Shown here: one piece after another, positions 1 to 64,000 of the stretch
Numbering within the stretch: the first letter of the stretch is position 1
Layout: every line of letters starts with the position of its first letter
Virus record (IMG/VR): IMGVR_UViG_3300030687_000017
DNA from: a virus
Reading direction: 5' to 3' (one strand)
Length of the DNA stretch: 64,000 nucleotides
Notes under the pieces: model-generated
The model's database searches: none
Seen by the model: only the letters and a program-made list of their open reading frames with translations
What the model was told of the DNA's origin: nothing
Position numbers and translations under genes: made by a program

Positions 1-1
1 G

Positions 2-94
2 AAGGCGATGAAAGAAGGCCCGTTCTTCATCCAGGAAACGACGGAGAGCGGCGCGGAGCGCACCATACCAGTGAAGAACCTGCGAAGGTATTAG
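2..94 (+). CDS. 3' end of an upstream gene (partial, product unknown)
   Basis: Open frame from the window edge to TAG at 92-94; frame-2 translation ...KAMKEGPFFIQETTESGAERTIPVKNLRRY*; next gene RBS follows. Confidence 0.3.
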   Translation, partial: KAMKEGPFFIQETTESGAERTIPVKNLRRY

Positions 95-108
95 ATCGAG
101 GCGCGTCG

Positions 109-315
109 ATGCCATACACCAAGATGTCCTACTGCCGCGCCCGCGTGCCATTCCTTTGGAAGTGGACGCGCGAATGCGGCGTGCTGTACGCGCCGGGGGC
201 GGACCATTGCGGCGTCTGCGGCGCGCCGCGAACCGAGCTCGTAGTGCCGAAGCCCATCAAGATCCCGCCTGGCATGGTCTACATAATATACGAAAGCAAG
301 AAGGAGAAGCAATGA
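109..315 (+). CDS. small zinc-ribbon-like protein
   Basis: 68 aa with Cys pairs (C..C ... CGVCG); GAGG 9 nt upstream of ATG; stop overlaps next start (ATGA). Confidence 0.45.
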   Translation: MPYTKMSYCRARVPFLWKWTRECGVLYAPGADHCGVCGAPRTELVVPKPIKIPPGMVYIIYESKKEKQ

Positions 316-464
316 TTGTAATTATTTTGGTAGTTCTCATCCTCATGAACGGCGTCGGATTCGGCACCGCCCCGGTCGGTGGCTACCGCTACGGCTACGG
401 CGGCCTCGGGTTCCTGCTGCTGATCCTGCTCATCCTCCAACTGCTCGGCTTCATCCATGCCTAG
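312..464 (+). CDS. small hydrophobic (membrane) protein, 50 aa
   Basis: ATG at 312 after GGAGAAG RBS, ATGA-coupled to the upstream gene; MIVIILVVLILMNG... one TM helix plus a Gly/Tyr-rich segment. Confidence 0.4.
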   Translation: MIVIILVVLILMNGVGFGTAPVGGYRYGYGGLGFLLLILLILQLLGFIHA

Positions 465-657
465 AGGCGTCAAACGAAAAGTGGAAGAAGTGCTGGTGTT
501 CGGCCGTGGTCGTTTCACCGCCGCACCGGACTTCACTACCAAACCCTGTACTAACGGCAAGCACCACAAATGCTACAGCCTGAAGTGCGCATGCGACTGC
601 CACAAGGCCACCGCAGATAAAGTGAAGTAGCAACCACACTTACAAGGATACCGCCAC

Positions 658-1842
658 GTGCCGATGCCCAACGTGTCAGACGAAAAACTGGCAGCCATAA
701 CAGAGGACGTCAAGTCTAGGCTGTATTCCAGCGACGAGATAATCGTAAGGAGACAGTGCGGAAGCGGTACGGTCGCGAAGGTGCGACGTCAACTGAAAGC
801 GGAAGGATTAGACGTGTCGCTACTGCGACGCAACACTCTGCCGGACATCACAGAATCTATGAAACCGGCAGTGCCCGAGACCGACCACCAGCAACTGCTG
901 CGCAAGGCCCTGAAGAAGGGGCCGAAGACGGCCGAGGAGTTGGCGGACATACTTGACTGCGGTCCATCCAAGGTGCGCGCGCTGGTGGAGTCTATGCAAC
1001 TGGGCGGCTCCATGCTGGCTTCGCGCAAAGATGGACTCATCCAGCTACTCGAGGGTGTGCACATTGAGCCGGCAACCACCGTGTTCAAAGGTGTTGTCGG
1101 CACGCAGCGGTTCGGACTGGTGTCCGACAACCACCTTTGCAACAAGCATTCCCGTCTCGACGTTCTCAACGCGGCATACGATCACTTCGAGCGCGAAGGC
1201 ATCGCGGTCGTATACAACGGCGGCAACTGGATCGACGGCGAGGCGCGCTTCAACAAGACAGAGCTTATCACGCGTCCGGGCATGGACGCCCAGTGCGACT
1301 ACATGATCGACAAGTACCCGATCCGCAAGGGCATCGAGACGCAGTACATCGCCGGAGACGACCACGAAGGCTGGTACCAGCAGCGCGAGGGCGTCGAGAT
1401 CGGCCGCTACCTGGAGCTTCGTGCGCGCGAGCAAGGACGTACAGACCTGAAATACCTGGGTTACGGCGAGCACGACATCAAGCTGCAGGTCAAGGGCGGC
1501 GGATCGGCTCCCATGCGGCTGGTGCATCCGGGCGGCGGCTCCAGTTACGCCACCAGCTACACGGCACAGAAGCTAGTTGAGAGCTACCAGGGCGGCGAGA
1601 AGCCGAAGGTGCTGCTCATCGGCCACTACCACAAGTTCGAGTACGGCTACCCGCGCGAGGTGCACGCCTTGCAGCTGGGATGCACCACCGACCAGAGCCT
1701 GTTCATGCGCAAGCTGAAATTGCAGGCCCACGTCGGGTACAGCGTCGTCTCCATCACGCAGGACGAGACTGGCACCGTGACGCGATTCGCCGTGGAGTTC
1801 TTCCCGTTCTACAACCTGGCGCTGTACGAGAAACGCTTCTAA
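658..1842 (+). CDS. calcineurin-like metallophosphoesterase with N-terminal wHTH-like region
   Basis: Metallophosphatase motifs seen in translation: DNH (VSDNHL), GGNWIDGE, GDDHEG, HPGGG, GHYHK. N-terminal ~130 aa has two HTH-like segments. Confidence 0.7.
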   Translation: MPMPNVSDEKLAAITEDVKSRLYSSDEIIVRRQCGSGTVAKVRRQLKAEGLDVSLLRRNTLPDITESMKPAVPETDHQQLLRKALKKGPKTAEELADILDCGPSKVRALVESMQLGGSMLASRKDGLIQLLEGVHIEPATTVFKGVVGTQRFGLVSDNHLCNKHSRLDVLNAAYDHFEREGIAVVYNGGNWIDGEARFNKTELITRPGMDAQCDYMIDKYPIRKGIETQYIAGDDHEGWYQQREGVEIGRYLELRAREQGRTDLKYLGYGEHDIKLQVKGGGSAPMRLVHPGGGSSYATSYTAQKLVESYQGGEKPKVLLIGHYHKFEYGYPREVHALQLGCTTDQSLFMRKLKLQAHVGYSVVSITQDETGTVTRFAVEFFPFYNLALYEKRF

Positions 1843-1853
1843 GGAGGCCGCTC

Positions 1854-2168
1854 GTGCACCTGTCCCACACGAAACTTCGCCGCGCGTTCCTGAAGTACAA
1901 CGAACTGTACTTCGACAACAAACTGCCGCTAGATACGGACGTGTTGTTTCGTCCACTGGACGGCAAGCACGCCTGCTGCGACTTCACGGACAGGGAAAAC
2001 CACATCATCGAAGTGGACACCATGCGCGCCATCTGCCGCACGCTGTGGAAGCAGGCGTTGCTGCACGAGATGGCGCACATCTCGAGCGGCGACTGCACGC
2101 ACGGACGCAGGTGGCAGGCGGAGATAGACCGGCTGTACACTGTCGGTGCGTTCAAGGGACTGCTGTAG
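1854..2168 (+). CDS. SprT-like / HExxH zinc metalloprotease-like small protein
   Basis: GTG start 6 nt after AAGGAGG; contains HEMAH (HExxH) in ...ALLHEMAHISSGDCTHG...; ~104 aa. Confidence 0.55.
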   Translation: MHLSHTKLRRAFLKYNELYFDNKLPLDTDVLFRPLDGKHACCDFTDRENHIIEVDTMRAICRTLWKQALLHEMAHISSGDCTHGRRWQAEIDRLYTVGAFKGLL

Positions 2169-2226
2169 CAACCTCGTCGTTCTAAACGACTGAGAAACTG
2201 AGTACGACTTTAGCAAGGAGTATTAA

Positions 2227-2520
2227 ATGCCTCAAGGAAACTTCGCAGTGTCCGGTGCGACCGGAACTTCATTTGGCTTCGCAAGTACGGCGGTCGTCCT
2301 GCCCGGATCGGGAACGCTGCTTCGCGTGACGAACCTCGGTCCATGCCACATCACCGTGGCCATCGGCGGTTCCGGCGTAACCGTGAACCAAGGCAATGGA
2401 CTTGTGATCGCAGCCGGTCAGACCGAGTGGCTTACAGTCACGGCGGGTCAGTTCATCGCCGGAGTCGCGGCAGGTGGTCCCGGCAACGCGTCCACATGCA
2501 ATTTGGCCACTGGTACTTAG
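2227..2520 (+). CDS. hypothetical protein (Gly/Thr-rich, 97 aa)
   Basis: Strong RBS AAGGAG then ATG; clean ORF ending just before the tRNA. Confidence 0.55.
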   Translation: MPQGNFAVSGATGTSFGFASTAVVLPGSGTLLRVTNLGPCHITVAIGGSGVTVNQGNGLVIAAGQTEWLTVTAGQFIAGVAAGGPGNASTCNLATGT

Positions 2521-2521
2521 C

Positions 2522-2595
2522 TTCGGCCTTGTCCAATGGTAGGACAAACGGTTTTGATCCGTTGAATCGGAGTTCGAATCTCTGGGCCGAAACCA
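2522..2595 (+). tRNA. tRNA-Gln (anticodon UUG)
   Basis: Manual cloverleaf: acceptor TTCGGCC/GGCCGAA; D-arm GTCC-AATGGTA-GGAC; anticodon stem AACGG/CCGTT with loop TTTTGAT (anticodon TTG); variable loop 4 nt; T-arm CGGAG-TTCGAAT-CTCTG (one G-U); discriminator A and encoded CCA. Confidence 0.8.
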
Positions 2596-2615
2596 ACATA
2601 GAAAAGGAGGGCGTC

Positions 2616-3887
2616 ATGCCCATGAAGAACGGAAGACGAGTGGGCGACGACATCGAGCCGGTCGGCGAGGCCGACCCCGAGCGCGCCCTTGCGTTGGCGA
2701 AGCATGAGGAGGGCCTGACGCAGTCGCAGGACCGGCACAGGGCGAAGGACGTCCTCCCCGTCCCCATCAAGACCTCCAGCCTGGTTCCGCTTCCCTCCGG
2801 AGAGCGCAACGAGGTCTCGTACGCGTCCGACCTGGCCGACCCCGACGACATGACGCTGCCCGAGCTCGAGAAGGAAATCAACTCGCTGCTGTCCAAGTAC
2901 AAGCGAACCAAGCTGGAAGAGGCTCGCTTGCGGTTCCTTACCGACGCCGAAATGGACAAGAAGCGCAAGGCCACCAAGACCACCGACGGGCGTTCGCGCG
3001 ACCGCGGCCGTTTCGTGAAGATGCGCGATTCGAAAGAAAAGACAAAGGCGACAGACATGCTACGAACCAACCTGAATGAGCAGCGCAGTGGCTCCGAACC
3101 GGCCGACCACCTCTTCCGCGCCGCACAGTACGAGATCGGCGGCGACCGCGCTCGCGCCCTAGACTCATACCGCGCCGCAGCCGGTGGCTACCGTCGCGCG
3201 GGCGATCAAGCTGGCGAGCAGAAGGCCAAGGATGGCATCATGTTTTGTCAGTCCGCGTTCGACACGCAGTACGACCACCCCGGCATCGGACGCGTCCGCG
3301 TGTGCGACTCGGTTGACATCGCGCTGCGTACTGCGCTGGAGCGCACCCGCGCCGGAGAGCAGGTTCACGTCGAAGGCAAGACGGTTCGTCCGGGGTTCGC
3401 GCGCGCCAAAGATGGTGCACTACACGCCTACGTGCCCGACAAAGATGACCGATGCGCAATTTGTGGCCGTCCTGCTAATGACAGTTCTACGCACAAAGAC
3501 GCCGCACAATATGACGCGCATGGTCGTGATGCTGCCGGAGCTTGTGAAAACTGCGGTGCCAAAACTTCGGGAGACAATTTCCTGTGTGGAAAATGCCGTG
3601 CTAAGGCAAAGGACGACACCGGCGGACCTCCTCCTGTGGACAATCCAGCCACTCCCGCCGTGCCGGATCCGGTGCCGACGGGGGATGCCATCACACCCGA
3701 GGAGAAGAAAGAACTTGCCGAGTTGAAGTCGTATCGCGGTCCAAACGGCAAATACTCGCTGACGAAAGAACAACGAGCCCGTGAAGTCGAGCTGTTGAAG
3801 AGAGCAAGGCAACCGTTCAAAGACTCAGACTTGAAGGCCTCAGACAAAGCCAAGGCCAGCGACAAGAGGGAGGTTCAACCCGTATGA
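2616..3887 (+). CDS. hypothetical virion-module protein (charged, with Cys-rich zinc-ribbon segment)
   Basis: ATG at 2616 after AAGGAGG, start MPMKNGRR. The longer ORF 2343.. would overlap the tRNA. Internal CAICG...CENCG...CGKC cluster; K/E/D-rich termini. Confidence 0.55.
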   Translation: MPMKNGRRVGDDIEPVGEADPERALALAKHEEGLTQSQDRHRAKDVLPVPIKTSSLVPLPSGERNEVSYASDLADPDDMTLPELEKEINSLLSKYKRTKLEEARLRFLTDAEMDKKRKATKTTDGRSRDRGRFVKMRDSKEKTKATDMLRTNLNEQRSGSEPADHLFRAAQYEIGGDRARALDSYRAAAGGYRRAGDQAGEQKAKDGIMFCQSAFDTQYDHPGIGRVRVCDSVDIALRTALERTRAGEQVHVEGKTVRPGFARAKDGALHAYVPDKDDRCAICGRPANDSSTHKDAAQYDAHGRDAAGACENCGAKTSGDNFLCGKCRAKAKDDTGGPPPVDNPATPAVPDPVPTGDAITPEEKKELAELKSYRGPNGKYSLTKEQRAREVELLKRARQPFKDSDLKASDKAKASDKREVQPV

Positions 3888-5617
3888 CCGAGACAGAGGA
3901 AGAACTCTCCGTCCTCTCCGCGACCAAATCGCCACACGGCTACCTGACCAGCCCGCTCACCGACAACATCCACATGACGGACGAGGGCTACCTCGTGGTC
4001 GTCGGGTGCCCCATCGCGCGCACCGGTTGGCAGAAGTACGCCATCAAGGACCTACCGCAAGAGCGCGCGGCCGACCTCGGCGTGGACATGAGCAACCCGC
4101 ACGCCACCATCGAGCTCTACCGCTCGGAGAAGGAGGTCTTCCATCCGGAGTTCCTCGCGTCGCTGAACGGCAAACCAATCACCAATGGCCATCCTCCCAA
4201 CGGCGAGTTCGTCGATCCGAAGAACTTCAAGAAGCTAACCTGCGGGCATATACAGAACGTGCGCAAGGGTGCGGAGCCGCTGGAGGACGGGGAGTGGCCG
4301 ATCATCGCCGACCTCATCATCAGCGACCACGAATTGATTGAGAAGGTCAAGAACAAGACGGCGCGGGAGATAAGTCTCGGCTACGACTTCTCGATTGACC
4401 GCATGGGCGACAAGATCGTGCAGTGCGGAATGATGGGAAACCACAACGCCGTGGTTCCCAACGGCCGAGCCGGTGACTTCGTATCCATCGTCGACGCCGC
4501 GCCGGAAGACATCAAGACCACTGCCCCACTCGCTGAAGTCAAAGAGCTGAGCGTGGAGACCGCAGTGCTAACAAGTTTACCCTTAGAACCTACTGCGTCG
4601 GTGGAAGTCATCGAAACCACGTACAAACCAATAGTACTTCCACCAATCCCCAAGAAGGAGAAGCAAAACGTGGCCGAGACAAAGCCGAAGAAAGACTGGC
4701 TTCGCATCTTCAAAGGAAAGCATCTCATTGAGATGGCGCGAGCCACCGATGCTGACCCCGAGGAGGTTCTTGATGCTGCCGCAGCGTTGAACGACGACGC
4801 CGAGGAGCCCAAGGACACCGAGAAGAACGAATTCAAGTCTGAAGACAAGAAGGGCGCTAAGGACGGAGAATTGCCCGAGGCGCTAAAGGAAAACGAAATC
4901 AAACCAAAAGCGGAGGACGCTAAAGTGGCAGATGCACGGAAGAAGATGCATGACGCCCTCGACCGTGCACTCGACGCCAAGGCAACCGATGCGAAGGCTT
5001 CGGACTCCAAGGCGAAGGACGCCGACATTGAAGAGCTCAAGGAGTTGCTTGACGAGTTCCTAGACGAGGAAGAGAAGGAGCCCGAGCACGTTGACGATGT
5101 AGCTGATTCGTCCGAGCTCGAAGATGCGCTCAAGGGTGGCAAGGACGCTGAGAAGTGCGAGGAATGCGGCGAGGCGCACGACTCCGAGGAGTGCCCCGGC
5201 GAGGAGATGGACGAGAGCGGCGAGGAAGACATCGACGACGAGGAAGGTGAAAGTCCCGACCCCGACTCCGACGATGACCAAGAGGACGTCGAGGACAAGA
5301 AGGGCAAGGACGCCCGCGCCAACGACCGCGCCCGCGCGGCCGACAGCGTGAACGCCGTTCTCCGCATGCTGCGTCCGGGCGTCGCCCGTTCCAACGACAA
5401 GGCGCTGAAGGCCTCCTTCAACCGCGCGCTTGATGCGGTTAAGAAGTCCAGCCGTGCATCCAGTGGTAGCTACGGTGCGTTTGCCGGCTCGGCGCGCGCC
5501 CGTGACAAGGCTCCGCGCAACCCCAACCCCGATCGTGCCCGCGCCGCTGACGGTAAGGCTGATCCCATGACTAAGATGCAGGAGTTCTACAACTCCGCGC
5601 ACAAGGGAGGTAAGTAA
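3884..5617 (+). CDS. putative prohead protease / scaffolding protein (DUF2213-like N-domain plus acidic low-complexity C-terminus)
   Basis: Position upstream of the capsid gene; C-terminal ~300 aa extremely D/E/K-rich, typical of scaffolds; N-domain resembles phage prohead protease-like families (from memory, not searched). Confidence 0.5.
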   Translation: MTETEEELSVLSATKSPHGYLTSPLTDNIHMTDEGYLVVVGCPIARTGWQKYAIKDLPQERAADLGVDMSNPHATIELYRSEKEVFHPEFLASLNGKPITNGHPPNGEFVDPKNFKKLTCGHIQNVRKGAEPLEDGEWPIIADLIISDHELIEKVKNKTAREISLGYDFSIDRMGDKIVQCGMMGNHNAVVPNGRAGDFVSIVDAAPEDIKTTAPLAEVKELSVETAVLTSLPLEPTASVEVIETTYKPIVLPPIPKKEKQNVAETKPKKDWLRIFKGKHLIEMARATDADPEEVLDAAAALNDDAEEPKDTEKNEFKSEDKKGAKDGELPEALKENEIKPKAEDAKVADARKKMHDALDRALDAKATDAKASDSKAKDADIEELKELLDEFLDEEEKEPEHVDDVADSSELEDALKGGKDAEKCEECGEAHDSEECPGEEMDESGEEDIDDEEGESPDPDSDDDQEDVEDKKGKDARANDRARAADSVNAVLRMLRPGVARSNDKALKASFNRALDAVKKSSRASSGSYGAFAGSARARDKAPRNPNPDRARAADGKADPMTKMQEFYNSAHKGGK

Positions 5618-6414
5618 TGCCACAGTACAGCTTTGGCCAAGTTATCGGTGTAACAGGACCGAATAACGGCTTCCAGGGTACGGTCAGCCGGTTCGGCGAT
5701 CGCGTCATTACGGCGCGTGAATTCGTTCCCTACACGACCACCAACAACCTCAACTTCGGCGACCCTGCGGTCATCATTCCGAACAACCTCGGTGGTTACT
5801 TCGACTCCGTCGCCGACTTCGTAGCCCATTCGGCCGCGAACATCGGCCTCGTTGCCGCGTACTTCGCCGGTATGGCCGTCCGCGAGGTCAAGACGCAGCT
5901 CACCTACCCCGCCGGTCAGGCTCCTGGCATCCAGCAGGTCGGCTACTACGCCAACCTGCAGATGGCTGAGGTTCTGGAGCGCGGCAGCGGCACCATCGCG
6001 CTGGCCGTCGGCGCACCCAACTCACAGGCGCAGGTTTACACCCGCGTGGTTCTGAACGGTGCCGTAACCGCTGGCACAGTCGGCGATTGGGAGACCAACC
6101 CCGCTGCTACTGACCTGTTCAGCACGACCGGTACTGCTGCTGTCAACGCCACGGCGCTCACCATTGCGTCGGCGACCAACACGCAGAACGGTCAGGTCGT
6201 TTCCGGCGCTGGCATCCAAGCTGGCACCTATGTCGTGTCGGGCGGCGGTACGGTGAATATCGTACTCAGCCTTCCCACCACGCAGGCGGTCGCGGCTGGC
6301 ACGCCCGTAACGTTCAGCAACTTGGTTGCGTTGACCGACGTGGTCGCGCGTACCGGCAACCTGGACGTCAACAACATCCTGGAAATCACACTCAAGGGAC
6401 GCCACGCGGCGTAA
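5617..6414 (+). CDS. hypothetical head protein (possible decoration/cement protein)
   Basis: RBS GGGAGG; sits between scaffold and major capsid gene; Gly/Thr/Ala-rich. Confidence 0.45.
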   Translation: MPQYSFGQVIGVTGPNNGFQGTVSRFGDRVITAREFVPYTTTNNLNFGDPAVIIPNNLGGYFDSVADFVAHSAANIGLVAAYFAGMAVREVKTQLTYPAGQAPGIQQVGYYANLQMAEVLERGSGTIALAVGAPNSQAQVYTRVVLNGAVTAGTVGDWETNPAATDLFSTTGTAAVNATALTIASATNTQNGQVVSGAGIQAGTYVVSGGGTVNIVLSLPTTQAVAAGTPVTFSNLVALTDVVARTGNLDVNNILEITLKGRHAA

Positions 6415-6423
6415 GGAGAACCA

Positions 6424-7470
6424 ATGAAGCGTACTATCCCAAATCGCGTACGGGCATTCGATGCCTCTGGCGCGTCAGGTCTGGCGTTCCTTCAGAGCCA
6501 ACTGGAACTGATCGATACGGACCTCGTCCGTCCTTTGCAGGCTGTCACGCACAAGCGCGACATCGCTGTTGAAGTAGGTGGAGGCTTCCCGGAGTTCATC
6601 TCCGCGTTCAGCTCCAACTACGCCTCCACTGGTACCTCGTCCTACGGACTCCAGGGTACCAACAACACGGACATCCCCGAAGCACAGGCGGACATCCAGA
6701 AGGGCATCTGGCGCACGTACACATGGGCGATGGGCATGACCATCACCTGGATCGACCTGCGCCGTATGGAGACTTCCCTTCGCACCGGCCAGGCACCGCC
6801 GTTCAGCTTGCAAGAGCTGTACGAGGAGTCGGTCGAGACCACATGGGGCAAGGCTTTGGACTTCGTCACCTACGCTGGCTTCCTCGGAGACGCCGGGTTG
6901 ATCAACAACCCCAACATCTTCGAGTCGGTCGCTCCGGCTGGCGCTTCCACCTTCACCACGTGGGCCAAGAAGACTCCACAGGAGATTCTCGCGGACATCA
7001 ACTTCGCGCTGAATCAGACCGTGCAGAATTCTGGCTACTCGGCCGAGGAGGGCATGGCGGACCGCTTGCTGATCCCGTACACCCAGTTCGCCACGCTCAC
7101 GCAGCCGATCGCAATCGGCGGCGCGCCCGTGGCGATGAGCACCATCGAGTACGTCGAGAAGAACTGCGTCGCGGCGCACCACGGCATCGACTTCAAGATC
7201 AACTTCCTGCCCAACCCATGGATCAGCGGTACCGGCTCCGGCAACACCGCGGCTCCGGGATCGCCCACGGGCGGCAACGGGCTTGATCGCGGGTTCTTCT
7301 ACAAGAACTCGAAGAAGAGCGTGTACCTCAAGGTGCCGCAGCCGTTCATCCAGGCCATCACCGTCCCCACGACCCGCGCAGGCGGGGCGTACGAGACTAT
7401 GTTTGCCGGCTGTATCAGTCAGGTAATCTACAAACGGACCACGACTGCATACTATTTAGACGGTATCTAA
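6424..7470 (+). CDS. putative major capsid protein (DUF2184/encapsulin-like family)
   Basis: RBS AAGGAGAA; 348 aa; synteny protease/scaffold -> small protein -> capsid; recalled family resemblance only. Confidence 0.55.
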   Translation: MKRTIPNRVRAFDASGASGLAFLQSQLELIDTDLVRPLQAVTHKRDIAVEVGGGFPEFISAFSSNYASTGTSSYGLQGTNNTDIPEAQADIQKGIWRTYTWAMGMTITWIDLRRMETSLRTGQAPPFSLQELYEESVETTWGKALDFVTYAGFLGDAGLINNPNIFESVAPAGASTFTTWAKKTPQEILADINFALNQTVQNSGYSAEEGMADRLLIPYTQFATLTQPIAIGGAPVAMSTIEYVEKNCVAAHHGIDFKINFLPNPWISGTGSGNTAAPGSPTGGNGLDRGFFYKNSKKSVYLKVPQPFIQAITVPTTRAGGAYETMFAGCISQVIYKRTTTAYYLDGI

Positions 7471-7500
7471 AATGCCGGTGTCGTAGTCAAATTCGCTAAG

Positions 7501-7518
7501 ACGAGCTATAATTAATGC
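7501..7518 (+). promoter_or_regulatory. -10 element ACGAGCTATAAT immediately upstream of the HNH gene (leaderless-type arrangement)
   Basis: TATAAT at 7507-7512, ATG at 7519 only 6 nt downstream; the same GAGCTATAAT+N6+ATG geometry recurs at 9743-9761. Confidence 0.45.
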
Positions 7519-8046
7519 ATGGCTAAACCTAAGCATTCTATAGCTCGTCTACGCGAAGTTCTTGACTATAAACCACGTAAAGGCATCTTTGTATGGAAAA
7601 TTCATACAAAGTGTCAAGGTAGATTTATAAACCCTGGTGATCGGGCAGGCAGCACTCCAACTGGTAGATCTGATGACAGAATAGGCATAGGATTTGAGGG
7701 TAGGCAGTATCGCGCTCACATCTTAGCTTACGCTTTTATGAAAGGTCGTTGGCCGCCTAAAGGAAAGCTCGTTGACCATCACGATGGCAACGGCGCTAAC
7801 AATAAGCGGACAAATTTGCGCGAAGCAACGCGCACACAGAATCGCTGGAACACACGTCGACTTCGTAAGAGTAATAGTAGCGGTAAGGCCGGTGTTTCGT
7901 GGAATTCACACAACCAGAAGTGGCTGTCGCAAATTGTCGTTCATGGTAAATGCCATGAGAACAAGCTGTTCATAGATAAAGACAAAGCGATTGCGCATCG
8001 TCTAATGCTGGAGAAGAAGTACTTCGGCGAATACGCACCACAGTAA
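7519..8046 (+). CDS. HNH homing endonuclease with AP2 DNA-binding domain
   Basis: HNH motif VDHHDGNGANNKRTNLREAT..QN; AP2-like GKAGVSWNSHNQKWLSQIVVHGK; gene lies in a visibly AT-richer island between structural genes. Confidence 0.8.
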   Translation: MAKPKHSIARLREVLDYKPRKGIFVWKIHTKCQGRFINPGDRAGSTPTGRSDDRIGIGFEGRQYRAHILAYAFMKGRWPPKGKLVDHHDGNGANNKRTNLREATRTQNRWNTRRLRKSNSSGKAGVSWNSHNQKWLSQIVVHGKCHENKLFIDKDKAIAHRLMLEKKYFGEYAPQ

Positions 8047-8059
8047 ATTAACCGCCGTA

Positions 8060-8094
8060 CAAATGCCCAACGACATAAACGCGTTGGGCATTTG
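8060..8094 (+). terminator. stem-loop (13-bp perfect stem) downstream of the HNH gene
   Basis: CAAATGCCCAACG ... CGTTGGGCATTTG inverted repeat; no clear T-tract follows, so the terminator role is uncertain. Confidence 0.35.
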
Positions 8095-8228
8095 TACGTT
8101 CGGACTCGATTTTCAACACAAGGTTGCGTAGGCAGCGTGGCGCTGAGTAAGGTGCCTCCTTGCCGCCAGGCTCTTCTGCCCCTGTCTACGCAGCACTACA
8201 ACCCAAGCAGCAAGGAGAATACAACGTT

Positions 8229-8666
8229 ATGCCAATGCAGCTAGTATTCAAGCGTTCGAAGAGCTTCGTCCACGAGGACGAGGGCACCAAGAGCTTTCTC
8301 GCGCAAGCCAATCCGTCGCAGTCCATAGCCGTTCCCTTTTGGGTTGCTCTCACGCCAACGTTCAAGTATGGCATCAAGGACGGCAGCATCATCAACCTCA
8401 CGCCTGCTGATCAAATGCCGGGCTACAAGGCCGCGCTGCCAGCGCCCGTAATCGTGGAGAAGCCGACGGAGCCTGAAGCGGAAGTAGAGCTGTCCGAGGA
8501 AGATAAGCTCAAGGCCGAGATCGCCGCGAAGGACGATGCAGAGGGCGCGGAGCAGGGTCCGGATGATAAGCCGAAGGCACCGTTCGGCGGGCAGCCCATG
8601 ACTCCCGTGCAGCCCGCGCCGAAAGTCGGTGGCATCACTGCCAGCGTCGGTCGCACCAAGAAGTAA
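8229..8666 (+). CDS. hypothetical protein (145 aa, acidic/Pro-rich C-terminus)
   Basis: ATG at 8229 after AGGAGAA; the longer ORF from 8160 lacks an RBS. Confidence 0.5.
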   Translation: MPMQLVFKRSKSFVHEDEGTKSFLAQANPSQSIAVPFWVALTPTFKYGIKDGSIINLTPADQMPGYKAALPAPVIVEKPTEPEAEVELSEEDKLKAEIAAKDDAEGAEQGPDDKPKAPFGGQPMTPVQPAPKVGGITASVGRTKK

Positions 8667-8724
8667 GCCACAGGGCGTTCGTTGAATCTGCGCGGACGCC
8701 CGACATATTCAGAGAGGATTCCCC

Positions 8725-9726
8725 ATGGGCGGTTACACAAGCGGTCTGACGTTGAACACGCCGAATTTCAATGCGTGGCTTGGCACGGCATGGGGAGCGG
8801 GTCACTCGTATGAAGTTGCTTGCGCCGAATTCTACGGTGCAAGCAACTTCGTATTCGGCCAGAATCCGCCATACTACATGGATCAGTTCAAGGCGATCCA
8901 TCCAAAGTTCTTTGGCACGCCCACCGCATTGAGCGGCTGCAGCACGGAGATCGGACAGCCGACTGTCACCGTACCGTCAACGAACGGTTTGGACTACGGG
9001 CAGTTTCTGCAGGCGTGGGGAGTGTTCCCTCAGGGTACGTTCATCATCGGCATATCGGGCAACGTGATAACGCTGAATAACTCGGCCATCGTCACCAACG
9101 TCAACGCCACGTTGAACGTGTACGCGTCTACGCCGATTCCCACCGGAGTAATCCAGATGTACTTGAATCTGGCTGTGGCTTCGCTGGTGCAGGCTCGCTG
9201 GTGCGAGATGTGGTGCGTGGCGATTGAGTTGTACATAGCGCACTTCTGCACGCTGTACGCTCGCTCCGACTCTAGCGAGGTGTTCGAGTCGCTGCAGACC
9301 ATCGTGCACGGCGAGACGCCAGCCGGTATAGTGCCTGGCACCGTCTACACGCTTAGCGCAGCGCCTCCAGGCGGAACTTTGCAGTCGTTGAACATCAACG
9401 GCGTGTTCAAGATACCGGGGGTAGACTACACGCTCAGTGGAAACACCGTTACTTTGACGACGACCACCGTAATTGGTGACGATCTGTACGCTACATGGCT
9501 AACGCAGGAGTTGGTGTTGCAGGCTGCTCCGCTCAACGGCGCGCAGATCGCGTCGCAGGGATTAGCGTTCGGACTGCAAACGTCCAAGAGTGTTGGTGAC
9601 GTCAGCGTTGGCTACACCACACTGGAAGCTTTAGCCGACTGGGGGTCGTGGAACTTGACAATATACGGCCAGCAGTTGATCACGTTCGCAAGGGTCGTCG
9701 GCATGGGGCCAGGATTATTTTGGTAG
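8725..9726 (+). CDS. hypothetical structural protein (333 aa), possible head-tail/neck component
   Basis: Position between capsid genes and the HK97 gp10-like gene; no recognisable motif. Confidence 0.45.
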   Translation: MGGYTSGLTLNTPNFNAWLGTAWGAGHSYEVACAEFYGASNFVFGQNPPYYMDQFKAIHPKFFGTPTALSGCSTEIGQPTVTVPSTNGLDYGQFLQAWGVFPQGTFIIGISGNVITLNNSAIVTNVNATLNVYASTPIPTGVIQMYLNLAVASLVQARWCEMWCVAIELYIAHFCTLYARSDSSEVFESLQTIVHGETPAGIVPGTVYTLSAAPPGGTLQSLNINGVFKIPGVDYTLSGNTVTLTTTTVIGDDLYATWLTQELVLQAAPLNGAQIASQGLAFGLQTSKSVGDVSVGYTTLEALADWGSWNLTIYGQQLITFARVVGMGPGLFW

Positions 9727-9760
9727 GTCCTACGGGCATTTAGTGAGCTATAATAGCTGC

Positions 9761-10624
9761 ATGCCTGGTTTAGTGTATTTACTGGTTCACAGACCTACTC
9801 GTAGACCATATGTTGGTGCTACTGAGTCCACCTTAAAGAAGCGCCTTTTAAATCACATAAGAGAAGCTAAACGCGCGTTCAGAAAAATAGACGAAATGCA
9901 TTTACTGATGTCTGATGCTCTTTCTGATTGGGACTATGCCGTCCTAGAAACGGTTACCGATGGAGATAAACAGTATTTATGGAGTCGTGAGTCATTCTGG
10001 ATAGAACGACTCGGTAGTCTCGTACCACTAGGCTTTAACATCGCACAACGTGGTAACGTAGCTACTGGACGGCGTAATCCGTTCTTTGGCAAACATCATA
10101 AATCTACTTCGATTGAGTTAATAAGAACAGCCCGTATTGGCAGTAAACTAAGCGACGAGACGCGCAGAAGAATAAGTAAAAAAGGTCTTGGTAGAAAGCT
10201 TACGCCAGAACATTCTATTAATATTGGCAATGGTAGGCGCGGTAAGACCACCAAAGCACTAGGAGTACCAAAGGCATCTGAACACGCCAGAAAAATAGCT
10301 CTGGCAAGGATAGGCAGTAAACTTGTAGACGGTAAATTTGTAGAAGACAACGGAACTTACTTAGTAAGCAAGTCAACCTGTGTAGAGTGCAATAAAGTAA
10401 TAGTATTTGGTAAAAAGTGGCTACATTTAAACCCCAGCGATGGACACACAGCACGCCCCACAACGGTGAGTACTGTAAACTGGCGTAAACTGCGTGCTTC
10501 AGCGTTGGTAGAATGCAAGAATGTACTACGCTTTGAAAAAGCGCCATGGGTAAAAGTTTGCAGAAGCTTTAATACACCAAATAGAACCACTTGTTCAGAG
10601 TGTAAAGCCCGACTACGCGACTAA
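9761..10624 (+). CDS. GIY-YIG homing endonuclease with NUMOD3 DNA-binding repeats
   Basis: N-terminal GLVYLLVHRPTRRPYVG...KKRLLNH (GIY-YIG). Repeated basic motifs ARIGSKLSDETRRRISKKGLGRK and ALARIGSKL (NUMOD3-like). AT-rich island. ATG 9761 preferred over GTG 9743 because GAGCTATAAT (9746-9754) is then a -10 element. Confidence 0.8.
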   Translation: MPGLVYLLVHRPTRRPYVGATESTLKKRLLNHIREAKRAFRKIDEMHLLMSDALSDWDYAVLETVTDGDKQYLWSRESFWIERLGSLVPLGFNIAQRGNVATGRRNPFFGKHHKSTSIELIRTARIGSKLSDETRRRISKKGLGRKLTPEHSINIGNGRRGKTTKALGVPKASEHARKIALARIGSKLVDGKFVEDNGTYLVSKSTCVECNKVIVFGKKWLHLNPSDGHTARPTTVSTVNWRKLRASALVECKNVLRFEKAPWVKVCRSFNTPNRTTCSECKARLRD

Positions 10625-10645
10625 ACCTAAGTTCGAAAGGAACTT

Positions 10646-10670
10646 GCCTCAGCCTCGACATGGCTGAGGC
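10646..10670 (+). terminator. hairpin (9-bp stem GCCTCAGCC/GGCTGAGGC) followed by ATTCTT
   Basis: Directly after the GIY-YIG stop; the stem also contains the GAGG used as RBS by the next gene. Confidence 0.45.
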
Positions 10671-10676
10671 ATTCTT

Positions 10677-11231
10677 ATGCCTAAGACAGGACCCACCATC
10701 ACCGTAGCGCGTAAGTCTGGTGCCACCGCGTTGGCGAAGCGCATGGCTGGCCTTACGAAGCTGGCCGCTTATGTAGGGGTTCCAGCAGCTGGTAAAGACG
10801 CTCGTAAGCAGCAGTTGCTTGAGATGGCCGGCAAGACCGCCTCCAAAAAGAAGAAAGCCAAGCTTGCAAAAGCGGCGAAGGAAGACATCAACAACGCCGA
10901 GCTACTTTTTATCTTCGAGAAGGGCTCGCCCATCAATAAGCAGCCAGCGCGCCCGGTGTTGAAGCCGGCAATTGAGAACAACAAGGACTCCATCAATCGC
11001 GAGCTCAACGCCTCCATCAAAGCAAGCCTGGATGGAGACAAGGAGAAGGCCGCGAAGTTCATGCTGCGCGCCGCGCTCGCTGGTCAGAACGCCGCGCGTC
11101 GCATCTTCACCGAAGCGAATGGTTGGGAACCGAACGCCAAGTCGACGATAGCGCGCAAGGGCAGCGACGTGCCTGGCATCGACACCGGGGCGATGAGGGC
11201 GGCGATCGTAGGGGTCGTGAGAGAGGAATAG
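10677..11231 (+). CDS. HK97 gp10-family head-tail joining / tail completion protein
   Basis: Segments ARPVLKPAIENN and PGIDTGAMRAAI resemble the HK97 gp10-family signatures (RP(F/V)L(K/R)PA.. and ..DTG.(L/M)R). Confidence 0.5.
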   Translation: MPKTGPTITVARKSGATALAKRMAGLTKLAAYVGVPAAGKDARKQQLLEMAGKTASKKKKAKLAKAAKEDINNAELLFIFEKGSPINKQPARPVLKPAIENNKDSINRELNASIKASLDGDKEKAAKFMLRAALAGQNAARRIFTEANGWEPNAKSTIARKGSDVPGIDTGAMRAAIVGVVREE

Positions 11232-11233
11232 CC

Positions 11234-11542
11234 ATGTTGGATTGGGGAGCACGGCAGCGCAAGCTCAGCAAGATTCGCGGGTATGATGCGCAGGAACAAT
11301 CTACTATTACACTCACCATTACTGGTCCCAAAGATTTCGTAGACAGGTTGGCGCGCCACATTTCATTCATCAAATGGCTGGGTGATATTGGTCATTCCTG
11401 CGTAGCCGGGATAAGCGTAGACGGCGATGGCAGCGATCGAATCAAGGTGGCGGAGGAGCTCCCATCCATCAAAGAATCGGCGGTTAAAACGCACGGAACC
11501 TACCCAGACCAATGGGAGAATGCTGAGAAGATGGACCTGTGA
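11234..11542 (+). CDS. hypothetical protein (102 aa)
   Basis: ATG at 11234 after GAGAGGAA; coupled to the next gene (GTGA overlap). Confidence 0.45.
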   Translation: MLDWGARQRKLSKIRGYDAQEQSTITLTITGPKDFVDRLARHISFIKWLGDIGHSCVAGISVDGDGSDRIKVAEELPSIKESAVKTHGTYPDQWENAEKMDL

Positions 11543-12114
11543 TCTCAGTAGCCGATGTAGTCGTCGATCCCGACATGATAGCGCCGAAGCCGTTCACCAT
11601 ATTCCGCAGCACGGATACGTGGGTGCTGGGCGGAGTGCAGTCAACAGTTACACCGCTGCAGGCATTCGGTCCAGTCCAGCAATTGTCTCCGAAAGAAATA
11701 CAGATGCTGCCAGAAGCCGACCGCGTAGAAGGTGTGCGTGCTTTCTGGTGGACGCAAGCCTTATACGTAACGCGCGGAACTGCTCCGGTTCCCAGCACTC
11801 ACGGTGAGGTTCCAGCTGGTTCTGGTACTACCTACACACTATCAGAAGTACCGCCTGAAGACACCGCCACCGTGTACGTCAACGGTTTGCTGCAGATTCC
11901 TGGCATCGACTACATGATAGTCGGCAACGTACTTACATTCACGAATTCCGTCGTCGGCACGCTCTACATCACGTGGCCATTCACGGCCTACGTAGGCGCG
12001 GCGGCCAGCGACATCTTGCAGTATGAGCATGAGCAGTACCGAGTGATCTCGGTCTACAGAGATCCAGGGGGCGGGTACTTCAAAGCCTTGGCCCGCAGAA
12101 TGGACGCCGCCTAG
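11539..12114 (+). CDS. hypothetical virion protein (191 aa)
   Basis: GTG start overlapping the upstream stop; coding-like composition. Confidence 0.45.
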   Translation: MISVADVVVDPDMIAPKPFTIFRSTDTWVLGGVQSTVTPLQAFGPVQQLSPKEIQMLPEADRVEGVRAFWWTQALYVTRGTAPVPSTHGEVPAGSGTTYTLSEVPPEDTATVYVNGLLQIPGIDYMIVGNVLTFTNSVVGTLYITWPFTAYVGAAASDILQYEHEQYRVISVYRDPGGGYFKALARRMDAA

Positions 12115-12716
12115 TGCCGACTTCTACGCCCTATCCCAATGGTCAAACACTTGTTTCCAGCGCACTTACGGTGGCGCAAATCAACGCCATCATACAGCCT
12201 ATGACGTGCGGCATGATTGGCATCAACCCACCGGATTACAGCGTGGTGCGTGTGGACTGGCAGACCGAGGGGCAGCCATTCATCGCTCGTCCAGATGTTG
12301 ACGTCTGCTTCATCAGCTGCGTGCCAGAGAACGTGGACTACCGGCTGGTAAGAGATCGGACATTCTCTGGTACTGGGCCAGTGGTCGAGACATGGATGTA
12401 CACACGCGGCTGGCGTGTCAACTGGGTGCTGTATGGGCCGAACAGCACGGACCGAGCACGCGCCATCCACTCCGCATTCTTCATGGATTACTTCAACGAC
12501 CTGCTTTCGTTGCAGCAGCTTTATCCAGTGTCCGACTTCGCCGAACCGACGCGCATCCCTGAACAAACAAATGCACAGTGGTTCGATCGGTCCGACTTCA
12601 GCGTAGTCATGTATGAGCAAATCACAGAGACCATATCCGACGGCGCTGTTATAAGCGTTGAAAACAAGGTATTCACAGAAGACGGCCTGCTGGCCGACGT
12701 AACAACGAACGAATAA
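12114..12716 (+). CDS. hypothetical virion protein (200 aa)
   Basis: GTG start overlapping the upstream TAG (TAGTG); start uncertain. Confidence 0.4.
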   Translation: MPTSTPYPNGQTLVSSALTVAQINAIIQPMTCGMIGINPPDYSVVRVDWQTEGQPFIARPDVDVCFISCVPENVDYRLVRDRTFSGTGPVVETWMYTRGWRVNWVLYGPNSTDRARAIHSAFFMDYFNDLLSLQQLYPVSDFAEPTRIPEQTNAQWFDRSDFSVVMYEQITETISDGAVISVENKVFTEDGLLADVTTNE

Positions 12717-12725
12717 AGGAGAACC

Positions 12726-14354
12726 ATGGCCGTTACGCCGCCTCTGGCGCTATCCAACATCATTGACATCACGGTTACGGTGTCTCCCACAGCACCAGCC
12801 GTCAACTCTTTCAACGTAGGATTGTTCGTAGGACCGAGCACCATCATTCCTTCGTACGGAGCCAACAGCCGCGTGCAGTTGTTCACCAGCACGTCGGCCA
12901 TGCAACTTGCCGGATTCACAACCAGTTCACCAGAGTACATTGCGGCACAGATCTACTTCTCGCAGAGCCCTGCGGCGGCCCAGTTCGCTGTCGGTCGGCA
13001 GGACCTCACCGCCATAGGCACCGTCGTCCTGGACGGGCGCACCGTGAACGACGGCGCGATGTCCAGCGTCACCAACCCGACGTTCCTCACCTCCGCCACC
13101 GCCGCCTTCGTGTCCGGCGACGTCGGAACCCCGGTCATCGTGGCCGGAGCCGGAGTGGCAGGGGCCGCACTGGTAACGACCGTCGCGTCGGTCACCAGCG
13201 GCACCGTCGCCGTACTGGCGGCGCCAGCCACCACCACCGTCACCACCGCGCAGACGAGCGTGGGCTACGTCGGCGAGGGCTTCGACGTCGGCGACCAGTT
13301 CAACATCGTGCAGGGCAGCGCCAACTACGGCGTGGGCCAGGCGCTCACGGTCGGCTCGACGGGGCAGATCCTGACGTTCAGCGTGCCGACGCAGGGCACC
13401 GGCTACAGCATGGCCAACGGTCTGACGTGCACGGCGATCTCGCCATCCACCGGAAACGGCCTGAAGGTGGACATCACCGCCATCGGCGAGTCGCTGCTGC
13501 AGGCCGCCACGGCGTGCCGGATCGCCAGCGGCGCGTGGTACGGGCTCACGGTGAACGCGCCCGCTGACGCAGACAACATCGCCATCAGCGAGTGGGCCGA
13601 CCCGCTGTGGCAGAGCACGCGCTACTACCCGTATTCGAATTCGGTCGGCATTCCAGCTGGCACTGCGAACAATGTAGCTCTGCAATTGCAAACGCTGTCG
13701 CTGCGCGTACTTGGCCAGTACGGCACGACGCAGGGCGGATTGTTCCCGAACAATGTCTATGCGGCTGTGGCGTTGATGGGCGTGGAGATGGGCCTTAATA
13801 CCGGACTCGCCGGGAGCTTCTTCACAGTGGCGCACAAGACACTGGTAGGTATCGCCCCAGAGCCGCTGTCGCAGACCCAGTACGCCAATATCCTGTCGGC
13901 CGGCTTCAATGTGTTCGGCAACTTCCAGAACTTCGAGTTGGAGGAGCCGGGTTTCATGTCCAACGGGTCACCATCATACTTGTGGCTGAATCTGGCCATG
14001 TTGGTGGCGCAGATCCAGAGCGCGGAGATGGCCGTACTGCAGTCGGAGGCAGCTGTTCCGCAGACGAATGCTGGCGAGCATCTGCTTATCCAGGCCGCGA
14101 ATTCGGCGTGCACGTTCATGGCGAATATCGGCTTCCTCGCCGGCAATACTTGGCAGGGCGCTTCGATCAACATTACAGGGTTGTCGATTACGAATGGCCA
14201 AGCTCTTCCTTCTGGCTTCCTGAACTTGTCACAGCCGTATTCGCAGCAATTGACGGCCGATCGCGACGCCGGCAAGGCCATGCCGATCTACACGTTCATC
14301 ACCACGGCGGGTGCGGTTCAAAGCTTGACAATCGGAGTGTTTGTTCAACTGTAA
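12726..14354 (+). CDS. putative tail sheath-like protein
   Basis: 542 aa, RBS AAGGAGAA; followed by a ~150-aa tube-like protein, chaperone and TMP, the canonical contractile-tail gene order. Confidence 0.5.
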   Translation: MAVTPPLALSNIIDITVTVSPTAPAVNSFNVGLFVGPSTIIPSYGANSRVQLFTSTSAMQLAGFTTSSPEYIAAQIYFSQSPAAAQFAVGRQDLTAIGTVVLDGRTVNDGAMSSVTNPTFLTSATAAFVSGDVGTPVIVAGAGVAGAALVTTVASVTSGTVAVLAAPATTTVTTAQTSVGYVGEGFDVGDQFNIVQGSANYGVGQALTVGSTGQILTFSVPTQGTGYSMANGLTCTAISPSTGNGLKVDITAIGESLLQAATACRIASGAWYGLTVNAPADADNIAISEWADPLWQSTRYYPYSNSVGIPAGTANNVALQLQTLSLRVLGQYGTTQGGLFPNNVYAAVALMGVEMGLNTGLAGSFFTVAHKTLVGIAPEPLSQTQYANILSAGFNVFGNFQNFELEEPGFMSNGSPSYLWLNLAMLVAQIQSAEMAVLQSEAAVPQTNAGEHLLIQAANSACTFMANIGFLAGNTWQGASINITGLSITNGQALPSGFLNLSQPYSQQLTADRDAGKAMPIYTFITTAGAVQSLTIGVFVQL

Positions 14355-14385
14355 GTCCGCCTGAGCGGAAGAAAAGGAATCTGTC

Positions 14386-14841
14386 TTGGGACAAGGGGCA
14401 ACTTATTCATTCAAGAGTCTGACGGGCGTTCTAACGAACGACGTCTTTGGCGTAACCATCCCGCTGACCGGCGGCAACATCGGAGCCGGCAGCTTTTCCA
14501 TTCGTATGTCGACCACCCGGTCGGCGCACGATGTGGCGGCAGATGGTACGGTAATGGTGTCGTACATCGCTGGTGATAACGGCGAGCTCGACATCAACGT
14601 GCAGGAGTCGTCTTCACTGCACTCGGACCTGCTGGATCTGTGGAATCAGTGCTTGCTGGCCGCGAACAACGACGACGTCAGCGGCTGGGCGGCTACATCC
14701 ATCAGCTTCCGTATGCTGACGGACGGTACGCAGCACACACTGACCGGCTGCAGTTTTGACAAGGTGCCAGACAAGCCATACGAGGCCAATGGCCAGCGTG
14801 TGACCTGGAAGCTGATGGCGGCCAACGTAATCAACCAGTAG
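14386..14841 (+). CDS. putative tail tube protein
   Basis: 151 aa directly after the sheath-like gene and before the chaperone/TMP. Confidence 0.45.
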   Translation: MGQGATYSFKSLTGVLTNDVFGVTIPLTGGNIGAGSFSIRMSTTRSAHDVAADGTVMVSYIAGDNGELDINVQESSSLHSDLLDLWNQCLLAANNDDVSGWAATSISFRMLTDGTQHTLTGCSFDKVPDKPYEANGQRVTWKLMAANVINQ

Positions 14842-14854
14842 TAAGGAGCAAGAA

Positions 14855-15340
14855 ATGTCACGAAGCAAGGTAGTGGAGTTGAAGGGCGCGTCGTACGAGG
14901 TCCGCAAGCTGTCGCCAGACGTGGGCAGCTTCATCTTCATGCGTATGATGAGCATCAGCATGCGAATGATGCAGGAGCGCGCCGAACGGGAGTTAGAGGC
15001 AGCTTCCAAGCGGCGCGGGTCTGTAGAGCAGGTCGCGGAGCAGCCAACCGAGGAACAACCGGCCATCAGCGGCGAGGACCGGGTGCGCGCTCTGGCGTTC
15101 ACTGTCCTGTCTGGTGGTGTGGAGTTCTCTGACTTCCAGTTCATCCAGACGGCGTGCTTGAAGGTGGCGTCGAAGAAGGATGAGAACGGAAATGCCATGC
15201 CCATTATGACGGACGGCGGTGTATGGACCAAGGATGGTTACGGCGTGCGGGACGACGTCGGTCTCGTGATGCAGCTGGTGTCCGAGGTCCTGGTGTTCTG
15301 CTTCGGCGCTTTTTTCGAGTCCACCGCCCCTGGTTTGTGA
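14855..15340 (+). CDS. tail assembly chaperone (gpG-like, short form)
   Basis: 161 aa immediately upstream of the TMP; carries slippery heptamer T_TTT_TTC near its 3' end. Confidence 0.6.
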   Translation: MSRSKVVELKGASYEVRKLSPDVGSFIFMRMMSISMRMMQERAERELEAASKRRGSVEQVAEQPTEEQPAISGEDRVRALAFTVLSGGVEFSDFQFIQTACLKVASKKDENGNAMPIMTDGGVWTKDGYGVRDDVGLVMQLVSEVLVFCFGAFFESTAPGL

Positions 15341-15558
15341 TGCCGGGTGACGACGGGGACGGACCAGGATTCGAGGTGGCGGGGTTTCCAACCCTGAACG
15401 CCTTCCTGTGGCAACCCGTCGCTGCCGGTCTCTGGCGGCAGCATGAGATGTTCGACGGTACATACGACATCGGGGACTTGCTCGATGTGTTGGAGTACCT
15501 GGACACCAAAGAAGAGAACATGCGGCGCGTCAGGGCGCATGCGGCGAAAGGAAACTGA
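14855..15558 (+). CDS. tail assembly chaperone -1 frameshift fusion product (gpGT-like)
   Basis: Slippery site TTTTTTC at 15310-15316 in the 0-frame as T_TTT_TTC. The -1 frame is open to 15558, where its TGA overlaps the TMP ATG; a GC-rich potential stem follows 6-8 nt downstream. Confidence 0.55.
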
Positions 15559-17135
15559 TGGCAACGAGCTTCGTCGATGAATATCTAGTCAAGCTCGGTT
15601 CTAGCGTGGATCAGAGCGGCATGGCCAGGTTCGCGCAGGCGCTGAAGGAGGCCACCTCCGTGGCCGGCAACAGCGCGTCCGCCATAGCGGGTGCGTTCTT
15701 CAAGGCGCAAATGGAAATCACCGGTGGATTCCTGGCGATCGGGACAGCCGCGGTCGGCATGGTGGACAAGGTCGCCATGGCAGATCAGTCATACCGCCTG
15801 CTGGCCTTGAACATGCACATCAGCAAGGAAGCCGCGCGCGGTCTCCAAATCTCCATGGACGCGCTCGGCGCCACCCTAGACCAGATGACGTGGGACCCAG
15901 AGCTGCGCGCTCGCACCGCCGTGCTGATGCACGACATGCACGCCATGGCCCCGGACGGCGATTTCGACGCGCAGATGAAGAAGGTGCGCGACATTCGCTT
16001 CGAGTTCACGCGCATGGAGGTCGAGGGCGAGTTCCTGGCCATGAATGTGGTGAACACGTTCATGAAGGCGCTGGGTCTGGGTCCCGACACGCTGCTGGAG
16101 AAGCTGCAGCGCTTCAACAACTGGGTGACCACCAGCATGCCGGAAATATCGGCCAAGATCACCAGCGTGTTCCTTCCGGTGTGGAAGGACGTCAAGGACG
16201 TGTTCCATACGGTCGGGAGCGCGGTGTCCGAGACCGCCTTGGCGTTCACCAATTTGGTCGGAATCTTCGACCATTCCGTCAGCGGCAGTACGTTCAATTT
16301 TCAAAAGTTCGCCAAGGCCTTGATCGACGTGATCCACCTGTTCGCGGTGTTCGTGGAGGGCGTGGCCACCGCCGAGGAGCGAGTGGCGCGCCTGTTCACG
16401 GCGGCGGCGCTAGCGTCCCATGGCAGATTCTCCGAGGCCGGATCGGTGCTGAGCGCGCCCGTCAAAGACGGCTCTGGGGCCACCACCACGAACAGTCCGA
16501 TACTGCCGAACATACCGGGGTTCAGTAGTGGAACGCAGGCGCAAGCGCAGGGCAATGCAGGCATCAACATACACGAGATGATAACGCATGTCGCTGAGCA
16601 GTTGGGAATCGATACGGACGTGGCGCACGCTCTCGCGCGTGGCGAAAGCGGCGAACGCCAGTACGACTCCAGCGGCAATTTGCTGCGCGGAAAAAACAAG
16701 GACGGCTCGCACACTTCCGCCGCCGGGGTGTTCCAGTTGCTGAAAGGCACGGCGCGCGGCCTTGGCGTAGATGCCGCTGACACTGGGCAGAACATTAAGG
16801 GCGGACTTACATACTTGGCGCAACTTCTGAAGATGTTTCACGGCAATGTCTACGAGGCCGTGGGCGCGTACCATGACGGTCCTGGCGCCATGAACAAGGC
16901 GCTGTACCGCCACGGCGCGCTAAGCTCGGAGGCGCAGGCCGAGATAGCGGCCATCGCGCGCGCCAAGGGAGTGTCGGGCGACATCCACGTCGGATCTATC
17001 GTGATCCACATAGACAAGCCGGGCCACACCAACGAGCACGTCGCGAACGCGGTCGTCTCCAAGCTGAACTCACTGAAAAACAAGCAGACGCAGCGCAACC
17101 TTTATGAGTTGCAAGATGCGGGAGCTACGGGGTAG
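15558..17135 (+). CDS. tail tape measure protein with C-terminal lytic transglycosylase (SLT) domain
   Basis: Position after chaperone; C-terminal motifs ...ARGESGERQYDSSGN...SAAGVFQLL...AYHDGPGAM match the SLT family pattern E-S / GLMQ-like / AYNAGxG. Confidence 0.7.
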   Translation: MATSFVDEYLVKLGSSVDQSGMARFAQALKEATSVAGNSASAIAGAFFKAQMEITGGFLAIGTAAVGMVDKVAMADQSYRLLALNMHISKEAARGLQISMDALGATLDQMTWDPELRARTAVLMHDMHAMAPDGDFDAQMKKVRDIRFEFTRMEVEGEFLAMNVVNTFMKALGLGPDTLLEKLQRFNNWVTTSMPEISAKITSVFLPVWKDVKDVFHTVGSAVSETALAFTNLVGIFDHSVSGSTFNFQKFAKALIDVIHLFAVFVEGVATAEERVARLFTAAALASHGRFSEAGSVLSAPVKDGSGATTTNSPILPNIPGFSSGTQAQAQGNAGINIHEMITHVAEQLGIDTDVAHALARGESGERQYDSSGNLLRGKNKDGSHTSAAGVFQLLKGTARGLGVDAADTGQNIKGGLTYLAQLLKMFHGNVYEAVGAYHDGPGAMNKALYRHGALSSEAQAEIAAIARAKGVSGDIHVGSIVIHIDKPGHTNEHVANAVVSKLNSLKNKQTQRNLYELQDAGATG

Positions 17136-17138
17136 GCC

Positions 17139-17981
17139 ATGTCGACCGCACCAGCACCGATCGCCCAGTATCGTCCTCCGCAATGGGCCAAGATGCCGAT
17201 GGTTTCCGTAACCGTACCGGCAAGTTACGGTCAGAGCAGCGTGGGAACGGAAGTCTCTGGTAGCAGTCCTGACACTCCGTTGCAGTTGTCGGTGACTTCG
17301 TCCACTACTTACGTATTCGACGCCGTCTTATCACTAGAGCATGGACAGACGCTCACCAAGACCATGCACCCGGTGCAAAACGGCGCGGCCATAACCAGCC
17401 ACGCCTACCTCAACCCGGCGTCGCTGGTCATATACGTGCTCATGTCAGACGTGACTCCGCAGTACGTCGCTTCCAATCAGACCAGTCCCCCTTACGTTCA
17501 GCAGTGGACCGGCAATTCGTCCAAGAGCGTGTCGGCGTACCAGCAGATGCTAGCGTTACAGGCTTCACGTGTGCCTCTTCAAGTTACTACTCGTCTGCGC
17601 ACATATTCAAACATGCTGATAGCGGATATCTCGCCGCATGAGGACAATAAGTCCATAACCGGAGCGCGCTTCCGAGTCGAATTTAGCCAGTTGTTTTTGG
17701 CTGACGTGCAGACGGCACCCACAAGTTCTCGTCCGAATGAGACGAATCAGACCGGACTTGGCGAGGTCAGCACCGCACCAACGACATCCACTATCGACAG
17801 TCAGTTCCTTGTGCCCCCAGGCTCCATGATCAATACGCTGAATGCCGATAGCATCAACAACCAGTTTCCGGCGATGCCTGGAACCTTGATAGGCAGTGCG
17901 CAGCAGAATCAAACTGCCGTTAACGTGCCGGGAGCTGGGTCATACAGCTCCACGCCGCAGCAGTTCGGAGGGTCGAACTGA
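17139..17981 (+). CDS. tail/baseplate-associated protein (280 aa)
   Basis: Synteny directly after the TMP; Ser/Thr/Gln-rich. Confidence 0.4.
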   Translation: MSTAPAPIAQYRPPQWAKMPMVSVTVPASYGQSSVGTEVSGSSPDTPLQLSVTSSTTYVFDAVLSLEHGQTLTKTMHPVQNGAAITSHAYLNPASLVIYVLMSDVTPQYVASNQTSPPYVQQWTGNSSKSVSAYQQMLALQASRVPLQVTTRLRTYSNMLIADISPHEDNKSITGARFRVEFSQLFLADVQTAPTSSRPNETNQTGLGEVSTAPTTSTIDSQFLVPPGSMINTLNADSINNQFPAMPGTLIGSAQQNQTAVNVPGAGSYSSTPQQFGGSN

Positions 17982-18316
17982 TGTCGTCGCAAATCATACC
18001 GCTAACGCAGAATCCTAACCAATCATTCTCAGTTCAGTTGACCGTAGATGGTAACCCACTTACATTAGGATTCTTCCTATCATATTCGGTCATGTCCGGT
18101 TGGTGGCAGCTGCAAGTGACAAGTGCGCAGAATGCTATTCTAATCGCTTCACTGCCATTGGTCACCGGCTACTATCCATCGGCAAATATACTGGCGCAGT
18201 ACGGTTACTTGAAGATCGGCAGTGCGTACATCTTGAACACTGGCAATGCGTCTTCCGATTACCCAGGTGCTGCTAACCTTACCAACTTCTCATTGTTGTG
18301 GGGCGATACCGCATGA
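17981..18316 (+). CDS. small tail/baseplate protein (111 aa)
   Basis: ATGA-coupled to the upstream gene; synteny. Confidence 0.4.
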   Translation: MSSQIIPLTQNPNQSFSVQLTVDGNPLTLGFFLSYSVMSGWWQLQVTSAQNAILIASLPLVTGYYPSANILAQYGYLKIGSAYILNTGNASSDYPGAANLTNFSLLWGDTA

Positions 18317-19374
18317 GTACCACATCTCAGATTCCGTTCTTCGGGCAGGCATGGGAGCTGATCATAACGTACACGGACGCCAACGGCGTAGACCAAGACC
18401 TTACCGTGTCCACCAACGCATGGGAGCCGGAATCGCTGCGTATAACGTTTGAAATAGTGCAGTCCACGATACCGTCTCCTTGGTGGTACGCTGACATCGT
18501 CGTATACAACCTTAGTCAGGAGACAATCAACAACATAGTACTGGCGGCTACTAAGGTCAGGCTTAAGGCGGGTTTCCAGACCGGCCCAGCGCTGAGTTCG
18601 GTGGTGTGGGACGGCCCCATATTCCAGGTATTGCTGGATGAAGAGAACGTCATCGACACGCGCGTAACACTGCACTGCGTGGCCAATCCGATATCCATGG
18701 CCAACCCGGTGGCCTTCTCCATCGGCCCGTACGCGCAGCAGGCTCAGCTGCTTACACAGATGGCCGGCAACATTGGTCTGCCTCCTATGGAGAACAGTCA
18801 GAATACAGCCACGCTGAGCGAGCATGCGCAAGCAGCATTGACAGCCAAGCAGTATCCGCGTGGAAACACCGTGTTCCATACGATGGGCGACTACCTGGAC
18901 ATCGTATCATCCGACCAGAACCTGTCAACGTTTCGCAAAGGCAATGCGGCGTACATGACCGAGATCGGCAATATCGGTTCTGGCCTAGCCACGCCTGCTC
19001 CTGATCTTATCTATGCATTGCCCACTCCAATAGGAACTGTAGCGTCGGGACTGCCGGCCGGAACTACGCAGAGTATCATAGGCACTCCTCGCCAAACTCC
19101 GCAAGGAATCATATTCACGGTGCTGCTAGACCCACGTCTCAAGGTGACACTGCCAGTGCAAGTAGTGCAGTTGGCCGGCAACCTGCTCATAACGCAACAA
19201 GTAATTCAAGTAGGTCAGTTCCAGAACCCGCTCAACACGCTGCAGTTCGTCGTACAAGTAAGGCATGTCGGCGACTCACGTGGAAACGACTGGTACACGG
19301 AAGTAACCGGCTGCAGTACCACGTTCGCCTCCAACCTGCTGGATGGCCTGCTGTCGGCCACATCGCCAACCTAG
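18298..19374 (+). CDS. putative baseplate hub protein (P2 gpD / XkdQ-like)
   Basis: 358 aa; position before the spike-like gene; weak recalled similarity only. Confidence 0.4.
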   Translation: MGRYRMSTTSQIPFFGQAWELIITYTDANGVDQDLTVSTNAWEPESLRITFEIVQSTIPSPWWYADIVVYNLSQETINNIVLAATKVRLKAGFQTGPALSSVVWDGPIFQVLLDEENVIDTRVTLHCVANPISMANPVAFSIGPYAQQAQLLTQMAGNIGLPPMENSQNTATLSEHAQAALTAKQYPRGNTVFHTMGDYLDIVSSDQNLSTFRKGNAAYMTEIGNIGSGLATPAPDLIYALPTPIGTVASGLPAGTTQSIIGTPRQTPQGIIFTVLLDPRLKVTLPVQVVQLAGNLLITQQVIQVGQFQNPLNTLQFVVQVRHVGDSRGNDWYTEVTGCSTTFASNLLDGLLSATSPT

Positions 19375-19381
19375 GAGTCGC

Positions 19382-20137
19382 ATGTCAAGCACGCCCAACA
19401 CGCCCGGTCTTACACTGGCACAGGTAACGGCCTCAGACACCAGTCAGTGGAAGCTGATTGTCAAGCAAGCCTTGGCCAAGGCGCGCGTTGCCACACCGGC
19501 GTTCCTAACAGAAGACATCAACGGCAGCGCGCAGACCGTAACCGTGCAGATAGCCATACAGGAGCGAGTGCGCTACAACGGGCAGCAGCAGTGGTGGGAC
19601 GTGCCGCCCATCATCAACGTGCCAATCCTATTGCCGCGCGGAGGAGGATTTAGCGTGACATTGCCCTTGAAGAAGGGCGACCAGGGGATGCTGATATTCT
19701 GCGACACTTGCTTCGACAATTGGTGGCTGCACGGTCAGCAGAACGCCCCTCCGGCTCAGAATCCAAAGCCGGTGTCGTGGCCTATACCATCCGGCACGCA
19801 GCGCCAGCTTGAAGTCCGCAGGCACCATGTGCACGACTGCGGGTTCTTTCCAGGCATGTGGAGCCAGAACAACCTGCTTTCAGACTACTCCACCGACTCA
19901 CTGCAGATTCGGTCAGACGACGGTAATACTATCATCGACGTGGCAGAAGCAGGAGTCACCATCAGTGGAGCGTCTGTAACAGCTAAGAACGATGGTATGG
20001 CATTGGCGCTAGTAAACGATACCTTCTACCAGTGGTTCGTTACCAATATCATGCCATATCTAGCTACACTGTCGCCGCCTTATACTGGTCCTGCCGTGCC
20101 TACAGGCTCAGAGACCACCATTTTGAAGGGACAGTAG
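19382..20137 (+). CDS. putative baseplate central spike (gpV-like, OB-fold N-domain)
   Basis: ATG 19382 after AGGAG; segment VTVQIAIQERVRYNG..WDVPPIINVPILLPRGGGFSVTLPLKKGDQGMLIF fits the gpV/gp5 N-terminal OB-fold pattern. Confidence 0.5.
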   Translation: MSSTPNTPGLTLAQVTASDTSQWKLIVKQALAKARVATPAFLTEDINGSAQTVTVQIAIQERVRYNGQQQWWDVPPIINVPILLPRGGGFSVTLPLKKGDQGMLIFCDTCFDNWWLHGQQNAPPAQNPKPVSWPIPSGTQRQLEVRRHHVHDCGFFPGMWSQNNLLSDYSTDSLQIRSDDGNTIIDVAEAGVTISGASVTAKNDGMALALVNDTFYQWFVTNIMPYLATLSPPYTGPAVPTGSETTILKGQ

Positions 20138-20140
20138 TTC

Positions 20141-20539
20141 ATGGCCAACGTAGCCCCTACGATGCAGTACCTGCTGCTGGACGCAGGATACGACCCTATA
20201 TTTGACCCCAACGCCAATCTTACAGATACGTCTGCAGTAGCACAGGCCATCAAGACCCGTTTGAATCTGTTCCTTGGAGAGTGGTGGGAGAACCTGAATA
20301 TCGGGCTACCAGTGTTCCAAGCCATACTTGGGCAACTCGGAACACCGCAAGGGCTGGCCGCCATGGAGCTGGCCATACGCCAGAACATCGAGGGCGGACC
20401 ATATGTAACCGGCACCAACAACGTGCAGGTGACGTTCACGAATGGTCGACTAGGCATAACGGCCAACACCACCACGCAATTTGGTCCGGTTGCCATAAAT
20501 ACAGCACCAGCCTTGAGCGAATCAAGTCTAGACGCGTAA
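20141..20539 (+). CDS. putative baseplate wedge protein (gpW/gp25 or XkdS-like)
   Basis: 132 aa, position before the J-like gene; GEWWENLNIGLP loosely resembles the gp25 family motif. Confidence 0.4.
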   Translation: MANVAPTMQYLLLDAGYDPIFDPNANLTDTSAVAQAIKTRLNLFLGEWWENLNIGLPVFQAILGQLGTPQGLAAMELAIRQNIEGGPYVTGTNNVQVTFTNGRLGITANTTTQFGPVAINTAPALSESSLDA

Positions 20540-20555
20540 AGCAGCAAGGAGAATC

Positions 20556-21974
20556 ATGAGCACACCCGCCTATGCTCCACCGTCCGTAACGGCGAGCGGA
20601 CTCACCGTTCCCTCGTACCCGTCGATCCTTGCCGACAACCTGCAAGCGTTCTTGAACATATATGGCATCAATCAGTATGTTGGCCCAGACTCGGCCATCT
20701 ACCAGCTGTTGAGCATCATCTCCCTGAAGCAATCCGACACCATGCAGGCTGCACAGTTGGCGTACAACCAGTCATCGCCACAAACGGCCGTGGGAGCTGG
20801 CCTAGATAGGCAAGTGAAGATGAACGGGCTGGCGCGCGAGGCGTTCACATTCTCTACCGTACTGCTGAATCTAGTTGGCACAGGATTGTCGACTATTACG
20901 AACGGATTCGCACAGGATCAGAATGGTAACCTGTGGGCACTTCCTTCGACGGTTACATTTCCTCTCAGCGGGATAATCAGCGTAACGGCGACTTGCACCA
21001 CTCCAGGAGCTATTGCCGCCGAGCCGGGGCAGGTCAACGTCATCAACACGCCGACGTCTGGTTGGAGTACTGTCACCAATCCAACAGCAGCGACTGTGGG
21101 CGACGTAGTGGAGTCCGACTCCAGTCTGCGTGCGCGTCAAGCGGTGTCAGTGGCGCTGCCATCTCTAACTCCTGTGGCATCCACCATAGCTGCCATTTTA
21201 GCCGCACCCGGAGTCATTCGCGTTGCTCCGGGTTACCCCACGCCAGGTGGCCCAGGGTCTTCTATCGAGAATCCGACGGGAGCCGTGGACAGTTGGGGCA
21301 ACCCGCCCCACTCCATCTCAATGGTCGTGCAATGCACCAACGTACTAAGTGTGGCCACGGCGATCTACCAGAAAAAGACGATCGGTTGCTTCACCAACGG
21401 TACCACGACGAATCCAGTGATTGATCCAAATACTGGCGTGACCGAGGACATCAGCTTCTTTTTGCCAACGGTGTATCCCATATTCGTGCTCACCACGTTG
21501 ACTGGCTACGGTACTACGCCTAACAGTGCCGTGCTAAGTGCGGTGCAGGCTGCGTTGGTAACGTACCTAAACGAACTGGCCATTGGCGAGACTGTGTCCA
21601 TCGGAGCTATTTATTTCGAGATCATGAACGTGAACACCAACCTGATCGCGCCGAACTTCGGAACAGTATCTGTACAACTTGGTGTAACAACGGCTTCTAC
21701 CACGGGCACGTATGGCCTTGCCGCATCGTCTATGGTAGTGGCCTCAGCTACTGGCATCATAGCCGGTCAACTGGTCTCTGGTCCCGGCATCGCGCCTGGA
21801 ACATTGACTGGAACCCCGTCAGGCACTACCATACCGTTGACAATTCCAACTACAGCTGCCAGTACCGGAGGCGCGGTTTCGTTCTCCACGCTCGGCGTCG
21901 TCGACATCGTTATGCCAAACTTCTACTATGCCGCTGAGGGTATCGCCGGCAACATAGGAGTGGTCACGGTATGA
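20556..21974 (+). CDS. putative baseplate J-like protein
   Basis: 472 aa after the W-like gene; ATGA-coupled to the next gene; synteny. Confidence 0.45.
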   Translation: MSTPAYAPPSVTASGLTVPSYPSILADNLQAFLNIYGINQYVGPDSAIYQLLSIISLKQSDTMQAAQLAYNQSSPQTAVGAGLDRQVKMNGLAREAFTFSTVLLNLVGTGLSTITNGFAQDQNGNLWALPSTVTFPLSGIISVTATCTTPGAIAAEPGQVNVINTPTSGWSTVTNPTAATVGDVVESDSSLRARQAVSVALPSLTPVASTIAAILAAPGVIRVAPGYPTPGGPGSSIENPTGAVDSWGNPPHSISMVVQCTNVLSVATAIYQKKTIGCFTNGTTTNPVIDPNTGVTEDISFFLPTVYPIFVLTTLTGYGTTPNSAVLSAVQAALVTYLNELAIGETVSIGAIYFEIMNVNTNLIAPNFGTVSVQLGVTTASTTGTYGLAASSMVVASATGIIAGQLVSGPGIAPGTLTGTPSGTTIPLTIPTTAASTGGAVSFSTLGVVDIVMPNFYYAAEGIAGNIGVVTV

Positions 21975-22606
21975 GTAGCAACCCGTACTACGGCACGCAA
22001 GGTTATGGCACCGGAGGCTACGGCAATGAGCCGCTGGAAACACTGCCCATCGGATACTATATAGGGCTGCTGACGAGCCAGTACGCCAATTCCAAGAAGC
22101 TGAACGCGTTGCTCTACGTTCTGCTGAAGAAATTCGATGACGCCAGCCAGTGCCTGGTTCAAATGGACACGTCGCTCGACCTGGACAGCGCCATTGGCGC
22201 GCAACTGGACATGCTAGGAGCCACGGTCGGCGCATTCCGCACGGTGAACTTCCAGCCAAGCGGCGGAGTCAGCCCAATCCTGGACGACGCCACATTTCGC
22301 ATCTACATCAAGGCGAAGATCGCGACCAACCAGTGGGATGGTACGATTGTCAGCCTGTACCCAATCTGGAAGCAACTATTTCCTGGCGGTACAATCGTGG
22401 TCATCGACAATCAGAATATGACTGTGGATCTCACCCTTACAGGATCATTCACATCTATACTGCAGGATCTAATCGTGCACGGCTACATCGTACCGCGTCC
22501 CGAGGGCGTGCTCTATACGTACCTGTTCGGTGTCTTGCCCTTCTTCGGATTTGGCAGCTCGCCGGGATTCATATCTGGATTCGACACGGGACACTGGGCC
22601 GGCTAA
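21971..22606 (+). CDS. putative tail protein I-like / XkdU-like
   Basis: 211 aa following the J-like gene, preceding the tail fibre gene. Confidence 0.4.
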   Translation: MSSNPYYGTQGYGTGGYGNEPLETLPIGYYIGLLTSQYANSKKLNALLYVLLKKFDDASQCLVQMDTSLDLDSAIGAQLDMLGATVGAFRTVNFQPSGGVSPILDDATFRIYIKAKIATNQWDGTIVSLYPIWKQLFPGGTIVVIDNQNMTVDLTLTGSFTSILQDLIVHGYIVPRPEGVLYTYLFGVLPFFGFGSSPGFISGFDTGHWAG

Positions 22607-22624
22607 CCGCGGGCAAGGAGCTAC

Positions 22625-23665
22625 ATGGCAACCACCAATCTTCTGCAGTGGAATCCCACCGCAGCGAATCAAGAGAATGATGCGGCCTACTTGGCCGACT
22701 CACAGCGCGCGGGAGGAGCGACGGACCCCTCCCTGTTCCTTTCGCCGCTAGCGAACAAGGTGTTCTACCAGATGTCCACGTATCTGACTGCCCTGTTCAC
22801 GGCGTTCGCTGCCAAGGGCTTCACTACGTCGGACTCCAATCTGTCTACGCTTACCGCCCAGTGCGCCAACTTCCTGACGTCGGCGGACTTCAGGGCCAAT
22901 TTGCAGCTGGTGACGTACGCGCCAAATGTAACGTTCGACATGTCGCAGTCGCTGGGATTCGAAGTAAGACTCACCGGTAATGCGGATATAACGATAATCA
23001 ATCAGCAAGTTGGCGATTTACTGACTGTGGTACTATCTCAGGATGCCACGGGCGGGAGAACAGTCACGTGGTCCGGCGATGTAATTGGCGCAGGCGCTCT
23101 GGATACGTCGCCGAACGCGGAGTGCATATTGCTGTTCAAGGTCGACGTCAACAGCAATCTGGTTCCAGCCGCGCCCGTGCTATCCGATATTAACGGTATA
23201 GTAGGCACCGCCATAGGTGCCGCCGCGCCGTCGACCGGAGCGTTCACCACGCTGACGTTGGCCGCACCGGGTGCGGCTGGCCAGGTGCTGACGAACGTCG
23301 GTGGGTTCTTTGTGCCGCAATCGCCAGGTTTTTCACGCGTAACAAACTCAAACGGTAGTTACAGAATCTCTCCTGATGGAACCATAGAAGTGTGGGGTAG
23401 CATCAACGTCCCATCCACCGGCAACCAGTTTGCGAATGCTGCTATTGTCTTTCCACACGGTTTTACAGCAGTGCCAGGACTGCAGGTAACCGTACAAGGC
23501 TTGCCAAGTCCTAGCGCACACGCCAACGATATAGCTTCCGCCAGCGCGGTGTCAGTAACCACCACCGGAGCACAAGTATTCCTACAATGCTCCGTTCCTA
23601 CAGGTGGTGGTGGTGCAAACTTCGACCAGGCAGTCACACTGGCGTTCTACGCGATAGGAAACTAA
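22625..23665 (+). CDS. tail fibre protein
   Basis: 346 aa, Gly/Thr/Ala-rich with motif ...APSTGAFTTLTLAAPG... shared with the downstream giant proteins. Confidence 0.55.
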   Translation: MATTNLLQWNPTAANQENDAAYLADSQRAGGATDPSLFLSPLANKVFYQMSTYLTALFTAFAAKGFTTSDSNLSTLTAQCANFLTSADFRANLQLVTYAPNVTFDMSQSLGFEVRLTGNADITIINQQVGDLLTVVLSQDATGGRTVTWSGDVIGAGALDTSPNAECILLFKVDVNSNLVPAAPVLSDINGIVGTAIGAAAPSTGAFTTLTLAAPGAAGQVLTNVGGFFVPQSPGFSRVTNSNGSYRISPDGTIEVWGSINVPSTGNQFANAAIVFPHGFTAVPGLQVTVQGLPSPSAHANDIASASAVSVTTTGAQVFLQCSVPTGGGGANFDQAVTLAFYAIGN

Positions 23666-23668
23666 ATC

Positions 23669-24049
23669 ATGGCCAGTGAGACGACGACTCCGAATATAGG
23701 ACTGCAAATTCCGGCGTACAACCAGCCGAACTGGCAGGTTCCTACAAACTACAATTGGAACCTGCTGGATCTGATGCTTGGCGGCATCATACCGATGCCC
23801 GCCTTGGCCGACTTCATCATCACGAATCTGGGCGAACAGATTGCCGCCAACGCCGTCACGGAGACCCCCGTGGGGGTCATACCTGGAAACTCTTACACAT
23901 GCAGCCAGGTGCCTAACTTCATATTCGGATTCTACTGGAACGGCATCCTACAACGCGACGGTATTGATTTTACGCTCTCCGGAGCCGTTATCACGATGAC
24001 CAACAATGCAACTGCTACTGGAGACAATGTTTATGTCAAGTACATCTAA
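23669..24049 (+). CDS. small tail-fibre-associated protein (126 aa)
   Basis: Immediately after the fibre gene; function unknown, possibly a fibre assembly/adaptor protein. Confidence 0.4.
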   Translation: MASETTTPNIGLQIPAYNQPNWQVPTNYNWNLLDLMLGGIIPMPALADFIITNLGEQIAANAVTETPVGVIPGNSYTCSQVPNFIFGFYWNGILQRDGIDFTLSGAVITMTNNATATGDNVYVKYI

Positions 24050-27000
24050 GCGTGCGCTGCTTTGCTTTCTGCTCTTCTTTTGCGCCGCTTTCGCCGTCTC
24101 CGCGCAGACTGTGATAAACCCCGCGTCGCAAATTCGGTGGCCGGCAATCACAGGCACGGTGGATCCGGTGTCGCCATTGTGGACGTGCACCTCGGTCAAC
24201 TATGGGCAACCGTACACCAACACTGTAAGCAACACGTTATTCGTGTGCTCTTCCGCCGGATGGGTGAATACGGCTGGCGCTGGAACGGCCATTAGCGTCA
24301 ATGGCTCAGGCCCGCTGTCGTCACCCGTGAACTTCGCCAACTCGAGCGGCAATGGGGCGATCAACGTCACCAACCCTTCGGGAATCAATGTACTAGAGAC
24401 TCTGGCGAACCCCTTCTCTCTCATCAACGGGGTCAATTGCCCCCTGGGTAGTGCCGGATGCGCCATACCTCCCTTCTGCGCTGGCCCAACCTGCGCTAAT
24501 CTCGACCAGAATAACCCCGGATTCAGCGTCGGCGCAGCTCTTACTACGACTGCCTCAATCACCTCGACATCCCTTGTCATTCCAGTAGCGTCCACCGCAG
24601 GATGGCCGTCTACGGGATGTGGATGGACGAACGGAGCGGTGGAGTTTATATGCTGGGATTCGACAACCCCCACGTCGCTTGTATTGAATCAGCTAAGCCT
24701 TCGTCGCGGAGGTAACGCATACGCGGCTGTGTCTCATCCGATCAACACCAATATTATCGGAGCCGTCTACACACAGGCATCTAGTCCCACGACCCAGCAG
24801 AATTTTCAGGTGGCCTCGTCGGGTCAAGGTGGCTTGTTCAATGGAATCAATCCGGGCGTAACATTCCAGACGTCATTCGGCGGCACGGTTTACATGCCCG
24901 ACCTGCTCGCAGCAGAGGGGGGGATATACGCTCCGAATGGAATCGCGTTCCAGCCGGGTGGAGGAAACTTCGTTAATAGCAAGTCGAGCGCTACGTCGCA
25001 GTTCGTCACCTGCACGCCCGTAGGAACGCCCAGTGGGCTGTTCTGTAACGATGAGGGGAACTGGGTTGCGGCGGGTGGCGGATTCTCTTTGACGGCGGGA
25101 TTTCTCCCCTATGCTGTAACATCTTCTACGCTCGGTGACTCGCCCATCGACAACGGAATCACCAACCCAGGCGATGTGACCATATCCCTACCCCTGACCG
25201 TGGGTCCCCAAGACAATACTAATCAACCATCTCTCTATGTTTACGAAGAGAACTTTGGATCAGGCGGAGAACTTTCTCCGATGTTAGGAGTGCAAGGTGC
25301 CGCAGGAGTCCCGTTCAGGATAGAGGGAAGCTTGGCGACAAATAGCGCGTGGACGGATGTGGTAAATGGGATTTACATGGGTCCACTTGACGACGAATCC
25401 GAAAGCTCTTTCCCAACTGGTAGTATCTGTTCATCGCAGGCTCAAGTCGGCGGGGGGAATCCTTTTGCTTGCGAAACATTTCTGACCAATACGATCACAT
25501 TCAACACCGCAGCGGTTAGTGGTGCGCCCGGCGGCTCCGTTACTTTTCAGAACGCCGGATCTACAATCACCACGATTGTACCTACCGGCCTAGAACTCAA
25601 CTACCTAACCCCCAGCACCAGCCCGCTCTGCTATCCCGCAGGCTCTCCTGCGGTGGTAACTAACGTTGGCTGCACGGGCGGTGGACTCTCCGGCCTCACC
25701 ACGGGATTCTTTCCGATTGCAACGTCATCCACGACTGTGGGCAATTCCCTGCTCGACTACAACGTTACAAATCCAGGCTACTTCACGTTTGGAGCGCCGA
25801 TTCTCGCGGCTACGGGTAGCGAGGTAAACGGATCGCTAATCTGCACGGCGGCGAACGCGGTATGTCCAGCGACCGCAGGAATAACGTCCGTCATCGGCCC
25901 TGTCACGACCGTTACCGGCCCTTCAATCTCCATCGTTGGAGCCGGGGTAACGCAGACGGGAAGCACCTTCACCATCGGTGGGGGAGGCTCGGGCTGCGCT
26001 ATCGGAACTTGCGTGAACAACGCCGGAACCAGCAATCAGTTCGTCACGCAGTCAACTGGCACGTCCTACGGATTCACCGAAACCAACACGACGCCGAGCA
26101 ACAGCTTCCAATTCGATCAGACGGCGTTCGACAGCTTCAGCCCCGGTCACAATAGCGGTCAGAGTTTCAACGGCAACAGCGACTGGTCGGTGTTTTCGGT
26201 TCACCCGGGTTCATTCGAGTCCGCAACTGCTGGCATCAGTCAGTATGAGGGCTGTCTCTTCGCGCACACCTCCGAGGGCGACACCCACTGCAGCTACGAC
26301 TACATGTCCGCGGTCATAAACTTGGTGAACGCTAATGACGAGGGCGGCTGCTGGAAGTGCGTCCACATCAAGCAAGTGGGCGAACTATTCGGTCCCGTGG
26401 TATCTGCCACCTCGGGGGCCAATAGTACTACGCTGCTCGTGGTTACCGGGCCATCGCAGGCGGGCGACTGGAGTGAAATGCCCGCTAATTCCAACCAGTT
26501 TCCGGTTGGGCTGTTTATGGTCAATCAGACCACCGGGGTCTCGGGGCCATATACGGTAAGCGTCTACACGCCCAACGTGGACGGAGCCAATGAGTACACC
26601 CTAAGTTCGGGTACCGTAACGCCCTCGACGGCCTATGGAACCATCGCGAGCTGCACGAGTTCGCTCCAAGGAAACTTCGGCGTGTACGGCGCGCAGAACT
26701 GCACGATCAACGTCCTCGGTGGAACGAACGTAGCAGGCTTCGCGACGGGCTCAGATATCTTCCAAGTCGGAACGAAGGAGGAAGAGGACACTGTCACCAG
26801 CGTCGGGACACTCGGCGGCGGAACTCAGACCATCGTGCTTGAATCGCAGTATCCATTCCACACGGGAGACTTTATCGGGCAGGGCGGCCCGGGCGGGCAG
26901 GTTCTAGGCCCGAACGGTTCAACAGTGGCCACGGTCGATTTCATCGCTGGCGCCATCGACTCCACCCATGTAATCTTCGGGCATTGCGTAAAGGGAAGCT

Positions 27001-28550
27001 GCGCGGGCAACGGAAACGTCGTCAAGCCAAGCGCGAACCTCCTGCCCAACCTGTCGCTCTCACGCAACAGCGGCACGGGCGTGGTGACGGCCACGGCTCC
27101 GAACACCAACTTTCCCCCCTACTTCTGGCCCGCCGGTTCGACCATCGTCGTCAGCGGGGCGACACCGTCCGACCTGAACGGGACTTTCACCGTCGCTTCG
27201 AACACGCTAAACCTCTACAACATCGTCCTCACGTGGACACAGTCCGGAGCGACCGAGACGGGCACCGGAGCCACCATCACGTCGCCACTGCCCCAGATCA
27301 AGATGTACGGGGCTGCAATGATCTGCGGCACCAACAACGGCACGCAGGGCGACGCTAACCTTTGCACCAACCACGCGACTTGGAACGTGGCTGACTCGGT
27401 CGTTGGTTCCTCCTCGTCTGAGTACGAGGCCCAGGGTGCGACGATACGAATGGCGCAGTATACGGGGATCGACTTCAGCTTTCCCAGCGTCGGTATTACG
27501 CTGAATGACATCGGGCCGGTCGACGTCCTGTATGGGATGCGCGTGCAAAACAATCCGGGAAATGGGGTCGCCAACACTGCGTATGACATCGACGGCTCAT
27601 ACTCCCAATTCATCCATTCGTACTTCACGCCAGGCAACAACGGGTGCGTGCTGTGCGTTGTCGACGCGAATCCTAACGGCGGAACCCCGCTCCCGTACTT
27701 TATCTTCGACGAGCTGGGCTCCAACGGCGGCATCCTCTACACCTACTCGGCGAACAGCTACACGTTCGGAAACAACGGCCCCACTGGAACGGTGATAGCC
27801 AAGGAGGTGACTGCCACAAGCGCGGCGAGTTCCTTCGCTGCGGGAACGACCATCGGTGGCATCCTTCCATGCCTGCAGAATGGAACAGATTGTCCGAGCG
27901 TAAGTATTCCATGGGCGACCCCGGGTGCAATCGGATCCACGACGCCGAATAGCGGAGCGTTCACCACTTTGACGGCAACGAGCCTTGCGCTCGGTTCATC
28001 ACCTCCGACCTGTGGCGCTGGAGTATCTGGTTGTGGCGCCTTTGCGGAAGCAGGAACGCCCGTTACCGCAGCGGCTGGTGTGGACACTATCCGCGCAGAC
28101 TCCTCTCACTTGTTCAAGCTGACTCTAAACGGCGGGTCGGAATTCACGTCCCTCATGAACTTCTCCACCGTCAATTTGGCCAGCGGCTCGGCTGGAGGAG
28201 TCACCGGACTTCTACCGAACGCGAACATAGCGCACCCATACACCGCCATCTCCAATCCGATCACCTCCGCCGGAGGCGGCAGTGGAACGGGAACGATCAC
28301 CTGCCTGACGGCGACGTGCACGAATCTGCGAGGAACTTACTCTGTCGCGGGTGGCACGTTTGCGACTGGTACGTTCTTGACGTTGGTGTGGCCCACGACT
28401 ACTACGGCGTACGCTTGCACCGCTACGCAGAACGGCGGGGCTAGTCTAGGCATCGGGAACTCAGTCGCAACGGCAACAGGCGTCAGCTTCACCAACACCG
28501 CCACAATCCTGGGCACCACAGTAACCATTAACTACCAGTGCCAACCTTAA
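24033..28550 (+). CDS. giant (about 1505 aa) secreted beta-rich protein with cleavable Sec-type signal peptide; fibre/tailspike-related repeats
   Basis: Start MSSTSKRALLCFLLFFCAAFAVSA|QT (n-region, h-region, AxA site). Extremely Gly/Thr/Ser/Asn-rich; C-terminal ~130 aa homologous to the N-terminal region of the next protein and to the tail fibre motif. Confidence 0.6.
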   Translation: MSSTSKRALLCFLLFFCAAFAVSAQTVINPASQIRWPAITGTVDPVSPLWTCTSVNYGQPYTNTVSNTLFVCSSAGWVNTAGAGTAISVNGSGPLSSPVNFANSSGNGAINVTNPSGINVLETLANPFSLINGVNCPLGSAGCAIPPFCAGPTCANLDQNNPGFSVGAALTTTASITSTSLVIPVASTAGWPSTGCGWTNGAVEFICWDSTTPTSLVLNQLSLRRGGNAYAAVSHPINTNIIGAVYTQASSPTTQQNFQVASSGQGGLFNGINPGVTFQTSFGGTVYMPDLLAAEGGIYAPNGIAFQPGGGNFVNSKSSATSQFVTCTPVGTPSGLFCNDEGNWVAAGGGFSLTAGFLPYAVTSSTLGDSPIDNGITNPGDVTISLPLTVGPQDNTNQPSLYVYEENFGSGGELSPMLGVQGAAGVPFRIEGSLATNSAWTDVVNGIYMGPLDDESESSFPTGSICSSQAQVGGGNPFACETFLTNTITFNTAAVSGAPGGSVTFQNAGSTITTIVPTGLELNYLTPSTSPLCYPAGSPAVVTNVGCTGGGLSGLTTGFFPIATSSTTVGNSLLDYNVTNPGYFTFGAPILAATGSEVNGSLICTAANAVCPATAGITSVIGPVTTVTGPSISIVGAGVTQTGSTFTIGGGGSGCAIGTCVNNAGTSNQFVTQSTGTSYGFTETNTTPSNSFQFDQTAFDSFSPGHNSGQSFNGNSDWSVFSVHPGSFESATAGISQYEGCLFAHTSEGDTHCSYDYMSAVINLVNANDEGGCWKCVHIKQVGELFGPVVSATSGANSTTLLVVTGPSQAGDWSEMPANSNQFPVGLFMVNQTTGVSGPYTVSVYTPNVDGANEYTLSSGTVTPSTAYGTIASCTSSLQGNFGVYGAQNCTINVLGGTNVAGFATGSDIFQVGTKEEEDTVTSVGTLGGGTQTIVLESQYPFHTGDFIGQGGPGGQVLGPNGSTVATVDFIAGAIDSTHVIFGHCVKGSCAGNGNVVKPSANLLPNLSLSRNSGTGVVTATAPNTNFPPYFWPAGSTIVVSGATPSDLNGTFTVASNTLNLYNIVLTWTQSGATETGTGATITSPLPQIKMYGAAMICGTNNGTQGDANLCTNHATWNVADSVVGSSSSEYEAQGATIRMAQYTGIDFSFPSVGITLNDIGPVDVLYGMRVQNNPGNGVANTAYDIDGSYSQFIHSYFTPGNNGCVLCVVDANPNGGTPLPYFIFDELGSNGGILYTYSANSYTFGNNGPTGTVIAKEVTATSAASSFAAGTTIGGILPCLQNGTDCPSVSIPWATPGAIGSTTPNSGAFTTLTATSLALGSSPPTCGAGVSGCGAFAEAGTPVTAAAGVDTIRADSSHLFKLTLNGGSEFTSLMNFSTVNLASGSAGGVTGLLPNANIAHPYTAISNPITSAGGGSGTGTITCLTATCTNLRGTYSVAGGTFATGTFLTLVWPTTTTAYACTATQNGGASLGIGNSVATATGVSFTNTATILGTTVTINYQCQP

Positions 28551-28551
28551 G

Positions 28552-31374
28552 GTGAAACCGATGACTATGAGAAAGCTTCTCTTCTTGCTGGGGCTGCTCT
28601 TTGCGGCAGCTCCAGCCGTCGTTTCTGCGCAGACCAACCTGCAGCCTGTGCAGTATCAAAACTACACGCCTACCGGCGCGTGCACGCAGCCAAATTGGCT
28701 CGTCGTTACGGTCAATGTTGGAACGTTTCAGTGCATCAACGGCGCGTGGGTTCAACTCGGTAGCGGCACGGTAAACTGGGCATCACCCGGCGCGATCGGC
28801 ACCGGCACGCCTAACTCTGGCATATTCACGTCCCTAGCAGCCACGGGTGGCCTAGCTCTGGGAACCACACCACCTACATCCTGTTCGCACACCACTGGAT
28901 GCGCTGCGTTTGGTGAATCCGTCACGTCAGGAGCACCCACCGCGGGCGTCGACTACATTCGAGCAGACGCCACCACGCACAGCTTTCTTCAATCACTGAA
29001 TGGCGGCGCGGAGACGCCTTTAAGCATTGGATTGACTAGCTTTACCGTGGCCAATCTTTCGCCGCTGTTTACGGCGGCCTTGGGGGCTAATCCGACTACG
29101 GCACCAGCCCTGGCATTTACGCTCAGCAATGCGTCCGGGAGCACACTGTTCGGCAACTGCACAGGCTCTACAGCGGCACCGAGTTACTGTGCGCTTACGG
29201 TGGCCATGCTGCCAACAGGAATACCGAATAGCAACCTAGCGACTCCCTTTGTGCAACTCTCTGGCGATGCAACCAGCACCTCTACAGGCGGAGCCACTAC
29301 AGTAAAGGGAATCAACGGCACGCTGCTGTCTGGGTTGGGGACTGGGTTGCTTTGGAATACAACTTCTACCGGAGTGCCGTCCATTGCAACAGCCGCGCAG
29401 GTGCTTGGATCGTTCAGCACTAATGTCGTCTATGCATCCAAGATCATCGGCGTGACTCCCGGAGTTGCAGTAGTGCCGGGAAGTTCAGCAACCGGAACCG
29501 TCGACTCGGCAGGGCCAATCAATTCCACCCTCGCTTCGGGGAACATCCACTTGATGATGGATACTGGGGTTGCTCTGAGCACATCTTTAGTCGTTGGATC
29601 GAATACATGGATTGAATGTACGTCCCCTCAGTACGGATTCATCATGCAGGCGGCGGCGAACGTTCCGGTTATCGTCAATGCCCATCAGAACGCCCCGACT
29701 ACTACGAGCGGAACGGGTGGTTATTTAGTCTCGAACCAGACCGATTCCAATATCCGAATCACGGGTTGCACGCTAAATGCGAACTCGCTTCAAGCGGTGA
29801 CAGGCAGTGGCAACGGACAAGGAACGGCGCACACCACAAACGGGTCGAATCTTTGGATCTTCGGCGTCCAACTGCTCAGTGTAAATGGCGTCGTCATGGA
29901 CTATGACGAAATCTATGACTCAGGCACGTACAGCGCGATGTTCTCGAACGATTCGAACGTTTGGCTGAACCACAATTATCTACATCAGATCGTTCCGATG
30001 GTTCTCAAGAAGAACACGGATGGCTTTCACTTCACCGGCCCTGACTCTAATATCTACGAGAGCGAAAATGTCATCGTGTCTGGAGACGACGCCTTAGCTT
30101 GGAATCCCGACGACGGGAACGAGACCTGCTCGACGTGCTATCCAACTGCCATTCACTTTGGATGGATTCAGCATGTGTTCGCAGATAACAACTTGATCGA
30201 CGGGGCCGCTGCCGGGCCTCTTGTCTACAGCAGCACCGAACTCGCCGATGATATTCATATCAACAATACGAGCGGGACAGTGCTTGGCAACGACATAGAG
30301 ATTGCCAAGTTCACGACGGGGAACGGAAATGTTGGATCGGTGCATATCCACCAACACACATCCCAGTCCAACGGCTCTCAAAATCCATATTCTCAGCCTT
30401 ATCTCGGCTACTATATCAATGCGAATTACAAACTAATCGACATCGATGGGCCGACCCTGGTGAATCCAGCGGCTGCCGTTTCTGGCTGGAATTGGATCAC
30501 GCACAACGTAGTCACTCCGGGCGTTCTTTCTATTCACAACGCGACCATCAACACGACGGCAACCACAGTTACGGCGAACCTGATTCAAATCACCGGAGGC
30601 GCAGCTCCGCAGATTCAACTTGGTGGAATCAACTGGGAGGACATCAACACTGGAGCCGCAGCGGTGCTTGGTGGGAGCGTAGTACCGACAAGCCTCACGG
30701 CTTCGAATTGCAGCCTACCGGGTGCTGGACGACTTCTTGCCGGAGGCTTCGCCCCGACCTACCAGAACGGCGATTGCTTCACCAACCTATACCCCGGCGG
30801 TGCGACAGTCTACGTAAACACGATATTCAACGAAGCTGGATCAGGTACGTTGCTTGCAGGAACTGTTCCTGCTACCTGTACGGCGGGCAGCGGCTGCACA
30901 TGGGCTTTGACAGGTGGACAAGACTTCGCTTATGCATCCGGCGGTGGCGTGTCCATCTCGGTACCCAACACCACCGGCAACGAAGACCTAATCAACACCG
31001 GCCAGACAAACGAAACGATTCGTTTCAATCTAGCCACTTGCACTGGGACTTCCACTTCCGCTGTGTGCCAGATTGGAGTGCGCTGGACTAACTCCTCCAA
31101 CTTCACCGCCATCAATATATTGGCAACGACCGGGGCTTACCAAATCTACGATGTGGTGAGCGGAACCGCGAACCTAAAATACACCAGCGCCACAGGTACT
31201 GGAACTGGCAACTACACCATTACACTTTCCAGCACAAGCATCACAGTTGCAGGCCCACAGGCCACAAGCCCTGCCGAGACCATTGCAAACACCGGGACTG
31301 ACATGGGCATCACGATGCAGGGATCGACAGCTACCGGCATGAAGCTGTCATCCATGTCGGCAAAGAGCTTCTAA
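28552..31374 (+). CDS. large (940 aa) secreted beta-rich protein with Sec-type signal peptide
   Basis: MKPMTMRKLLFLLGLLFAAAPAVVSA|QT; the segment PGAIGTGTPNSGIFTSLAATGGLALGTTPPTSCSHTTGCAAFGE..GVDYIRAD aligns with protein 1's C-terminal PGAIGSTTPNSGAFTTLTATSLALGSSPPTCGAGVSGCGAFAE..GVDTIRAD. Confidence 0.6.
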   Translation: MKPMTMRKLLFLLGLLFAAAPAVVSAQTNLQPVQYQNYTPTGACTQPNWLVVTVNVGTFQCINGAWVQLGSGTVNWASPGAIGTGTPNSGIFTSLAATGGLALGTTPPTSCSHTTGCAAFGESVTSGAPTAGVDYIRADATTHSFLQSLNGGAETPLSIGLTSFTVANLSPLFTAALGANPTTAPALAFTLSNASGSTLFGNCTGSTAAPSYCALTVAMLPTGIPNSNLATPFVQLSGDATSTSTGGATTVKGINGTLLSGLGTGLLWNTTSTGVPSIATAAQVLGSFSTNVVYASKIIGVTPGVAVVPGSSATGTVDSAGPINSTLASGNIHLMMDTGVALSTSLVVGSNTWIECTSPQYGFIMQAAANVPVIVNAHQNAPTTTSGTGGYLVSNQTDSNIRITGCTLNANSLQAVTGSGNGQGTAHTTNGSNLWIFGVQLLSVNGVVMDYDEIYDSGTYSAMFSNDSNVWLNHNYLHQIVPMVLKKNTDGFHFTGPDSNIYESENVIVSGDDALAWNPDDGNETCSTCYPTAIHFGWIQHVFADNNLIDGAAAGPLVYSSTELADDIHINNTSGTVLGNDIEIAKFTTGNGNVGSVHIHQHTSQSNGSQNPYSQPYLGYYINANYKLIDIDGPTLVNPAAAVSGWNWITHNVVTPGVLSIHNATINTTATTVTANLIQITGGAAPQIQLGGINWEDINTGAAAVLGGSVVPTSLTASNCSLPGAGRLLAGGFAPTYQNGDCFTNLYPGGATVYVNTIFNEAGSGTLLAGTVPATCTAGSGCTWALTGGQDFAYASGGGVSISVPNTTGNEDLINTGQTNETIRFNLATCTGTSTSAVCQIGVRWTNSSNFTAINILATTGAYQIYDVVSGTANLKYTSATGTGTGNYTITLSSTSITVAGPQATSPAETIANTGTDMGITMQGSTATGMKLSSMSAKSF

Positions 31375-33536
31375 TGAGACTCCTACTCCTATCTACGCTG
31401 CTTCTGATGTGCTCGGCCCCCGCGTGGGGCACGACTTGGTTCGTCCGCCCTGGCGGCGGAACGAGGTACTCGACCTCGGTGACCGCAGGCCAGTGCAACG
31501 GGCAGGCGGACGCCGATTATCCTGGCACGGGCACAGATCAGCCATGCGCCTACAACGACATCCGATACCTATGGAGCGACAACAGCGGGAGCAACCCGGC
31601 ATGGGTCATCGCTGGCGGGGATACGGTAGTCATCCGTGGATGTCACGCGCTCGCGGGGCAAACAAACCCATCGAATCCCAACTGCCGGCTGGGCTACGAC
31701 AACGCGTTGAACGGCAATCCGCCCAACCAATGGTGCGGTTCCGGCAACGGTAACACAGGGTGCTTCAACCCCCCAATCCCAGCGGGAACCTCGGGAGCGC
31801 ACACGAAGATCCTCGGAGGCTGCGCGTACGGGACCTACACATGCACGCCAATCAACAACAACTACCCCTATGGCGCTACCAATGAGACACAGTTGTTCGG
31901 GGGCTTCGGGCTTGTCTTCACGTTCAACCTGCAATCGACGCAGCATGTGGACATCCAGGGCATCGAGTTGACGACGCACAACGGCGTCTGCACCTACCAG
32001 ACGGGTTCCCCGGCCTATCCGCGCGGCTGCTCCAACAGCCCTCCCTACGACGACTACGCGGTGACGGGCTTCATCTTCAACAATCAGTCTGCGGACATCA
32101 ACCTTCAGGATGTCTATGTTCACGGATTTACGGCCTCGGGACTGTTCGGACCTATTGGCGGAACGATCAATTTAACTAGGGTTTTCTCTGGCTTCAACGC
32201 ATTTGCTGGATGGAATTTCGACGATGCCAACCTCTTTAATAACAACAGCACACAATATTCCATAGACAGTAGCAATAACGTAACTATAATTGCTCCCGCA
32301 GGCACGCCAAACCCTACAAATGGCTTGAATCCAGGAATGATCGTAACCCTCTCCGCCTTTGGAACCTCAACGTTCCTAAACGGTCAAGTGATCTCTATAA
32401 CTTCTGTTACTTCAACACAGTTCACTGGTCCCCTCCAAACACCTCATGCCGCTGTGGGTCTCACCACAGAGAGCGGTCATTGGATCAACAATTCTACCCC
32501 TGACTATCCAGGGTCAAGCATCAACGCACAGTACGTGACGCAAATCTTCAATGGCTGCTACGAGCAGTATCCCATCACCAATACCTACCCGGCGCAGGTC
32601 TGCTACGACACCAACTCAGCAGGCTTTGGAGATAGTTGGAGCGGGCAGAACACGCCCTTGGTCTCGTTCACCTGCAACTATTGCGTGGACGACTACAACA
32701 CGAAGGACGGCTTCATTGGCCCACACGTCGAGACCGCGAACATCACGATCACCAACTCCGTTGCAATTGGCAACATGGGATCGAACTGGAAGTGGGGCGG
32801 GGACGACTCGGTGGTCAACACGACCCTATTCGAGAACAACCTCACGGTCAATAACTGTTCAAGGATGAGCGCGTCCATCACCGGAGCTCCGTCAACCTAC
32901 AACCAGTACCTGACGGGCTTCTGCCGCGCTGGCGGCAACGGCATGGCCTCGGTGATCCCAACGGGCTCGACCTGGAACCTGATCAACAACACATTCATCA
33001 CGGCTCAGCAGATAGCCATATTCGTGGCCTGCAACGGCGCGGACTCCACCTGCCCATCGACCATCAACTCCACCAACAACGTGTTCCTTGGCTACGTCGA
33101 TCCGAACAACCCCTACGGTGGAACCAACGTCCCCACGGTCTACGACTTCACCAACGGGCCGGGAACGGGGCCATCGGGCATCACGCTGAACGTCTCGCAC
33201 AATGATGAGTTTGGCATGCGGAGTGGAACATGTCCATCGACTACGAATGGAACGATTTGCGTCAGTCCGCTTCTGTTGAATCAGCCCTCGCAGACGTGGG
33301 TGAGCGAAGCGGCTCTGGACGTGTTCAACCCCCTTGTAGCAAGAAACTCCTTCTACCCAACATCTGGCAGCCCCCTGCTGGCGTCAGACACGACAGGCGG
33401 CCCGTCAACCGACTACTACATGGTGACCCGGCCAGTACCGGGAGCCATCGGAGCGGTTGAGTACCTTGCACCACCCGCCTTCATAGGCTCCCAGTTTTCC
33501 AGCGGCTCGGCATTCAGCAAAGGAACTTCATTCTAA
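31374..33536 (+). CDS. large (720 aa) secreted protein, probable right-handed beta-helix (pectate-lyase-fold) carbohydrate-active protein
   Basis: MRLLLLSTLLLMCSAPAWG|TTWFVRPGGGTRY (signal peptide then a W[FY]VxPxGxD/G-type beta-helix N-cap); Asn/Gly/Thr-rich repeats, many Cys. Confidence 0.55.
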   Translation: MRLLLLSTLLLMCSAPAWGTTWFVRPGGGTRYSTSVTAGQCNGQADADYPGTGTDQPCAYNDIRYLWSDNSGSNPAWVIAGGDTVVIRGCHALAGQTNPSNPNCRLGYDNALNGNPPNQWCGSGNGNTGCFNPPIPAGTSGAHTKILGGCAYGTYTCTPINNNYPYGATNETQLFGGFGLVFTFNLQSTQHVDIQGIELTTHNGVCTYQTGSPAYPRGCSNSPPYDDYAVTGFIFNNQSADINLQDVYVHGFTASGLFGPIGGTINLTRVFSGFNAFAGWNFDDANLFNNNSTQYSIDSSNNVTIIAPAGTPNPTNGLNPGMIVTLSAFGTSTFLNGQVISITSVTSTQFTGPLQTPHAAVGLTTESGHWINNSTPDYPGSSINAQYVTQIFNGCYEQYPITNTYPAQVCYDTNSAGFGDSWSGQNTPLVSFTCNYCVDDYNTKDGFIGPHVETANITITNSVAIGNMGSNWKWGGDDSVVNTTLFENNLTVNNCSRMSASITGAPSTYNQYLTGFCRAGGNGMASVIPTGSTWNLINNTFITAQQIAIFVACNGADSTCPSTINSTNNVFLGYVDPNNPYGGTNVPTVYDFTNGPGTGPSGITLNVSHNDEFGMRSGTCPSTTNGTICVSPLLLNQPSQTWVSEAALDVFNPLVARNSFYPTSGSPLLASDTTGGPSTDYYMVTRPVPGAIGAVEYLAPPAFIGSQFSSGSAFSKGTSF

Positions 33537-34057
33537 TGGCCAACTTCGACGTCAGCTACGCATGGATCATGACTTCGGAAGACCCGACATATCATTACGC
33601 CATGGTGCCCGATCCGCCACCTGGCGCGCACGCCATCTCCGGCATCAACAGTCACTCCTTCCCGTCTGAATTCGCCGCCATAAACGCCGTACCACAAGCA
33701 GATCGCGGACCAGCCGTGCGAAACTTCTATCAGACCAAGTTCTGGAACCAGTGGTACGCGGCGCTGGCTACCGACGACCTAGCCAAGCGAGTATTCGATG
33801 AGGCGGTCAACGGCGGACCTGGTACGGCGGTATTCATGCTGCAGCGCGCCGTCAACACGCTGCTGCCGGAGGATGCTCAGATAAATGTGGATGGCGGTTG
33901 GGGCTCGAATACGGTAGGAGCGGCTAACTACTGCGACCAACCAACCCTGGTAGCAAACTTCATCACGGCGCGCATCACGCACTACAAGGCGATAGCGTCC
34001 GGCAACCCAACTCTCGCATCTGACTTGCCTGAGTGGATAGCGAGGGCAGAACGATGA
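33536..34057 (+). CDS. endolysin, GH108-family lysozyme domain
   Basis: Motifs FDEAVNGGPGTAVFMLQRAVN...VDGGWGSNTVGAAN match the GH108 pattern (fDxxvNxG...LQxalg..DGxxGxxT). Confidence 0.6.
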   Translation: MANFDVSYAWIMTSEDPTYHYAMVPDPPPGAHAISGINSHSFPSEFAAINAVPQADRGPAVRNFYQTKFWNQWYAALATDDLAKRVFDEAVNGGPGTAVFMLQRAVNTLLPEDAQINVDGGWGSNTVGAANYCDQPTLVANFITARITHYKAIASGNPTLASDLPEWIARAER

Positions 34058-34296
34058 ACTCACACACGTACGCATTGACCGACCCGGTAGCGCTGGTCGC
34101 CAAGCTGCGATCACTGGGCGGTCCAGCCGTGGATCCCACGCAGCCCACCGGAACGGCCACCGCCGACGGCGTGACGCTGGCATGGTCTGTCACTGCGAAG
34201 CAGGTCACCATCATCATAATCAAGCTGCCGTTCTTCGTCTCAAATGACGAAGTCTGGAGCCACGTAGAGAAAGTACTAGGAGACCCAATCGCATGA
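34054..34296 (+). CDS. hypothetical small protein in the lysis cassette (about 80 aa)
   Basis: ATG 34054 after GGGCAGAA; overlaps the endolysin 3' end by 4 nt. Confidence 0.35.
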   Translation: MNSHTYALTDPVALVAKLRSLGGPAVDPTQPTGTATADGVTLAWSVTAKQVTIIIIKLPFFVSNDEVWSHVEKVLGDPIA

Positions 34297-34574
34297 ACCT
34301 GACCATCAACGGCAAAGCAATCAAGAAGCAAACCCTGATCATCCTGGGCTTGATCGCCACGGGTGCCGCCGCGAGCCAAGTTACGGCCGTCAACCATTTT
34401 CTCAGCTACCATCCACGCCTAGCGCCGCTCGGTCAGTTTCTATTGGCCGCGATCGCAGTTCTGCACACTCCATACGTCGAACAGATCCTGTTTCACCAAC
34501 AGGAGCAACAACCGGACGGAACGGAAGTAGACACCAAGGTGTCGGTTACCCCTGGCGCACCACCAACCAAGTAA
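34293..34574 (+). CDS. holin-like membrane protein
   Basis: 93 aa with two hydrophobic helices (LIILGLIATGAAA..., FLLAAIAVLH) and a charged C-terminus; adjacent to the endolysin. Confidence 0.45.
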   Translation: MNLTINGKAIKKQTLIILGLIATGAAASQVTAVNHFLSYHPRLAPLGQFLLAAIAVLHTPYVEQILFHQQEQQPDGTEVDTKVSVTPGAPPTK

Positions 34575-34589
34575 GCAAGGAGACTGAAT

Positions 34590-35129
34590 ATGAAAAATCT
34601 TATCGCAGGAATTACAAAGGGCTCGGTAGTCGCCGCCCTTTGCCTAACACTGTGCGCCGCGCCAATGGTGGGCTGCACCGGCTCGCAAGTGGTCAATGAG
34701 GTCAACGTGGTACTGACCGAGGCAGTGAACATTCTGGCGGTAGCGCAGCCTAATGCTCCTTGGGCACCGCAGTTGAAGGCTGCAGTGGCCGCACTGCAGA
34801 CCGCAGAGGCGACGTGGCAGGCTGGCGGTACGGTGGTCATCGTAGAGGACGCGCTCAATACCATCGTAGCTATTACGGCAGCCATCCCGCTTACGGCCGC
34901 ATACTCTCCGCTGATCGATGTGCTAGTTGCCGGTATTGAGGCAATCCTGGCTGCACTGCCGCCGAGCACTGTGGCGCCTACACCAGTAGTGGCAGCCTCC
35001 CATAACCCGCACATCGGGCGCGTGCAAATCAAGCACCACATGCTGCATAGTCGCGTCAGTGACTTCAAGGCAGCCTGGAACGCCGCCGTGAAGGCCGACT
35101 CGCGTTTGGCCGGTGCTGAACTAAAGTAA
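34590..35129 (+). CDS. lipoprotein (possible spanin component)
   Basis: N-terminal signal with lipobox-like ...AAPMVGC (and LTLC); Ala-rich helical remainder; lysis-cassette context suggests a Gram-negative host. Confidence 0.45.
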   Translation: MKNLIAGITKGSVVAALCLTLCAAPMVGCTGSQVVNEVNVVLTEAVNILAVAQPNAPWAPQLKAAVAALQTAEATWQAGGTVVIVEDALNTIVAITAAIPLTAAYSPLIDVLVAGIEAILAALPPSTVAPTPVVAASHNPHIGRVQIKHHMLHSRVSDFKAAWNAAVKADSRLAGAELK

Positions 35130-35204
35130 CCTTCGGCAAGCAGGGAGTCGGCCTTCGGGTCGGCTCCCTTTCTTCTTTGCACGCAACATTGGAAGGACTG
35201 AAAC

Positions 35205-35966
35205 ATGGGATTCAAATACGGAAAGAACGCCCCGAAGCGCAGGCTGAGTATGCCGTCACTTAGCGATTTCCTGGACAAGGCTGATACGTGGCCTGTCGCG
35301 CCCGCGCACGGCTGGGAGTACGCCGTGCCAGACGCCGCGCTCAGCATCCTGGGTAACGACCAGTGGGGTGACTGTGCGTGCGCCGGGGCACTGCACCTTA
35401 TACAAGCGCAGAGCTACAACACTGGCCGTCCAGTGCAGCCGACCACCGCCGATGCGCTCAGTCTGTATTCCGCCGTAACCGGGTTCAACATAAACGCCGG
35501 TCCATCCGGAGACAACCCGACCGACCAAGGCACGGCTCTGACCGACCTGTTGACCTACTGGCAAAAGATTGGCGTGCAAGTGGGAGTCTCCGCGCACAAG
35601 ATACTCGCCTACGCGGCGCTGGATGTATCCAGCCTTGCGCAGATGAAGTGGGCCGCGTACACGTTCGGTGGACTGTACCTTGGCATACAGTGCCCGGAGC
35701 AGTGCCAGCAGAACACGTCCAATTGGAACTTCGCGCCGGGTCTGAAGCCCGAAGGTGGCCACTGCATCGTGCAGCTCGGCGAAGGTGCGGCCGGCGGCAC
35801 TGTCAATAGCTGGGGCATGAAGATTCCGATGTCGAACGAGTTCATGCTTGGCTACATCGACGAAGGGTACGTCATTGTCACGGAGGACTGGGTGAACCAA
35901 AACAGCGGCAAGACGCCGTCTGGACTTGACCTGACCGGCCTGCTGGCAGCGGCCAAGAAGGTGTAG
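35205..35966 (+). CDS. papain-family (C1-like) cysteine peptidase
   Basis: Catalytic-site pattern visible: Q..WGDCAC (Gln-x5-Cys), GGHCIVQLGEG (His), VNSWG...GY (Asn in NSWG), order Cys-His-Asn as in papain. Confidence 0.55.
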   Translation: MGFKYGKNAPKRRLSMPSLSDFLDKADTWPVAPAHGWEYAVPDAALSILGNDQWGDCACAGALHLIQAQSYNTGRPVQPTTADALSLYSAVTGFNINAGPSGDNPTDQGTALTDLLTYWQKIGVQVGVSAHKILAYAALDVSSLAQMKWAAYTFGGLYLGIQCPEQCQQNTSNWNFAPGLKPEGGHCIVQLGEGAAGGTVNSWGMKIPMSNEFMLGYIDEGYVIVTEDWVNQNSGKTPSGLDLTGLLAAAKKV

Positions 35967-35968
35967 CC

Positions 35969-36511
35969 ATGACTGAAAGCACGTACGCTCTTGTGTGGGA
36001 TCGCAGCTGGGCTCTGCAATTCGACCAGAACCAGAAATATCTGGTAATACGCTTTATCGATGAACCAGGAATAATATCCGGGCTCATCACGTGGACCACC
36101 GACAGTAAGTGGTGCCACACCGAGGCTCTAAGCCGCGATGGTCAACACTGGGTAGGGGCACATTCCGGAACAGGAGTTAACTCTAGGCCACTGAACTGGT
36201 GCAAACCGACGCGGGAACGCCGCTACGCCATACCGGTCACGGATGCCGAGTACGAGACGGCCATGACCTGGCTGGAATCGAAGATCGGGTGCCCGTACGA
36301 CTACGCGGACATAGTTGGTCTATTCATACACGCGCGCATCGGTGTGGACAACCATCTGCTGATATGCTCCGCGTTGATGACGCTGTTCATGCAGCAGGCA
36401 GACAAGTGGCCGCTCAACTGTCTAGAGGACGAAGACAACCTCGTCACACCCGAGACGCTGCACCTGAGCCCTCTATTCATGAACCACTGCATTTACGCGT
36501 TGGCAGCGTAG
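35969..36511 (+). CDS. permuted papain-fold peptidase-like protein (YiiX/C92-like)
   Basis: CHTEAL...GAHSGTGV followed by ...YDYADIVGLF...LICSALM (His before Cys, permuted order); recalled family pattern only. Confidence 0.4.
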   Translation: MTESTYALVWDRSWALQFDQNQKYLVIRFIDEPGIISGLITWTTDSKWCHTEALSRDGQHWVGAHSGTGVNSRPLNWCKPTRERRYAIPVTDAEYETAMTWLESKIGCPYDYADIVGLFIHARIGVDNHLLICSALMTLFMQQADKWPLNCLEDEDNLVTPETLHLSPLFMNHCIYALAA

Positions 36512-36519
36512 ACAAGTAA

Positions 36520-36578
36520 GACCCGGCTGGCTGGTACTCAGAACATCGAGTGCCAGCCAGCCGGGTCTTTTGTCGTTT
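36520..36578. terminator. bidirectional rho-independent terminator at the convergence point of the two modules
   Basis: 15-bp GC-rich stem GACCCGGCTGGCTGG/CCAGCCAGCCGGGTC with 18-nt loop, followed by TTTTGTCGTTT on + and preceded by an A/T-poor but stable context on -. Confidence 0.7.
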
Positions 36579-36861
36579 AAGACTTCTCATCCGGATAGTA
36601 CACTTCGATCAGCTTCTGTAGGAAGTGCTGTGCTTTCTTCAGGTCTTCCAGGCCGTTCTTACCGAGGAAGCGTAATGTGTACTTGGCCACCTGTCCAACC
36701 AAGTATGGCATCTTGGCATACAGATCCCAGTGCTGAATAATTTTATGACAGTGAGGACACACCGCCGACGCCTCTTGATAGTGACTACCTCCTACCTGCG
36801 TATCGTTAGCCTTGCTACTCGAAGACGTTGAATTCCGGACCTGCTTCACTACGGGTTTCAC
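36577..36861 (-). CDS. DUF3310-family phage protein
   Basis: Hallmark VGGSHYQ motif and KYTLRFLGK...DLKKAQHFL. Confidence 0.55.
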   Translation of the reverse strand: MKPVVKQVRNSTSSSSKANDTQVGGSHYQEASAVCPHCHKIIQHWDLYAKMPYLVGQVAKYTLRFLGKNGLEDLKKAQHFLQKLIEVYYPDEKS

Positions 36862-37423
36862 GATAGATCTCCTTTATAGCTTCGTACATGTTAGAGGCGC
36901 GCAGCGCGATGTCCAAGGGTACTTCCGTATTTACCGTGAGTGTTTCGATGTATGAACAGAATCGCTTCCAGATCAGCATGACGTTCTTGTTACCTAAGGC
37001 AAGCTCACGGCAGCAATACAGCAGACCATCAAAGCAGTCAGCCAGCTTAAGGATGAGCAACTCCTCCGGATCCAACCATTGCTCATAATCCAGGTCGTAC
37101 TTACGCAGCGTCTTCTGCTCCCAGTCATGGACTAGGTCAGACAGGCCCATCATGCGCTTGGCTGGAGCGCTGATGTCTGACGCTGCTTGCTCGGCCAGAT
37201 CATGCGTTAGCGCTGCCATAAGCAACATGGCGCTGGCTTGCGTACGACCCTCGGCATCTTTGCCGGCCAGTAAACTGCACCAAAGAGCAACGCCGAACGA
37301 GTGTGACGCATCGGTGTCTGTGCGTAAGCCTGGACGTGCGTGGTAGCGAATTACACTACCGCCCTCGTAAATGAATTGCAGGAGTTCTTTCACTTCCGCC
37401 TCCGTTCTTTCCACTCGTAGCAC
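36815..37423 (-). CDS. HD-domain phosphohydrolase (YfbR-like 5'-deoxynucleotidase type)
   Basis: RYHARPG...TDTDASHSFGVALW (H..D) and LTHDLAE (HD) motifs. Confidence 0.7.
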   Translation of the reverse strand: MLRVERTEAEVKELLQFIYEGGSVIRYHARPGLRTDTDASHSFGVALWCSLLAGKDAEGRTQASAMLLMAALTHDLAEQAASDISAPAKRMMGLSDLVHDWEQKTLRKYDLDYEQWLDPEELLILKLADCFDGLLYCCRELALGNKNVMLIWKRFCSYIETLTVNTEVPLDIALRASNMYEAIKEIYRETRSEAGPEFNVFE

Positions 37424-38481
37424 GCGCGCTTCCAGTCCGGCGCGTCAATGCCATCGAGGCAAGTGTTGCTGCTGTATTCATCCTTCCACTTTCGGAACAC
37501 CCAGAACAGGAACATCGGAATGGCTACCGCATGGAAGAATGGCGTCTTGCAGGCGGGGACGTTCGCTGCAAGCTGCGTAGCTTCTGGTAATACGTCTGAC
37601 GGGAACGTTGCCGGCGGTGGGGTGGCACGTATCACCTTCAGCGCCCACGGCATGAACAGCTTCAGGTCGTCGTCGAATCCTTCTGTGATAGAGGGTCCAA
37701 GAGGTTCCAACTGATCGAGCGTAACGCACTCGTATTCAATGGCGTTCAGCTTGTCAATACTGAACTTGTCGGTATACGTATGCAGATTGTTCGTGAACTG
37801 ATAGTAACTGCCCATCGGCACACCGATACGCATCGCCATGTACTCCAACAGGAAGCTGAAGTGGACCGCGTTCGCGCCGAATGCGCCCCACATACTGTCG
37901 TTGCTGCGGTTCATGACGGTCATGTTCAGCTTGCCGGCTCGTATGGCGAAGTAAGCGTGCGTGTTGCACGGAACGGCTTTACCACCGTTGCACGCAACGC
38001 CAAGATCATCGCTGTACTGTACGCCACTTTTCGCCTCCCATTGCGGGGCGCTTGGCGCAATATCAGCGTTCCACATCGCCAATACGCAGCGCCTGCTTCC
38101 CGGATTCGACTTGAGCTCCTCCACTATGGCATCGAGCTGGTCATAGCCGAAGAATTCTCGCCAGCGCCATCCGTAAGAGTCCCACATAGTCTTGCCATCA
38201 TCTGAAAACTGCGAGTATGAGGCATTAAAGAAAACCGGAAACTCCAGTTCGTTGCTCCCCGAGAAAAACCACAACGCCTCCATCACATGGAATACGTGGT
38301 TCGCATCGCGCGTTGGTGAATACAGCACTCGCTGCCTTGGGTCGGTATACTCGATACACACCGGCCCTGGCGCTACTAGCACTGGACCTACTCTGGAGTC
38401 CTCTTTGATTCCACTGTGTAACAAATGCTGTAGTCCAAGTGAAAGCGCCTCATTTACGTCTCTAGCTTTGTAACTGTACAT
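37390..38481 (-). CDS. thymidylate-synthase-fold enzyme with ~90-aa C-terminal extension (candidate dUMP hydroxymethylase, or divergent ThyA)
   Basis: Translation aligns by eye to E. coli ThyA: DQLDAIVEELKSNPGSRRCVLAMWN vs [25 protein letters not shown]; catalytic PC(N)TH vs PCHAF; NRSNDSMWGAFGANAVHFSFL vs [20 protein letters not shown] (Asn at the uracil-specificity position). ATG 38481 with AAGGAA RBS preferred over GTG 38487. Confidence 0.7.
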   Translation of the reverse strand: MYSYKARDVNEALSLGLQHLLHSGIKEDSRVGPVLVAPGPVCIEYTDPRQRVLYSPTRDANHVFHVMEALWFFSGSNELEFPVFFNASYSQFSDDGKTMWDSYGWRWREFFGYDQLDAIVEELKSNPGSRRCVLAMWNADIAPSAPQWEAKSGVQYSDDLGVACNGGKAVPCNTHAYFAIRAGKLNMTVMNRSNDSMWGAFGANAVHFSFLLEYMAMRIGVPMGSYYQFTNNLHTYTDKFSIDKLNAIEYECVTLDQLEPLGPSITEGFDDDLKLFMPWALKVIRATPPPATFPSDVLPEATQLAANVPACKTPFFHAVAIPMFLFWVFRKWKDEYSSNTCLDGIDAPDWKRACYEWKERRRK

Positions 38482-38506
38482 CTTCACTTCCTTTCGCTGC
38501 TATGGG

Positions 38507-39379
38507 TTAATTATAAGCTTCGCCGCTGGCGCGGAACTTCTGCTTCGCTCTGCCGCCGTTGTACTTCACCTTGCAGTATTTGCTGAATTCACACAGACAG
38601 TTCTGTAGATTCTGCGCATCCAACACTGGGCATTTCAACTTTGGCTGAGCTACCTTCATCAAATCCAGCAGCGTAGCATGCCATTCCTCTTCGTTCCAGC
38701 GCGCAGTTGGTTCTCTTCCCACGAGCCAGTTTAACCCTCTACGACTTCCTGGCCCTGACATTGCGAACGTCATCCAGTCTTCAGCCTTCTTCATAGAAGG
38801 CAGGTGCTTAATATCCGCCACGACCTGCGCACTCATGAACCCACCTCCGAAGCCGTGATGTAACATGAGCGCTTCTTGCAACGTACTAAGCTCACACCCG
38901 GTACGCACCAAGTTACCTAGCAGCTTACGGCTGTTCCACAACGGCCCAAGCACCTGGTCGGCCAAGTACGACGCCTTGGACTGTCCTTTGGTAGCACCGA
39001 CGGCGTTTATCATGTATGCCCCTGTGAACGTCGCCATGCCGTCCTTCTTGCGCGCCTCCATCAGCTTCACAAACCGCTTCGGATTCCATTTTGATGGATA
39101 ACCGAGCGCTTCCAGGCTCGCCGGCAAGTTCACCAACCGTGCCAGCGCCATTGCGAAGACTACCGTGTCGTAGTCCTCCGCGTGCGGCTGTAACCAGTTT
39201 TCGTGTATACACTTAGTGACCCTGTCGTCTTCGCGACGTACGTTGGTAAAGCGGTATTCCAACAGGATAGGATCCTTCGTCCACGGAGCAGGCTTCCCAG
39301 CCAATCGCTTCTGATGTATGGACCAACGCTCGTTCACGAAGTACACGAACTCTTCAAGCCTTGGGAACTGCTTGCTCAT
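38507..39379 (-). CDS. hypothetical protein (290 aa) in the nucleotide-modification cluster
   Basis: Clean ORF; no motif I can name; overlaps the nucleotidyltransferase gene end by 26 nt. Confidence 0.5.
   Translation of the reverse strand: MSKQFPRLEEFVYFVNERWSIHQKRLAGKPAPWTKDPILLEYRFTNVRREDDRVTKCIHENWLQPHAEDYDTVVFAMALARLVNLPASLEALGYPSKWNPKRFVKLMEARKKDGMATFTGAYMINAVGATKGQSKASYLADQVLGPLWNSRKLLGNLVRTGCELSTLQEALMLHHGFGGGFMSAQVVADIKHLPSMKKAEDWMTFAMSGPGSRRGLNWLVGREPTARWNEEEWHATLLDLMKVAQPKLKCPVLDAQNLQNCLCEFSKYCKVKYNGGRAKQKFRASGEAYN
38510..38518 (-). promoter_or_regulatory. -10-like element GCTTATAAT upstream of the TS-fold gene
   Basis: Reverse complement of attataagc; 28 nt upstream of ATG 38481. 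Confidence 0.3.
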
Positions 39380-40073
39380 ACGCCTCCAGTTCAGCCGGTG
39401 TGCCTACGTGGTTGAATTCATCGGCTGCGATCACCATGGCCGTGGTCAACTGCAAATTGTTGTGGCACGGTGCCAGATAGTACTCACCGTTAGTCATCGT
39501 ACTGAGAATCACCATCTCGTAGATGGCGCGCTTGGCAAGCTCCCACGACTGGAATGCATGAACGCCGCAAGAAGCAATACCGCTTATGCGCTGCTTCTCC
39601 ACCACCTGCGTCACTAAGTGATCCTTCATGATAACGAAACTGTAGCGCTCGCTGTCATCCTTAGGACGGAAGCACAGCATAGAAGACTGCACGCCAGACT
39701 TGAAGCAAGCCTCACTAAACTCAGAGAACTTAGCAAGCACACCACTCTTGAAGATGGTGTCACAGTCCATGACCAGCACCGGATCGGTATCGCGAATCAC
39801 ACCTGACGCCGCCAACAAAGACATGGCCGCACCCTTCTGCACGAACCGAATGGGCACGCGGATCGGATGCATGTTCTTCGGCGTTTGCTTGTGAAGCTCA
39901 CTGTACAAATCCACCAAGCACACAACGACAGGCGTCTTGATGATTTCAGACGCCTGGACCAGCGCATGCTGTATCATCGTGCGACCGCGCGCTGGGAGCA
40001 GCGGTTTAGGCGTCATTACCCCGTTACTGACAAATCGTTCACCGCGTCCTGCCGCCAGAATAACTACTTGCAT
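39354..40073 (-). CDS. nucleotidyltransferase (sugar-1-P / phospho-alcohol NTP-transferase fold, RmlA/IspD/LicC-like)
   Basis: N-terminal ILAAGRGERF....PKPLLPARGRTMIQH signature (GxGxR...PKxL...G). Confidence 0.65.
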   Translation of the reverse strand: MQVVILAAGRGERFVSNGVMTPKPLLPARGRTMIQHALVQASEIIKTPVVVCLVDLYSELHKQTPKNMHPIRVPIRFVQKGAAMSLLAASGVIRDTDPVLVMDCDTIFKSGVLAKFSEFSEACFKSGVQSSMLCFRPKDDSERYSFVIMKDHLVTQVVEKQRISGIASCGVHAFQSWELAKRAIYEMVILSTMTNGEYYLAPCHNNLQLTTAMVIAADEFNHVGTPAELEAYEQAVPKA

Positions 40074-40801
40074 GCATCCACTCTCATTTCCGTGCGAAGT
40101 TCTTCCGCCAAATTACGCAGGCCCGATACGACGTCAATGGCCCATACACGCGCCTGCGGCTGCACACCATACAGCCGAATGATGTGCGTCAGCATGTAGT
40201 AGATACAGAGGTCCAGGTTCAATTTTTGCTCGACCAAGAACTTACGTATCATGTAACGTTCCGACTCCAGGCAAGGGCGACCGTAGTGGAAGTACGACTG
40301 CAGCAGCTTGCCGCCGTCAAGCTCGGCCTCTTGTGGCAATGGACGCGTACTAGGGTCTAGCCAATAACCGTCGCGTACGTAGTTCTCCAGGGTGGGATCA
40401 CCATGTACGACCTGTGCTCCTTTGCTTTGCGTACTACCAATTCGTTCGTACCACGTCGTCAGCGCCGACCGGATAATAGGCGGAAAGCCTTCTGTGCGAG
40501 TGAACGGCTCTACTTGGACTACGTGGTGGCGACGGCGGCCCTCATAATCGTAGACATGCGCCACCGGCAGGTCCCATAAAGCAGCCAACCGGGCCAGCGC
40601 CAACGGCAGGTCCAGTACCGGCGATGGTTCGCCCATTACCGGCATGACGTAGCCGCCAGTCGTTATACCTAGCACCGGCACAAATACGTCCGGATAGGCG
40701 CGCATCTTAGCGCCTTGCGTCGGCACACCATGGCCACTCTTATAGATACACGGCTCTAGGGCTGCTCCGCTGTTGCGCTGAATCTTGTGGTGAATGATCA
40801 C
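40064..40801 (-). CDS. small-molecule kinase of the aminoglycoside-phosphotransferase/choline-kinase fold
   Basis: Brenner motif VVHGDPTLENYV (HGDxxxxN) and a downstream D-rich segment; GTG start overlapping the upstream stop (GTGA). Confidence 0.55.
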   Translation of the reverse strand: MIIHHKIQRNSGAALEPCIYKSGHGVPTQGAKMRAYPDVFVPVLGITTGGYVMPVMGEPSPVLDLPLALARLAALWDLPVAHVYDYEGRRRHHVVQVEPFTRTEGFPPIIRSALTTWYERIGSTQSKGAQVVHGDPTLENYVRDGYWLDPSTRPLPQEAELDGGKLLQSYFHYGRPCLESERYMIRKFLVEQKLNLDLCIYYMLTHIIRLYGVQPQARVWAIDVVSGLRNLAEELRTEMRVDACK

Positions 40802-40965
40802 GCCGTGCCTCCCATCATCTTCCGTACGACGACGCGGTAATCCTCCGTGCCGCTCTTGTGCGCGTCCTCCACCAGTTTGCGATTACCACGCCGCACCCAC
40901 CGGTTGAAGCAGCCAAGGTTACAGAACCGATTCGCACACTTCTTCTTGCAATTTTCGCACTTCAT
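40798..40965 (-). CDS. 55-aa Cys-rich (zinc-ribbon-like) peptide, translationally coupled between glycosyltransferase and kinase
   Basis: Own translation: MKCENCKKKCANRFCNLGCFNRW...; ATGA overlap with GT stop and TGA/GTG overlap with the kinase start. Below the 60-aa cutoff of the ORF track. Confidence 0.3.
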   Translation of the reverse strand: MKCENCKKKCANRFCNLGCFNRWVRRGNRKLVEDAHKSGTEDYRVVVRKMMGGTA

Positions 40966-41885
40966 GCCGTCACCGCTTTCTTTGCTGCCTTCCGTACGCT
41001 TGGAACCTTGGGCTGAGCCAGAGAGGAGAGGTAAGCCTTCTTCCAGGCTACCACGACCTCCTTACGCACAGCCGTCGTGGTGTACGCGCGGTCCACCACC
41101 TTCACGAAGCCGGGGTGTAGCTTGGCCAACTCGAAGCACTGGGCGTCGCTGTACTCCATACTGCGCTCGCCGCTGCACCCTCCCGCCGCGCCGAATGTGC
41201 CGTACTCGTTGTTGAGTAGCTCGACGTAGTTGTGGCACTCATGGCCTTTACGCAACATGGACAACACCACGTGGAAGTCCTCGCGCAGACCTATGGCGTC
41301 GAAGCGAATCTTCTCTTTGAGATAGAGCTCTCGGTTGACACCGAAAGCATACATCATCCTTGCGTTCTTCTCCCACGCCGCTTTCTTCTTGTCAGAGTGA
41401 CGCCGATGCGCGATGCCGATCATACCGAGGTCGTGCTCTTTACCAGCGTAGGAATCCATCTCCTGGAATAGCTTCAAGAGGACCTTGTCCTTAGGATAGC
41501 GACGCATCATCAGCGAGGTTCCAGCCGGTGCGTCCGGAGCTACGGCGTACGCCTTGCGATGCTCCTCCCACACGCGCCACTTAGCCGGGCAGCGCTCGAA
41601 GAACGCCAGGTCGTCGTCCATCATAAATAGAAACTTGCCGGCTACGTTCTTCATAATCCAGTGACGCTTCGTAGCGATGGATGTAGTGCCCTTGGCTGTA
41701 AGCACTTGGTTAGCCGGGTACAGCTTCTTCAGCGCCTTGGCTTCGTCAGGCAACGAAGCCACGAGGATGACCTCGGCCTGGAGCGCAGTCGGCAGCGCCT
41801 GGAGCGTTATCTGCTTGTTAACACGACCGTGCGTGGGGATGATGAGTGTTAGGTTTTTCAGGATCGTTCTCCTCTTACGTGGCAA
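40962..41885 (-). CDS. putative GT-A fold glycosyltransferase
   Basis: N-terminal LTLIIPTHGR (GT2-like start) and acidic FLFMMDDDLAFF (DxD-type) motif. Confidence 0.45.
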   Translation of the reverse strand: MPRKRRTILKNLTLIIPTHGRVNKQITLQALPTALQAEVILVASLPDEAKALKKLYPANQVLTAKGTTSIATKRHWIMKNVAGKFLFMMDDDLAFFERCPAKWRVWEEHRKAYAVAPDAPAGTSLMMRRYPKDKVLLKLFQEMDSYAGKEHDLGMIGIAHRRHSDKKKAAWEKNARMMYAFGVNRELYLKEKIRFDAIGLREDFHVVLSMLRKGHECHNYVELLNNEYGTFGAAGGCSGERSMEYSDAQCFELAKLHPGFVKVVDRAYTTTAVRKEVVVAWKKAYLSSLAQPKVPSVRKAAKKAVTA

Positions 41886-41916
41886 AGGCGTCTAAGACAC
41901 CCGGGGAAATACAAAG

Positions 41917-41940
41917 ACGCCCGATGTTCTGGGCGTCTCA
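41917..41940 (-). terminator. hairpin AGACGCCC-N8-GGGCGTCT between the 64-aa gene and the glycosyltransferase gene (possible attenuator/terminator)
   Basis: 8-bp perfect inverted repeat; T-rich TTGTATTT follows on the - strand. Confidence 0.3.
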
Positions 41941-41971
41941 TACTCTTCGTGTTCAGGCTATCTGTAGTGGT

Positions 41972-42166
41972 TTACTTGCTTCTAGCCGACTTGCGCGCCG
42001 CCAGAAACTTCGCATGACGCGGCGCTCGTTCGGCTCGTATGGCGTCTTCCATCTTAGAACGAGCAGACGAGCTCATTTCCTCGAAGCGACGCTTCGTAAC
42101 GCCGTCAACGGTTATGGAAGGCAGGATGCCAATGCGGCGGATACGACGAGCTAGAGAGGTAGGCAT
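41972..42166 (-). CDS. small basic protein (64 aa)
   Basis: ORF in the gap between larger genes; Arg/Lys-rich. Confidence 0.3.
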   Translation of the reverse strand: MPTSLARRIRRIGILPSITVDGVTKRRFEEMSSSARSKMEDAIRAERAPRHAKFLAARKSARSK

Positions 42167-42232
42167 GATGTCAATCCTTTTCAGGCTGAGATGTGTCCGG
42201 ATAACGCGCCGGACTCGCGCTACTACGCTGAA

Positions 42233-43792
42233 CTACTCGATGACGGACAGGTAGCCCTGCTTCACCAGCCACGCCACTTCCAGCTTGCGACCGCTGGGAT
42301 TCAGCTTGGACTTGTCCAGCTTGGCCTGAGCCTCGCTCACGGTCTTGGAGCCGATGATGGCCTCAACTTGACCGTAGCAGAAGCTGCCTTCGCGGGGCAA
42401 CGACTCCGACTTCAACGTTACTAACGCCTTGATCTTGCGATCGGCGGCTGCGGCGCGCGGTGCCTTGTCGGCCTTCTTGGTTACGGTTGCCTTGACCTTG
42501 GTCGTGACAGCGTTCTTCGCGGTCTTCTTGGCTGTTCCAGCGGGAGGTGCGAATTTCTGCTTCTTGGTTTCAACGGTTGCAGTGGTCATGATGTTCTCCT
42601 TGCAGTGATCTAACACCGCTGTAAGGTGGCGTTCAGCCACGGACGAAACTACAACTCCAGCCGTAATGGGGTGTAGTAACTGATTTACGTCTCTCACTAG
42701 ATCGCTACTTGTGATCTGACGCAGTGTTCTCAGAACTTCTGTCGGTACTACTCCGGCAGCAACGCGACTCCCGTTATTATACACGCAAATCGCGCCCTGC
42801 GAATTGGGTTTTTCCAACTGTAGCAAAACGATACCATTATTGGGATCTTCCAGCAGGAATATCTCGTCCAGGTTGACGTAGATATCAGCATCCGACTTCG
42901 GCTGCGCCATTGGCATGTTCGCCGTTTCGCGCTCCGCACGCTTGACTCGTGCCGCCAGTTCCAGCTTGAAATCGGCGCTGTCCTTGGCTTCTTGCTTCTT
43001 GTTCATCTTCTTGGGCGCGTCCAGGATCGGCTTGCCATCGAATACGACGCGGGTGTGTACCGTCTTCCGAAGCTCGTCAGCGATTACAGCCTTCTCTACC
43101 TTCGCTACCGCGCGCTCCGTCTTGCTGGCACTCTTCGCGAGCTCCATGCACTTCGCGCTGAATGCCGACTCCATACCGGCCACGGACGACTTCGCGATGC
43201 CGAGCGCGACGTAGAACTCGGTCAGCACTTTGTTGACGCCGCTCTCCTTGACCAGTACCTTGTCAGTCTTACGTAGCAGCTTCAGAAGCTGCACGCGCGC
43301 CTTGTAGTTGGCGTCGCCAGCCAGATCGCTGATGCGATACTTGCCAGCCGTCAGCTTACGTAGCGCGTCCAGCGCGGCCACGACGTTGCTAGGTAACGGA
43401 GCCGGTCCCTTAGCGTCGTACATGGTCTTTACGAATTGCTGAGCGTTCTTGCCTTCAGCCGTGGAGCCGTCCGCAAACTTCACCTGCCACGCGGTGTTGA
43501 TGCTGGACGAACTGCCAGCGTGCGTGAATAGAAGCGCCGCACCGTCTTCGCGTGTATAGCCATGAGCGGTATTGTTATCTACCTCCTCAGTGCGGCTGTA
43601 TACGAATCCGGCCTTGACGAACGCCTGAGTCAGCGGCGTTACGGGCGCGGTGGGAGCGAGCGACTTATTGTGGATGTCGTGCGTGGCTACGACTGTTTCG
43701 CCCTTAGCCGTCTTGATCAACTTCTTGCCAACAGCCTTGACAGCTTTCGCGCTCGGTGCTGCCTTGATGTTCTTCAGGATTGACTTTGCCAT
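42233..43792 (-). CDS. hypothetical Lys/Ala-rich protein (about 519 aa), possibly nucleic-acid-binding
   Basis: ATG 43792 (MAKSILKNIK) overlapping the upstream TAA preferred over GTG 43804; long basic low-complexity C-terminal region. Confidence 0.45.
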   Translation of the reverse strand: MAKSILKNIKAAPSAKAVKAVGKKLIKTAKGETVVATHDIHNKSLAPTAPVTPLTQAFVKAGFVYSRTEEVDNNTAHGYTREDGAALLFTHAGSSSSINTAWQVKFADGSTAEGKNAQQFVKTMYDAKGPAPLPSNVVAALDALRKLTAGKYRISDLAGDANYKARVQLLKLLRKTDKVLVKESGVNKVLTEFYVALGIAKSSVAGMESAFSAKCMELAKSASKTERAVAKVEKAVIADELRKTVHTRVVFDGKPILDAPKKMNKKQEAKDSADFKLELAARVKRAERETANMPMAQPKSDADIYVNLDEIFLLEDPNNGIVLLQLEKPNSQGAICVYNNGSRVAAGVVPTEVLRTLRQITSSDLVRDVNQLLHPITAGVVVSSVAERHLTAVLDHCKENIMTTATVETKKQKFAPPAGTAKKTAKNAVTTKVKATVTKKADKAPRAAAADRKIKALVTLKSESLPREGSFCYGQVEAIIGSKTVSEAQAKLDKSKLNPSGRKLEVAWLVKQGYLSVIE

Positions 43793-43793
43793 G

Positions 43794-43949
43794 TTAGCGT
43801 CCACCCTTCGCGATGGCGGCTTCGGTGAACTGGATCATGCGGGCGAGGTTCTCAGCCTTCTTGAACTCTTCCTGCGCGATGCGGCTGATGAGTGCTGACT
43901 TGAGAAGTTCGAGGGAGTTCTTGCGCTTCTGTTGCATGGACTGTGGCAT
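43794..43949 (-). CDS. 51-aa hypothetical peptide
   Basis: AAGGAGAAAC RBS then ATG 43949; MPQSMQQKRKNSLELLK... Confidence 0.3.
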   Translation of the reverse strand: MPQSMQQKRKNSLELLKSALISRIAQEEFKKAENLARMIQFTEAAIAKGGR

Positions 43950-44015
43950 TTTGTTTCTCCTTAGCGGCCTGTACCGCTATATCTACGAAGGTTAGAGAGG
44001 CGTGAAGACGAGCTA

Positions 44016-44399
44016 CTAGCGGCTGGAAGCAATGAACGACTGCGCGGCGTCCAGGGTGGTGAATGCAACCAGCGTGGCACCAGCGTGAAGGTGAGCGTAC
44101 CACGTACCGTTAGGAGAGCAATCGACCGTCGCGATCAGCTTGCCGGCCGAACGGAACTCGTACGTAGTGGGCGACGCCTTGTACCAACCGTTACCTACCA
44201 CTACGAGCTTCGCACCCGGCTTGATCGGACCGTCGTTCGCGAAGAGCGACGCGGTAACGGGCTGAGCGGTAGGCACTACGAATGACGTAGACGGCGCGGT
44301 GGTGGCGAGCGACACCGGCTTGACGGTCGGGGTCTGTGACAGACCGATGGAGGCGATTCCAACTAGGGCGGCGATTGTGAGTTTATCGGTGAGGTTCAT
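44016..44399 (-). CDS. small secreted protein (signal peptide), operator-controlled
   Basis: MNLTDKLTIAALVGIASIGLS... signal-like N-terminus; RBS AAAGGAGC; preceded by -10 AGTATAAT plus inverted-repeat operator. Confidence 0.5.
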   Translation of the reverse strand: MNLTDKLTIAALVGIASIGLSQTPTVKPVSLATTAPSTSFVVPTAQPVTASLFANDGPIKPGAKLVVVGNGWYKASPTTYEFRSAGKLIATVDCSPNGTWYAHLHAGATLVAFTTLDAAQSFIASSR

Positions 44400-44448
44400 T
44401 TGAGGCTCCTTTTGAGTGGCTTCTTGCCACTGAAATGATTATACTCCA

Positions 44449-44494
44449 GAAAACAGAGAATCTGAAAACTATTTTTCTGGAGTGCAACTGGCCC
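44449..44494 (-). promoter_or_regulatory. promoter (-10 TATAAT at 44454..44449) with overlapping operator CTCCAGAAAA-N19-TTTTCTGGAG
   Basis: Perfect 10-bp inverted repeat at 44456-44465 / 44485-44494 immediately upstream of the -10; same half-site as the 45579-45608 element. Confidence 0.5.
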
Positions 44495-44506
44495 AATTTC
44501 AACGAC

Positions 44507-45538
44507 TTAGCTTAGATTTCCAGCAGTCTTACCAGACTTCAGCTGGTCGTCAAGGCCGATTTTCTCCGCCGTTGCCGACCCGGCCCGATACGCTCCGTGG
44601 TCACGTCGCGAAGCTTCACGATACGCCTTGCGATCCTGAGCCTCCCAATACCGTTCGCTGTACTTAGCGCGCCGTTCCGCTTCACGCGCTTCCGCTTTCA
44701 GACGCTTGGCTTTCTGCGCAGGCGTTTCCAGTGCCAATTTCGCTTCCAGTTCCGCGAGCTCCTTGGCTTCGCGTTCAGCGTTCAACTTGTCCTGCGCGGC
44801 CCAACGCTCTTCGTTCGCCTTCATACGTGCGGCGCGCGCCGCCCACGCACCCGCGCCGTTCTGGAAGTCGTAGTTCCCGATCTCCTCAGCGGTAGCGACG
44901 TTCCGTAACGCGATGGCCGTGGTGTAAGCAGCTTCTCCCTGAGTGGCGTAATCCGCTTTCTTCATGGCTTCGGCCTTCGCCTGGATGCGCTGAATCAGAC
45001 GATCAGAGCAGCCCTCGCGCCAGCTGCTAGCCGACCGGCTGAGTCGCTCTTTCTGTTCGTACGGTAGTAGACGTTCAATCGTGTCCATCAAGTAGTCCAC
45101 CATCATCAAGACCGACATCGTGTTGGCGGTGCGTCCAAGCACCTTATGACGCTTCACCCAACGCTTCTGCATGGCCTCGTCATCATCGTACTTCCGTTTG
45201 CTCTTCGGAATGTAGAGCTCTTCCTGTACCTCGGCCGTCCAGTAGATGCAGTAGTTCGCCTCGGCCAAAGCGCGCACAAGATTCCGCTGCCACTGGTACA
45301 TGGCTGAACGCTTCGTTACGGCGTAATCACGCTTCGCCATGGCGTCGTCCGGCGTGTTCGTACCGCCCTTGACGACTTTGTCTTGTACGGTGGCGAGGTC
45401 CAGGTTGTACTGTGCTAGAAGCTCTTGAGCCTTCGCCATGGCGGCGGCGGCTTCCACTTCGTTACCAGCGGCGCGCTCTGCGAGTTGGAGGAGGAGTTGA
45501 ATCTTGCGGACGATGTTTTCTGAGATCACTTCAGGCAT
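44507..45538 (-). CDS. hypothetical protein (DUF2786-like N-terminus; coiled-coil K/E/A/R-rich C-terminus)
   Basis: IVRKIQLLLQLAERAAGNEVEAAAAMAKAQELL resembles the DUF2786 start; RBS AAGGAGCG. Confidence 0.45.
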   Translation of the reverse strand: MPEVISENIVRKIQLLLQLAERAAGNEVEAAAAMAKAQELLAQYNLDLATVQDKVVKGGTNTPDDAMAKRDYAVTKRSAMYQWQRNLVRALAEANYCIYWTAEVQEELYIPKSKRKYDDDEAMQKRWVKRHKVLGRTANTMSVLMMVDYLMDTIERLLPYEQKERLSRSASSWREGCSDRLIQRIQAKAEAMKKADYATQGEAAYTTAIALRNVATAEEIGNYDFQNGAGAWAARAARMKANEERWAAQDKLNAEREAKELAELEAKLALETPAQKAKRLKAEAREAERRAKYSERYWEAQDRKAYREASRRDHGAYRAGSATAEKIGLDDQLKSGKTAGNLS

Positions 45539-45567
45539 TGGGTAGCGCTCCTTGTGCGCTGATTAGG

Positions 45568-45608
45568 ATTATAGCTCGTTTTCTGGAACTACGACTTTCT
45601 CCAGAAAA
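45568..45608 (-). promoter_or_regulatory. promoter (-10 CGAGCTATAAT at 45578..45568) with adjacent operator TTTTCTGGA-N12-TCCAGAAAA
   Basis: Inverted repeat 45579-45587 / 45600-45608 directly upstream of the -10, over the -35 region; 29 nt from the -10 to ATG 45538. Confidence 0.5.
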
Positions 45609-45757
45609 TCTGGATTCGCGAACACCAACCGGCCATCCGCTTTGTGCCGAATCGCCAAAAGCCCGTCATCCTCCAGACGACCATTCACTACGACCGCCTG
45701 GAACGACGTTCCATTGGGCGCTGTATACACGACCTCAGTCCCACGATCCGGTGTCAT
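45569..45757 (-). CDS. hypothetical small protein (62 aa)
   Basis: ORF ending inside the operator region; weak. Confidence 0.3.
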   Translation of the reverse strand: MTPDRGTEVVYTAPNGTSFQAVVVNGRLEDDGLLAIRHKADGRLVFANPDFLEKVVVPENEL

Positions 45758-46050
45758 CCCGCCCTCCTCAGCGCCGCGCGGAACAGGTCGTCGAACGTCG
45801 TCCAGCCGTTGCCGACCACCTCAGTTACCGCACGCTGCGCTACCTTCTTCTTGTAACCGAGATTCATCAACGCGCTGATCACATCGTCGGTCAACGTGGA
45901 ATGCTCTACGCGCTGCGTGCGTTCCACTTTGAGCTCAGCCGTAATCAGTGGGCGCTTCTTCGCTTGATGCAGGCGGTAGATCGCCAGCCACAGCAGCCAC
46001 ATCGTGAGTATGTTCGTTACGAATAGTAGGAAGATCATCGCCGTCTCCAC
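45754..46050 (-). CDS. small membrane protein (N-terminal TM helix)
   Basis: METAMIFLLFVTNILTMWLLWLAIY then a hydrophilic tail. Confidence 0.4.
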   Translation of the reverse strand: METAMIFLLFVTNILTMWLLWLAIYRLHQAKKRPLITAELKVERTQRVEHSTLTDDVISALMNLGYKKKVAQRAVTEVVGNGWTTFDDLFRAALRRAG

Positions 46051-46226
46051 TCATTCAGTGCCAACCGCACAAAGTACGCCGTCTTCACGCCGTACTGCGT
46101 TTGAAGTTCGTGGAGGGTCGTGGTCATAGTCGCAGCGTGCTTATCGCTGGAAAGCGTGATTTCTTGTCCATGCGGTATGATCAGGTTGTACTCCGTGCCG
46201 TTGACGACCACGCGTTGTTTAGCCAT
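46035..46226 (-). CDS. hypothetical small protein (63 aa)
   Basis: ORF with coupled neighbours. Confidence 0.35.
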   Translation of the reverse strand: MAKQRVVVNGTEYNLIIPHGQEITLSSDKHAATMTTTLHELQTQYGVKTAYFVRLALNEWRRR

Positions 46227-46398
46227 GGAGGAACTCCCTCTTCGTTGGCTGTACCAGCCGCGCGTTCTTTCCGCCGATGCGGATGTACGCGTCCTCTACA
46301 GTGGACCGCCACTTGTCAACTTCGAATGGCGAATCCAGTACGCGCGCTAGGACGACTTCAAGCTCTTCCAAGGTGATTGGATCGCTCAAGAGTTTCAT
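46219..46398 (-). CDS. hypothetical small protein (59 aa)
   Basis: Own translation MKLLSDPITLEELEVVLARVL...; overlaps the next start. Confidence 0.3.
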   Translation of the reverse strand: MKLLSDPITLEELEVVLARVLDSPFEVDKWRSTVEDAYIRIGGKNARLVQPTKREFLHG

Positions 46399-46615
46399 GC
46401 AAACCCCTTGTACTCCGAGAGATCCAAACGCTCCGGTTCGCGGTAGAACTTCTTACAATCGCTGCAGAATCCGCTGGATGGTAGCTTCCGATGATGCGTT
46501 GGGCACGTTGGATATTGCTCCCAATGCGGCGCGCACGACGAACAGAAGTCGCGCATAGAGTGGCCGGCAAGACCGTCGTTGGTAACGCCGGGGCAAGGAA
46601 CCATGACGGAGAATG
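46395..46615 (-). CDS. Cys-rich small protein (73 aa)
   Basis: MSKPFSVMVPCPGV...CSSCAPHW...CPTHH...CSDCKK; ATGA-coupled to the upstream gene. Confidence 0.35.
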
Positions 46616-46621
46616 GCTTAC

Positions 46622-46822
46622 TCATCTCGCTCCAATCCGCGCTTTTGCCAGCGCCAGTAAGCATTGTTCCATGTTGATAAGCAACTTTTCTTCGCTGATG
46701 TCTAGAGTTTCAAACTGACTGTCACGAAGCGAGTTAATGTGATCGGCCATTGTCTTGAAACGCTTAGAGAGAATAGTGGAGCGTCTTTGCTCTGCAGCTA
46801 TGCGTCTAGATTGTTCACTCAT
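46622..46822 (-). CDS. hypothetical small protein (66 aa)
   Basis: ORF; part of a run of coupled small genes. Confidence 0.35.
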   Translation of the reverse strand: MSEQSRRIAAEQRRSTILSKRFKTMADHINSLRDSQFETLDISEEKLLINMEQCLLALAKARIGAR

Positions 46823-47043
46823 AGCCGCGCCTCCGCATCCACTTCAAACTCGTGCTGGTGGTAGTGCCATTTGACGTAGGAGCCGATGGTACCGTCGAAC
46901 GACTCCTTGAACTTCAAGCCCTGTTCCCGCCAGCGCGGCTCGCGGCCCTTCCAGTCCACGACGGCGGCGAACTCGGCGAACTGCTCGGATGAGTAGACGC
47001 CTATCGGATAGTCGTTCAGGCAAAGGACGGTGAGCTTAGGCAT
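46819..47043 (-). CDS. hypothetical small protein (about 75 aa)
   Basis: Start taken at internal ATG 47043 (MPKLTVLCLNDY...); the Arg-rich upstream extension is judged non-coding. Confidence 0.35.
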   Translation of the reverse strand: MPKLTVLCLNDYPIGVYSSEQFAEFAAVVDWKGREPRWREQGLKFKESFDGTIGSYVKWHYHQHEFEVDAEARL

Positions 47044-47253
47044 CGCTGGCCGCCTTCTTTGCGCACGTGCAAGGCTGCGCGGTCCAGCCACTAGTCTTCG
47101 TCGACTTCTGAGCTTCTGGACACCAATAAGCCCACACACCGTATTCAGAACGTTCACCACGCATGCGCCCTTTACAGTTCGCAACGCGTGTCTTGTGATG
47201 CCGTGCCATTATCTTTGTCATGTCTTGGCGGCCCCTTCAGTCCGCTGAAAACA

Positions 47254-47445
47254 TTATACCTCTGAACGCAGCTTCTCGCGGAGTTTACGTAAAACTCCAA
47301 GAAAATACGCATTGTGCTTGACGAACGGCTTGTTGCCGTCACGCACGGCAACGTACTGCGCTTGACGCATCTCAGTTGCCAACAGGTCTAATCCGCGCAG
47401 TAACATCGTGACCTCTTCTTCGGTGTACTCTTGCTCAAAGGTCAT
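47254..47445 (-). CDS. hypothetical small acidic protein (63 aa)
   Basis: ATG 47445 after GGGAGGA RBS; MTFEQEYTEEEVTML... Confidence 0.4.
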   Translation of the reverse strand: MTFEQEYTEEEVTMLLRGLDLLATEMRQAQYVAVRDGNKPFVKHNAYFLGVLRKLREKLRSEV

Positions 47446-47936
47446 ACCATCCTCCCTGCACACTCGGGGCCAAGACCCGCCGCGATGGAGCCTGGAACCG
47501 TAAGCTTCCGACCGCACCGACCGCACGCTCCCTCATGCCAGACCGCCAGCGTATCGCCAAGCACCTCGCGCCCACACTTCATGGCGTCCACGAACCAGAC
47601 CAGCGCCTTGTACGCCGCCGCTTGCCGGCCGACCTTGCCGCTGGTAGCCGTCCAGAAGAAGCGCGCCGGGTCTTTACGAAGAACACCCATGTACGCAAAG
47701 TCCGACGTGTTGTCGGGGCCACGCAGTAGGTTTGCGAAGTACACAGTGTCGTCGGCCGGATTCTCTTTGCGCTTGGTGACCTTGTACGTGAAGCGTACGC
47801 CCGTCTTCAGCGACACCAGGGTGAACGTCGCCTTGCCGGCAAAGATGAATGCCTGGACCTCGGCCCACGTAGCCAAGAGTCCAGGCTGCGGCACTACTTC
47901 TACCGCGTTTACGGGGAGTTCCAGCTGCTCAACCAT
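47442..47936 (-). CDS. hypothetical protein with C-terminal zinc-ribbon (CGRCGRKLT...GLGPEC), DUF6011-like
   Basis: ATG 47936 after GGGAGG RBS; C-terminal CxxC...GxGPxC pattern. Confidence 0.4.
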   Translation of the reverse strand: MVEQLELPVNAVEVVPQPGLLATWAEVQAFIFAGKATFTLVSLKTGVRFTYKVTKRKENPADDTVYFANLLRGPDNTSDFAYMGVLRKDPARFFWTATSGKVGRQAAAYKALVWFVDAMKCGREVLGDTLAVWHEGACGRCGRKLTVPGSIAAGLGPECAGRMV

Positions 47937-48219
47937 TGGAGACCTCCCGCAGGAACTTCTCAACGTCCTTGTTCAACTTGCTGTCAACGCGAAGCTGGGC
48001 TTGCGCACGTTTCAGTAGCGCAATAGCGCACGGTAGACAGCTAAACTTCTTTACGCGCTCCTTCTGCGCGGCATCCCACTTGGCGCTTCGCTCTTCAGCT
48101 TTCCTAGCCACATTTTCTGGATTGTGCTGCGTACAGTAACCGCCCACGCATGCGGCGCGTAAGCACGAGCGCATACTAACGCTGCGCCCACCCATGGGAA
48201 CTCTCGCGATGCAGTTCAT
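47929..48219 (-). CDS. Cys-rich hypothetical protein (96 aa)
   Basis: RBS AGGAGG 10 nt upstream; preceded by -10 GCGCTATAAT. Confidence 0.4.
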   Translation of the reverse strand: MNCIARVPMGGRSVSMRSCLRAACVGGYCTQHNPENVARKAEERSAKWDAAQKERVKKFSCLPCAIALLKRAQAQLRVDSKLNKDVEKFLREVSNG

Positions 48220-48250
48220 TTTCAGAGCGCCTCCTTCTGACGCTCTTTGA

Positions 48251-48258
48251 ATTATAGC
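48251..48258 (-). promoter_or_regulatory. -10 element GCGCTATAAT
   Basis: Reverse complement of attatagc; 31 nt upstream of ATG 48219 with AGGAGG RBS between. Confidence 0.4.
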
Positions 48259-48707
48259 GCCTTCGCTCTTGCTGCTTTATTTATCGCTCTGGTGATGTGG
48301 CCAAGCTTCACAGCGGCAGACTTCGCTGCGAGCTCTTCTTTAGTCCACACTTTCTTCGCGTAAGCATCCTTTATACGCTTCTTCTGTGCTTTGTGAAACT
48401 TCGGATCGGCCCACATACTTCTAGATGATTCAGCTTTCTTAGCACGCATTTCAGACGTCCACTCTACCTGTCGTTTTCTACCCTTGCGAATCATGTCACG
48501 AACATTGTCAAGCTGCGTACCAAGAAAATGATGCGTATCCACGATACATTGCGGTTGATCACATTTATGGCAAACGTATATGTGACTGGGTACGTAGCCA
48601 TGACGTAGAATGTAAACGCGTCTGGCTACATTTCGCGAAGGATGAAGACGACACTTGCCTACTTTCGTAGCTTCGCGTAAGTATTGTGCTTCAGTTTTAC
48701 TGCTCAC
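48252..48707 (-). CDS. HNH homing endonuclease (HNH_3-type)
   Basis: HIYVCHKCDQPQCIVDTHHFLGTQLDNVRD (CHxCDNPxC...HL..GT..DN pattern); locally lower GC. Confidence 0.7.
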   Translation of the reverse strand: MSSKTEAQYLREATKVGKCRLHPSRNVARRVYILRHGYVPSHIYVCHKCDQPQCIVDTHHFLGTQLDNVRDMIRKGRKRQVEWTSEMRAKKAESSRSMWADPKFHKAQKKRIKDAYAKKVWTKEELAAKSAAVKLGHITRAINKAARAKAL

Positions 48708-50200
48708 TTCTTCCCTTTCTTACCACCAGCTCTTTCTTCCGAGTACTCCTTCATGGACGCTAGAAACGCCTTCTGCCCAGTTTCCTTAGACCTTAAATTT
48801 CGAATCTTTGGTATGTCCACCGTATTGTTGACGACGAAGTGGTGCTTCATGACCCACGCCGATTTGTTGCCTTGGCGCAATACACGCAGGAAGAATTGGT
48901 GATAAAGATCGTAGTTGTCTGGTATGTCGAAGTAACCGACGTGTCTAGAGCTGAACTTCTGCATATTCAAACTATGCGCCATGCTGGCCGGGTGACCTAG
49001 CAGCAACGGCAATTGGCCCTTATTCCACCGCTCGATGTAGTCCGCCGCTTGCGACCGTGTGGTTTGCCCGTTGATGCATGGAACGTCCTTACCCAGCGCC
49101 AACCGCAGCGCCGTTACGTCATGCTGGAAACCGATACCAAGTAGTAACGGCTCACCCTGTAGCTCACGTACAAGGTCCACTACCGCTTCCACCTTGGCCG
49201 TGTGCACTACCTTAACTGGTCGTTGCTTGTTACCCCAATTCTCTTCCGGGTCGTAGTCCAGGTATACCGATCCGTTGGCAATCTGGCAGCACTTCGACCG
49301 CGCGCTGGCTGAATTCACCAACGGCTGCGTGAAGAGTGTACTGAGTAGCGAGTTCTCAATCTTGTCATATTCAACGCGCGCCGCCGTGGGTAGATCAACC
49401 CGGTGGGTGCGCTCCATCTCCTTAGGCAGCTTCAGATAGTCCTTGGCGTCCAGACGCATCATCATGGGCGCTACCAGCGCGTCGATCTTCTTCTCAGCAC
49501 CTGGCAGTATCTGCCACTCGCGCATCTGGTAGCCGGTAGGGAAGAAGTACGTATTGCGATAGCTGGATATGTACTCTCCCAGCGCTGCACCCTGATCCAG
49601 TAGATACACCTGCCCATGCAAGTCCAGATAGTTACGAGGACGAGGGCTACCTGTGAGTATATGTCGCCGCTTAAACGTACGCAGGTGCTTCCGCAAAGCG
49701 CGGAAACGCACCGTTGCACTACTCTTCCATAGAGACGATTCATCAATATCCAGCACATCAGCTTCCAGCAATTTAGCGCGCTTCATGGTCTCGAATAACC
49801 ATGGAATGCCCTCAGGATTAATAATGCAGATCTGATGCTCTGGTTGCAAATTGCGTAGATTCTTCTCCTTGTCGGCACCATGCAACAGAGCGATACGCAT
49901 GTCTTTGAAGTCTGTCCAATCACACACCTCCGCTGGCCAAGTATAGTAGCACGCCCGTAACGGTGCGATGACCAACATGCGCTTGGCTAACTTCTTCTTC
50001 AGTAATATCTTGAACATAGCCAATGAAACGCTTGTCTTGCCCATTCCAGGATCGAGCAGCAAGCCAGACCGAGGATTCTCTAGCATGAACTTCAGTGTGC
50101 GTTCCTGATACGGCCATGGCGTCCACGGTTTAGCCGCTTTCCGCCACTGCTCCATCTTCAGAGCCAGTGATTTTGGTACGAGGTCAGTCGGCAAGGTCAA
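48704..50200 (-). CDS. SF2 (SNF2/DEAD-like) DNA helicase
   Basis: PYQ...LLLDPGMGKTS (Walker A), VIAPL, LDIDESS (DExx), later helicase C-terminal-type motifs. Confidence 0.7.
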   Translation of the reverse strand: MTLPTDLVPKSLALKMEQWRKAAKPWTPWPYQERTLKFMLENPRSGLLLDPGMGKTSVSLAMFKILLKKKLAKRMLVIAPLRACYYTWPAEVCDWTDFKDMRIALLHGADKEKNLRNLQPEHQICIINPEGIPWLFETMKRAKLLEADVLDIDESSLWKSSATVRFRALRKHLRTFKRRHILTGSPRPRNYLDLHGQVYLLDQGAALGEYISSYRNTYFFPTGYQMREWQILPGAEKKIDALVAPMMMRLDAKDYLKLPKEMERTHRVDLPTAARVEYDKIENSLLSTLFTQPLVNSASARSKCCQIANGSVYLDYDPEENWGNKQRPVKVVHTAKVEAVVDLVRELQGEPLLLGIGFQHDVTALRLALGKDVPCINGQTTRSQAADYIERWNKGQLPLLLGHPASMAHSLNMQKFSSRHVGYFDIPDNYDLYHQFFLRVLRQGNKSAWVMKHHFVVNNTVDIPKIRNLRSKETGQKAFLASMKEYSEERAGGKKGKK

Positions 50201-50426
50201 GTCCCTTCCTACTGGTTATGCTTACGCTGTTTTCTTTAACAATTGCGTAATCCTTCGCCGTCTCAGCCGTTACCGTCTGCACCCACTGCGCGCCCTTCTC
50301 ATAACCCACAGCGCCTCGCTCCAGGTACACGTGACCATTCTTCTCGTTCAACGCTGCCACACGCCACTTGATACCGTGCGCCTTCACCTCGTCGCCAATC
50401 TTTACGCCTTCAATTACTGGAGTCAT
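50184..50426 (-). CDS. hypothetical small protein (80 aa)
   Basis: ORF overlapping the helicase start by 17 nt. Confidence 0.35.
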   Translation of the reverse strand: MTPVIEGVKIGDEVKAHGIKWRVAALNEKNGHVYLERGAVGYEKGAQWVQTVTAETAKDYAIVKENSVSITSRKGLDLAD

Positions 50427-50468
50427 TTCTAACCTTCCGTCTCAGTTTCAAAAGTTCATGCAACAGTT

Positions 50469-50852
50469 CTACGATGATAAAGCCGTCTTGCGTTTGCTCG
50501 ACGCGATCGATGATTTCTTCGACTTCTTCGTCCTGGATGGTGCGGTTTGCGGACATTCCAGCCTACCTTTCATGACCTCTAGAAACGCTTCCTTGGTGTC
50601 CCAGCAGTACGCCTCGTAGCCGTATTCAATCAGCTTAGTCAGGTAGTACGGTTGAGTCTCAGCCTGGAGCCCCTTACCCTTCTTACCTTTGGCTTTGAAC
50701 TCGCCGATGATTGGCGCTCCACTGGGTAAGAAGAAGATACGATCCGGAATGCCATTACAGCCGGTCATCTTGGCCACTACGACACCACGGAATCGTGCCC
50801 ATGCCACGCACCACGCCTCCGTGGGGGATTCACGCCTATACCGCGAGGCCAA
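50469..50852 (-). CDS. VRR-NUC domain nuclease
   Basis: GIPDRIFFLPSGAPIIGEFKAKGKKGKGLQAETQ matches the VRR-NUC (PD-(D/E)xK) pattern G.PD...G...iE.K...g.ls..Q. Confidence 0.55.
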   Translation of the reverse strand: MASRYRRESPTEAWCVAWARFRGVVVAKMTGCNGIPDRIFFLPSGAPIIGEFKAKGKKGKGLQAETQPYYLTKLIEYGYEAYCWDTKEAFLEVMKGRLECPQTAPSRTKKSKKSSIASSKRKTALSS

Positions 50853-51090
50853 AGTGAACCTTCCCAGCAGATGTTAGACGTCCCTCAAGGTAACTAGATT
50901 GTTCGTCTACTTCAATTAACTCTAAGCGCAACCAACCTTGCTCTTCTCCATAGCCTGCACTTCGCACTAGAAATTCACGTCTACGATCGTCCAGACGTAT
51001 AAAATCAGCTTTGCCGTCAACGAATACTCGGCGCAAACTCGCTTCGAACTCTTCTTCTATCGTTTCGTACCCAGCACTAACTTTTAGCAC
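50836..51090 (-). CDS. hypothetical small protein (84 aa)
   Basis: ORF. Confidence 0.35.
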   Translation of the reverse strand: MLKVSAGYETIEEEFEASLRRVFVDGKADFIRLDDRRREFLVRSAGYGEEQGWLRLELIEVDEQSSYLEGRLTSAGKVHFGLAV

Positions 51091-51252
51091 GCCGCTTCTC
51101 CCTTCGTAGCGCCTTCTGATACTGCGCGTACATGCTCTGTAGATCCGCTATCCATTCTCCTAGTTGCTCTACCTTCGGCGGTACAGCCTTGGTCAAGAAG
51201 AACAGATCAACTAGGAGTGCGTCCGACGAGCGATACTTCGCAGTTCTACCCA

Positions 51253-52044
51253 CTAGGACTTCTGCTCCGCCTCGCAAGGCCCACCGTTAGAAGCCCTAAA
51301 CCTGCACCACCGACAATGGTAACCCGGCTTCGGCTCGTACTTTGTATCGGCCATCATTTGCTTGGTACGCGTCAACCACTCACTCTTCAGCGGCTTCAGA
51401 TCCTTGAGTGAATACTCCTCCGTCGCCGACTGGGTGGTGTCGGTGTATAGATGCTCGGCTACTACCTTGGTATCCTTGTTTCCACCGGCTAGTAAGCCGA
51501 GCTCGACTAGCTGCAGTCCTCCCAGCGCGTACAGGCTACGCTGTTGCTTATGCTCCTCATACACCTTACCGCTCTTCCAATCCGTTATATGTACCAGCGG
51601 TGGCGCCTTCTTGGTGGCTTCCGTAACCGCGCAGACGTCAACCTTGATACGCAACCAGCAATGAGTCCAATCATTCCACTTGGTGGGAACCCATTCTTTC
51701 GTGAACGCCCAGTCTTGCTCCACCATGGCTTTGACCTTGCGATACGTAGTCACACGATCTTGCACTTGCTTTAAGCCTGGATGGATTGGCTCCTTGGCCG
51801 GAAGTCTTCCGGCGATGTAATCCTCGGCAAATTTGTGGACAGCGTTGCCCTTGACGAATGCTGGGTTCTCCGGCTCGAATATCTTTATACGTTTAATCTT
51901 GTCGTAGCACACCGCTGCTGGGCAGCGCAGCCACGAAGTGTACACCGAATATGACCACGAGGAAAGGGTCGCTAACTTCTGCGGCACTGTGAATGTAGTT
52001 GTTGTCTTCTTGACCTCGGGTGCGGGTACTTTCTTAGGTGCCAT
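51253..52044 (-). CDS. PD-(D/E)xK Cas4/RecB-like exonuclease with C-terminal Cys cluster
   Basis: ATG 52044 after AAGAAAGG; SWSYSVYTSWLRCPAAVCY, ITDWKSGK (D-x-K), C-terminal YHCRWCRF...GGPC (4 Cys). Confidence 0.55.
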   Translation of the reverse strand: MAPKKVPAPEVKKTTTTFTVPQKLATLSSWSYSVYTSWLRCPAAVCYDKIKRIKIFEPENPAFVKGNAVHKFAEDYIAGRLPAKEPIHPGLKQVQDRVTTYRKVKAMVEQDWAFTKEWVPTKWNDWTHCWLRIKVDVCAVTEATKKAPPLVHITDWKSGKVYEEHKQQRSLYALGGLQLVELGLLAGGNKDTKVVAEHLYTDTTQSATEEYSLKDLKPLKSEWLTRTKQMMADTKYEPKPGYHCRWCRFRASNGGPCEAEQKS

Positions 52045-52192
52045 TGTGCCTTTCTTACTCAGTGGTTGGTTCGCCGTCGTCTTGCGTACTTGGCAAGTGA
52101 TAGACATGCTCAGGATCAAGCAGTGAATCTACTTCATGCAGTAACCCGGTCAGCACAGTGGTCCAGGCTGCCTCTTTACTACTGCTAATGTT

Positions 52193-54172
52193 TTAATCCT
52201 GCCATTTTGTCAAAGTCCCCCAATTAACACCAGATTCGCCTTCCGACAACATGGGAACGTCGGTGGCGATACTACGCATACAATCTTGCATTATTTTCTG
52301 TTCTTCTTTCATTGCTTTAGCAGGTGCACTGAAATTAACTTCGTCATACACAGTGACGACGAATCTGCTATTCTTCTTGGCTTCGTTATAACGTATCAAT
52401 GTTTCTTTCGTTACATCAGCTCCGCTACCTTGCATGAGGTAGTTGAGAAGTTTATATGAAAATGTCATGTCTCTGCCATACAGAGGACTGTACTTCGGCT
52501 CTTCACAATAGTACAGACGTGACCCAAACGTGCGAATCGGCAAGCCTTCATCCGAGAGCGCCTTCAAACGATTGTCCAGTTCCTTGATCGATGGCACAGC
52601 CGCGTTGATAGAAGCCTGGATGATCTGCGCAATAGGCTTCTCTTCATCTAGTAGCTGTAGAAGCTGCATCAGGCCGGTTATACCCTGGCCATACAGACGA
52701 CCGAACACGCAACTCTTGGCAGTGTCACGGTCGAATCCTTCGCGTAAACACGCTTCAATCAAACGCCGTTCTACTTCTGCACGCACCAGTTCATGGATGT
52801 CGTATTTGCGTTCTGCGTGAAATTTGCCACCAACGCATTGTTTACCTACAGGTGCGCCGCACTTAGAGCATGGCAAATCTATTTGGGCAGATAAGAAACC
52901 TGCCATAACGGGTCCTTCTTCAAAGTGGCCGAACAATCTCAATTCTTGTTGATCGAAATCCCTTTTGCCCCACCGCTGACCCTTATCCGGTAAGCAGTAA
53001 CTACGTACGTACGGCAATTCTGGAACCTTCAAGAATGCTGGATGGACGTAACCGGCAGAAGCTGCGCGCTTCCATTTCTTCGGAATATTTAAGAAGTTAG
53101 GCTTTGAGCAAATGATGCGACCGCTGCGCGCTCCTCCTGTATCGTTGTTACCCTTCGGACTGCGCACCTGCGACCAGTTAGGGTGAATGGTACCCTTGCC
53201 GGCTGTACCAAGTTCCAACCAAGGCTTGATAAACATCGAGATGGACGTACTCATCTGACCGCGATACTGCAGGGCTTGATACACCTTCGGGTCTTTGAAC
53301 TTATTCAACGTAAGTGTCTTCTTACTCACCGACAGATGGCCCTTGGCTGTCTTCTTAAAGTCGCTTACGATTCCTTTATTGTAAAGCGCCTCGCCAAGCT
53401 GCCGATCACTGTCGATGTTCTCAATACCCAGCTTCTTGCGCAGCCAGACATCGGTCTTCTCTACGCCAGCTATCATCGCCGGCAAGTCACGCTCTAGGCC
53501 ATTCATGTCCACGCGCATCCCCACCCGCTCGTTCTCCAGCAGTATTGGCATGAGCTTCAATTCACGTTGATACGCTTCCAGCATTCCGGACTCGACGATA
53601 TACGGGTAGATCTTATTGAACAACCGACCCATGCGCGTGAGATCGCCTTTGTGGTAGGGCTTGACAATTCGATAAGGCGCTTCGCAGATATACGCACCCC
53701 ATGTGCTGGGCTTCTTACGCGCCGCCTCGATGTTGGCTAGGATCCACTCCTTCAGCTTGTCCTGCTCCTCAGGCGCAATCCCTAGTATGCGCTGGGCCGA
53801 TTCCTTCAACGCTAGAGACGGAGCATGAGGGTTCTCGAGGAAGAGAAGATACATAGTATCGTGACGCTTCCGCCAATCCGGGATTGGTAGTTCCCAATGT
53901 ATTTCGGCGACGTCCAGATCGAATTTCTCGTTCTGCCAAAGCACTGGATACTTGCTTTCCTGTGCCTTCTTGAGCTCGCCGCGCGCTTCCTTCTCTGTGC
54001 AATTGTTGTCGAACGCACGCGTTCCATCCCCATGACCCCATGCCATGAGTTTGTAATCTGACTGATCGGGCCACTTAAGAGCGAGCGAACCCGGCTTCGG
54101 TGGGTACTTTGGCCGCGACTGAATACCCTTCGTTTCAAAATCTGCGAGAATCACCTGCGGCGCACGTGGCAT
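52193..54172 (-). CDS. family A DNA polymerase (3'-5' exonuclease plus polymerase domains)
   Basis: ExoI ILADFETKG; motif A DFDQQELRL; motif B RDTAKSCVFGRLYGQG; motif C VYDEVNF. Confidence 0.85.
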   Translation of the reverse strand: MPRAPQVILADFETKGIQSRPKYPPKPGSLALKWPDQSDYKLMAWGHGDGTRAFDNNCTEKEARGELKKAQESKYPVLWQNEKFDLDVAEIHWELPIPDWRKRHDTMYLLFLENPHAPSLALKESAQRILGIAPEEQDKLKEWILANIEAARKKPSTWGAYICEAPYRIVKPYHKGDLTRMGRLFNKIYPYIVESGMLEAYQRELKLMPILLENERVGMRVDMNGLERDLPAMIAGVEKTDVWLRKKLGIENIDSDRQLGEALYNKGIVSDFKKTAKGHLSVSKKTLTLNKFKDPKVYQALQYRGQMSTSISMFIKPWLELGTAGKGTIHPNWSQVRSPKGNNDTGGARSGRIICSKPNFLNIPKKWKRAASAGYVHPAFLKVPELPYVRSYCLPDKGQRWGKRDFDQQELRLFGHFEEGPVMAGFLSAQIDLPCSKCGAPVGKQCVGGKFHAERKYDIHELVRAEVERRLIEACLREGFDRDTAKSCVFGRLYGQGITGLMQLLQLLDEEKPIAQIIQASINAAVPSIKELDNRLKALSDEGLPIRTFGSRLYYCEEPKYSPLYGRDMTFSYKLLNYLMQGSGADVTKETLIRYNEAKKNSRFVVTVYDEVNFSAPAKAMKEEQKIMQDCMRSIATDVPMLSEGESGVNWGTLTKWQD

Positions 54173-54604
54173 CTACAGCGCCCCCGTAATGGCCACTTGG
54201 CCCTGGTACTTGCCGCGATAAGGCTCGGTGGCGCTGGTAAGCTTCGCGAAGATGACGTGGGCGAATCGCTGTCCAACAGGCACGTAACCCGGCGCGCCGA
54301 ACTTGGCTATCTCCAGGGTGATACTGCCCTGGAAGCCAGCGTCTATCACAGTCGGTGGCATGATGAAGCCCATACGCGCCCAAGTGGACCGTATTTGCAC
54401 GAACGCCATAAGGTCGTCAGGCATGGTTATAATCTCGCGCGTACGACCTAACGTGAATCCACCTGCGGCCAACAAGTCGCTCTCCACCTGACTCACAATC
54501 ATGTCAATGCCGTTTTGCTGAAACTGATCGTCAGCCAATGCTGGCTCGAACCGTAGCGCACCCCGCTCTACGTACTTCATAAGATCTTGCCGCGATAGAA
54601 TCAA
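54173..54604 (-). CDS. dCTP deaminase / dUTPase-family protein
   Basis: TTG start 6 nt after GGAG gives (M)ILSRQDLMKYVERGALRFEP..., like Dcd MRLCDRDI...; C-terminal VPVGQRFAHVIF...GKYQGQ. The longer ORF from 54931 is Arg-rich and overlaps the next gene, so it is rejected. Confidence 0.5.
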   Translation of the reverse strand: MILSRQDLMKYVERGALRFEPALADDQFQQNGIDMIVSQVESDLLAAGGFTLGRTREIITMPDDLMAFVQIRSTWARMGFIMPPTVIDAGFQGSITLEIAKFGAPGYVPVGQRFAHVIFAKLTSATEPYRGKYQGQVAITGAL

Positions 54605-54770
54605 AACAATCTCCGCTTCGTAAATAGTGCAGGGCCAAAAACCAACGCAAAAGGAATCAAACAAATGATGAGGAAGATGCGCGGGATCAGTAAGATCAGT
54701 TTCATAGTACTCCTTTCTTCGCCGTACTTGGCCAGCAGTGAGGGCTACCGACCAAGTACGACTTAGAATT

Positions 54771-55589
54771 CTACCGCCGTGTAGTCTTCTTGCCGGCGAA
54801 CTTGGAATTGGACTTCGACGCAGCCGGAGCCTTCTTCGCGGTCTTATCGGCCACGGAGAACGGCTTCTGAAGTTGCTCCTGCACCTTGAGCACACGCTTC
54901 TCAAGAGCCTGGAGAACGTCGTCGTCGTCAATCAGAGACACCATCTTGAACTCCAGACGAATCTGTGTCTTCGGATCATCGTAACTGGCAATCTCCGTCA
55001 CCACGGCCCACGGCGGACGACCATACTCCTCTTCCAACAGGTCGGTGTACTTCTTGTAATGGTTCAGGTTGGTAGGGCTGACACCGGCATTGGCCATCTC
55101 CGCAGCGGCGACGCTGTCAGCGTCCTCGGTGGCGTCATTGCCGGTCAGCAGGCCGAGACGAATAGTATTGCCGCATGCCTTGCCCTTGCCAACGCGCGCC
55201 GTACCGAACTGGTTCTTTTCACAATCGGCGCACTTCACAGCTTGCTTGTCAGGTGCCGACGGGTGAGGAGCCATCTCTGGGTCGTCCGAGATGACAGAGA
55301 ACGCGTAGCAATCCGGCGGCAGCGGATTGGACGCATCAAACGGCTGCTCGTTCCAGCGATTGAGCGCGCAGCTGCCGACAATGACGCACTCCAGCTTGCC
55401 GCCCTTGACTTCGACGTCGCCGATAGAGATGCGTCCACGGCCGAACTTAATACTGACGCCGCCGACTCCGATGTTCTTGGTCTGTTCCTTTGTTTCTTTG
55501 GCGTACTTCGCAAATTTTTCCGTCCAAGGAATTATCGCCGTGGACGTTGTCTTCTTACCTTTGGCTGCTGTCTTCTTTACTACTGGCAT
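54771..55589 (-). CDS. hypothetical protein (272 aa; Cys pairs; possible ssDNA-binding role by position)
   Basis: ORF with Lys-rich termini and CADCEKNQ...KACG cluster; no assignable motif. Confidence 0.4.
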   Translation of the reverse strand: MPVVKKTAAKGKKTTSTAIIPWTEKFAKYAKETKEQTKNIGVGGVSIKFGRGRISIGDVEVKGGKLECVIVGSCALNRWNEQPFDASNPLPPDCYAFSVISDDPEMAPHPSAPDKQAVKCADCEKNQFGTARVGKGKACGNTIRLGLLTGNDATEDADSVAAAEMANAGVSPTNLNHYKKYTDLLEEEYGRPPWAVVTEIASYDDPKTQIRLEFKMVSLIDDDDVLQALEKRVLKVQEQLQKPFSVADKTAKKAPAASKSNSKFAGKKTTRR

Positions 55590-55651
55590 TCAGTTCTCCT
55601 TGTGCTGCGTTCGTATTGGTGCTTGGTTTCTGCGACGCTGAGCAACCCGAC

Positions 55652-55912
55652 CTAATCGAGCTCGATCATAGCAGCAATGCTGATACTGTGAATGTGCATA
55701 ATCTGCGCCTTCTCAAAGTCAGGACGATTGGGCATACCGACGACACGTATCGAGCCGCCGTATATAAAGTCTCGATTCTTGTCTTTCACTTCGGCAATCA
55801 CCACTTCCGTAAACACCGGACTACCAGCAATCATGACGGCAACCGGACGGCCGAACGTGATCAACATTTTCTTTTGGTACAATTCCACTTCATCGCTTGC
55901 TTCGTTGTTCAT
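55652..55912 (-). CDS. hypothetical small protein (86 aa)
   Basis: ORF. Confidence 0.35.
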   Translation of the reverse strand: MNNEASDEVELYQKKMLITFGRPVAVMIAGSPVFTEVVIAEVKDKNRDFIYGGSIRVVGMPNRPDFEKAQIMHIHSISIAAMIELD

Positions 55913-55924
55913 ACTTTCTCCTTA

Positions 55925-56836
55925 TCACTTCGCCGCCAGCATATGCAACTGCGCGTTGGCCATCGTCGCCTGGAAGTTCTGCAAGCCCTCCGGTCCAGAG
56001 GGCATAAAGACCATGGTGGTGTTGTCAGAGCCGCCGACCTTCTGCATCATGTCGGTCCAGTTGGTGAACAGCAGCAGGAACGTAGCGTCGTTATCCGACA
56101 GGTCGGTACTGCCCTTTATCTTGTCGATCGAGTCAGCCCACCCGTCAGCGATGGCCTTACGCTCGTTAGCCACGCCCAAACCTTCTTGGCGCTTGACCTC
56201 GGCATCAGCCTCAGCCTGCCGCACCTTGAGTATATACTCCGCGTCACCTTGTGCCTTATTAGCCACGGCCAGCCGGGTCTGCTCGTTGATACTGTTCATG
56301 GCCTTGACCACTCCGGCGTCCGGTTGGATGTCAGTGATCATTACTTTGGTGATTTCGACACCGAACTTGGACATCTGTAGTTCAAGTTCTGCCGACGCCT
56401 TGTCCGATACCTGCTGCTGCGACGTGAAGAGTGTGTCCAGGTCCATGTCCGGAATGTGTCCCAACAGGATGTTGGACAGGTAGGAGCTGATCTGCTCGTT
56501 GTTGGTTAGCTTGTAATGATAGTCCTGGATGGCTTGATCCGAACTACCCACCTGCCACTGGCAGGACACCGGCAGCGTGACGAACACGTTGTCCTTGGTC
56601 TTCGTCTCAATGGTGTCGTCTAGCTGGTACGTGGCCAGCCTAACTAACTCGACAGAGTCCACGAATGGCCGCTTGAAGTTGAGCCCTGGCCGTGCGATGT
56701 GACTGAACTTGCCGAAGCGCGCTACTACAGCCGCTTCCTGCGTAGGCACCGTGTAGAACGACCCGAAGAATATGCTCAGGACTATGATGGCTAGAACGCC
56801 CAGTCCCACGTACATTGCGATTGTTGCGAAATCCAT
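55925..56836 (-). CDS. SPFH/band-7 (stomatin/HflC-like) membrane protein
   Basis: ATG 56836 after AAGGAG; N-terminal TM (MDFATIAMYVGLGVLAIIVLSIFF) then VVARFGKF...PGLNFKRPFVDSV, and a coiled-coil region rich in A/E/K/Q. Confidence 0.6.
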   Translation of the reverse strand: MDFATIAMYVGLGVLAIIVLSIFFGSFYTVPTQEAAVVARFGKFSHIARPGLNFKRPFVDSVELVRLATYQLDDTIETKTKDNVFVTLPVSCQWQVGSSDQAIQDYHYKLTNNEQISSYLSNILLGHIPDMDLDTLFTSQQQVSDKASAELELQMSKFGVEITKVMITDIQPDAGVVKAMNSINEQTRLAVANKAQGDAEYILKVRQAEADAEVKRQEGLGVANERKAIADGWADSIDKIKGSTDLSDNDATFLLLFTNWTDMMQKVGGSDNTTMVFMPSGPEGLQNFQATMANAQLHMLAAK

Positions 56837-56849
56837 AATGCTCCTTGCA

Positions 56850-57074
56850 CTACATTTTCTTGGTGTGTTTTGGTATCGTGAACGTTGCATCGGTAGTAGT
56901 AAGATCGCTACCTGACGACGTAATGCTAAGTACGGTACCATCTTCAAATTCAAACGTGTAGGTACCGGGTCCATCGCAGTTGACCTGCGCCTTTGTGATT
57001 CGCTGACCGACCAGATGATTCAACTGAATTCGTTCGTCTCGACAGTCTTCGCAGAAATGTTCTCTCATTAGCAA
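56850..57074 (-). CDS. hypothetical small protein (74 aa, CEDC..C pairs)
   Basis: ORF. Confidence 0.35.
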   Translation of the reverse strand: MLMREHFCEDCRDERIQLNHLVGQRITKAQVNCDGPGTYTFEFEDGTVLSITSSGSDLTTTDATFTIPKHTKKM

Positions 57075-57119
57075 TTCCTTAGTAGATGGAGGGAAGAATA
57101 TCTTCTGGATCGACCGGAG

Positions 57120-57638
57120 TTACTTCCCGCTCAACTTCGTCACACTCACTTTCTTTGCATGGAACTTGTCTACGCCCGGAACTTGCTTCTTCGCGTCCCA
57201 GCGCTCCTGTACCGCCGCTCGGTTCACTGCTCGATTGAGTAATTCGAATTCCCCCTTCTTCTTGATGTGGGCGTAGAACTTCTCCCAATCCTTCACAACC
57301 GGAATAATGGACTCCGTCACCTGCACGCGGCTCTTCAGCCCTTGCACGCCGCTGGACTCGCCCACGGCCAGCTTCTGCACAAAATGCTCTTCCGTAGCTT
57401 TCACCGACGGAAGTAGTAGGTCGTCGAATGGTACTGTAATACTGTTGAGAATCTTGCTGAGTTGTTTCAGATCATAGAGCGAATCGGCAAGTGCGCCGTA
57501 CGGAATGCTGTCGGCGTCGAATCCAGCCAGTATCTTCGTCAGTCGCTTCACAGCCGGAGACAGTGCCTTGCTGGCCGCTGTAACCTCCGGAGTGATGTCC
57601 AGCTTGAGTGCGGTCTTAGTGGCCACGCGCTTCACCAA
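57120..57638 (-). CDS. hypothetical protein (172 aa)
   Basis: ORF. Confidence 0.4.
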   Translation of the reverse strand: MVKRVATKTALKLDITPEVTAASKALSPAVKRLTKILAGFDADSIPYGALADSLYDLKQLSKILNSITVPFDDLLLPSVKATEEHFVQKLAVGESSGVQGLKSRVQVTESIIPVVKDWEKFYAHIKKKGEFELLNRAVNRAAVQERWDAKKQVPGVDKFHAKKVSVTKLSGK

Positions 57639-57942
57639 CCTCGCTCGTACGAGCCGACGTAGTGTGCAGTTCCAGACTCAGACGAGGTGCCTGCGCCCTC
57701 GACGCCTTCAGCACCAACGCTTGCTGCTTGCCGTCAATCTGCTCCATCGCCAAACGAGCCTTGGACCAAGTCTGCCGAACTTGCTTTCCGTCGGCGAACA
57801 AGTTCCAACGCTTCGTTGTAGGATGCTCAAATAGCACGAAATGAATCCCCTGCCAGCTTGCTGTGTAATCATTGCCTTGCTGTTTCCACTGCATGATCAT
57901 TCTGTAGTCCTCGGCTTCTGAGTTACGGTGTAGTTTGGTCAC
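57616..57942 (-). CDS. hypothetical protein (108 aa)
   Basis: ORF; preceded about 70 nt upstream by a GGTTATAAT -10-like element (57997-58005 region). Confidence 0.35.
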   Translation of the reverse strand: MTKLHRNSEAEDYRMIMQWKQQGNDYTASWQGIHFVLFEHPTTKRWNLFADGKQVRQTWSKARLAMEQIDGKQQALVLKASRAQAPRLSLELHTTSARTSEVGEARGH

Positions 57943-58004
57943 GTACGTCTTGGTATCTAGTTACTGTAAAGTTTGGTTGCTGGCTTAATTATAACCCGGA
58001 TGGG

Positions 58005-59003
58005 CTACAGGTCGCGCGGGTCCCGCCAGCCCAGAAATATCGGCTGTCTAGGTGCGTCCTTGGTGCCTATAAGCTGGTAGCGGAACTTGATGATCTTACC
58101 CGGTAGCGTATTACGCTTCTTCCAGAGCTCCAGGCGCACCGCGTCCGTAAGACCCTGACCGGTGCCGATGCTGAACTGTCGCAGACACGCCTCGGACCTG
58201 TCACGAAGACATGCTTCACAAGCACACGCCAACGGTCTTACCGTGAACCCTCCCAGTGTCCCCTTCCCGACCTTACCGGCCTTGTGGCTGGAGCGCTTCA
58301 TCTTGCCGAGTTCGTTAACCACCCGCTGATTCGTGTTCTCCATTTGCTCGTACGTGCCGATCACCACGGCCTCGGCGTCCACGAACCGCTTGACGGCGAT
58401 CAGCCCGCCCTCCTTGACCGTGGAGCGGCCGTGCTTGTACGCGCCGATTGGGTCGCGCAACATGATTCCTTCGTGGCCTAAGCCTGTCTGCTTTCCTTCG
58501 TAAGAGGCCAGCTGCTCCAGAGTCTTGATAACCGTGTGCGGCACGCGACGTATGAAGCGCTCAGTAGTAGAGTGGTTACCAGCAAGATTCATGAATGGTC
58601 GTTGATCGGCCGTCGATGTCGCATTACTCAGTCGAATCTCGAAGGGCTCCATCTCGTCGTAGCAATCAAATATGTTGAACGTAGCATCGTCGGCTGGTTT
58701 ATCCCGGCTCATGACCACGCTGGTGGAGCGATTGAAGCAGTCCTCAGCCGTGGGCGATCCAACGATAACTTCTCCATCAAGACCGTCGAGCTCCTCACGC
58801 CCCCATAGCTGCTGCATGGCCTTATTGGGGATGAGCTTCAACGATCGGCTGTACAGCCTGCCGTTCTGCACCGTTACGCGTATGCCGTCCAGCTTCGGCG
58901 ACGCCAGCCACGTGCGACCGAGCGTGAAGAGCTTCTCCAGGGTGGCGTCTAGTTCCTTGGGATCGGGTTTGGCGGCGAGCATAGGTTTCCAGAGGTTAGC
59001 CAC
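58005..59003 (-). CDS. ATP-dependent DNA ligase
   Basis: Motif I KLDGIR (KxDG) near the N-terminus, adenylation/OB-domain-like remainder; 332 aa as in T7-type ligases. Confidence 0.8.
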   Translation of the reverse strand: MANLWKPMLAAKPDPKELDATLEKLFTLGRTWLASPKLDGIRVTVQNGRLYSRSLKLIPNKAMQQLWGREELDGLDGEVIVGSPTAEDCFNRSTSVVMSRDKPADDATFNIFDCYDEMEPFEIRLSNATSTADQRPFMNLAGNHSTTERFIRRVPHTVIKTLEQLASYEGKQTGLGHEGIMLRDPIGAYKHGRSTVKEGGLIAVKRFVDAEAVVIGTYEQMENTNQRVVNELGKMKRSSHKAGKVGKGTLGGFTVRPLACACEACLRDRSEACLRQFSIGTGQGLTDAVRLELWKKRNTLPGKIIKFRYQLIGTKDAPRQPIFLGWRDPRDL

Positions 59004-59268
59004 GCGGCACCTCGAGAAATACGTGCCAAACGAAGGGTTCCATCACGACTGAACCTAGATACTTCTTTTGTAGCATGCCGTTAATTTCACGCCCAGTACC
59101 ATGAATAAACAGCTTGTGCGGCTTCTTAGCCGCGTTTGGGTTCAGGACCTGTACCCAGATACAAAGCTCGCCATTATTCGCGCCAGTGAATAGTATGGTA
59201 GAGCATAATGGCAGCTCCACCGTTTGCTCATCCTCTATCTGTAGTGCATACTTGAAAATCTTCACCAC
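58996..59268 (-). CDS. hypothetical small protein (90 aa)
   Basis: ORF overlapping the ligase start. Confidence 0.35.
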   Translation of the reverse strand: MVKIFKYALQIEDEQTVELPLCSTILFTGANNGELCIWVQVLNPNAAKKPHKLFIHGTGREINGMLQKKYLGSVVMEPFVWHVFLEVPRG

Positions 59269-59280
59269 AGCCTCCAGAGT

Positions 59281-59439
59281 TTACTCATCGGATTCTTCCT
59301 CCCCACAGGTTACACACCGGCCCTTGCCATCCTCATTGCCGACATCCTTGTACTTATGACTGCCGATAAGACAGCGCAATGCCTCTATCTCATAGTCAGT
59401 TAACGGCGCACCGTAGTCCGTGCCATGCTCCCTTGTCAT
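59281..59439 (-). CDS. 52-aa hypothetical peptide with CxxC
   Basis: Perfect AAGGAGG RBS then ATG 59439; MTREHGTDYGAPLTDYEIEALRC...CVTCGEEESDE. Confidence 0.35.
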   Translation of the reverse strand: MTREHGTDYGAPLTDYEIEALRCLIGSHKYKDVGNEDGKGRCVTCGEEESDE

Positions 59440-59440
59440 C

Positions 59441-59629
59441 TCAAACCTCCTTCTTCACCCTCGTCCTGAACTTCTTCGGCTTTTCCTGCGTGGCAGTCCA
59501 CTTGAACCGCACGCCCTTGCGGTCGCGTCGCTTGTAGCCGCGCAGCACGGTCTGCCTGTTCTCGTCCGTAGCCTGCGTGATCAGCTCCCATTCGTCCTTC
59601 GGCACCGACCATCTCCACAAGTGCGCCAT
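59441..59629 (-). CDS. small basic protein (62 aa)
   Basis: ATG 59629 overlapping the upstream TGA (TGATG). Confidence 0.35.
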   Translation of the reverse strand: MAHLWRWSVPKDEWELITQATDENRQTVLRGYKRRDRKGVRFKWTATQEKPKKFRTRVKKEV

Positions 59630-59976
59630 CAGCGTTTCACCAAGCTTTTCCAGTCGACGACACACCGCGCGGCCTGCGCATCGGTGAATGCCGTAACTAC
59701 GTTGTCGCCAACTTCGCCGTTAAGCGGTCTCCATTGCACCTTTGGCTTGAATCCTGCCGGGCACCGCACACAGACCTGCCATGTATCGTGTTTTCCGCAA
59801 TAAAGGTGAACGTCCAGACTTGGACGCAAAGAGCAACCGGTCAAGCCAACTACTACTAACAGAAGTGGTATCAGCTTCATGCTTGTATTCCGCTTCTTGA
59901 CTGGATGGCTGCGCAACCACACGTTCAGGCCGAACAACAATACGAACAGCGCGCTTAGAATCTTGATCTCCGTCAT
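59629..59976 (-). CDS. membrane/lipoprotein (N-terminal TM plus internal lipobox LTGC)
   Basis: ATGA-coupled to the DHH gene; MTEIKILSALFVLLFGLNVW...MKLIPLLLVVVGLTGCSLRP; may start at the internal ATG 59880 as an 83-aa lipoprotein. Confidence 0.4.
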   Translation of the reverse strand: MTEIKILSALFVLLFGLNVWLRSHPVKKRNTSMKLIPLLLVVVGLTGCSLRPSLDVHLYCGKHDTWQVCVRCPAGFKPKVQWRPLNGEVGDNVVTAFTDAQAARCVVDWKSLVKR

Positions 59977-60900
59977 TTTGTCCTCTCATAGTCGTACAAC
60001 CCGAGCATGTGATTCACCAACTCGATGCGGAACCCAGCGGCATGCTTGTGGCCTCCTCCGCCGTACTTCTTGGCTATCTCGCTGACGTCAGCGCCATCCT
60101 CCCTGGAGCGCAGGCTGAACACCGCAAAGCCGTCCTTGTCGCTGTAGTACGTGGCGGCGAATGGCTTACCCTCCGCCATCAAGTTCGCTGCATCCGAGGC
60201 CAGCGTATACGGCATGTTGGCACACGGCACCATGATTCCGCCGATGCTACGACGCATCTTCGTCATGCCGATAAGCTCGCGAACGTCCTTGTCCTGCTTG
60301 CGAAGGATGGCTCGACCGGCCTCCAGCATGCTGGCAAGACCAGGAATAGACTCCATTTGTCGCGATAAGGAACCCCATATTTTGAAGTCGTAGTCGTAGC
60401 TGAACAATACGGCGTTTAGTTCTTTGGTGTACGCGAGAGAAAAGCGCCACAGGTCGCGGTCCTCCACTGCCCTGACCAGCATGGGAACCTCGGTGTGCGG
60501 ATGGAACCACTCCCATGCCAACCGCGCGCCGGACTTGGTCATGTCGAAGATGCACGTCACGTTCGTGACCCCCTTTGCAGTCGTTCAGCGACCAGAGATT
60601 GGACAGGTCCTTCTCGGCCGTCTTGTGGTGGTCCAAGATGGTGATGCTCTTGGCGACACGCTGCATGGCGTCGATGACTTCCAGCTTGTAGCTGAAGTCC
60701 AACAGGTACACGTCACGATCGGTGCAATCCGGAGGAGCCTGTCCGTACACGCCCGGCACGAACTCGGCGTCAGGGTACTGCAGCCACATGGCCCACGCAG
60801 CGGTGAAGCCGTCAAGACATGGACTGTGGTGTATTACTAGAGGCGGCTTAGACGTCAGGTTCAAACCTACTCCTTGGTCGTACATTGCGTCAAATGGCAT
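59973..60900 (-). pseudogene. DHH/DHHA1-family phosphoesterase (RecJ/NrnA-like) interrupted by a frameshift at a G5 homopolymer
   Basis: N-part (60900..~60575) has HHSPCLDG, LLDFS, ILDHHKT motifs. C-part (60560..59973) has the DHHA1 motif GGGGHKHAAGFR in the -1 frame. The junction CAAAGGGGGTCAC at about 60573-60580: deleting one G fuses the frames. Confidence 0.55.
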
Positions 60901-60922
60901 GCTACTTCTCCTTCTGCACCGG

Positions 60923-61369
60923 TCAGACGTACTCCAGGTCTGCCGGCTCCTTCCAGTTGAACTTCCCATACCACGCTGCATCCTTCCGCAGTAGATTGCT
61001 GCGATGCGACGCATGGAACTTCCTACTACCTAGCCACGTTGGACTCGTCGATGTCTTTATCAAGCGCACAGCGACTACGTTGAACAGCCGCAGAAGATTA
61101 GCCTCCATGGCCTCGTTCTTGAATCCGCGTCGCTTCCACTCGTCGCATACAATGCAAGCGTATTGGTACAAAACGCCTTCATGGCCTTTCCACATCAACG
61201 CTGCCGGATGGTTGGTCCATCCTTTGCGCACGGCGGATCCTGGCTTGTGCGTCAAGCCTAGCAGCGCGTTCAGCAGCTGGTAGGCTTCCACGCGCTGCTT
61301 GCCCAACCGCTTATTATCCAGGCACGCGGCCGATTTGACGAACGACTTGTAGGGAAGGAAGGTCTGCAT
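60923..61369 (-). CDS. pyrimidine-dimer DNA glycosylase (T4 endonuclease V / DenV-like)
   Basis: MQTFLPYKSF...LDNKRLGKQRVEAYQLL...GHEGVLYQY...KRRGFKNEA aligns by eye with T4 DenV (ADQHLMAEYRELPRV...GAGHVTFFYDK...KRGFNIKDT). Confidence 0.5.
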   Translation of the reverse strand: MQTFLPYKSFVKSAACLDNKRLGKQRVEAYQLLNALLGLTHKPGSAVRKGWTNHPAALMWKGHEGVLYQYACIVCDEWKRRGFKNEAMEANLLRLFNVVAVRLIKTSTSPTWLGSRKFHASHRSNLLRKDAAWYGKFNWKEPADLEYV

Positions 61370-61370
61370 G

Positions 61371-61838
61371 TCAGCCCCAGTAGCTTGTAAGCCACCACTT
61401 GAATTCAGTGGGTAGGTTGTACTTCTTGCAAAATTCACGCAGCACTATCTGCCTCAGTGGGCGGATGCGCGTGTCCAGCGTCAACTCCTTCGGATATCCA
61501 CGATTGGCCGTCTGCACCGTTCCAGGCACGGCCAGTATGTACATGGGGCAATCACCGCTGCGGTAATTAACCAATTCGAACGGCAATGGGTTCAGCTTCA
61601 TCCACGCGGTTTTGTGCGCGTAGTACTCACGCACCTTCGCACGCGGCGGCTCTACACCGCCGATGTAGTCGCCATCTTCTGTGAAGAGCTCAAACGGCGG
61701 CTTGTAGCCGTTCACCTTCAGCCACCACTCCTCTTCGTCACAGTCAACGTCTGCCGCCATCCAAGGCAGCTCAAATTCCTCCGCCTCGTCATTTAGCAGT
61801 ACTCCAAAGCAAACTTCTCCATTCGTTGTTGTGCTCAT
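61371..61838 (-). CDS. hypothetical acidic protein (155 aa)
   Basis: ATG 61838 after AAGGAGAAAGAG; MSTTTNGEVCFGVLLNDEAEEFELPW... Confidence 0.4.
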   Translation of the reverse strand: MSTTTNGEVCFGVLLNDEAEEFELPWMAADVDCDEEEWWLKVNGYKPPFELFTEDGDYIGGVEPPRAKVREYYAHKTAWMKLNPLPFELVNYRSGDCPMYILAVPGTVQTANRGYPKELTLDTRIRPLRQIVLREFCKKYNLPTEFKWWLTSYWG

Positions 61839-62074
61839 CTCTTTCTCCTTGATCTTACGCTTCTCTGGACCTACCACTCACCACTCGCAGCGCACCCGGA
61901 TGGAAAGGGCACCCGCGTCCCGCGCTGCTCTGTCCGAGAGAACCCTCCGGACACTCGGTAGGTTGTTGCGGTAGGTCCAGAGAAGCGTACGTCCAGTTTC
62001 CTGGTCCGTAGCTCCTTAGTCGGCAGACACTTCGCACCCGGTCTGCCAGCGAGCTGAGGTCACGCATTGCGAAC

Positions 62075-62329
62075 TTAGTGCACCGCCACCACGCGCATAT
62101 CGCGTACGTCGACCCACGCGCTCCACCTGTTCAGACCGCGATAGCGTACCACCGGTTGTTGCGTGGTGGCGTCTGCTGCGACCGCGCCAATCGGCCACGG
62201 CCCTTCAATCTTAGTTCGACCAGTTACAGCCGCCATACCGAGCGTGGGTGAGTATGCCACTACGGTCTGACCTTGCTTGATTGCTGCGCGGAGTTCTGTC
62301 TTATTGGCGAAATCGATCGATGCGTACAT
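62075..62329 (-). CDS. hypothetical protein (84 aa)
   Basis: ATG 62329 after AAGGAG (8-nt spacer). Confidence 0.4.
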   Translation of the reverse strand: MYASIDFANKTELRAAIKQGQTVVAYSPTLGMAAVTGRTKIEGPWPIGAVAADATTQQPVVRYRGLNRWSAWVDVRDMRVVAVH

Positions 62330-62483
62330 TCGTAAAGCTCCTTCTTTCAACCAAACGAATTGTTGTTGCTGCGTTAGAGGCCCAGGCGCTTGTAGCGCCA
62401 ATTTCTAAACACTATCTTTAAAGCAAGTTTCCTGCTGGCCCCGTAGTAGCGCGCTATCCGCCATTCCTTACGCAGCGTCTTCA

Positions 62484-62939
62484 TCACTTAGTGATTTCCT
62501 CCTTGAAGTACGATGGTGCTTCGGCGTTCAAATACCACTGCACTAACCCTGGCAAATATCTGTCCTCGTAGCTGACGAGCTCAGTAGAACCGCGTACCAC
62601 GTAGTCCGCCGTGTGCAAGTGGTATTGGTCGAAAATTTTGCACGTCCACATCGGCTCGCGCCAAATAGTGTCAGTCTTGCGAAGAAGAGCCACGTAATCG
62701 TCAATTATCTCAGCTTGATAATACTCACGCGTAACCATGGACAGCATTACGACGTCCAGCAGCGCGGCTGGTGGAAGCCGTTCAACTTCCAACGGTTTAC
62801 CTGCCATGAGTGCAGTAATCAGCTGGCTCCGTAGAACAGGACTACGCTGACACTTGAAGAATACTTCCCAGTAAGGGGCACGGTCGTGGTTGGTTGGCTG
62901 AACTACTGTTTCTTGCTGTTTCTGTTTTCTCTTGGCCAT
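62484..62939 (-). CDS. hypothetical protein (151 aa)
   Basis: AGGAGG RBS; preceded by -10 CACGCTATAAT at 62958-62965. Confidence 0.45.
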   Translation of the reverse strand: MAKRKQKQQETVVQPTNHDRAPYWEVFFKCQRSPVLRSQLITALMAGKPLEVERLPPAALLDVVMLSMVTREYYQAEIIDDYVALLRKTDTIWREPMWTCKIFDQYHLHTADYVVRGSTELVSYEDRYLPGLVQWYLNAEAPSYFKEEITK

Positions 62940-62957
62940 AACGACCTCCTTGCTTCA

Positions 62958-62965
62958 ATTATAGC
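62958..62965 (-). promoter_or_regulatory. -10 element ACGCTATAAT
   Basis: Reverse complement of aattatagcg; 18 nt upstream of ATG 62939. Confidence 0.4.
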
Positions 62966-62976
62966 GTGACCGGTTT

Positions 62977-63321
62977 TCAGCCATCACGCGTGCGTCCCTC
63001 TCCCTTGCAATCCTTGCACTCCGTTATCTTGCCCTTGAACATACGTGTACCGACCACGCCCGAGCCTGCGCACTTGCCACACTGCCCTGACAGCAGAAAC
63101 TGCGACGCCGCCCACTGTGCACGCAGCGCGTCAGTCTTGATGGCTGAGTACGCTTCGGTGATGCGGTGCCACTGGAAGTTCAACTTCTCCTGCGACGCCT
63201 CTGGCATTCCACGCCGCGCATCCGGATGGCAGTACCGCGCCAGCCCATGGTATAATTTACGAATGATCTCGTCAGAGTCGTTTGGCTTCGCCAACAGTAT
63301 GCAGTAGGGCGTCACAACCAC
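62977..63321 (-). CDS. J-domain (DnaJ-like) protein with CxxCxGxG zinc-finger
   Basis: YCILLAKPNDSDEIIRKLYHGLARYCHPDARRG (HPD tripeptide) and CGKCAGSG...CKDCKGEG. Confidence 0.6.
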   Translation of the reverse strand: MVVTPYCILLAKPNDSDEIIRKLYHGLARYCHPDARRGMPEASQEKLNFQWHRITEAYSAIKTDALRAQWAASQFLLSGQCGKCAGSGVVGTRMFKGKITECKDCKGEGRTRDG

Positions 63322-63567
63322 CTCGGTTCCAGCGGTCTGTCCAGCTCTTTCTCTCGCACCAAACTAAGTTGCGTTGGAATGGAAGCCTGCGCCGCTTCGG
63401 TTAGTTCCTTTGAAGAGAAGTAACCAACGTCCTCAATGGTGCCGTATTGGTCACTAACCAGTACGTTCAGAATCCATATCTTCATTGATCACCAAGTCCT
63501 GTGAATAGAAATAAAATAGCGCTCCAGATCATACCAAGCACGCCGATGAACTCGTGCCATAAATGTT

Positions 63568-64000
63568 TCACAGCAAACCCAGCCTCTCTAGTGTAACAAT
63601 CGTCGCTTCCGCCGACTTGTGATGAACGAACACTCCGCCAGCGTCAGTCCAAAATGGTGCGTACTTCACCCGATCATCCACGAGTATGTCTCCAGGCGCG
63701 GTCATGTGATGGCACTTGTCACGCGATAGACAGACGATGGTCGGTACGCCTGGAAAATGCTTGGCCGTCCAACGAATCTTTTGATCCACGGCCCATAGTC
63801 CGCTTGCTGGTCTTCCAGTCAGAATGATCGGATTCAGATGCTTGACGCTATCGTACAGCTCCATGGCGTCCGGCATGAGCGGCAGCTTGAAGTAGTAATC
63901 TTCATGGTCCTGCAGATCTTGCCACAGTCGTTTACTGCCGTGCTCTTCCTCCACCAGTGTCGGATGTCGTCCGTAGTGGTCGATGAAGTATTGATCGAAG
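63568..64000 (-). CDS. HAD-like nucleotidase (5'(3')-deoxyribonucleotidase-like), 5'-partial
   Basis: Frame stays open to the window edge; NPIILTGRP...KHFPGVP..IVCLSRDK...ILVDDRV resembles the NT5C family C-terminal half; the catalytic DxD N-terminus would lie outside the window. Confidence 0.3.
   Translation of the reverse strand, partial: FDQYFIDHYGRHPTLVEEEHGSKRLWQDLQDHEDYYFKLPLMPDAMELYDSVKHLNPIILTGRPASGLWAVDQKIRWTAKHFPGVPTIVCLSRDKCHHMTAPGDILVDDRVKYAPFWTDAGGVFVHHKSAEATIVTLERLGLL

Follow-up and report, generated by a model that had tools for sequence, protein, structure and literature searches.

The window, a 64-kb stretch of DNA, derives from an uncultured phage of ~100 kb found in peat and soil metagenomes. 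Its head-neck block carries an HNH_3 gene at the capsid/o145 junction and a GIY-YIG/NUMOD3 gene at the DUF4054/Neck1 junction. A prior sequence-only reading had placed both genes inside the head block; the block is indeed structural but comprises head plus neck genes, with a Neck1 homologue following the GIY-YIG gene. A search of reference genomes with the capsid protein as query detected no relatives. The features of the locus are as follows.

6424..7470, + strand, major capsid protein (MCP) gene, left flank of the HNH cassette (Pfam PF09950, E 5e-34)
7480..7497, + strand, remainder of the native intergenic region on the left side of the insertion, with GTCGTAGT and, at 7484-7489, a -35-like TAGTCA
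7492..7557, + strand, 5′ hairpin around the -10 and the HNH start codon, arms 7492-7496/7553-7557 and 7499-7510/7539-7550
7503..7512, + strand, GAGCTATAAT of the HNH gene, TATAAT at 7507-7512, 6 nt before the ATG
7519..8046, + strand, HNH_3 homing endonuclease gene, 175 aa, putative AP2-like C-terminal domain (Pfam HNH_3, PHROG 99)
8052..8103, + strand, hairpin following the HNH gene, with core stem 8059-8072/8082-8095 and tail GGCATTTGTACG
8121..8228, + strand, native structured element upstream of o145, outside the cassette and left intact by it, present in empty-site relatives
8229..8666, + strand, o145, conserved gene of the structural module, function unknown, lying between the cassettes, syntenic in relatives
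8725..9726, + strand, DUF4054 / E217_gp27-like virion protein gene, left flank of the GIY-YIG cassette (Pfam PF13262, E 1.5e-14; PHROG 302)
9745..9754, + strand, GAGCTATAAT of the GIY-YIG gene, TATAAT at 9749-9754, 6 nt before the ATG
9761..10624, + strand, GIY-YIG/NUMOD3 homing endonuclease gene, 287 aa, Cys-rich C-terminal extension (Pfam, PHROG 314)
10645..10671, + strand, terminator-like hairpin after the GIY-YIG gene, 10-bp stem, absent from empty-site relatives
10677..11231, + strand, Neck1/tail-completion homologue, right flank of the GIY-YIG cassette (PHROG 222, E 4e-23), syntenic in relatives

Endonuclease genes and their composition

Judged by their sequences and their distribution in relatives, both genes are free-standing homing endonuclease genes. 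ORF 7519-8046 matches Pfam HNH_3 (E 1.7e-13, 50.4 bits; cut-off 24.8) and PHROG 99 'HNH endonuclease' (E 1e-47). Residues D86, H87, N99, and N108 are invariant among homologues, in line with an HNH motif of the beta-beta-alpha-metal nuclease type. The nearest solved relative is I-HmuI (1u3e, E 2.6e-4), and the best phage-database identity is 39%. The gene had been labelled HNH-AP2. The HNH half of that label holds; the AP2 half stays putative, with a Pfam AP2 score of 13.5 bits against a cut-off of 33.3. In a medium-quality structural model, a C-terminal beta3-alpha unit has a pLDDT of 77-91; the top PDB fold matches are AP2 domains (7et5, rmsd 1.4 Å over 51 columns), all with E > 0.01. One homologue (P0005) carries PF00847.

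ORF 9761-10624 matches NUMOD3 (22.0 bits; cut-off 20.4), with two stretches at a relaxed threshold, and PHROG 314 'homing endonuclease' (E 7e-13). Its Pfam GIY-YIG score of 21.1 bits falls slightly under the 22.6 cut-off. The predicted catalytic set is complete, with Y6, Y17, G19, R28, H32, E77, and N93 invariant across eight aligned homologues, which supports assignment to the GIY-YIG family; homologues P0007, P0009, and P0010 carry PF01541. The protein has 2832 relatives, the closest at 45-50% identity, and its best phage-database identity is 31%. Among the aligned homologues, part of the Cys-rich C-terminal extension is alignable with P0007 only.

The genes had been described as AT-rich islands, and a GC check bore this out. 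GC content is 46% in the HNH gene and 43% in the GIY-YIG gene, against 57-60% in flanking genes, and GC3 is 43% and 34%, against 72-80% in neighbouring genes. The two genes are two of just four low-GC islands in the 64-kb window. The last 20 codons of the capsid gene also have a reduced GC3 (0.50, against 0.8-1.0 in upstream codons); the C-terminal peptide that they encode is near-invariant in relatives, and alleles at occupied sites have lower GC3 there. A third endonuclease gene of the window (48252-48707) is translationally coupled through a GTGA overlap.

Gene o145, between the cassettes, has a GC3 of 0.74 and a strong Shine-Dalgarno sequence. The conserved structured element upstream of it contains a stem (8123-8134/8183-8194) with compensatory changes in 9 of 12 pairs across 15 sequences. 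Within the element, CTCCTTGC (8156-8163) and the Shine-Dalgarno sequence GCAAGGAG (8210-8217) are complementary. The element has no Rfam match.

Empty and filled junctions in related phages

Both junctions are often empty across 40 related metagenomic phage loci. The MCP/o145 junction is empty in L005-L011, L014, L015, L017, L019, L024-L028, L033-L034, and L039, relatives whose capsid proteins are 75-93% identical. At the DUF4054/Neck1 junction, L005-L009, L013, L017, and L024-L028 have either an empty site or directly coupled genes; in many relatives the Neck1 start directly adjoins or overlaps the stop of the DUF4054 gene (TAATG, GTGA). Filled junctions hold several unrelated endonuclease lineages or small extra genes. 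Related genomes had been named as the place where a mobile origin could fail; there, the endonuclease genes are not conserved syntenic core genes, and the sites are often empty or differently filled.

Insertion boundaries are defined by a near-isogenic pair in which L038 is filled and L039/L014 are empty. The 5′ hairpin arm, -10, ORF, and terminator form one insertion. That promoter, ORF, and terminator entered together in L038 relative to L039 agrees with the proposal of free-standing, self-contained mobile cassettes. Synonymous differences between the pair are concentrated in the last six capsid codons and in the ~50 nt that follow the insert on its right, and for the window's own cassettes the edges are suggestive of co-conversion or immunity changes. 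The native intergenic region is marked by GGTCGTAGTT and TTCGTAGTTTCGC, which follow the capsid stop codon in L005 and L014, two relatives with an empty site. In L032, the site holds a decayed endonuclease remnant consisting of the last codons (ALKKK*) plus the terminator of a GIY-YIG gene. Within this phage 'species' the endonuclease genes showed no presence/absence polymorphism: every examined contig with the same DUF4054 protein has both. Sporadic presence and foreign composition are those expected of mobile endonuclease genes. Homing endonuclease genes per se are ordinary, being common in phage structural operons.

Start sites and hairpins

The arrangement TATAAT-N6-ATG occurs three times in the window (0.08 expected), a count reached in 0 of 100 shuffles; the third copy (63251) heads a 14-codon frame only. 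Neither endonuclease gene is preceded by a Shine-Dalgarno sequence. Their best anti-SD duplexes have -2.2 and -2.7 kcal/mol; those of adjacent structural genes lie at about -6 to -11.6 kcal/mol. A promoter scan scored TAGTCA-17-TATAAT of the HNH gene at 10/12 and recognised no -35 for the GIY-YIG gene. Promoter strength is uncertain because the -35 elements, including the TAGTCA of the HNH gene, are poor. TATAAT elements also precede six leadered minus-strand genes, which suggests that this phage uses host-type -10 promoters.

A shared GAGCTATAAT-N6-ATG had been noted and does precede both genes; among homologues only TATAAT-N6-ATG is kept, not the GAGC prefix. A TATAAT-like hexamer with N6 spacing, an ATG, and no Shine-Dalgarno sequence is present in 5 of 6 HNH and 5 of 5 GIY-YIG homologues, down to 34-48% protein identity, in homologue sets that are small and phylogenetically related. 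The HNH lineage with this geometry includes the window, L062 (85% aa identity), and L012, L013, and L038 (44-48% aa identity), the four homologues having TATAAT or TAAAAT at N6. The GIY-YIG lineage includes the window, L147 (45%), L148 (50%), L149 (37%, TATACT), and L150 (34%, TATAAG-N7), and the L148 homologue lies in a different, oppositely oriented genomic context. One HNH homologue at the same site, L016/L066, has a TTG start and an AGGTG Shine-Dalgarno sequence inside a hairpin. None of 31 more distant HNH homologues has the geometry.

The background frequency of the geometry is 0.5-2% per position. In the window and the 40 related loci it was not found before non-endonuclease genes, the sole other match being a spurious L010 frame. 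The scan's upstream-frame filter left out the window's GIY-YIG gene, whose motif was confirmed separately. Both genes have the predicted layout of leaderless genes, a -10 box 6-7 nt before the start and no Shine-Dalgarno sequence. What appears new here is the conservation of this layout in homologues of both genes. Leaderless mRNAs had been proposed from the window; that reading gains comparative support because the geometry persists in diverged homologues of both genes, but it is still inferred, and the TATAAT could be conserved for a reason other than promoter function.

The HNH 5′ hairpin has a predicted dG of -31.1 kcal/mol (z -6.0) in the window and -37.9 (z -8.2) in L062, with equivalents in L012, L013, and L038; across the set, values range from -25 to -38 kcal/mol and from z -4.3 to -8.2. 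Three aligned sequences have 95.8% of cells paired, with compensatory changes at 6 of 16 pairs; slid controls are 29-44% paired. The GIY-YIG start hairpin is small in the window (z about -1.8), and in its lineage only that of L149 is significant. The start hairpin is therefore strong and conserved only in the HNH lineage. This covarying hairpin around the HNH start was absent from the sequence-only reading.

A strong hairpin after each gene had been predicted and is present in both cases. The 8052-8103 hairpin (dG -33 kcal/mol, z -7.4) is nearly invariant between the window and L062, though the ORF is only about 80% identical. The 10645-10671 hairpin (dG -21 kcal/mol, z -5.3) contains, as had been reported, the ribosome-binding site of the downstream gene: GAGG (10666-10669) in its 3′ arm is the Neck1 Shine-Dalgarno sequence, 7 nt before the ATG at 10677. 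The cassettes may, as had also been proposed, preserve expression of the genes that flank them. The tail motif is confined to the two endonuclease hairpins.

Expression, homing, and comparison with known systems

The preferred reading, given a probability of roughly 0.6, is that two self-contained endonuclease cassettes occupy head-neck operon junctions and combine their own -10, leaderless expression, read-through silencing, and homing. Each would comprise a sigma-70-type TATAAT exactly 6 nt ahead of an ATG that lacks a Shine-Dalgarno sequence, followed by the ORF and a GC-rich terminator-like hairpin. RNA polymerase at the cassette's own weak promoter would start at the A of the AUG, and the resulting leaderless mRNA would be translated at a low level. 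Abundant late read-through transcripts would be unable to express the nuclease because the internal AUG lacks a Shine-Dalgarno sequence and, in the HNH gene, the AUG and -10 are also buried in the hairpin (-31 kcal/mol), whose 5′ arm lies upstream of the predicted transcription start site. In mixed infections the nucleases may cut cassette-less relatives near the junction, with the conserved 3′ end of the capsid gene and the DUF4054-Neck1 joint as likely targets, and recombinational repair would copy the cassette plus flanks.

An alternative for expression is that the homing genes are real and TATAAT is not a promoter. Translation would then proceed from polycistronic late mRNA without a Shine-Dalgarno sequence, through an AU-rich standby or S1-dependent site or by re-initiation after the upstream stop, with the hexamer keeping the start region favourable. 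The poor -35 elements fit this account, as do the GTGA coupling of the third endonuclease gene and the short distances from the capsid stop to the HNH ATG (48 nt) and from the DUF4054 stop to the GIY-YIG ATG (34 nt). Those stops are, however, too distant for classical coupling, and internal initiation would be blocked by the hairpin (-25 to -38 kcal/mol) in which the HNH AUG is paired. The exact hexamer and 6-nt spacing are moreover kept in two unrelated enzyme families, and the geometry is kept in L148 despite its different, oppositely oriented context. Translation from late mRNA is accordingly considered unlikely, at somewhat better than one chance in five.

Two further accounts concern mobility. 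Domesticated or fixed accessory nucleases, no longer mobile and serving in competitor exclusion or as an HK97-like HNH packaging partner, would explain why both genes lie in the structural module and are intact and identical over dozens of metagenome assemblies of this phage. HNH proteins beside head or terminase genes can reportedly be packaging factors, as in work on HK97 gp74. This is improbable: most close relatives have the same structural genes without the endonuclease genes, other endonuclease lineages and one decayed copy occupy the same junctions, and composition is foreign. The HNH_3 plus putative AP2-like architecture, with I-HmuI as nearest solved relative, is of the homing-enzyme type, and competitor exclusion is in any case a normal phenotype of an active homing endonuclease gene. 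That the genes are ancestral and the 'empty' sites are deletions is very improbable. Loss does happen, as L032 attests by keeping only the last codons and terminator of a GIY-YIG gene, but GC3 lies about 35-45 points under that of surrounding genes, one junction is filled by several unrelated lineages, synonymous changes cluster at the edges in the near-isogenic pair, and the DUF4054 stop/Neck1 start overlaps of many relatives represent a compact ancestral state.

To our knowledge, T4 is almost the only case in which it is understood how free-standing copies can be expressed without toxicity to the phage or disturbance of essential neighbours. For T4 I-TevI/II/III and segB and for Aeh1 mobE, the promoter is described as lying within an RNA hairpin, which prevents longer transcripts from being translated (Edgell, Gibb & Belfort 2010, PMC2988022). 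As in those systems, each endonuclease gene here lies within a host-phage unit that is probably strongly transcribed, with a terminator-like hairpin after the ORF. The HNH gene also has a stable hairpin over its translation start that is possible only on upstream-initiated transcripts; its own transcripts would lack the 5′ arm because its predicted promoter lies within the hairpin. Evidence for such a start hairpin is weak for the GIY-YIG gene. The T4 hairpin, as described there, sequesters a consensus Shine-Dalgarno sequence, and the T4 late transcript keeps a leader; here the predicted transcript has the A of the AUG as its first nucleotide. Host sigma-70-like TATAAT is the putative promoter element here, where T4 has the late TATAAATA. 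The module thus appears to resemble the T4 system in logic without being a strict member, because no Shine-Dalgarno sequence lies upstream of either ATG; only L016/L066 has AGGTG in a hairpin.

Free-standing HNH-AP2 and GIY-YIG (seg-like, NUMOD3) phage enzymes include T4 seg/mob, T5-like, SPO1-like, and I-HmuI enzymes and 'HEG islands' near essential genes (PMC10055350). The genes described here share with them domain families (AP2 putatively), an intergenic position beside conserved essential genes, low GC, and a sporadic distribution; here too, several lineages compete for one junction and the flanks show co-conversion-like changes. They differ in their distant sequences (39% HNH, 31% GIY-YIG), the Cys-rich extension, and the uncultured phage group. 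In leaderless bacterial genes a TANNNT box lies about 12 bp ahead of the start codon (PMC3160421), and -10 boxes abutting the ORF are known for lambda cI from PRM and in Actinobacteria and Deinococcus-Thermus (PMC3160421, PMC12340547). TATAAT/TANNNT 6-7 nt before the start codon without a Shine-Dalgarno sequence follows this pattern. Unlike a genome-wide leaderless habit, the layout here is restricted to two mobile-gene lineages, and the phage's other genes have strong Shine-Dalgarno sequences.

The expression module is a modestly novel variant. Backed by comparison across relatives, it would be a second solution besides that of T4: a promoter fused to the start codon, so that only the leaderless transcript is translatable, with a covarying hairpin at one site. 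A broader and tentative proposal, put at just under even odds, is that two unrelated endonuclease families converged on or exchanged a portable leaderless module, with a bare -10 at the ATG, often in a hairpin, and a shared terminator type with tail GGCWTTNNTAYG, the nuclease being made only from its own rare leaderless transcript and at no time from the massive late read-through mRNA. If true, selfish genes would here shield themselves within essential operons by a means not described before, and TATAAT-N6-ATG in a low-GC island would be a search signature for such cassettes. Confirmation of the preferred reading would extend the T4 paradigm to uncultured soil phages, make leaderless translation a throttle on a toxic selfish gene, and supply a simple motif by which such cassettes could be annotated and their true start codons assigned. 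Gene callers chose wrong starts in two such cassettes (L063/L064 and L148).

Gene order and composition

A phage structural module on the forward strand of the window was identified by ORF reading with Pfam and PHROG searches. Its genes are ordered as follows.

3884–5617, +, DUF2213 protease/scaffold gene
5617–6414, +, 265-aa gene
6424–7470, +, major capsid protein gene (PF09950)
7519–8046, +, HNH_3 endonuclease ORF (Pfam E 1.7e-13; PHROG 99 E 1e-47)
8229–8666, +, o145, a 145-aa gene
8725–9726, +, DUF4054/E217_gp27-like gene
9761–10624, +, GIY-YIG/NUMOD3 ORF (NUMOD3, PHROG 314)
10677–11231, +, Neck1/tail-completion homologue, with tail genes next

The sequence-only reading had labeled the first endonuclease HNH-AP2. 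The HNH part stands on the HNH_3 and PHROG 99 matches, and among solved structures the homing enzyme I-HmuI is the nearest relative. The AP2 part is weakly supported: the protein scores 13.5 bits against Pfam AP2, and a medium-quality structural model has a confident C-terminal beta3-alpha unit whose top PDB matches are AP2 domains, none statistically significant. The second protein exceeds the Pfam cut-off for NUMOD3, falls just below it for GIY-YIG, and matches PHROG 314 "homing endonuclease" (E 7e-13). Catalytic residues Y6, Y17, G19, R28, H32, E77, and N93 are all invariant in alignment with homologues. Several homologues likewise have only a few residues ahead of the GIY motif, which favors ATG 9761 over the upstream GTG 9743 as its start. 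Residues about 195–287 (10340–10621) form a Cys-rich C-terminal extension (CVEC ... CSEC) with no match in a Pfam search and only a partial alignment to the closest homologue, protein P0007. The extension may be a zinc-binding DNA-recognition module.

Both ORFs are low in GC, as had been proposed. The HNH and GIY-YIG ORFs have 46% and 43% GC and 43% and 34% GC3, respectively, versus 72–80% GC3 in their five neighboring genes. The 64-kb window has four low-GC islands, these two included. GC3 falls to 0.50 in the last 20 codons of the capsid gene, and capsid 3′ ends are generally lower in GC3 in occupied alleles than in empty ones.

A third endonuclease gene (48252–48707, − strand), for a 151-aa HNH protein matching PHROG 1872/1492, occupies another low-GC island, with GC3 of 0.33–0.53. 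The helicase stop and its GTG start overlap in GTGA, so the gene is translationally coupled rather than leaderless. Its stop codon falls within GCGCTATAAT, and a 3′ hairpin, AGAGCG...CGCTCT, contains the AGGAGG Shine-Dalgarno of the next gene (region 48205–48262). The fourth island has no separate ORF and lies in the C-terminal third (52000–52700) of the DNA polymerase gene (52193–54172, − strand), where GC3 is 0.33–0.53 versus 0.6–0.8 elsewhere in the gene. A mosaic origin or co-conversion may explain this segment.

Junction occupancy in related phages

No close DNA relatives of the window were found among 50,697 cultured-phage records, where capsid protein relatives are ≤35% identical. The comparison was therefore done on IMG/VR and metagenome contigs. 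A capsid protein scan of 185,579 reference genomes for the host returned no relative. The same phage recurs as ~100 kb contigs across many metagenome assemblies (JGI, ENA samples), and IMG/VR holds 36 loci with a capsid protein 74–93% identical to that of the window. Junctions were read after the window's proteins were mapped onto related loci.

Table. Occupancy of the two junctions (L numbers, related metagenomic phage loci or contigs)
Capsid–o145; ORF-free spacer, 63–206 bp; L005–L011, L014, L015, L017, L019, L024–L028, L033–L034, L039
Capsid–o145; HNH homologue; L012, L013, L016, L038 (44–48% identical), L062 (85%)
Capsid–o145; unrelated GIY-YIG lineage; L018, L020, L021, L023, L029, L036
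Capsid–o145; decayed GIY-YIG remnant, last codons ALKKK* and terminator; L032 (7023–7278 region)
DUF4054–Neck1; genes abut or overlap (TAATG, GTGA); L013, L017, L024–L028
DUF4054–Neck1; 55-bp gap; L005–L009
DUF4054–Neck1; different endonuclease genes or small extra genes; other relatives

The relatives do not carry the two genes as conserved, syntenic core genes of the same GC, the outcome that would have counted against the sequence-only reading; the junctions are often empty or otherwise filled, and both gain and loss of endonuclease genes are visible. L038 is near-isogenic with L039/L014, the HNH cassette being the difference. The insertion comprises the 5′ hairpin arm, −10 element, ORF, and terminator. 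Synonymous differences are concentrated in the last six codons of the capsid gene and in the first ~50 nt right of the insert, and the sequence is identical farther right. Being sporadic, compositionally foreign, and site-specific, both cassettes are, on this sequence evidence, free-standing homing endonuclease genes by definition. They add new members to known families, and their setting is also familiar: "HEG islands" have been described near essential genes (PMC10055350).

Each junction from the capsid gene to g200 is a hot spot in this phage group (L001–L040 generally), populated by three or more endonuclease lineages and by several small extra genes. In L032, duplicate pieces of the Neck1 N-terminus and DUF4054 C-terminus lie at the DUF4054–Neck1 site (8602–10116).

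Predicted leaderless starts and flanking hairpins

The main addition to the sequence-only reading is a conserved expression module. The motif described there, GAGCTATAAT, was located at 7503–7512 and 9745–9754 with ATG exactly 6 nt downstream both times. It was rejected as a conserved 10-mer unit; homologues retain just TATAAT-N6-ATG. The canonical sigma-70 start site has this geometry, with TATAAT, 6 nt, and then a purine. TATAAT-N6-ATG occurs three times in the window versus 0.08 expected. The third copy (63251) was discarded as a gene start because its frame runs for 14 codons only and is antisense to real genes. Neither endonuclease ORF (7519, 9761) is preceded by a Shine-Dalgarno sequence, the best anti-SD duplexes being −2.2 and −2.7 kcal/mol versus about −6 to −11.6 in neighbors. 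A −10 box directly ahead of the start codon is a signature of leaderless genes (PMC3160421).

Table. Sequence ahead of the start codon in putatively leaderless endonuclease genes
HNH lineage; window; gagcTATAATtaatgcATG
HNH lineage; L062; tagtTATAATtatgctATG
HNH lineage; L012; tcgaTATAATtgacgtATG
HNH lineage; L013; tcgaTAAAATtaacgtATG
HNH lineage; L038; acgaTATAATtaatgtATG
GIY-YIG homologue; L147, 45% protein identity, same junction; gtgTATAATtgagctATG
GIY-YIG homologue; L148, 50%, different context, opposite orientation, true start missed by gene caller; gaTATAATtaaacgATG
GIY-YIG homologue; L149, 37%, 3′ of DUF4054 gene; TATACTtattacATG
GIY-YIG homologue; L150, 34%, 3′ of DUF4054 gene; TATAAGttgtcacATG

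The five HNH genes all lack a Shine-Dalgarno despite protein divergence down to 44–48% identity and differing surrounding bases. The exception in this lineage, L016/L066, has a TTG start and an AGGTG Shine-Dalgarno. A word-indexed search with the GIY-YIG protein returned only itself. An exhaustive HMMER search returned 2832 relatives, and the four closest, traced to contigs, have no Shine-Dalgarno. As a control, TATAAT with ≤1 mismatch at N5–7 is expected at 0.5% of positions in the window and 2% in 45%-GC random sequence. Of 31 HNH-AP2 homologues at greater distance, none has the layout, and an obvious Shine-Dalgarno precedes most of them. A scan of ORFs of ≥90 codons in the window and 40 related loci returned four HNH genes, one spurious frame in L010, and no non-endonuclease gene; the window's GIY-YIG gene was excluded by the upstream-frame filter, and its motif was confirmed directly. 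The comparative sequence evidence for the layout is solid, with small sequence sets. Mis-started gene calls are a practical consequence, presumably because the true starts lack a Shine-Dalgarno: public calls begin at internal methionines in L063 (4001–4309) and L064 (866–1174), giving 102 aa instead of 175, and the L148 call (1953–2501) gives 182 aa instead of about 209.

Other promoter-like elements were noted. GCTATAAT is common to the cassettes and three other putative promoters of this genome. The GAGC prefix of both cassettes is therefore probably local promoter flavor outside the conserved module. The phage has 13 TATAAT hexamers; six stand 20–40 nt upstream of minus-strand genes with ordinary leaders, and three of these six carry GCTATAAT. 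Host-type −10 elements seem, from these positions, to be used elsewhere by the phage. The element at 45573, in the putative promoter (45540–45610, − strand) of gene 44507–45538, has GTCGTAGT and the 12-mer ACGAGCTATAAT in common with the HNH promoter region (7480–7512). This may be a phage-specific regulatory motif; spacing differs among copies, and no single model fits. GGTCGTAGTTCAG is also found 3′ of the capsid stop in empty-site relatives (L005, about 6750–6765).

Folding of 76–81 nt around the HNH start gave a long hairpin in all putatively leaderless members.

Table. HNH start hairpin (dG, kcal/mol; z)
Window; −31.1; −6.0
L062; −37.9; −8.2
L012; −32.5; −5.5
L013; −24.9; −4.3
L038; −34.6; −6.2

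The arms in the window are 7492–7496/7553–7557 and 7499–7510/7539–7550. The 5′ arm ends within the −10 element, the AUG is paired in the interior, and the 3′ arm lies in codons 7–13 of the ORF. Covariation was tested in one sub-lineage (L012, L013, L038), because indels shift the arms between the two sub-lineages. In this three-sequence alignment, 95.8% of cells are paired versus 29–44% in slid controls, and 6 of 16 pairs show compensatory double changes, some tracking amino-acid replacements in the 3′ arm. Outer-stem changes in L062 lengthen the helix. The Shine-Dalgarno and TTG start of L016 are also buried in a hairpin. Among the GIY-YIG genes, L149 alone has a significant hairpin around the start (z −4.4); that of the window (9733–9767, −14 kcal/mol) is small and not significant. 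Rfam searches over 7300–10900 gave no family match and one sub-threshold chance match.

Strong hairpins follow the HNH gene (8052–8103, −33 kcal/mol, z −7.4) and the GIY-YIG gene (10645–10671, −21 kcal/mol, z −5.3), in agreement with the sequence-only reading. The second was said to hold the next gene's ribosome-binding site, and does: GAGG lies in its 3′ arm, 7 nt ahead of the Neck1 ATG. In the window, the tail GGCWTTNNTAYG is confined to these two hairpins. In L016, L029, L036, and L147 it turns up again 3′ of endonuclease genes that differ in family and site, which suggests from sequence a terminator that moves with the cassettes or is swapped among them. For the window, there was no support for reading the HNH hairpin as the capsid gene's own terminator: it is missing from the closest empty sites, sits inside the insertion in L038/L039, and has a tail that also follows endonuclease genes of other families at other sites. 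Exchange of cassette hairpins with backbone terminators is possible.

Proposed expression and homing

In T4 I-TevI/II/III and segB and Aeh1 mobE, upstream-started transcripts form a translation-blocking hairpin, and the endonuclease's own promoter within it yields transcripts without the 5′ arm (PMC2988022). The window arrangement matches this regulatory logic. However, T4 frees a Shine-Dalgarno, whereas the window genes have none and their predicted transcript begins at the AUG. A weak −10-only promoter with leaderless initiation would provide a trickle of nuclease, and the endonuclease gene would stay untranslated on the abundant late read-through RNA. The terminator-like hairpin behind each ORF would end the cassette's own transcript. 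That of the GIY-YIG cassette would also give Neck1 a new Shine-Dalgarno and start context, the insertion having broken the ancestral DUF4054–Neck1 coupling. Family membership and the edge-clustered substitutions point to homing, in which empty alleles would be cut near the conserved capsid 3′ end or DUF4054–Neck1 joint and then repaired with co-conversion.

It is rather improbable that TATAAT is not a promoter and that both genes are translated from read-through mRNA without a Shine-Dalgarno, as this leaves the pairing of the AUG, and the precise hexamer and spacing kept by two families, poorly explained. As most relatives lack them, the genes are unlikely to have been domesticated, for instance for a role as a packaging HNH protein. 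An ancestral gene deleted elsewhere is contradicted by base composition and by the multiple lineages at each site.

No earlier description seems to exist of the conserved leaderless layout with its promoter inside a hairpin. Full-text literature searches joining leaderless expression and homing endonucleases gave nothing with this architecture, the sole related statement being a speculative remark on mycobacteriophage HNH genes (PMC11855218).

A separate conserved structured element (8121–8228) lies between the capsid gene or cassette and o145, in empty-site relatives too, and has no Rfam match. Its 12-bp closing stem (8123–8134/8183–8194) shows compensatory changes in 9/12 pairs across 15 sequences. 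The invariant CTCCTTGC (8156–8163) matches the reverse complement of the o145 Shine-Dalgarno GCAAGGAG (8210–8217) exactly. The element is a candidate translational regulator of the anti-SD type for the gene that follows the capsid gene.

Follow-up and report, generated by a model that had tools for sequence, protein, structure and literature searches.

We analysed a 64,000-nucleotide stretch of viral DNA (IMG/VR record IMGVR_UViG_3300030687_000017; hereafter the window) from a soil phage of Acidobacteria, and found that three very large genes downstream of its tail module, here termed P1, P2 and P3, form a conserved multi-gene, tailspike-like cassette that appears built for export and disulfide bonding. 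For the receptor-binding and depolymerase proteins of tailed phages, folding and assembly are assumed to be cytoplasmic. Our preferred interpretation, which we hold with slightly less than even confidence, is that P1-P3 are exported, disulfide-stabilised depolymerases that are freed at lysis. Among the three fates listed in the first-pass annotation of this DNA, the data favour a soluble depolymerase over host-surface remodelling or a periplasm-routed virion component.

P1-P3 are co-directional, translationally coupled open reading frames (ORFs) on the + strand at 24033-28550, 28561-31374 and 31374-33536, and occupy 9.5 kb of phage DNA. The first-pass annotation had described three tandem large ORFs between a tail fibre (22625-23665) and the lysis genes, and this arrangement holds, with lengths of 1505, 937-940 and 720 aa and the endolysin at 33536-34057. 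The P1 frame spans 24006/24033..28550, where the ATG at 24033, with GGAG 9 nt upstream, gives 1505 aa and the alternative ATG at 24006 has no Shine-Dalgarno sequence. The P2 frame (28552..31374) most likely starts at ATG 28561 (937 aa; AAGGTG 6 nt upstream), initiation at GTG 28552 giving 940 aa, and the P3 frame (31374..33536) encodes 720 aa; separate gene calls on identical metagenome contigs also gave 1505, 937 and 720 aa. Stop and start codons overlap as TAATG at the P2/P3 and P3/endolysin junctions, no internal promoter or terminator signal above chance was found within 22-34 kb, and the first strong terminator-like hairpin 3' of the tail/P1-P3/lysis unit lies at 35142..35169 (+ strand), followed by a second at 36520-36567. 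The richness in Gly, Thr, Ser and Asn remarked on earlier is evident in all three proteins (11.7-13.5%, 11.4-13.8%, 8.9-10.5% and 7.5-10.3%, respectively), with Lys and Arg each at no more than 1.8%.

Upstream of P1, a 346-aa tail fibre gene (22625..23665, + strand) adjoins the baseplate genes. The C-terminus of its product weakly resembles Gp53-like_C/H-lectin-like and Phage_phiTE_241_C domains, and the protein contains a short APSTGAFTTLT motif and no signal peptide by the heuristic described below. It is followed by a small signal-less ORF of 126 aa (23669..24049, +), whose last 17 nt overlap the start of P1 and whose product is homologous to the 'tail assembly protein' gp112 of phage Tunturi_4 (29% identity over 86 aa, E = 6e-4); gp112 likewise sits immediately 5' of signal peptide-bearing genes. 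Downstream, a signal-less endolysin with GH108 and PG_binding_3 domains (33536..34057, +) begins at the ATG that overlaps the P3 stop codon. Sequence features mark two further + strand ORFs as lysis accessory genes, encoding a 93-aa transmembrane protein (34293-34574) and a 179-aa, spanin-like lipobox protein (34590-35129).

As had been proposed, each of the three proteins begins with what appears to be a textbook Sec signal peptide. The N-termini, with the predicted cleavage site marked by a bar, are MSSTSKRALLCFLLFFCAAFAVSA|QT for P1, MTMRKLLFLLGLLFAAAPAVVSA|QT for P2 and MRLLLLSTLLLMCSAPAWG|TTWFVRPGGG for P3, and the signals cover aa 1-24 of P1 (24033..24104, ...FAVSA|QT), aa 1-23 of P2 (28561..28629, ...AVVSA|QT) and aa 1-19 of P3 (31374..31430, ...APAWG|TT), all on the + strand. 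The VSA|QT context reported for two of the proteins is that of P1 and P2, and the TWFVRPGGG cap does open P3 after its predicted cleavage site. The features taken to mark a Sec/signal peptidase I substrate were positive charge in the n-region, 7-15 hydrophobic residues in the h-region and, at -3/-1, small residues without charge. P1 combines K6/R7, the h-region ALLCFLLFFCAAFAV and the site VSA|Q; P2 has R4/K5, LLFLLGLLFAAA and VSA|Q; and P3 has R2, LLLLSTLLLM and AWG|T. In each protein the n-region contains K/R, the h-region is 10-15 residues long and positions -3/-1 hold small residues. Twin-arginine motifs and lipoboxes were also sought in these N-termini, and neither is present. The hydrophobicity/charge heuristic used for prediction yields about 10% false positives on small ORFs when alternative starts are allowed. 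It flags three of the 11 ORFs of at least 400 aa in the window, namely P1, P2 and P3, and its remaining + strand matches in the late module are just two small lysis-region ORFs.

The signals are retained among homologues, including those with a different mature N-terminus, and occur in 86 of 108 P1 homologues, 31 of 37 P2 family members and 66 (stricter heuristic) or 75 (looser) of the 120 top P3 matches; many of the signal-less remainder are fragments or have miscalled starts. One seemingly signal-less P2 homologue (P0144) was rejected as a frameshift artefact, its signal peptide lying in an upstream 55-aa ORF. In the P3 family, the predicted cleavage site coincides with the exact start of the conserved domain. 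Because they are retained across homologues, the signals of P1-P3 look functional, and we infer from these sequence patterns that the proteins are probably exported and cleaved.

The cysteines of the mature proteins, which the first-pass annotation had overlooked, tell a similar story. There are 38, 16 and 20 of them in P1, P2 and P3, all even numbers arranged in close pairs (19, 8 and 10), with a median gap of 7-11 residues inside pairs versus 36-86 between pairs (permutation p <1e-4, 0.003 and 0.016, respectively). Cysteine makes up 1.7-2.9% of P1-P3 versus 0-0.9% of the tail-tube/baseplate proteins (12726-18316 and 20141-24049), the sole exception to low content in the tail module being the ORF at 19343-20137 (1.9%). 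Among 40 members of the P3 family the pairs are invariant or almost so, C41/58, C90/104, C121/130, C206/219 and C434/437 being invariant. Across 47 related viral loci, the median cysteine content is 2.2% in signal-bearing large ORFs versus 0.69% in signal-less ones (p = 4.5e-13), and 68 of 75 signal-bearing large ORFs have an even mature cysteine count (p = 1e-13). Because the cysteines of P1-P3 are even in number and closely paired, they point to disulfide formation in the periplasm and lend the predicted export independent backing.

P3 (31374..33536, +; 720 aa, 10 Cys pairs), a predicted exported beta-helix enzyme, is a member of a protein family that is secreted by Terriglobia and has its genes in exopolysaccharide (EPS) loci, a relationship likewise overlooked in the first-pass annotation; we obtained 533 matches. 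Family members are defined by full-length homology, a domain that opens with (T)W(F/Y)(V/I)RxDGGTRYS directly after the signal peptide or after Ig repeats, and conserved Cys pairs, all of which P3 displays. Full-length alignment of P3 with secreted proteins encoded on chromosomes (P0039, P0055) gives 42-69% identity, its beta-helix cap follows the signal peptide directly, as in the host enzymes, and in all three cases examined the cellular relatives lie beside Wzy, Wzx and glycosyltransferase genes. Other invariant residues include D420, K444, D445 and H451, which were matched to no mechanism. An insertion of about 80 aa (aa 287-371; 32232..32486, +), modelled as a small beta domain, is present in all four phage-borne full-length homologues and in none of 36 cellular-type ones. 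Because its gene lies in a tail/lysis operon, not at a Wzx/Wzy locus, and because the insertion is phage-only, we regard P3 as a phage-adapted offshoot of the EPS-locus family and not as a locus member. Recent exchange appears to link it to the enzyme that the host encodes in its EPS locus.

P2 (28561..31374, +; 937 aa, 8 Cys pairs), also predicted to be exported, joins a fibre-like N-terminal region to a tailspike/GH28-like beta-helix. The N-terminal region (aa 24-286; 28630..29418, +) is rich in Gly, Thr, Ser and Ala, contains a small Cys module and a module in common with P1, and has a pLDDT below 50 when modelled as a monomer. Residues 287-937 (29419..31371, +) form a right-handed beta-helix followed by a C-terminal CBM66/ConA-like (lectin-like) beta-sandwich, and match the tailspikes of CBA120 (TSP2), Det7 and HK620 as well as GH28 enzymes. 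The earlier suggestion of beta-helices of the lyase/hydrolase/tailspike type is borne out by structure comparison for both P2 and P3, which are right-handed. In the P2 family, the consensus KNTDG...GDD is reminiscent of the Asp triad of GH28. P2 itself gave no Pfam match at E <=0.1, including to the GH28 profile PF00295, which was found in one distant homologue (P0157); it appears GH28-like by fold and motif. Several P2 homologues consist of a signal peptide, a Gly linker and the beta-helix, without a further N-terminal extension.

P1 (24033..28550, +; 1505 aa, 19 Cys pairs) is predicted to be an exported, multi-domain fibre/spike-like protein. Its post-signal N-terminal module (24105..24290, +; INPxTQIxWP..C..NYGQPYTxT..YxC..GW, one Cys pair) recurs in over 40 phage proteins (71-1172 aa), in which it always stands directly after the signal peptide and before highly variable C-termini. 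One homologue has collagen-like repeats and one a YadA-stalk match. A large conserved domain (aa ~600-1290; 25830..27902, +) is common to about 50 proteins, mostly signal-bearing; no Pfam or PDB relative was found for it, and no family or function could be assigned. The C-terminal module (27897..28313, +) is homologous to aa 68-205 of P2 (~100-140 aa, E ~1e-15) and carries a motif whose form is TPNSGAFTTLTAT in P1 and TPNSGIFTSLAAT in P2. This motif, given in the first-pass annotation as xPxSGAFTTLTxT and said to be common to all three proteins and the tail fibre, does occur in P1 and P2 and is absent from P3; the match of the P1/P2 module to the fibre is marginal (a 45-aa stretch, E = 0.045). 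A comparison of P1-P3 with known virion-anchor domains found no homology.

The cassette is not an oddity confined to one phage. Where IMG/VR contigs contain a P3-like gene (47 contigs), it is usually the last in a tandem of signal-bearing ORFs, and about half of the large ORFs in such Acidobacteria phage loci bear signals. The cassette is also present in myo-, sipho- and podovirus-type phages of Terriglobia; in several it lies away from the lysis genes, adjacency to which is nonetheless frequent. Among cultured phages, Tunturi_1 (gp12-14, 16, 17) and Tunturi_4 (gp113, gp114), of podo- and siphovirus morphology and grown on Tunturiibacter, have like P1-P3 a tandem of Cys-rich, signal-bearing large proteins after the tail genes, and Tunturi_4 gp114 and Tunturi_1 gp17 are P3 homologues at 27-30% identity. 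The lysis genes directly follow the cassette in Tunturi_1, and the next annotated gene in Tunturi_4 encodes RNase E. These proteins were annotated as 'tail spike' or 'virion structural protein' by structure-based transfer, in a paper that makes no mention of signal peptides (PMC11924767).

Burkholderia soil phages, all of them virulent myoviruses, also encode fibre-like proteins in which a textbook signal peptide is combined with paired cysteines (Bcep1 gp51, Bcep43 gp48, Bcep781 gp49 and BgManors32 gp48). They differ from P1-P3 in being single genes of 520-650 aa without a beta-helix assignment, from phages of another host phylum, and have no significant sequence similarity to P1-P3. Bcep1 gp51 and BgManors32 gp48 have a C-terminal tip in common and combine the signal with a classic fibre N-terminal motif, and a GenBank note on one of the Burkholderia phage proteins reads 'possible tail fiber; possible signal peptide domain'. 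Like the phage analysed here, Bcep1 and BgManors32 have a separate, complete signal-less fibre beside the baseplate genes.

Under our preferred interpretation, P1-P3 would be late proteins from one transcription unit with the tail and lysis genes, and would pass the Sec translocon, lose their signals and fold in the oxidising periplasm with many short-range disulfides. P2 and P3 would be right-handed beta-helix enzymes that cleave polysaccharide, P3 being a phage copy of a beta-helix enzyme from Terriglobia Wzx/Wzy EPS loci, and P1 would be a fibre/spike-like relative. The proteins would build up in the periplasm late in infection, perhaps already cutting nascent EPS, until holin, endolysin and spanin burst the cell and let them out as free depolymerases, which would clear the EPS/capsule matrix from the lysed cell and from cells nearby and allow progeny to escape and reach new receptors. 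The virions would carry their own signal-less fibre; here we infer both the substrate and that P1-P3 stay free of the virion. If this is correct, phages of heavily encapsulated soil bacteria would routinely make a secreted depolymerase arsenal. P1-P3 are candidate stable, disulfide-bonded enzymes for degrading Acidobacteria EPS. Cultured systems exist in the Tunturi phages on Tunturiibacter and in Bcep1, Bcep781 and BgManors32 on Burkholderia. The carbohydrate-active enzymes that viruses encode are frequently classed as auxiliary metabolic genes of carbon turnover. Just 5% of those in a global prophage catalogue carry signal peptides (PMC13507307).

Parts of this scheme have precedents. P2 and P3 have the right-handed parallel beta-helix of CBA120 TSP2, Det7 gp208, HK620, Sf6 and the Klebsiella K1/K2/K64 depolymerases, and the cassette resembles virion tailspikes in its tandem genes at the distal end of the tail module and in the lectin-like C-terminal domain of P2. 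Known tailspikes, however, are cytoplasmically folded proteins with few cysteines, a virion-binding domain at the N-terminus and no signal peptide, whereas P1-P3 have predicted cleavable Sec-type signals, which a virion fibre or tailspike is expected to lack, and 8-19 Cys pairs each, and P3 has no N-terminal adaptor. Shiga toxin subunits are exported products of late phage operons and are released by lysis. P1-P3 are similarly signal-bearing products of late genes beside a lysis cassette, as are Sec-exported/SAR endolysins such as fOg44 Lys44 (PMC6116005). Shiga toxin and Lys44 attain their mature form in the periplasm or cell wall and leave the cell through phage lysis, but such toxins and muralytic enzymes are modest in size, whereas P1-P3 are very large, fibre/spike-like and apparently polysaccharide-directed, and the endolysin here, unlike the exported ones, is signal-less. 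In fold and context P3 can be likened to the Tat-exported, tailspike-like WceF of Pantoea (PMC7949094), the Vibrio cholerae VPS lyase RbmB (PDB 9ozd) and a periplasmic Vi-antigen depolymerase (PMC6003464), with no detectable sequence homology to any of the three. The P3 signal is of the Sec and not the Tat type, and unlike these three proteins P3 is phage-borne within a late lytic operon and contains the insertion of 80 aa seen just in phage copies.

A possible, if doubtful, alternative is that P1-P3 (P1 and P2 at the least) are receptor-binding or depolymerase fibres or spikes of the virion that are exported to gain disulfides, mature in the periplasm and join cytoplasmically built virions, fibre-less or partly fibred until then, only at holin lesions or lysis, docking via the post-signal N-module onto the signal-less fibre, the 126-aa protein or the baseplate. 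Several observations that count against free depolymerases fit this alternative: P1-P3 occupy the site of distal fibres or tailspikes in syntenic phages, of which Klebsiella phage Mulock has a signal-less 1275-aa fibre at that position; P1 and P2 contain fibre-type modules, and the P1 N-module precedes variable C-termini in the manner of an anchor domain; collagen-like repeats occur in one homologue; and in some contigs (L071, L072) the signal-bearing genes are embedded among structural genes and not beside lysis genes. The large investment, at 10-20% of the genome (~12 kb of 63 kb in Tunturi_1), likewise recalls multi-tailspike, receptor-binding arsenals more than accessory enzymes. A YadA-stalk match in one homologue also speaks against free depolymerases. 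The N-terminal 260 aa of P2, unmodelled as a monomer, would be in keeping with a trimeric shaft, Bcep1 gp51 and BgManors32 gp48 unite a signal peptide with a fibre motif, and the phage-specific insertion of P3 could serve as a docking domain. However, joining would be confined to the seconds around lysis, or later, nothing extends the N-terminus past the signal in P3 or in several P2 homologues, a complete signal-less fibre with a lectin-like tip is already present, and the cassettes of different phages diverge strongly in their post-signal N-termini (as in L007). We know of no tailed phage that assembles Sec-exported virion parts. If this alternative were true, part of the virion would mature in another compartment, amounting to a two-compartment assembly pathway for tailed phages. 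That Terriglobia phages, and perhaps Bcep781-like Burkholderia phages, route their distal fibres or tailspikes through Sec, mature them by disulfide bonding and add them when the compartments merge is a proposal that we hold with the same limited confidence.

It is less probable still, and in our view rather unlikely, that the primary role of P1-P3 is to act inside the infected cell, remodelling the envelope or destroying receptors from the periplasm by attacking nascent EPS, capsule or O-antigen. Such activity would stop polymer export, strip the receptors responsible for superinfection and for loss of progeny on debris, and clear virion-trapping capsule. It would suit the late co-expression with a lysis cassette that often adjoins, the derivation of P3 from host EPS-locus enzymes and the fact that a Sec signal alone reaches just the periplasm of a diderm; WceF, the characterised analogue of the P3 host enzymes, has been proposed to trim polymer during periplasmic transfer or in the biofilm (PMC7949094). 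Late expression, however, leaves little time for exclusion to count, fibre-like shafts and lectin-like C-terminal domains are needless in a periplasmic trimming enzyme, and in several phages the cassette is away from the lysis genes. This role also overlaps with that of free depolymerases, from which it is hard to separate.

We disfavour as highly improbable the notion that P1-P3 are ordinary cytoplasmic tailspikes whose N-terminal hydrophobic stretches reflect chance, miscalled starts or uncleaved anchors, for which the false positives of the heuristic leave some room: three unrelated families have kept the signals, the starts have Shine-Dalgarno support, h-regions of 10-15 residues are too short for a transmembrane anchor, and the Cys-pair/parity signature is independent of the N-terminus. 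Nor is there more than a very slight chance that P1-P3 are moron or lysogenic-conversion cargo, that is, passively carried, host-derived secreted proteins expressed from a prophage for the benefit of the host. P3 has close cellular homologues, and secreted cargo beside lysis genes is a known pattern, as with Shiga toxin, but the start/stop overlaps tie P1-P3 to the tail and lysis genes without a promoter or terminator of their own above chance, the phage encodes its own replication and DNA-hypermodification genes, and its contigs, all about 100 kb long, are free-standing. The families of P1 and P2, moreover, are essentially phage-only, with the longest contigs at no more than 130 kb; in 185,579 genomes, the pattern of the P1 N-module was found in one Terriglobales MAG contig and in one, probably chance, match in Marivirga.

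The three large open reading frames (ORFs) that the first-pass annotation had placed between the tail fibre and the lysis genes are real. P1 (24033-28550), P2 (28561-31374) and P3 (31374-33536) lie in tandem on the + strand, and proteins of 1505, 937 and 720 aa were called independently on identical public contigs. The lengths first given for P1 (1505 aa) and P3 (720 aa, from the ATG at 31374) stood, whereas the 940 aa given for P2 is replaced by a likeliest 937 aa, starting at the ATG at 28561 with AAGGTG 6 nt upstream. The likeliest P1 start is the ATG at 24033, which has GGAG 9 nt upstream; a longer ORF from 24006 lacks a Shine-Dalgarno sequence. Identical P1-P3 proteins are found on dozens of metagenome contigs, the longest about 102 kb. 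This rules out assembly artefacts and shows the element to be a phage genome, free-standing and about 100 kb long.

Upstream of P1 is a contractile-tail module comprising the sheath (12726), a lytic tape-measure-like protein (15558), the hub (18298), the baseplate-J wedge (20556) and a baseplate protein (21971), followed by a 346-aa tail fibre (22625-23665) and a 126-aa ORF (23669-24049), neither with a signal peptide. A GH108/PG_binding_3 endolysin, a small transmembrane protein and a lipobox protein follow P3. The P1 start lies inside the 3' end of the 126-aa ORF, and the P2/P3 and P3/endolysin junctions are TAATG overlaps. Promoter-like and terminator-like sites within 20-37 kb were no commoner than in shuffled sequences, and the first strong hairpins downstream are at 35142 and 36520. 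The overlaps and the absence of above-chance internal expression signals thus make P1-P3 late genes, expressed together with those for the tail and lysis, and not autonomous morons. The 126-aa protein shares 29% identity (E = 6e-4) with gp112 of the cultured Tunturiibacter phage Tunturi_4 (L012 6631-7071), including an N-terminal motif, TPN(I/Y)GL..P......W....N.N...(L/I)D; in both phages it is small, signal-less and directly 5' of signal-bearing genes. Its possible roles include those of chaperone, adaptor and short fibre.

The proposal that P1-P3 carry Sec signal peptides is well supported by canonical n-, h- and c-region features and by retention of the signal in three unrelated families. 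Each N-terminus has a basic n-region and an h-region that is strongly hydrophobic but, at 10-15 residues, not long enough to anchor in a membrane; the -3/-1 sites are VSA|Q (P1), VSA|Q (P2) and AWG|T (P3). Signals were called with a simple heuristic that, with alternative starts allowed, had a false-positive rate of about 10% for small ORFs and wrongly flagged one large control ORF; among ORFs of at least 400 aa in the window, only P1, P2 and P3 were positive. The signal is kept in 31 of 37 P2-family members, in 86 of 108 P1 matches and in 75 of 120 P3-family members by a looser version of the heuristic (66 of 120 by a stricter one). One apparently signal-less P2 homologue is a frameshift split, with the signal and N-terminal module in the preceding 55-aa ORF. 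In the P3 family, the conserved TW(F/Y)VRxDGGTRYS domain begins at the predicted cleavage site. This comparative retention is a stronger argument for signal peptides than the N-terminal features themselves, and the chance that the N-termini are something else is very slight. A Tat signal was ruled out by the lack of an RR motif, a lipoprotein by the lack of a lipobox, and a SAR-type anchor by strongly hydrophobic h-regions followed by AxA sites; inspection of the C-termini revealed no PEP-CTERM, T9SS or OMP beta-signal.

The cysteine pattern would constitute a signature of extracytoplasmic folding that is independent of the N-termini. With the signals removed, P1, P2 and P3 contain 38, 16 and 20 cysteines, each count being even. 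The cysteines form neighbouring pairs, with a median gap of 7-11 residues inside a pair and 36-86 from one pair to the next (permutation p < 1e-4, 0.003 and 0.016, respectively). Cysteine content is 1.7-2.9% in P1-P3 compared to 0-0.9% in most of this phage's tail-tube and baseplate proteins, the exception being ORF 19343-20137 (1.9%), and the pairs vary little or not at all among 40 P3-family members. Across 47 related viral loci, median cysteine content was 2.2% in 75 distinct signal-bearing large ORFs versus 0.69% in 78 signal-less ones (Mann-Whitney p = 4.5e-13), and 68 of the 75 had an even count in the mature part (binomial p = 1e-13). P1-P3 would thus hold 37 probable disulfides, which would need the periplasm to form. 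We consider it very likely that the three proteins exit the cytoplasm via Sec and fold with disulfides. In composition, Lys and Arg are each 0.6-1.8% and Asp plus Glu about 4.6-5.4%, so that P1-P3 should be acidic, which may reflect life in acidic soil or peat.

The arrangement recurs in other phages. In 47 IMG/VR loci with a P3-like gene, surveyed with our own ORF caller and the signal heuristic, this gene is usually the last in a same-strand tandem of up to six signal-bearing ORFs, and is solitary in a few. Signal-less hub, wedge, baseplate or fibre genes are commonly found 5' of the tandem, a recognisable endolysin lies 3' of it in at least 8 loci, and 87 of 179 ORFs of at least 400 aa have a signal. 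In another phage (L007), signal-bearing proteins of 1314, 1166 and 701 aa are followed by a holin, a lysozyme and a spanin. The Tunturi phages, the only cultured Acidobacteria phages, likewise encode signal-bearing, Cys-rich proteins: gp12, gp13, gp14 ('tail spike'), gp16 and gp17 in the podovirus Tunturi_1, and gp113 ('tail protein') and the P3-like gp114 in the siphovirus Tunturi_4. The labels 'virion structural protein' and 'tail spike' given to Tunturi proteins are computational (Phold) rather than proteomic, and the paper describing the phages makes no mention of signals (PMC11924767).

Syntenic myoviruses outside the Acidobacteria vary. The Klebsiella phage Mulock has a signal-less 1275-aa fibre at the position of P1-P3, whereas BgManors32, a Burkholderia phage, encodes gp48 (651 aa; L066 12182-14137), in which a textbook signal leads into a classic fibre motif. 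For gp51 of Bcep1 (L070 3741-5306), the GenBank record notes 'possible tail fiber; possible signal peptide domain', and a separate signal-less fibre is encoded beside the baseplate genes of that phage. In both of these fibre-like proteins, which come from cultured Burkholderia soil myoviruses, a textbook signal precedes GQ(V/I)LTAxQLN...GGTLTGPL, and the cysteines are paired. The C-termini of P1 (27900-28547), gp51 and gp48 each show Y-x-C-T-A, about 35-40 aa, (Y/F)-x-C-x-x-(N/P) and the stop, with a terminal cysteine pair. This likeness is purely visual, because BLAST of P1-P3 against gp51 and gp48 was not significant.

Neither Pfam nor PHROGs yielded a match for P1, P2, P3 or the P1 homologues. 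Profile searches of PDB sequences with P3, P2 and P1-domain alignments, phmmer searches of PDB with the tail fibre and with the C-terminal module of P1, and megablast of the P1-P3 region and tblastn of P2 and its N-terminal module against cultured phages were also without a match. When the P1 and P2 families were compared using hhalign, the signal peptides alone aligned, and an IMG/VR search for related loci with the P2 alignment returned one locus, too few for statistics.

An exhaustive HMMER search divided P1 into three parts. The first, immediately after the signal, is an N-terminal module of about 60 aa (24105..24290; INPxTQIxWP..C..NYGQPYTxT..YxC..GW) common to more than 40 proteins of 71-1172 aa, always right after the signal. 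The second is a domain at aa 57-386, and the third a large domain (aa about 600-1290) common to about 50 mostly signal-bearing proteins and with no Pfam or PDB relative. The N-terminal module is essentially phage-borne. Its pattern NYGQPYT[ND]T was found in 185,579 genomes only on one Terriglobales MAG contig and in one probably chance Marivirga match, and on one viral contig; these scans, too, gave too few matches for statistics. Many homologues of 70-350 aa have little beyond signal, module and a Gly-rich tail; in P0223 the module precedes collagen-like G-X-Y repeats, and in P0200 it is duplicated in tandem. Another P1 homologue has a YadA-stalk match. The P1 C-terminal module (aa 1289-1427), which contains the SGAFTTLT motif, has a homologous counterpart in P2 at aa 68-205 (E about 1e-15). 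The earlier suggestion that a fibre motif is shared thus holds between P1 and P2, but the match to the tail fibre itself is only marginal (E = 0.045).

Structure prediction, proposed at first pass as a check for a beta-helix, gave a right-handed beta-helix for both P2 and P3. In P2 the confident model covers aa 287-937, a beta-helix with a C-terminal CBM66/ConA-like sandwich. This region matches GH28 enzymes and the tailspikes CBA120 TSP2, Det7, HK620 and Sf6. KNTDG...GDD is retained in the P2-family consensus, and P2 itself has no match to PF00295 in Pfam. The remaining aa 24-286 are Gly/Thr/Ser/Ala-rich and were unmodelled as a monomer.

P3 has more than 500 homologues, many of them chromosomal Acidobacteriaceae proteins with 42-69% identity over the full length. 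Cellular homologues consist of a signal and a domain of about 600 aa, or of a lipoprotein signal, He_PIG Ig repeats and the domain. In all three cellular loci examined, the order is He_PIG paralogue, 278-aa gene and P3-like gene, adjoining Wzy, Wzx, GT2/GT4, UDP-glucose dehydrogenase and a PEP-CTERM protein. P3 is thus a phage version of the enzyme in the host's exopolysaccharide (EPS) locus. In these Terriglobia chromosomal loci (L004, L068 and L069), a He_PIG-repeat paralogue of 862-1274 aa is followed by a 278-284-aa gene with no Pfam match and a 592-598-aa secreted beta-helix protein, a conserved arrangement that seems to represent an uncharacterised Acidobacteria module for EPS processing. 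P3 also contains a beta-rich insertion (about 80 aa; aa 287-371; 32232-32486) that the 4 full-length phage-borne homologues share and 36 cellular-type ones lack; such a domain could serve in carbohydrate binding or in docking. P2 and P3 are predicted to act on polysaccharide, which we regard as likely.

After export, P1-P3 would be released as free, disulfide-stabilised depolymerases. We favour this fate, albeit tentatively, because an N-terminal adaptor is absent from P3 and from several P2 homologues, P3 resembles enzymes that the host secretes, the phage has a complete signal-less fibre, and there is precedent for late exported products freed by lysis. The main rival, possible but rather unlikely, is that P1-P3 are true fibres or spikes that join virions once holin lesions or lysis merge the compartments. 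It draws on synteny with distal fibres, a conserved N-terminal module before C-termini that vary, fibre-like shafts (one homologue has collagen-like repeats, another the YadA-stalk match), signal-bearing genes embedded among structural genes on some contigs, and the large share of the genome invested. Periplasmic trimming of the infected cell's own polymer, which overlaps with release as free depolymerases, is improbable, and a moron is highly improbable given the lack of autonomous expression signals.

In fold and gene position P1-P3 resemble tailspike depolymerases, and in export logic WceF/RbmB-type bacterial EPS enzymes and exported late phage products. We found no description in the open-access literature of a conserved tandem cassette of Sec-signal, cysteine-paired, tailspike-like proteins in lytic tailed phages; the searches brought up only the Bcep1 GenBank note and the statistic that 5% of prophage CAZymes have signals (PMC13507307). 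It is possible, though less likely than not, that a new route of virion assembly lies behind the cassette.

Homologue taxonomy and the Tunturi matches suggest a host among the Terriglobia. On the - strand, 36815-41885 holds a thymidine-hypermodification gene set whose Pfam matches, on identical contigs, are a YfbR-like HD phosphohydrolase, a thymidylate-synthase-like enzyme, HMUDK_hel (5-hmdU DNA kinase), an NTP transferase and a TAGT/aGPT-type enzyme. Hypermodification of the phage DNA is probable. Two + strand ORFs, 7519-8046 and 9743-10624, interrupt the head/structural module, and by eye their N-termini resemble HNH-type and GIY-YIG-type homing endonucleases.

Follow-up and report, generated by a model that had tools for sequence, protein, structure and literature searches.

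A phage gene cluster predicted to glycosylate 5-hydroxymethyl-deoxyuridine in DNA

An uncultured phage with a genome of about 100 kb (record IMGVR_UViG_3300030687_000017) carries a DNA-modification gene cluster within the 64,000-nt stretch that we analysed, hereafter called the window. The cluster itself is confirmed. We consider it reasonably likely that it is a 5-hydroxymethyl-dU (5-hmdU)-type module in which a glycosylation cassette stands where genes for a P-loop DNA kinase and an amino-acid:DNA transferase (AADT) are usually found. On our best reading, the predicted product is an O-glycosylated, base-J-like 5-hmdU whose sugar would come from an NDP-sugar made by the phage. Eight closely packed minus-strand genes at 36577-41885 form a single module in the order TAGT GT-A glycosyltransferase (GT), Zn-ribbon ORF, APH kinase, nucleotidyltransferase (NTase), 290-aa protein, thymidylate synthase (TS)-fold enzyme, HD protein and DUF3310 protein. 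The features of the module and of the accessory genes are as follows.

36520..36567, no strand assigned: hairpin with a 20-bp stem and a T-run (terminator scan), where the minus-strand module ends
36577..36861, minus strand: DUF3310 protein, 94 aa (PF11753, 2.1e-07; phrog_236, 5e-17)
36815..37423, minus strand: HD-domain YfbR-like 5'-deoxynucleotidase, 202 aa (PF12917, 5.8e-09; HD_3, 5e-06)
37390..38487, minus strand: putative TS-fold dUMP 5-hydroxymethyltransferase, 365 aa (Thymidylat_synt, 5.6e-18; phrog_5131, 3e-94)
38507..39379, minus strand: clade-1 aGPT-Pplase/HMUDK_hel protein, 290 aa (PF18723, E 2e-41)
39354..40073, minus strand: sugar-1-phosphate-type NTase, 239 aa (NTP_transf_3, 6.8e-14; NTP_transferase, 2.7e-10)
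40064..40801, minus strand: short, divergent APH/choline-kinase-fold kinase, 245 aa, catalytic residues intact
40798..40965, minus strand: Cys-rich Zn-ribbon-like ORF, 55 aa, between GT and kinase
40962..41885, minus strand: TAGT-family GT-A DNA glycosyltransferase, 307 aa (Pfam TAGT PF20691; phrog_842)
41914..41939, minus strand: hairpin with a 9-bp stem (terminator scan), directly upstream of the GT start codon
52193..54172, minus strand: family A DNA polymerase (PF00476, 1.5e-37)
54173..54604, minus strand: dCTP deaminase (DCD)/dUTPase-fold protein (PF22769 DCD, 1.9e-20; dUTPase, 5e-06)
63568..64000, minus strand: NT5C-like HAD phosphatase, truncated at the edge of the window (PF06941, 1e-06; 156 aa in the related locus L092)

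The original prediction placed the cluster at 37390-41885. All ORFs claimed there are present and lie on the minus strand, but the module extends past the left boundary with the HD/YfbR-like gene and then the DUF3310 gene. Neighbouring genes overlap by 4 nt (GT and Zn-ribbon ORF), 4 nt (Zn-ribbon ORF and kinase), 10 nt (kinase and NTase) and 26 nt (NTase and 290-aa protein), and a gap of 19 nt separates the 290-aa protein from the TS-fold gene. The two hairpins, at 36520-36567 and 41914-41939, share the loop AGAACATCG. As the same gene order recurs on independent metagenomic contigs (L005-L008, L012, L015 and L025, with protein identities of 41-73%), the arrangement is not due to chance. The weakest element of the module is the Zn-ribbon ORF because it is conserved in no relative: none of the related loci yielded a homolog, and its membership is uncertain. 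One kinase relative, P0015, has an N-terminal CxxC..CxxC extension at the equivalent position.

The TS-fold enzyme was judged by the residue criteria for substrate and activity given in PMC13326640. In E. coli numbering, Cys146, Asp169 and Asn177 are retained, Leu143 is replaced by Ala, Trp80 is lost, and His147 is replaced by Asn. Asp169 and Asn177 are common to all relatives (70/70). The C-terminal extension is typical of the family, and the protein shares 43% identity with the M6-type dUMP hydroxymethylase AN14_17. These features support a dUMP-specific enzyme of the hydroxymethylase type, not a dCMP enzyme or a 5-hydroxy-dCMP synthase, in agreement with the earlier assignment from the Asn residue. 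A point against it is that Ala143 lacks the acidic side chain found in most hydroxymethylases (of the 70 relatives, 62 have Asp at this position and 7 have Ala). Ala143 is shared by L013 and L014, two loci which need 5-hmdU because P-loop 5-HMUDK and AADT genes adjoin.

The 290-aa protein had been described as unassigned. It is, however, a clear PF18723 member and the counterpart of M6 gp55, and therefore a gene that is a hallmark of the published thymidine pathways is present in the cluster. The fold of the protein is that of an HhH-glycosylase, and its invariant Cys aligns with the catalytic Cys of clade 2. The clade-1 protein, the dUMP hydroxymethylase and the HD protein constitute a conserved back end that the cluster has in common with these pathways, and only the variable cassette differs. 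We regard the clade-1 protein as a candidate DNA-base-directed protein, which could direct the GT to the base or run a second reaction on 5-hmdU.

The GT matches Pfam TAGT PF20691 (1.1e-14; 55.3 bits, above the cut-off of 27.5) and phrog_842 (2.6e-43), and is 36.8% identical to ORF237 of Ralstonia phage RSL1. Its motifs DDD, ED and GGC are invariant or nearly so among 20 homologs, with DDD invariant. The expectation of a GT-A enzyme with a DxD-like motif was borne out, and the family is one of DNA glycosyltransferases. The enzyme is predicted to transfer a sugar onto the 5-CH2OH of 5-hmdU in DNA.

The kinase is predicted to be an anomeric kinase for a sugar or sugar-phosphate, and the NTase to make the NDP-sugar donor. 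An alignment matches the kinase core motif HGDxxxxN..DP..DxxKLLxSxxGY to the RB69 AfhE kinase domain (hhalign probability 82%). The NTase has sub-threshold NCBIfam matches to the GlmU N-terminal, MurU, AglF and RmlA models, PDB matches to 4evw and to 4y7t (MurU), and 30% identity to RSL1 ORF235 (8e-23); it falls in a phage-only clade of about 25 proteins, with distant homologs in cyanophages. Both proteins belong to phage-only clades, and no named cellular orthologue was found for either. Neither is found without the other, and the pair is confined to loci that have a GT (the window, L005-8, L012, L015, L025, L097 and RSL1). Fold, obligate pairing and the likeness of the kinase core to AfhE support the proposed donor-activating pair. 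An NDP-sugar is favoured as the activated group; a non-sugar alcohol is also conceivable. Such a pair within a phage is not unprecedented, as had been assumed: AfhE, a fused NTase/APH-kinase, already makes UDP-arabinose with the phosphatase AfhF in RB69-like phages (PMC13326640).

The cassette appears to be exchangeable. In a sister phage with the same backbone (L009), the same slot holds a GATase-ADDT fusion, a P-loop HMUDK and an acetyltransferase. Of 61 non-redundant IMG/VR loci, 23 encode a P-loop kinase and 11 a GT, and the two never coincide (one-sided Fisher test, p=0.003). Neither a P-loop 5-HMUDK nor a clade-2 transferase was found in the 82 kb covered of the approximately 100-kb phage genome, though the remaining 18 kb or so may encode a P-loop kinase. 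The gene combination is not unique to this phage, since RSL1, Brevibacterium phage LuckyBarnes and 11/61 non-redundant IMG/VR loci likewise combine a TS with the clade-1 protein and with a TAGT-like GT.

The remaining genes concern nucleotide pools and replication. The HD gene, which is predicted to remodel the dTMP/dNMP pool, comes after the TS gene here, in every close relative and in M6-like phages. The DUF3310 gene accompanies the TS in most related loci, and its phrog_236 match carries the PHROGs label 'nucleotide kinase'. The dCTP deaminase-family gene was found where predicted, and the DCD-like protein, an accessory outside the cluster, probably supplies dUMP or excludes dTTP/dUTP. The NT5C-like gene was likewise found, at 63568-63954 within the window; it is 38-42% identical to the L008 homolog, which lies inside the cluster between TAGT and kinase. 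Together, the HD, DCD-like and NT5C-like genes are consistent with remodelling of the dUMP/5-hmdUTP pool, and the family A DNA polymerase would have to accept 5-hmdUTP. HNH_3 at 7519-8046 and GIY-YIG/NUMOD3 at 9743-10624 confirm two of the three claimed homing endonucleases.

In the proposed pathway, the DCD-like enzyme would contribute to dUMP supply, and the HD/YfbR-like and NT5C-like nucleotidases would drain dTMP. Given its active-site signature and homology, the TS-fold enzyme would convert dUMP to 5-hmdUMP, which is possibly phosphorylated by the DUF3310 protein, and the phage PolA would incorporate 5-hmdU instead of T. The kinase and NTase would convert a sugar or sugar-phosphate via sugar-1-P to NDP-sugar. 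From family membership and context, the GT is expected to act on duplex DNA and attach the sugar to 5-hmdU through its hydroxymethyl oxygen. The clade-1 protein may bind the DNA and flip the modified base. The resulting 5-(glycosyloxymethyl)-dU would shield the genome from nucleases.

The back end is shared with the M6/YuA-type cluster for 5-NedU (Lee et al. 2018, 2021; PMC5889632, PMC8989533). Both have the clade-1 protein (M6 gp55/AN14_14), dUMP hydroxymethylase, HD phosphohydrolase and a nearby PolA, and both follow a pre-replicative 5-hmdU route with post-replicative DNA tailoring, which is a prediction for our phage. The M6 variable cassette contains a clade-2 transferase, a PLP decarboxylase, a radical-SAM isomerase and a P-loop 5-HMUDK, whereas here it consists of the TAGT GT, APH-fold kinase and NTase. 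ORF230-238 of RSL1, a 231-kb jumbo myovirus, also resemble the module: co-oriented, adjacent genes encode the TS (46% identical), clade-1 protein (32%), NTase (30%) and TAGT GT (37%), and an APH-type kinase domain lies within ORF236. In RSL1, however, the kinase is fused in a 477-aa protein, and two extra GTs, a sulfotransferase and an APS kinase predict a larger sulfated glycan.

The arabinosyl-5-hydroxycytosine pathway of RB69/DLP3/HY126 (AfhE/AfhF; PMC13326640) shares a phage-encoded NTase and APH-fold kinase, the kinase core motif and a TS-fold enzyme that makes the acceptor base before replication. Its base is a C (Asp177) that is hydroxylated (Asn169), whereas the diagnostic residues here indicate dUMP hydroxymethylation. 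AfhE is fused and its GTs are GT-B-like, whereas our phage has a separate protein for each of the two activities and a GT of the GT-A/TAGT type. The NTase has only generic similarity to AfhE (21% identity), the HAD phosphatases are unrelated, and no arabinose-5-P isomerase was detected among the scanned window ORFs. T-even 5hmC glucosylation (PMC13390438) also combines a TS-fold hydroxymethylase at the nucleotide level with a later DNA glycosyltransferase, and TAGT is the family of the T6-like second-step enzyme; the base is C there and U/T here, and, since our phage has an activation pair of its own, host UDP-glucose is probably not the source of the donor. In phage TET/5mYOX-GT clusters (PMC8256090; bioRxiv 10.1101/2023.12.21.572611; PMC13229309), a GT-A glycosylates a 5-hydroxymethylpyrimidine in DNA, and metagenome surveys had already noted genes for APH phosphotransferase and ThyS in the neighbourhood of GTs (bioRxiv 10.1101/2023.12.21.572611). 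There, hydroxymethylation is the work of a dioxygenase and follows replication, whereas here a TS-fold enzyme would act before it; no TET/JBP domain was detected in the scanned ORFs. Kinetoplastid base J (JBP1/2 plus JGT) is of the same predicted product class, O-glycosylated 5-hydroxymethyluracil in DNA, but the likeness ends with the product, as the eukaryotic machinery uses a dioxygenase, another GT and UDP-glucose. SP-15, YerA41 and Carin-5 (PMC12686479, PMC9023294) have sugar-bearing thymidine replacements with NDP-sugar and GT genes near the polymerase, but with a phosphate-containing (di)hydroxypentyl linker and different gene sets, and no pairing of clade-1 aGPT-Pplase and TAGT has been described for them.

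Two alternatives assign the chemistry on 5-hmdU differently. The APH kinase could be a non-orthologous replacement of the P-loop 5-hmdU DNA kinase, with the clade-1 protein displacing the phosphate, possibly by a sugar-derived or NDP-linked group from the NTase, and the GT elaborating the product. It occupies the slot of the P-loop kinase in L009, the 82 kb lack a P-loop kinase, the clade-1 domain of SP10 gp186 is fused to a P-loop 5-HMUDK (PMC5889632), and the clade-1 Cys is kept. Yet 9/13 GT-containing IMG/VR loci (8/11 non-redundant) have the clade-1 protein and GT with no kinase, the kinase never occurs without the NTase, and APH-fold enzymes phosphorylate small molecules, with AfhE's sugar-phosphate kinase domain as the closest specific match. 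In clade 1, Q259/N260 take the place of the clade-2 metal ligands E243/T244 (a weak alignment), which also disfavours phosphate-assisted chemistry, and we consider this alternative unlikely. It is quite unlikely that the clade-1 protein is the primary transferase of a first group and the TAGT enzyme merely extends it. The T6-like TAGT is credited with adding the second glucose, on glucosyl-5hmC and not the bare base (PMC13390438), so our GT could by analogy be a second-step enzyme; the clade-1 gene adjoins the GT directly in many loci, and its invariant Cys suggests catalysis. However, the clade-1 protein is present alongside the P-loop/AADT cassette as well, or without any cassette, and is thus not sugar-specific, M6 gp55 is dispensable for group transfer in vitro (PMC8989533), and GTs from phage TET clusters glycosylate 5hmC itself as well as its sugar (PMC8256090).

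The donor pair might instead activate a non-sugar alcohol in the style of LicA/LicC CDP-choline, CDP-ribitol or CDP-glycerol, giving a phosphodiester-linked, SP-15-type modification. Weak IspD/MobA-like NTase matches and the phosphate in the T modifications of SP-15, YerA41 and Carin-5 (PMC12686479) point that way. With a DxD GT-A of the TAGT family in place of a LicD- or TagF-type phosphotransferase, best NTase matches to sugar-1-P enzymes (GlmU, MurU, AglF, RmlA) and a kinase core resembling a sugar-phosphate kinase, this seems very unlikely. Most improbable is that DNA is not modified at all, the TS being an ordinary thymidylate synthase and the trio altering a host or virion glycan, as NDP-sugar and GT genes of cyanophages are thought to remodel surface polysaccharide (PMC7824862) and the NTase has its distant homologs there. 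The GT belongs to a DNA-specific family, the trio lies between the clade-1 gene and replication genes and is mutually exclusive with the DNA-kinase cassette of the same slot, the TS, in which Leu143 and Trp80 are missing, falls among the dUMP hydroxymethylases, and the nucleotidases and DCD-like enzyme are typical of T-replacing phages. Together, these observations favour a DNA-hypermodification cluster over a surface-glycan pathway, as originally proposed.

The original interpretation holds in part: computation supports the hypermodification cluster, but an undescribed modification stays a prediction. The searched literature contained no nucleoside analysis for this phage or for the cassette-bearing phages RSL1 and LuckyBarnes. 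If the glycosylation reading is true, the cluster would represent a sugar branch of thymidine hypermodification, in which T is replaced by 5-hmdU and then glycosylated with a sugar that the phage activates itself.

Eight co-oriented minus-strand ORFs occupy 36577-41885, where neighbours overlap by 4-47 nt or stand 19 nt apart. The window comes from the genome, roughly 100 kb long, of an uncultured phage, and two contigs that are 99.9-100% identical to it lengthen the sequence by 9.3 kb and 8.9 kb. Exactly the same proteins are encoded on many contigs, with ENA ERZ27249347 k141_597004 and JGI 3300028773 Ga0302234_10000045 as the 100-kb records. When the cluster was compared by megablast with 50,697 phage genomes, the one match was of 96 bp and at chance level; hence, there is no cultured close relative at the DNA level. 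Profile searches returned a TAGT-family GT-A glycosyltransferase (PF20691, over threshold), a sugar-1-P-type nucleotidyltransferase (NTase), a thymidylate-synthase (TS)-fold protein, a YfbR-like HD nucleotidase, and a DUF3310 protein, together with a 245-aa protein without family match. A strong hairpin at 36520-36567 (plus strand) ends the unit, and a smaller one at 41914-41939 (minus strand) lies directly upstream of the first gene, the glycosyltransferase. Both have the loop AGAACATCG, a 9-mer found six times in the window (0.53 expected), with the other four copies outside hairpins. They may act as a terminator or regulatory stem-loop particular to this phage. The following genes lie outside the cluster:

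42233-43804, minus strand, 523-aa protein without family match, immediately upstream of the cassette
7519-8046, HNH_3 homing-endonuclease gene, inserted in the structural module
9743-10624, GIY-YIG/NUMOD3 homing-endonuclease gene, inserted in the structural module

The 523-aa protein keeps its place in all relatives, where it measures 555-678 aa, whichever cassette is present. In the related locus L008, a GIY-YIG gene splits the clade-1 and TS genes. The replication/early region encodes an SPFH/Band-7 protein and a DnaJ-like protein (55925-56974 and 62977-63321). Just past the right end of the window, genes for a Fic-domain protein and for a DUF8224 protein of 762 aa follow (383-844 and 4591-6879 of the overlapping contig L092).

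The TS-fold enzyme was examined at diagnostic positions taken from PMC13326640, in E. coli ThyA numbering. The catalytic Cys146, Asp169, and Asn177 are retained, the water-excluding Leu143 is replaced by Ala, and Trp80 is lost. It shares 43% identity with the M6-type enzyme as well as a long C-terminal extension. As Asn177 is retained, the substrate should be dUMP and not dCMP, which rules out a dCMP hydroxymethylase; the retained Asp169 likewise rules out a 5-hydroxy-dCMP synthase (D169N). All 70 TS relatives have Asp169 and Asn177; at position 143, 62 of them have Asp and seven Ala. The Ala143 group takes in two loci, L013 and L014, in which the TS gene is flanked by a P-loop 5-hmdU DNA kinase (5-HMUDK) and a transferase, so that 5-hmdU must be made there. 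Based on the active-site signature, the homology to the M6-type enzyme, and the shared extension, the window protein is predicted to be a dUMP hydroxymethyltransferase. The original prediction of a dUMP rather than a dCMP hydroxymethylase is thus upheld by these residues.

The 290-aa protein (38507..39379), which the same prediction had left as an unknown, can now be assigned as a clade-1 aGPT-Pplase. It matches PF18723 HMUDK_hel over residues 8-273 of 290 (E 2e-41, 142.7 bits against a cut-off of 25), its top isolate matches are annotated as clade-1 aGPT-Pplase, and gene order equates it with M6 gp55. PF18723 was found in every one of the 933 homologs at E ≤ 1e-10. The names TAGT and aGPT-Pplase reportedly come from a 2013 paper by Iyer et al. 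The modelled structure suggests an HhH DNA-glycosylase-like fold related to PUGT, a solved clade-2 enzyme (amino-acid:DNA transferase, ADDT); the Foldseek match to PUGT was weak and the sole one above noise, and a sequence search of the PDB gave no match. Cys263-Glu264..Lys267 is invariant across 40 clade-1 homologs. In a weak, not significant hhalign comparison of the clades (E 0.24), C263 falls on the catalytic C247 of PUGT, and the clade-2 metal ligands E243/T244 stand opposite Q259/N260. E243, T244, and C247 are active-site residues of clade 2 (PMC11472151, PMC13458397). The classical thymidine-modifying phages also carry a clade-1 paralogue (PMC5889632).

The glycosyltransferase scored 55.3 bits against the TAGT family (PF20691, gathering score 27.5), and all or nearly all of 20 homologs keep its GT-A DDD motif. 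It is predicted to glycosylate a hydroxymethylpyrimidine, or a sugar on it, in DNA. Classical TAGT systems have a TET partner, whereas no TET_JBP match was obtained among about 60 window ORFs scanned; the acceptor-making enzyme beside this TAGT is TS-fold and not TET/JBP.

The 245-aa protein, the kinase of the cluster, is predicted by structure modelling to have a bilobal APH fold in which the Brenner motif HxDxxxxN, the Mg-binding Asp, and the ATP-binding Lys are all present. Pfam APH (PF01636) gave no match for it, and only weak ones for 15 of 79 remote relatives. Sequence searches in Pfam, PHROGs, NCBIfam, PDB sequences, and 50,697 phage genomes gave no matches, a related-locus search seeded with the single kinase sequence returned no loci, and the broad alignment was too divergent for a pattern search; the informative approaches were the predicted fold and profile-profile comparison. 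Short kinases of this family are few, with 279 representatives among 1.84 billion proteins, and the 16 close homologs of the window kinase share its gene context. Its catalytic core with DxxKLLxSxxGY aligned with the kinase domain of RB69 gp52 (AfhE) over 57 columns (hhalign probability 82%, E 1e-5), and ORF236 of Ralstonia phage RSL1 holds a similar motif. The AfhE kinase domain is a D-arabinose-5-P kinase of the UDP-arabinose pathway (PMC13326640). The NTase is only 21% identical to AfhE (RB69 gp52:53, E 1e-4), and neither protein had BLAST-level matches to Straboviridae. The donor logic of the arabinosyl-5-hydroxycytosine phages (AfhE/AfhF) parallels that of the window kinase and NTase. Neither a SIS (arabinose-5-P) isomerase nor an AfhF-type phosphatase was found among the window ORFs scanned; the NT5C-like HAD protein at 63.6 kb showed no similarity to RB69 gp51. 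A homolog of this HAD phosphatase lies inside the cluster in L008. The 55-aa Cys-rich Zn-ribbon ORF (40798-40965) has no homolog in related loci. Kinase P0015 from a 69-kb relative has an N-terminal CxxC..CxxC extension where the window has this ORF, an arrangement that points to a small zinc module associated with the kinase.

In independent metagenomic phages, genes for TAGT, kinase, NTase, clade-1 protein, TS, and HD follow one another in this same order, at 41-73% identity. In L009 (4699-8004; also L017), a sister phage built on the same backbone, the cassette slot is taken by a GATase_6-ADDT fusion, a P-loop 5-HMUDK, a 136-aa ORF, and a GNAT acetyltransferase. The clade-1, TS, and HD block that comes next is the same. 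The exchange amounts to a clean, naturally occurring cassette swap, from which a different thymidine modification, one derived from an amino acid, is predicted. Among IMG/VR loci with clade-1 homologs, 80 in all and 61 once de-duplicated at 90%, a TS gene lies within 10 kb in 50. Over the 61 non-redundant loci, a P-loop kinase is present in 23 and a TAGT-like glycosyltransferase in 11, roughly a fifth of the viral loci sampled that have a clade-1 gene. P-loop kinase and glycosyltransferase were never found in the same locus (Fisher one-sided p = 0.003), as scored by tblastn over 10-kb surroundings on metagenomic contigs that vary in length. The kinase/NTase pair is present in three clusters, each time with a glycosyltransferase. 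A more distant module of TAGT, APH-kinase, 163-aa ORF, and NTase lies beside a ParB_N-like gene and PolA in L097 (6421-9863), with no TS or clade-1 gene found within 8 kb. The sugar module may here be coupled to a ParB-dependent T-dioxygenase system.

Two cultured phages carry related gene sets. In RSL1, ORF230-238 encode a TS, a clade-1 protein, a sulfotransferase, three TAGT-like glycosyltransferases, an NTase, a 477-aa NTase/APH-type protein, and a true APS kinase. ORF238 was considered as a hidden 5-HMUDK and rejected as it is a genuine APS-kinase match. From its gene content, the cluster of this jumbo phage is predicted to place a sulfated oligosaccharide on 5-hmdU; the literature searched reports no chemistry for any phage with this gene set, RSL1 included. 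Brevibacterium phage LuckyBarnes encodes in gp38-gp41 a 517-aa TS-fold protein with a long C-terminal extension, two TAGT-like glycosyltransferases, and a clade-1-like gene (28% identity). Hence, the trio of TS, glycosyltransferase, and clade-1 protein occurs in an actinobacteriophage too.

The front end of the cluster is the same as in the thymidine pathways of M6, ViI, and PhiW-14. The canonical 5-PmdU pathway (Lee 2018/2021) continues with a P-loop 5-HMUDK and a clade-2 transferase, whereas the window cluster has neither in the 82 kb (window plus 18 kb flanks) searched of the approximately 100-kb genome. For the 5-HMUDK (PF18748), the window holds no Walker-A kinase, the cluster proteins have no Pfam ADDT match (clade 2, PF18724), and tblastn with three queries for each was negative over the 82 kb. 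As P-loop 5-HMUDK and clade-2 transferase are missing there, and the TET partner among the ORFs scanned, the cluster is best filed as a glyco-branch of 5-hmdU hypermodification. The co-occurrence of GT-A, ThyS, and APH has already been recorded in surveys (bioRxiv 10.1101/2023.12.21.572611).

The family and fold assignments, active-site signatures, synteny, cassette swap, mutual exclusivity, and kinase/NTase pairing are supported by sequence analysis; every catalytic activity in the pathway, and its product, we infer. The DCD-like enzyme, two nucleotidases, and possibly the DUF3310 protein would tilt the nucleotide pool toward 5-hmdUTP, with 5-hmdUMP produced by the TS-fold enzyme, and PolA would put 5-hmdU into DNA. 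Kinase and NTase would make an NDP-sugar, from which the TAGT enzyme would add the sugar to the hydroxymethyl group in DNA, and the clade-1 protein would work on the same base. Taken jointly, and with confidence somewhat short of even, the cluster would specify an undescribed thymidine replacement, a 5-hydroxymethyl-dU bearing an O-linked sugar for which the host provides no NDP-sugar. The donor would come from an unrecognised short APH-like kinase family and a phage-only NTase clade, and the clade-1 protein would be a Cys-dependent, metal-independent DNA enzyme serving the amino-acid and sugar branches. It might pick which 5-hmdU residues get tailored, or revert the untailored fraction to thymine at the polymer level.

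With no P-loop 5-HMUDK found in the 82 kb searched, the APH-type kinase could itself be the DNA kinase, which we consider doubtful; its gene is adjacent to and overlaps that of the NTase, and the two always co-occur, and with a glycosyltransferase only. It is quite doubtful that the clade-1 protein is the first transferase and the glycosyltransferase an extender. In 20 of the 80 loci (L018, L020, L021, L029, and L034 among them), TS and clade-1 protein occur with neither P-loop kinase nor glycosyltransferase within 10 kb, and the clade-1 protein may therefore work on 5-hmdU without any other tailoring enzyme. The literature searched ascribes transferase activity to clade 2 alone and none to clade 1, and M6 gp55 is dispensable for glycine transfer in vitro (PMC8989533).

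A phospho-alcohol instead of a sugar as the attached group is improbable. The NTase resembles GlmU-N, MurU, AglF, and RmlA-type enzymes and is 30% identical to RSL1 ORF235; its close relatives form a phage-only clade of unnamed proteins, so that the sugar cannot be named from homologs, and the nearest cellular proteins are 28-32% identical and have generic names. A role not involving DNA is very unlikely. T6-type and TET-associated DNA glycosyltransferases belong to the same family as the window enzyme.

Thymidine hypermodification has so far been understood through a single logic, in which a P-loop DNA kinase is followed by Cys-dependent amino-acid or polyamine transfer. A second branch, mutually exclusive with the first, is suggested by the cluster and its relatives: direct glycosylation starting from the same 5-hmdU front end, at times with a phage-made donor. 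The clade-1 protein, partnered by either cassette or neither, offers a concrete experimental handle on its function. The predicted product class is parallel to base J. If the glycosylation reading is true, phages would make base-J-like DNA, and new DNA glycosyltransferases and sugar-activating enzymes would be usable for 5hmU labelling. Resistance to restriction and CRISPR cleavage would be expected of such phages, as would difficulty in sequencing or engineering them.
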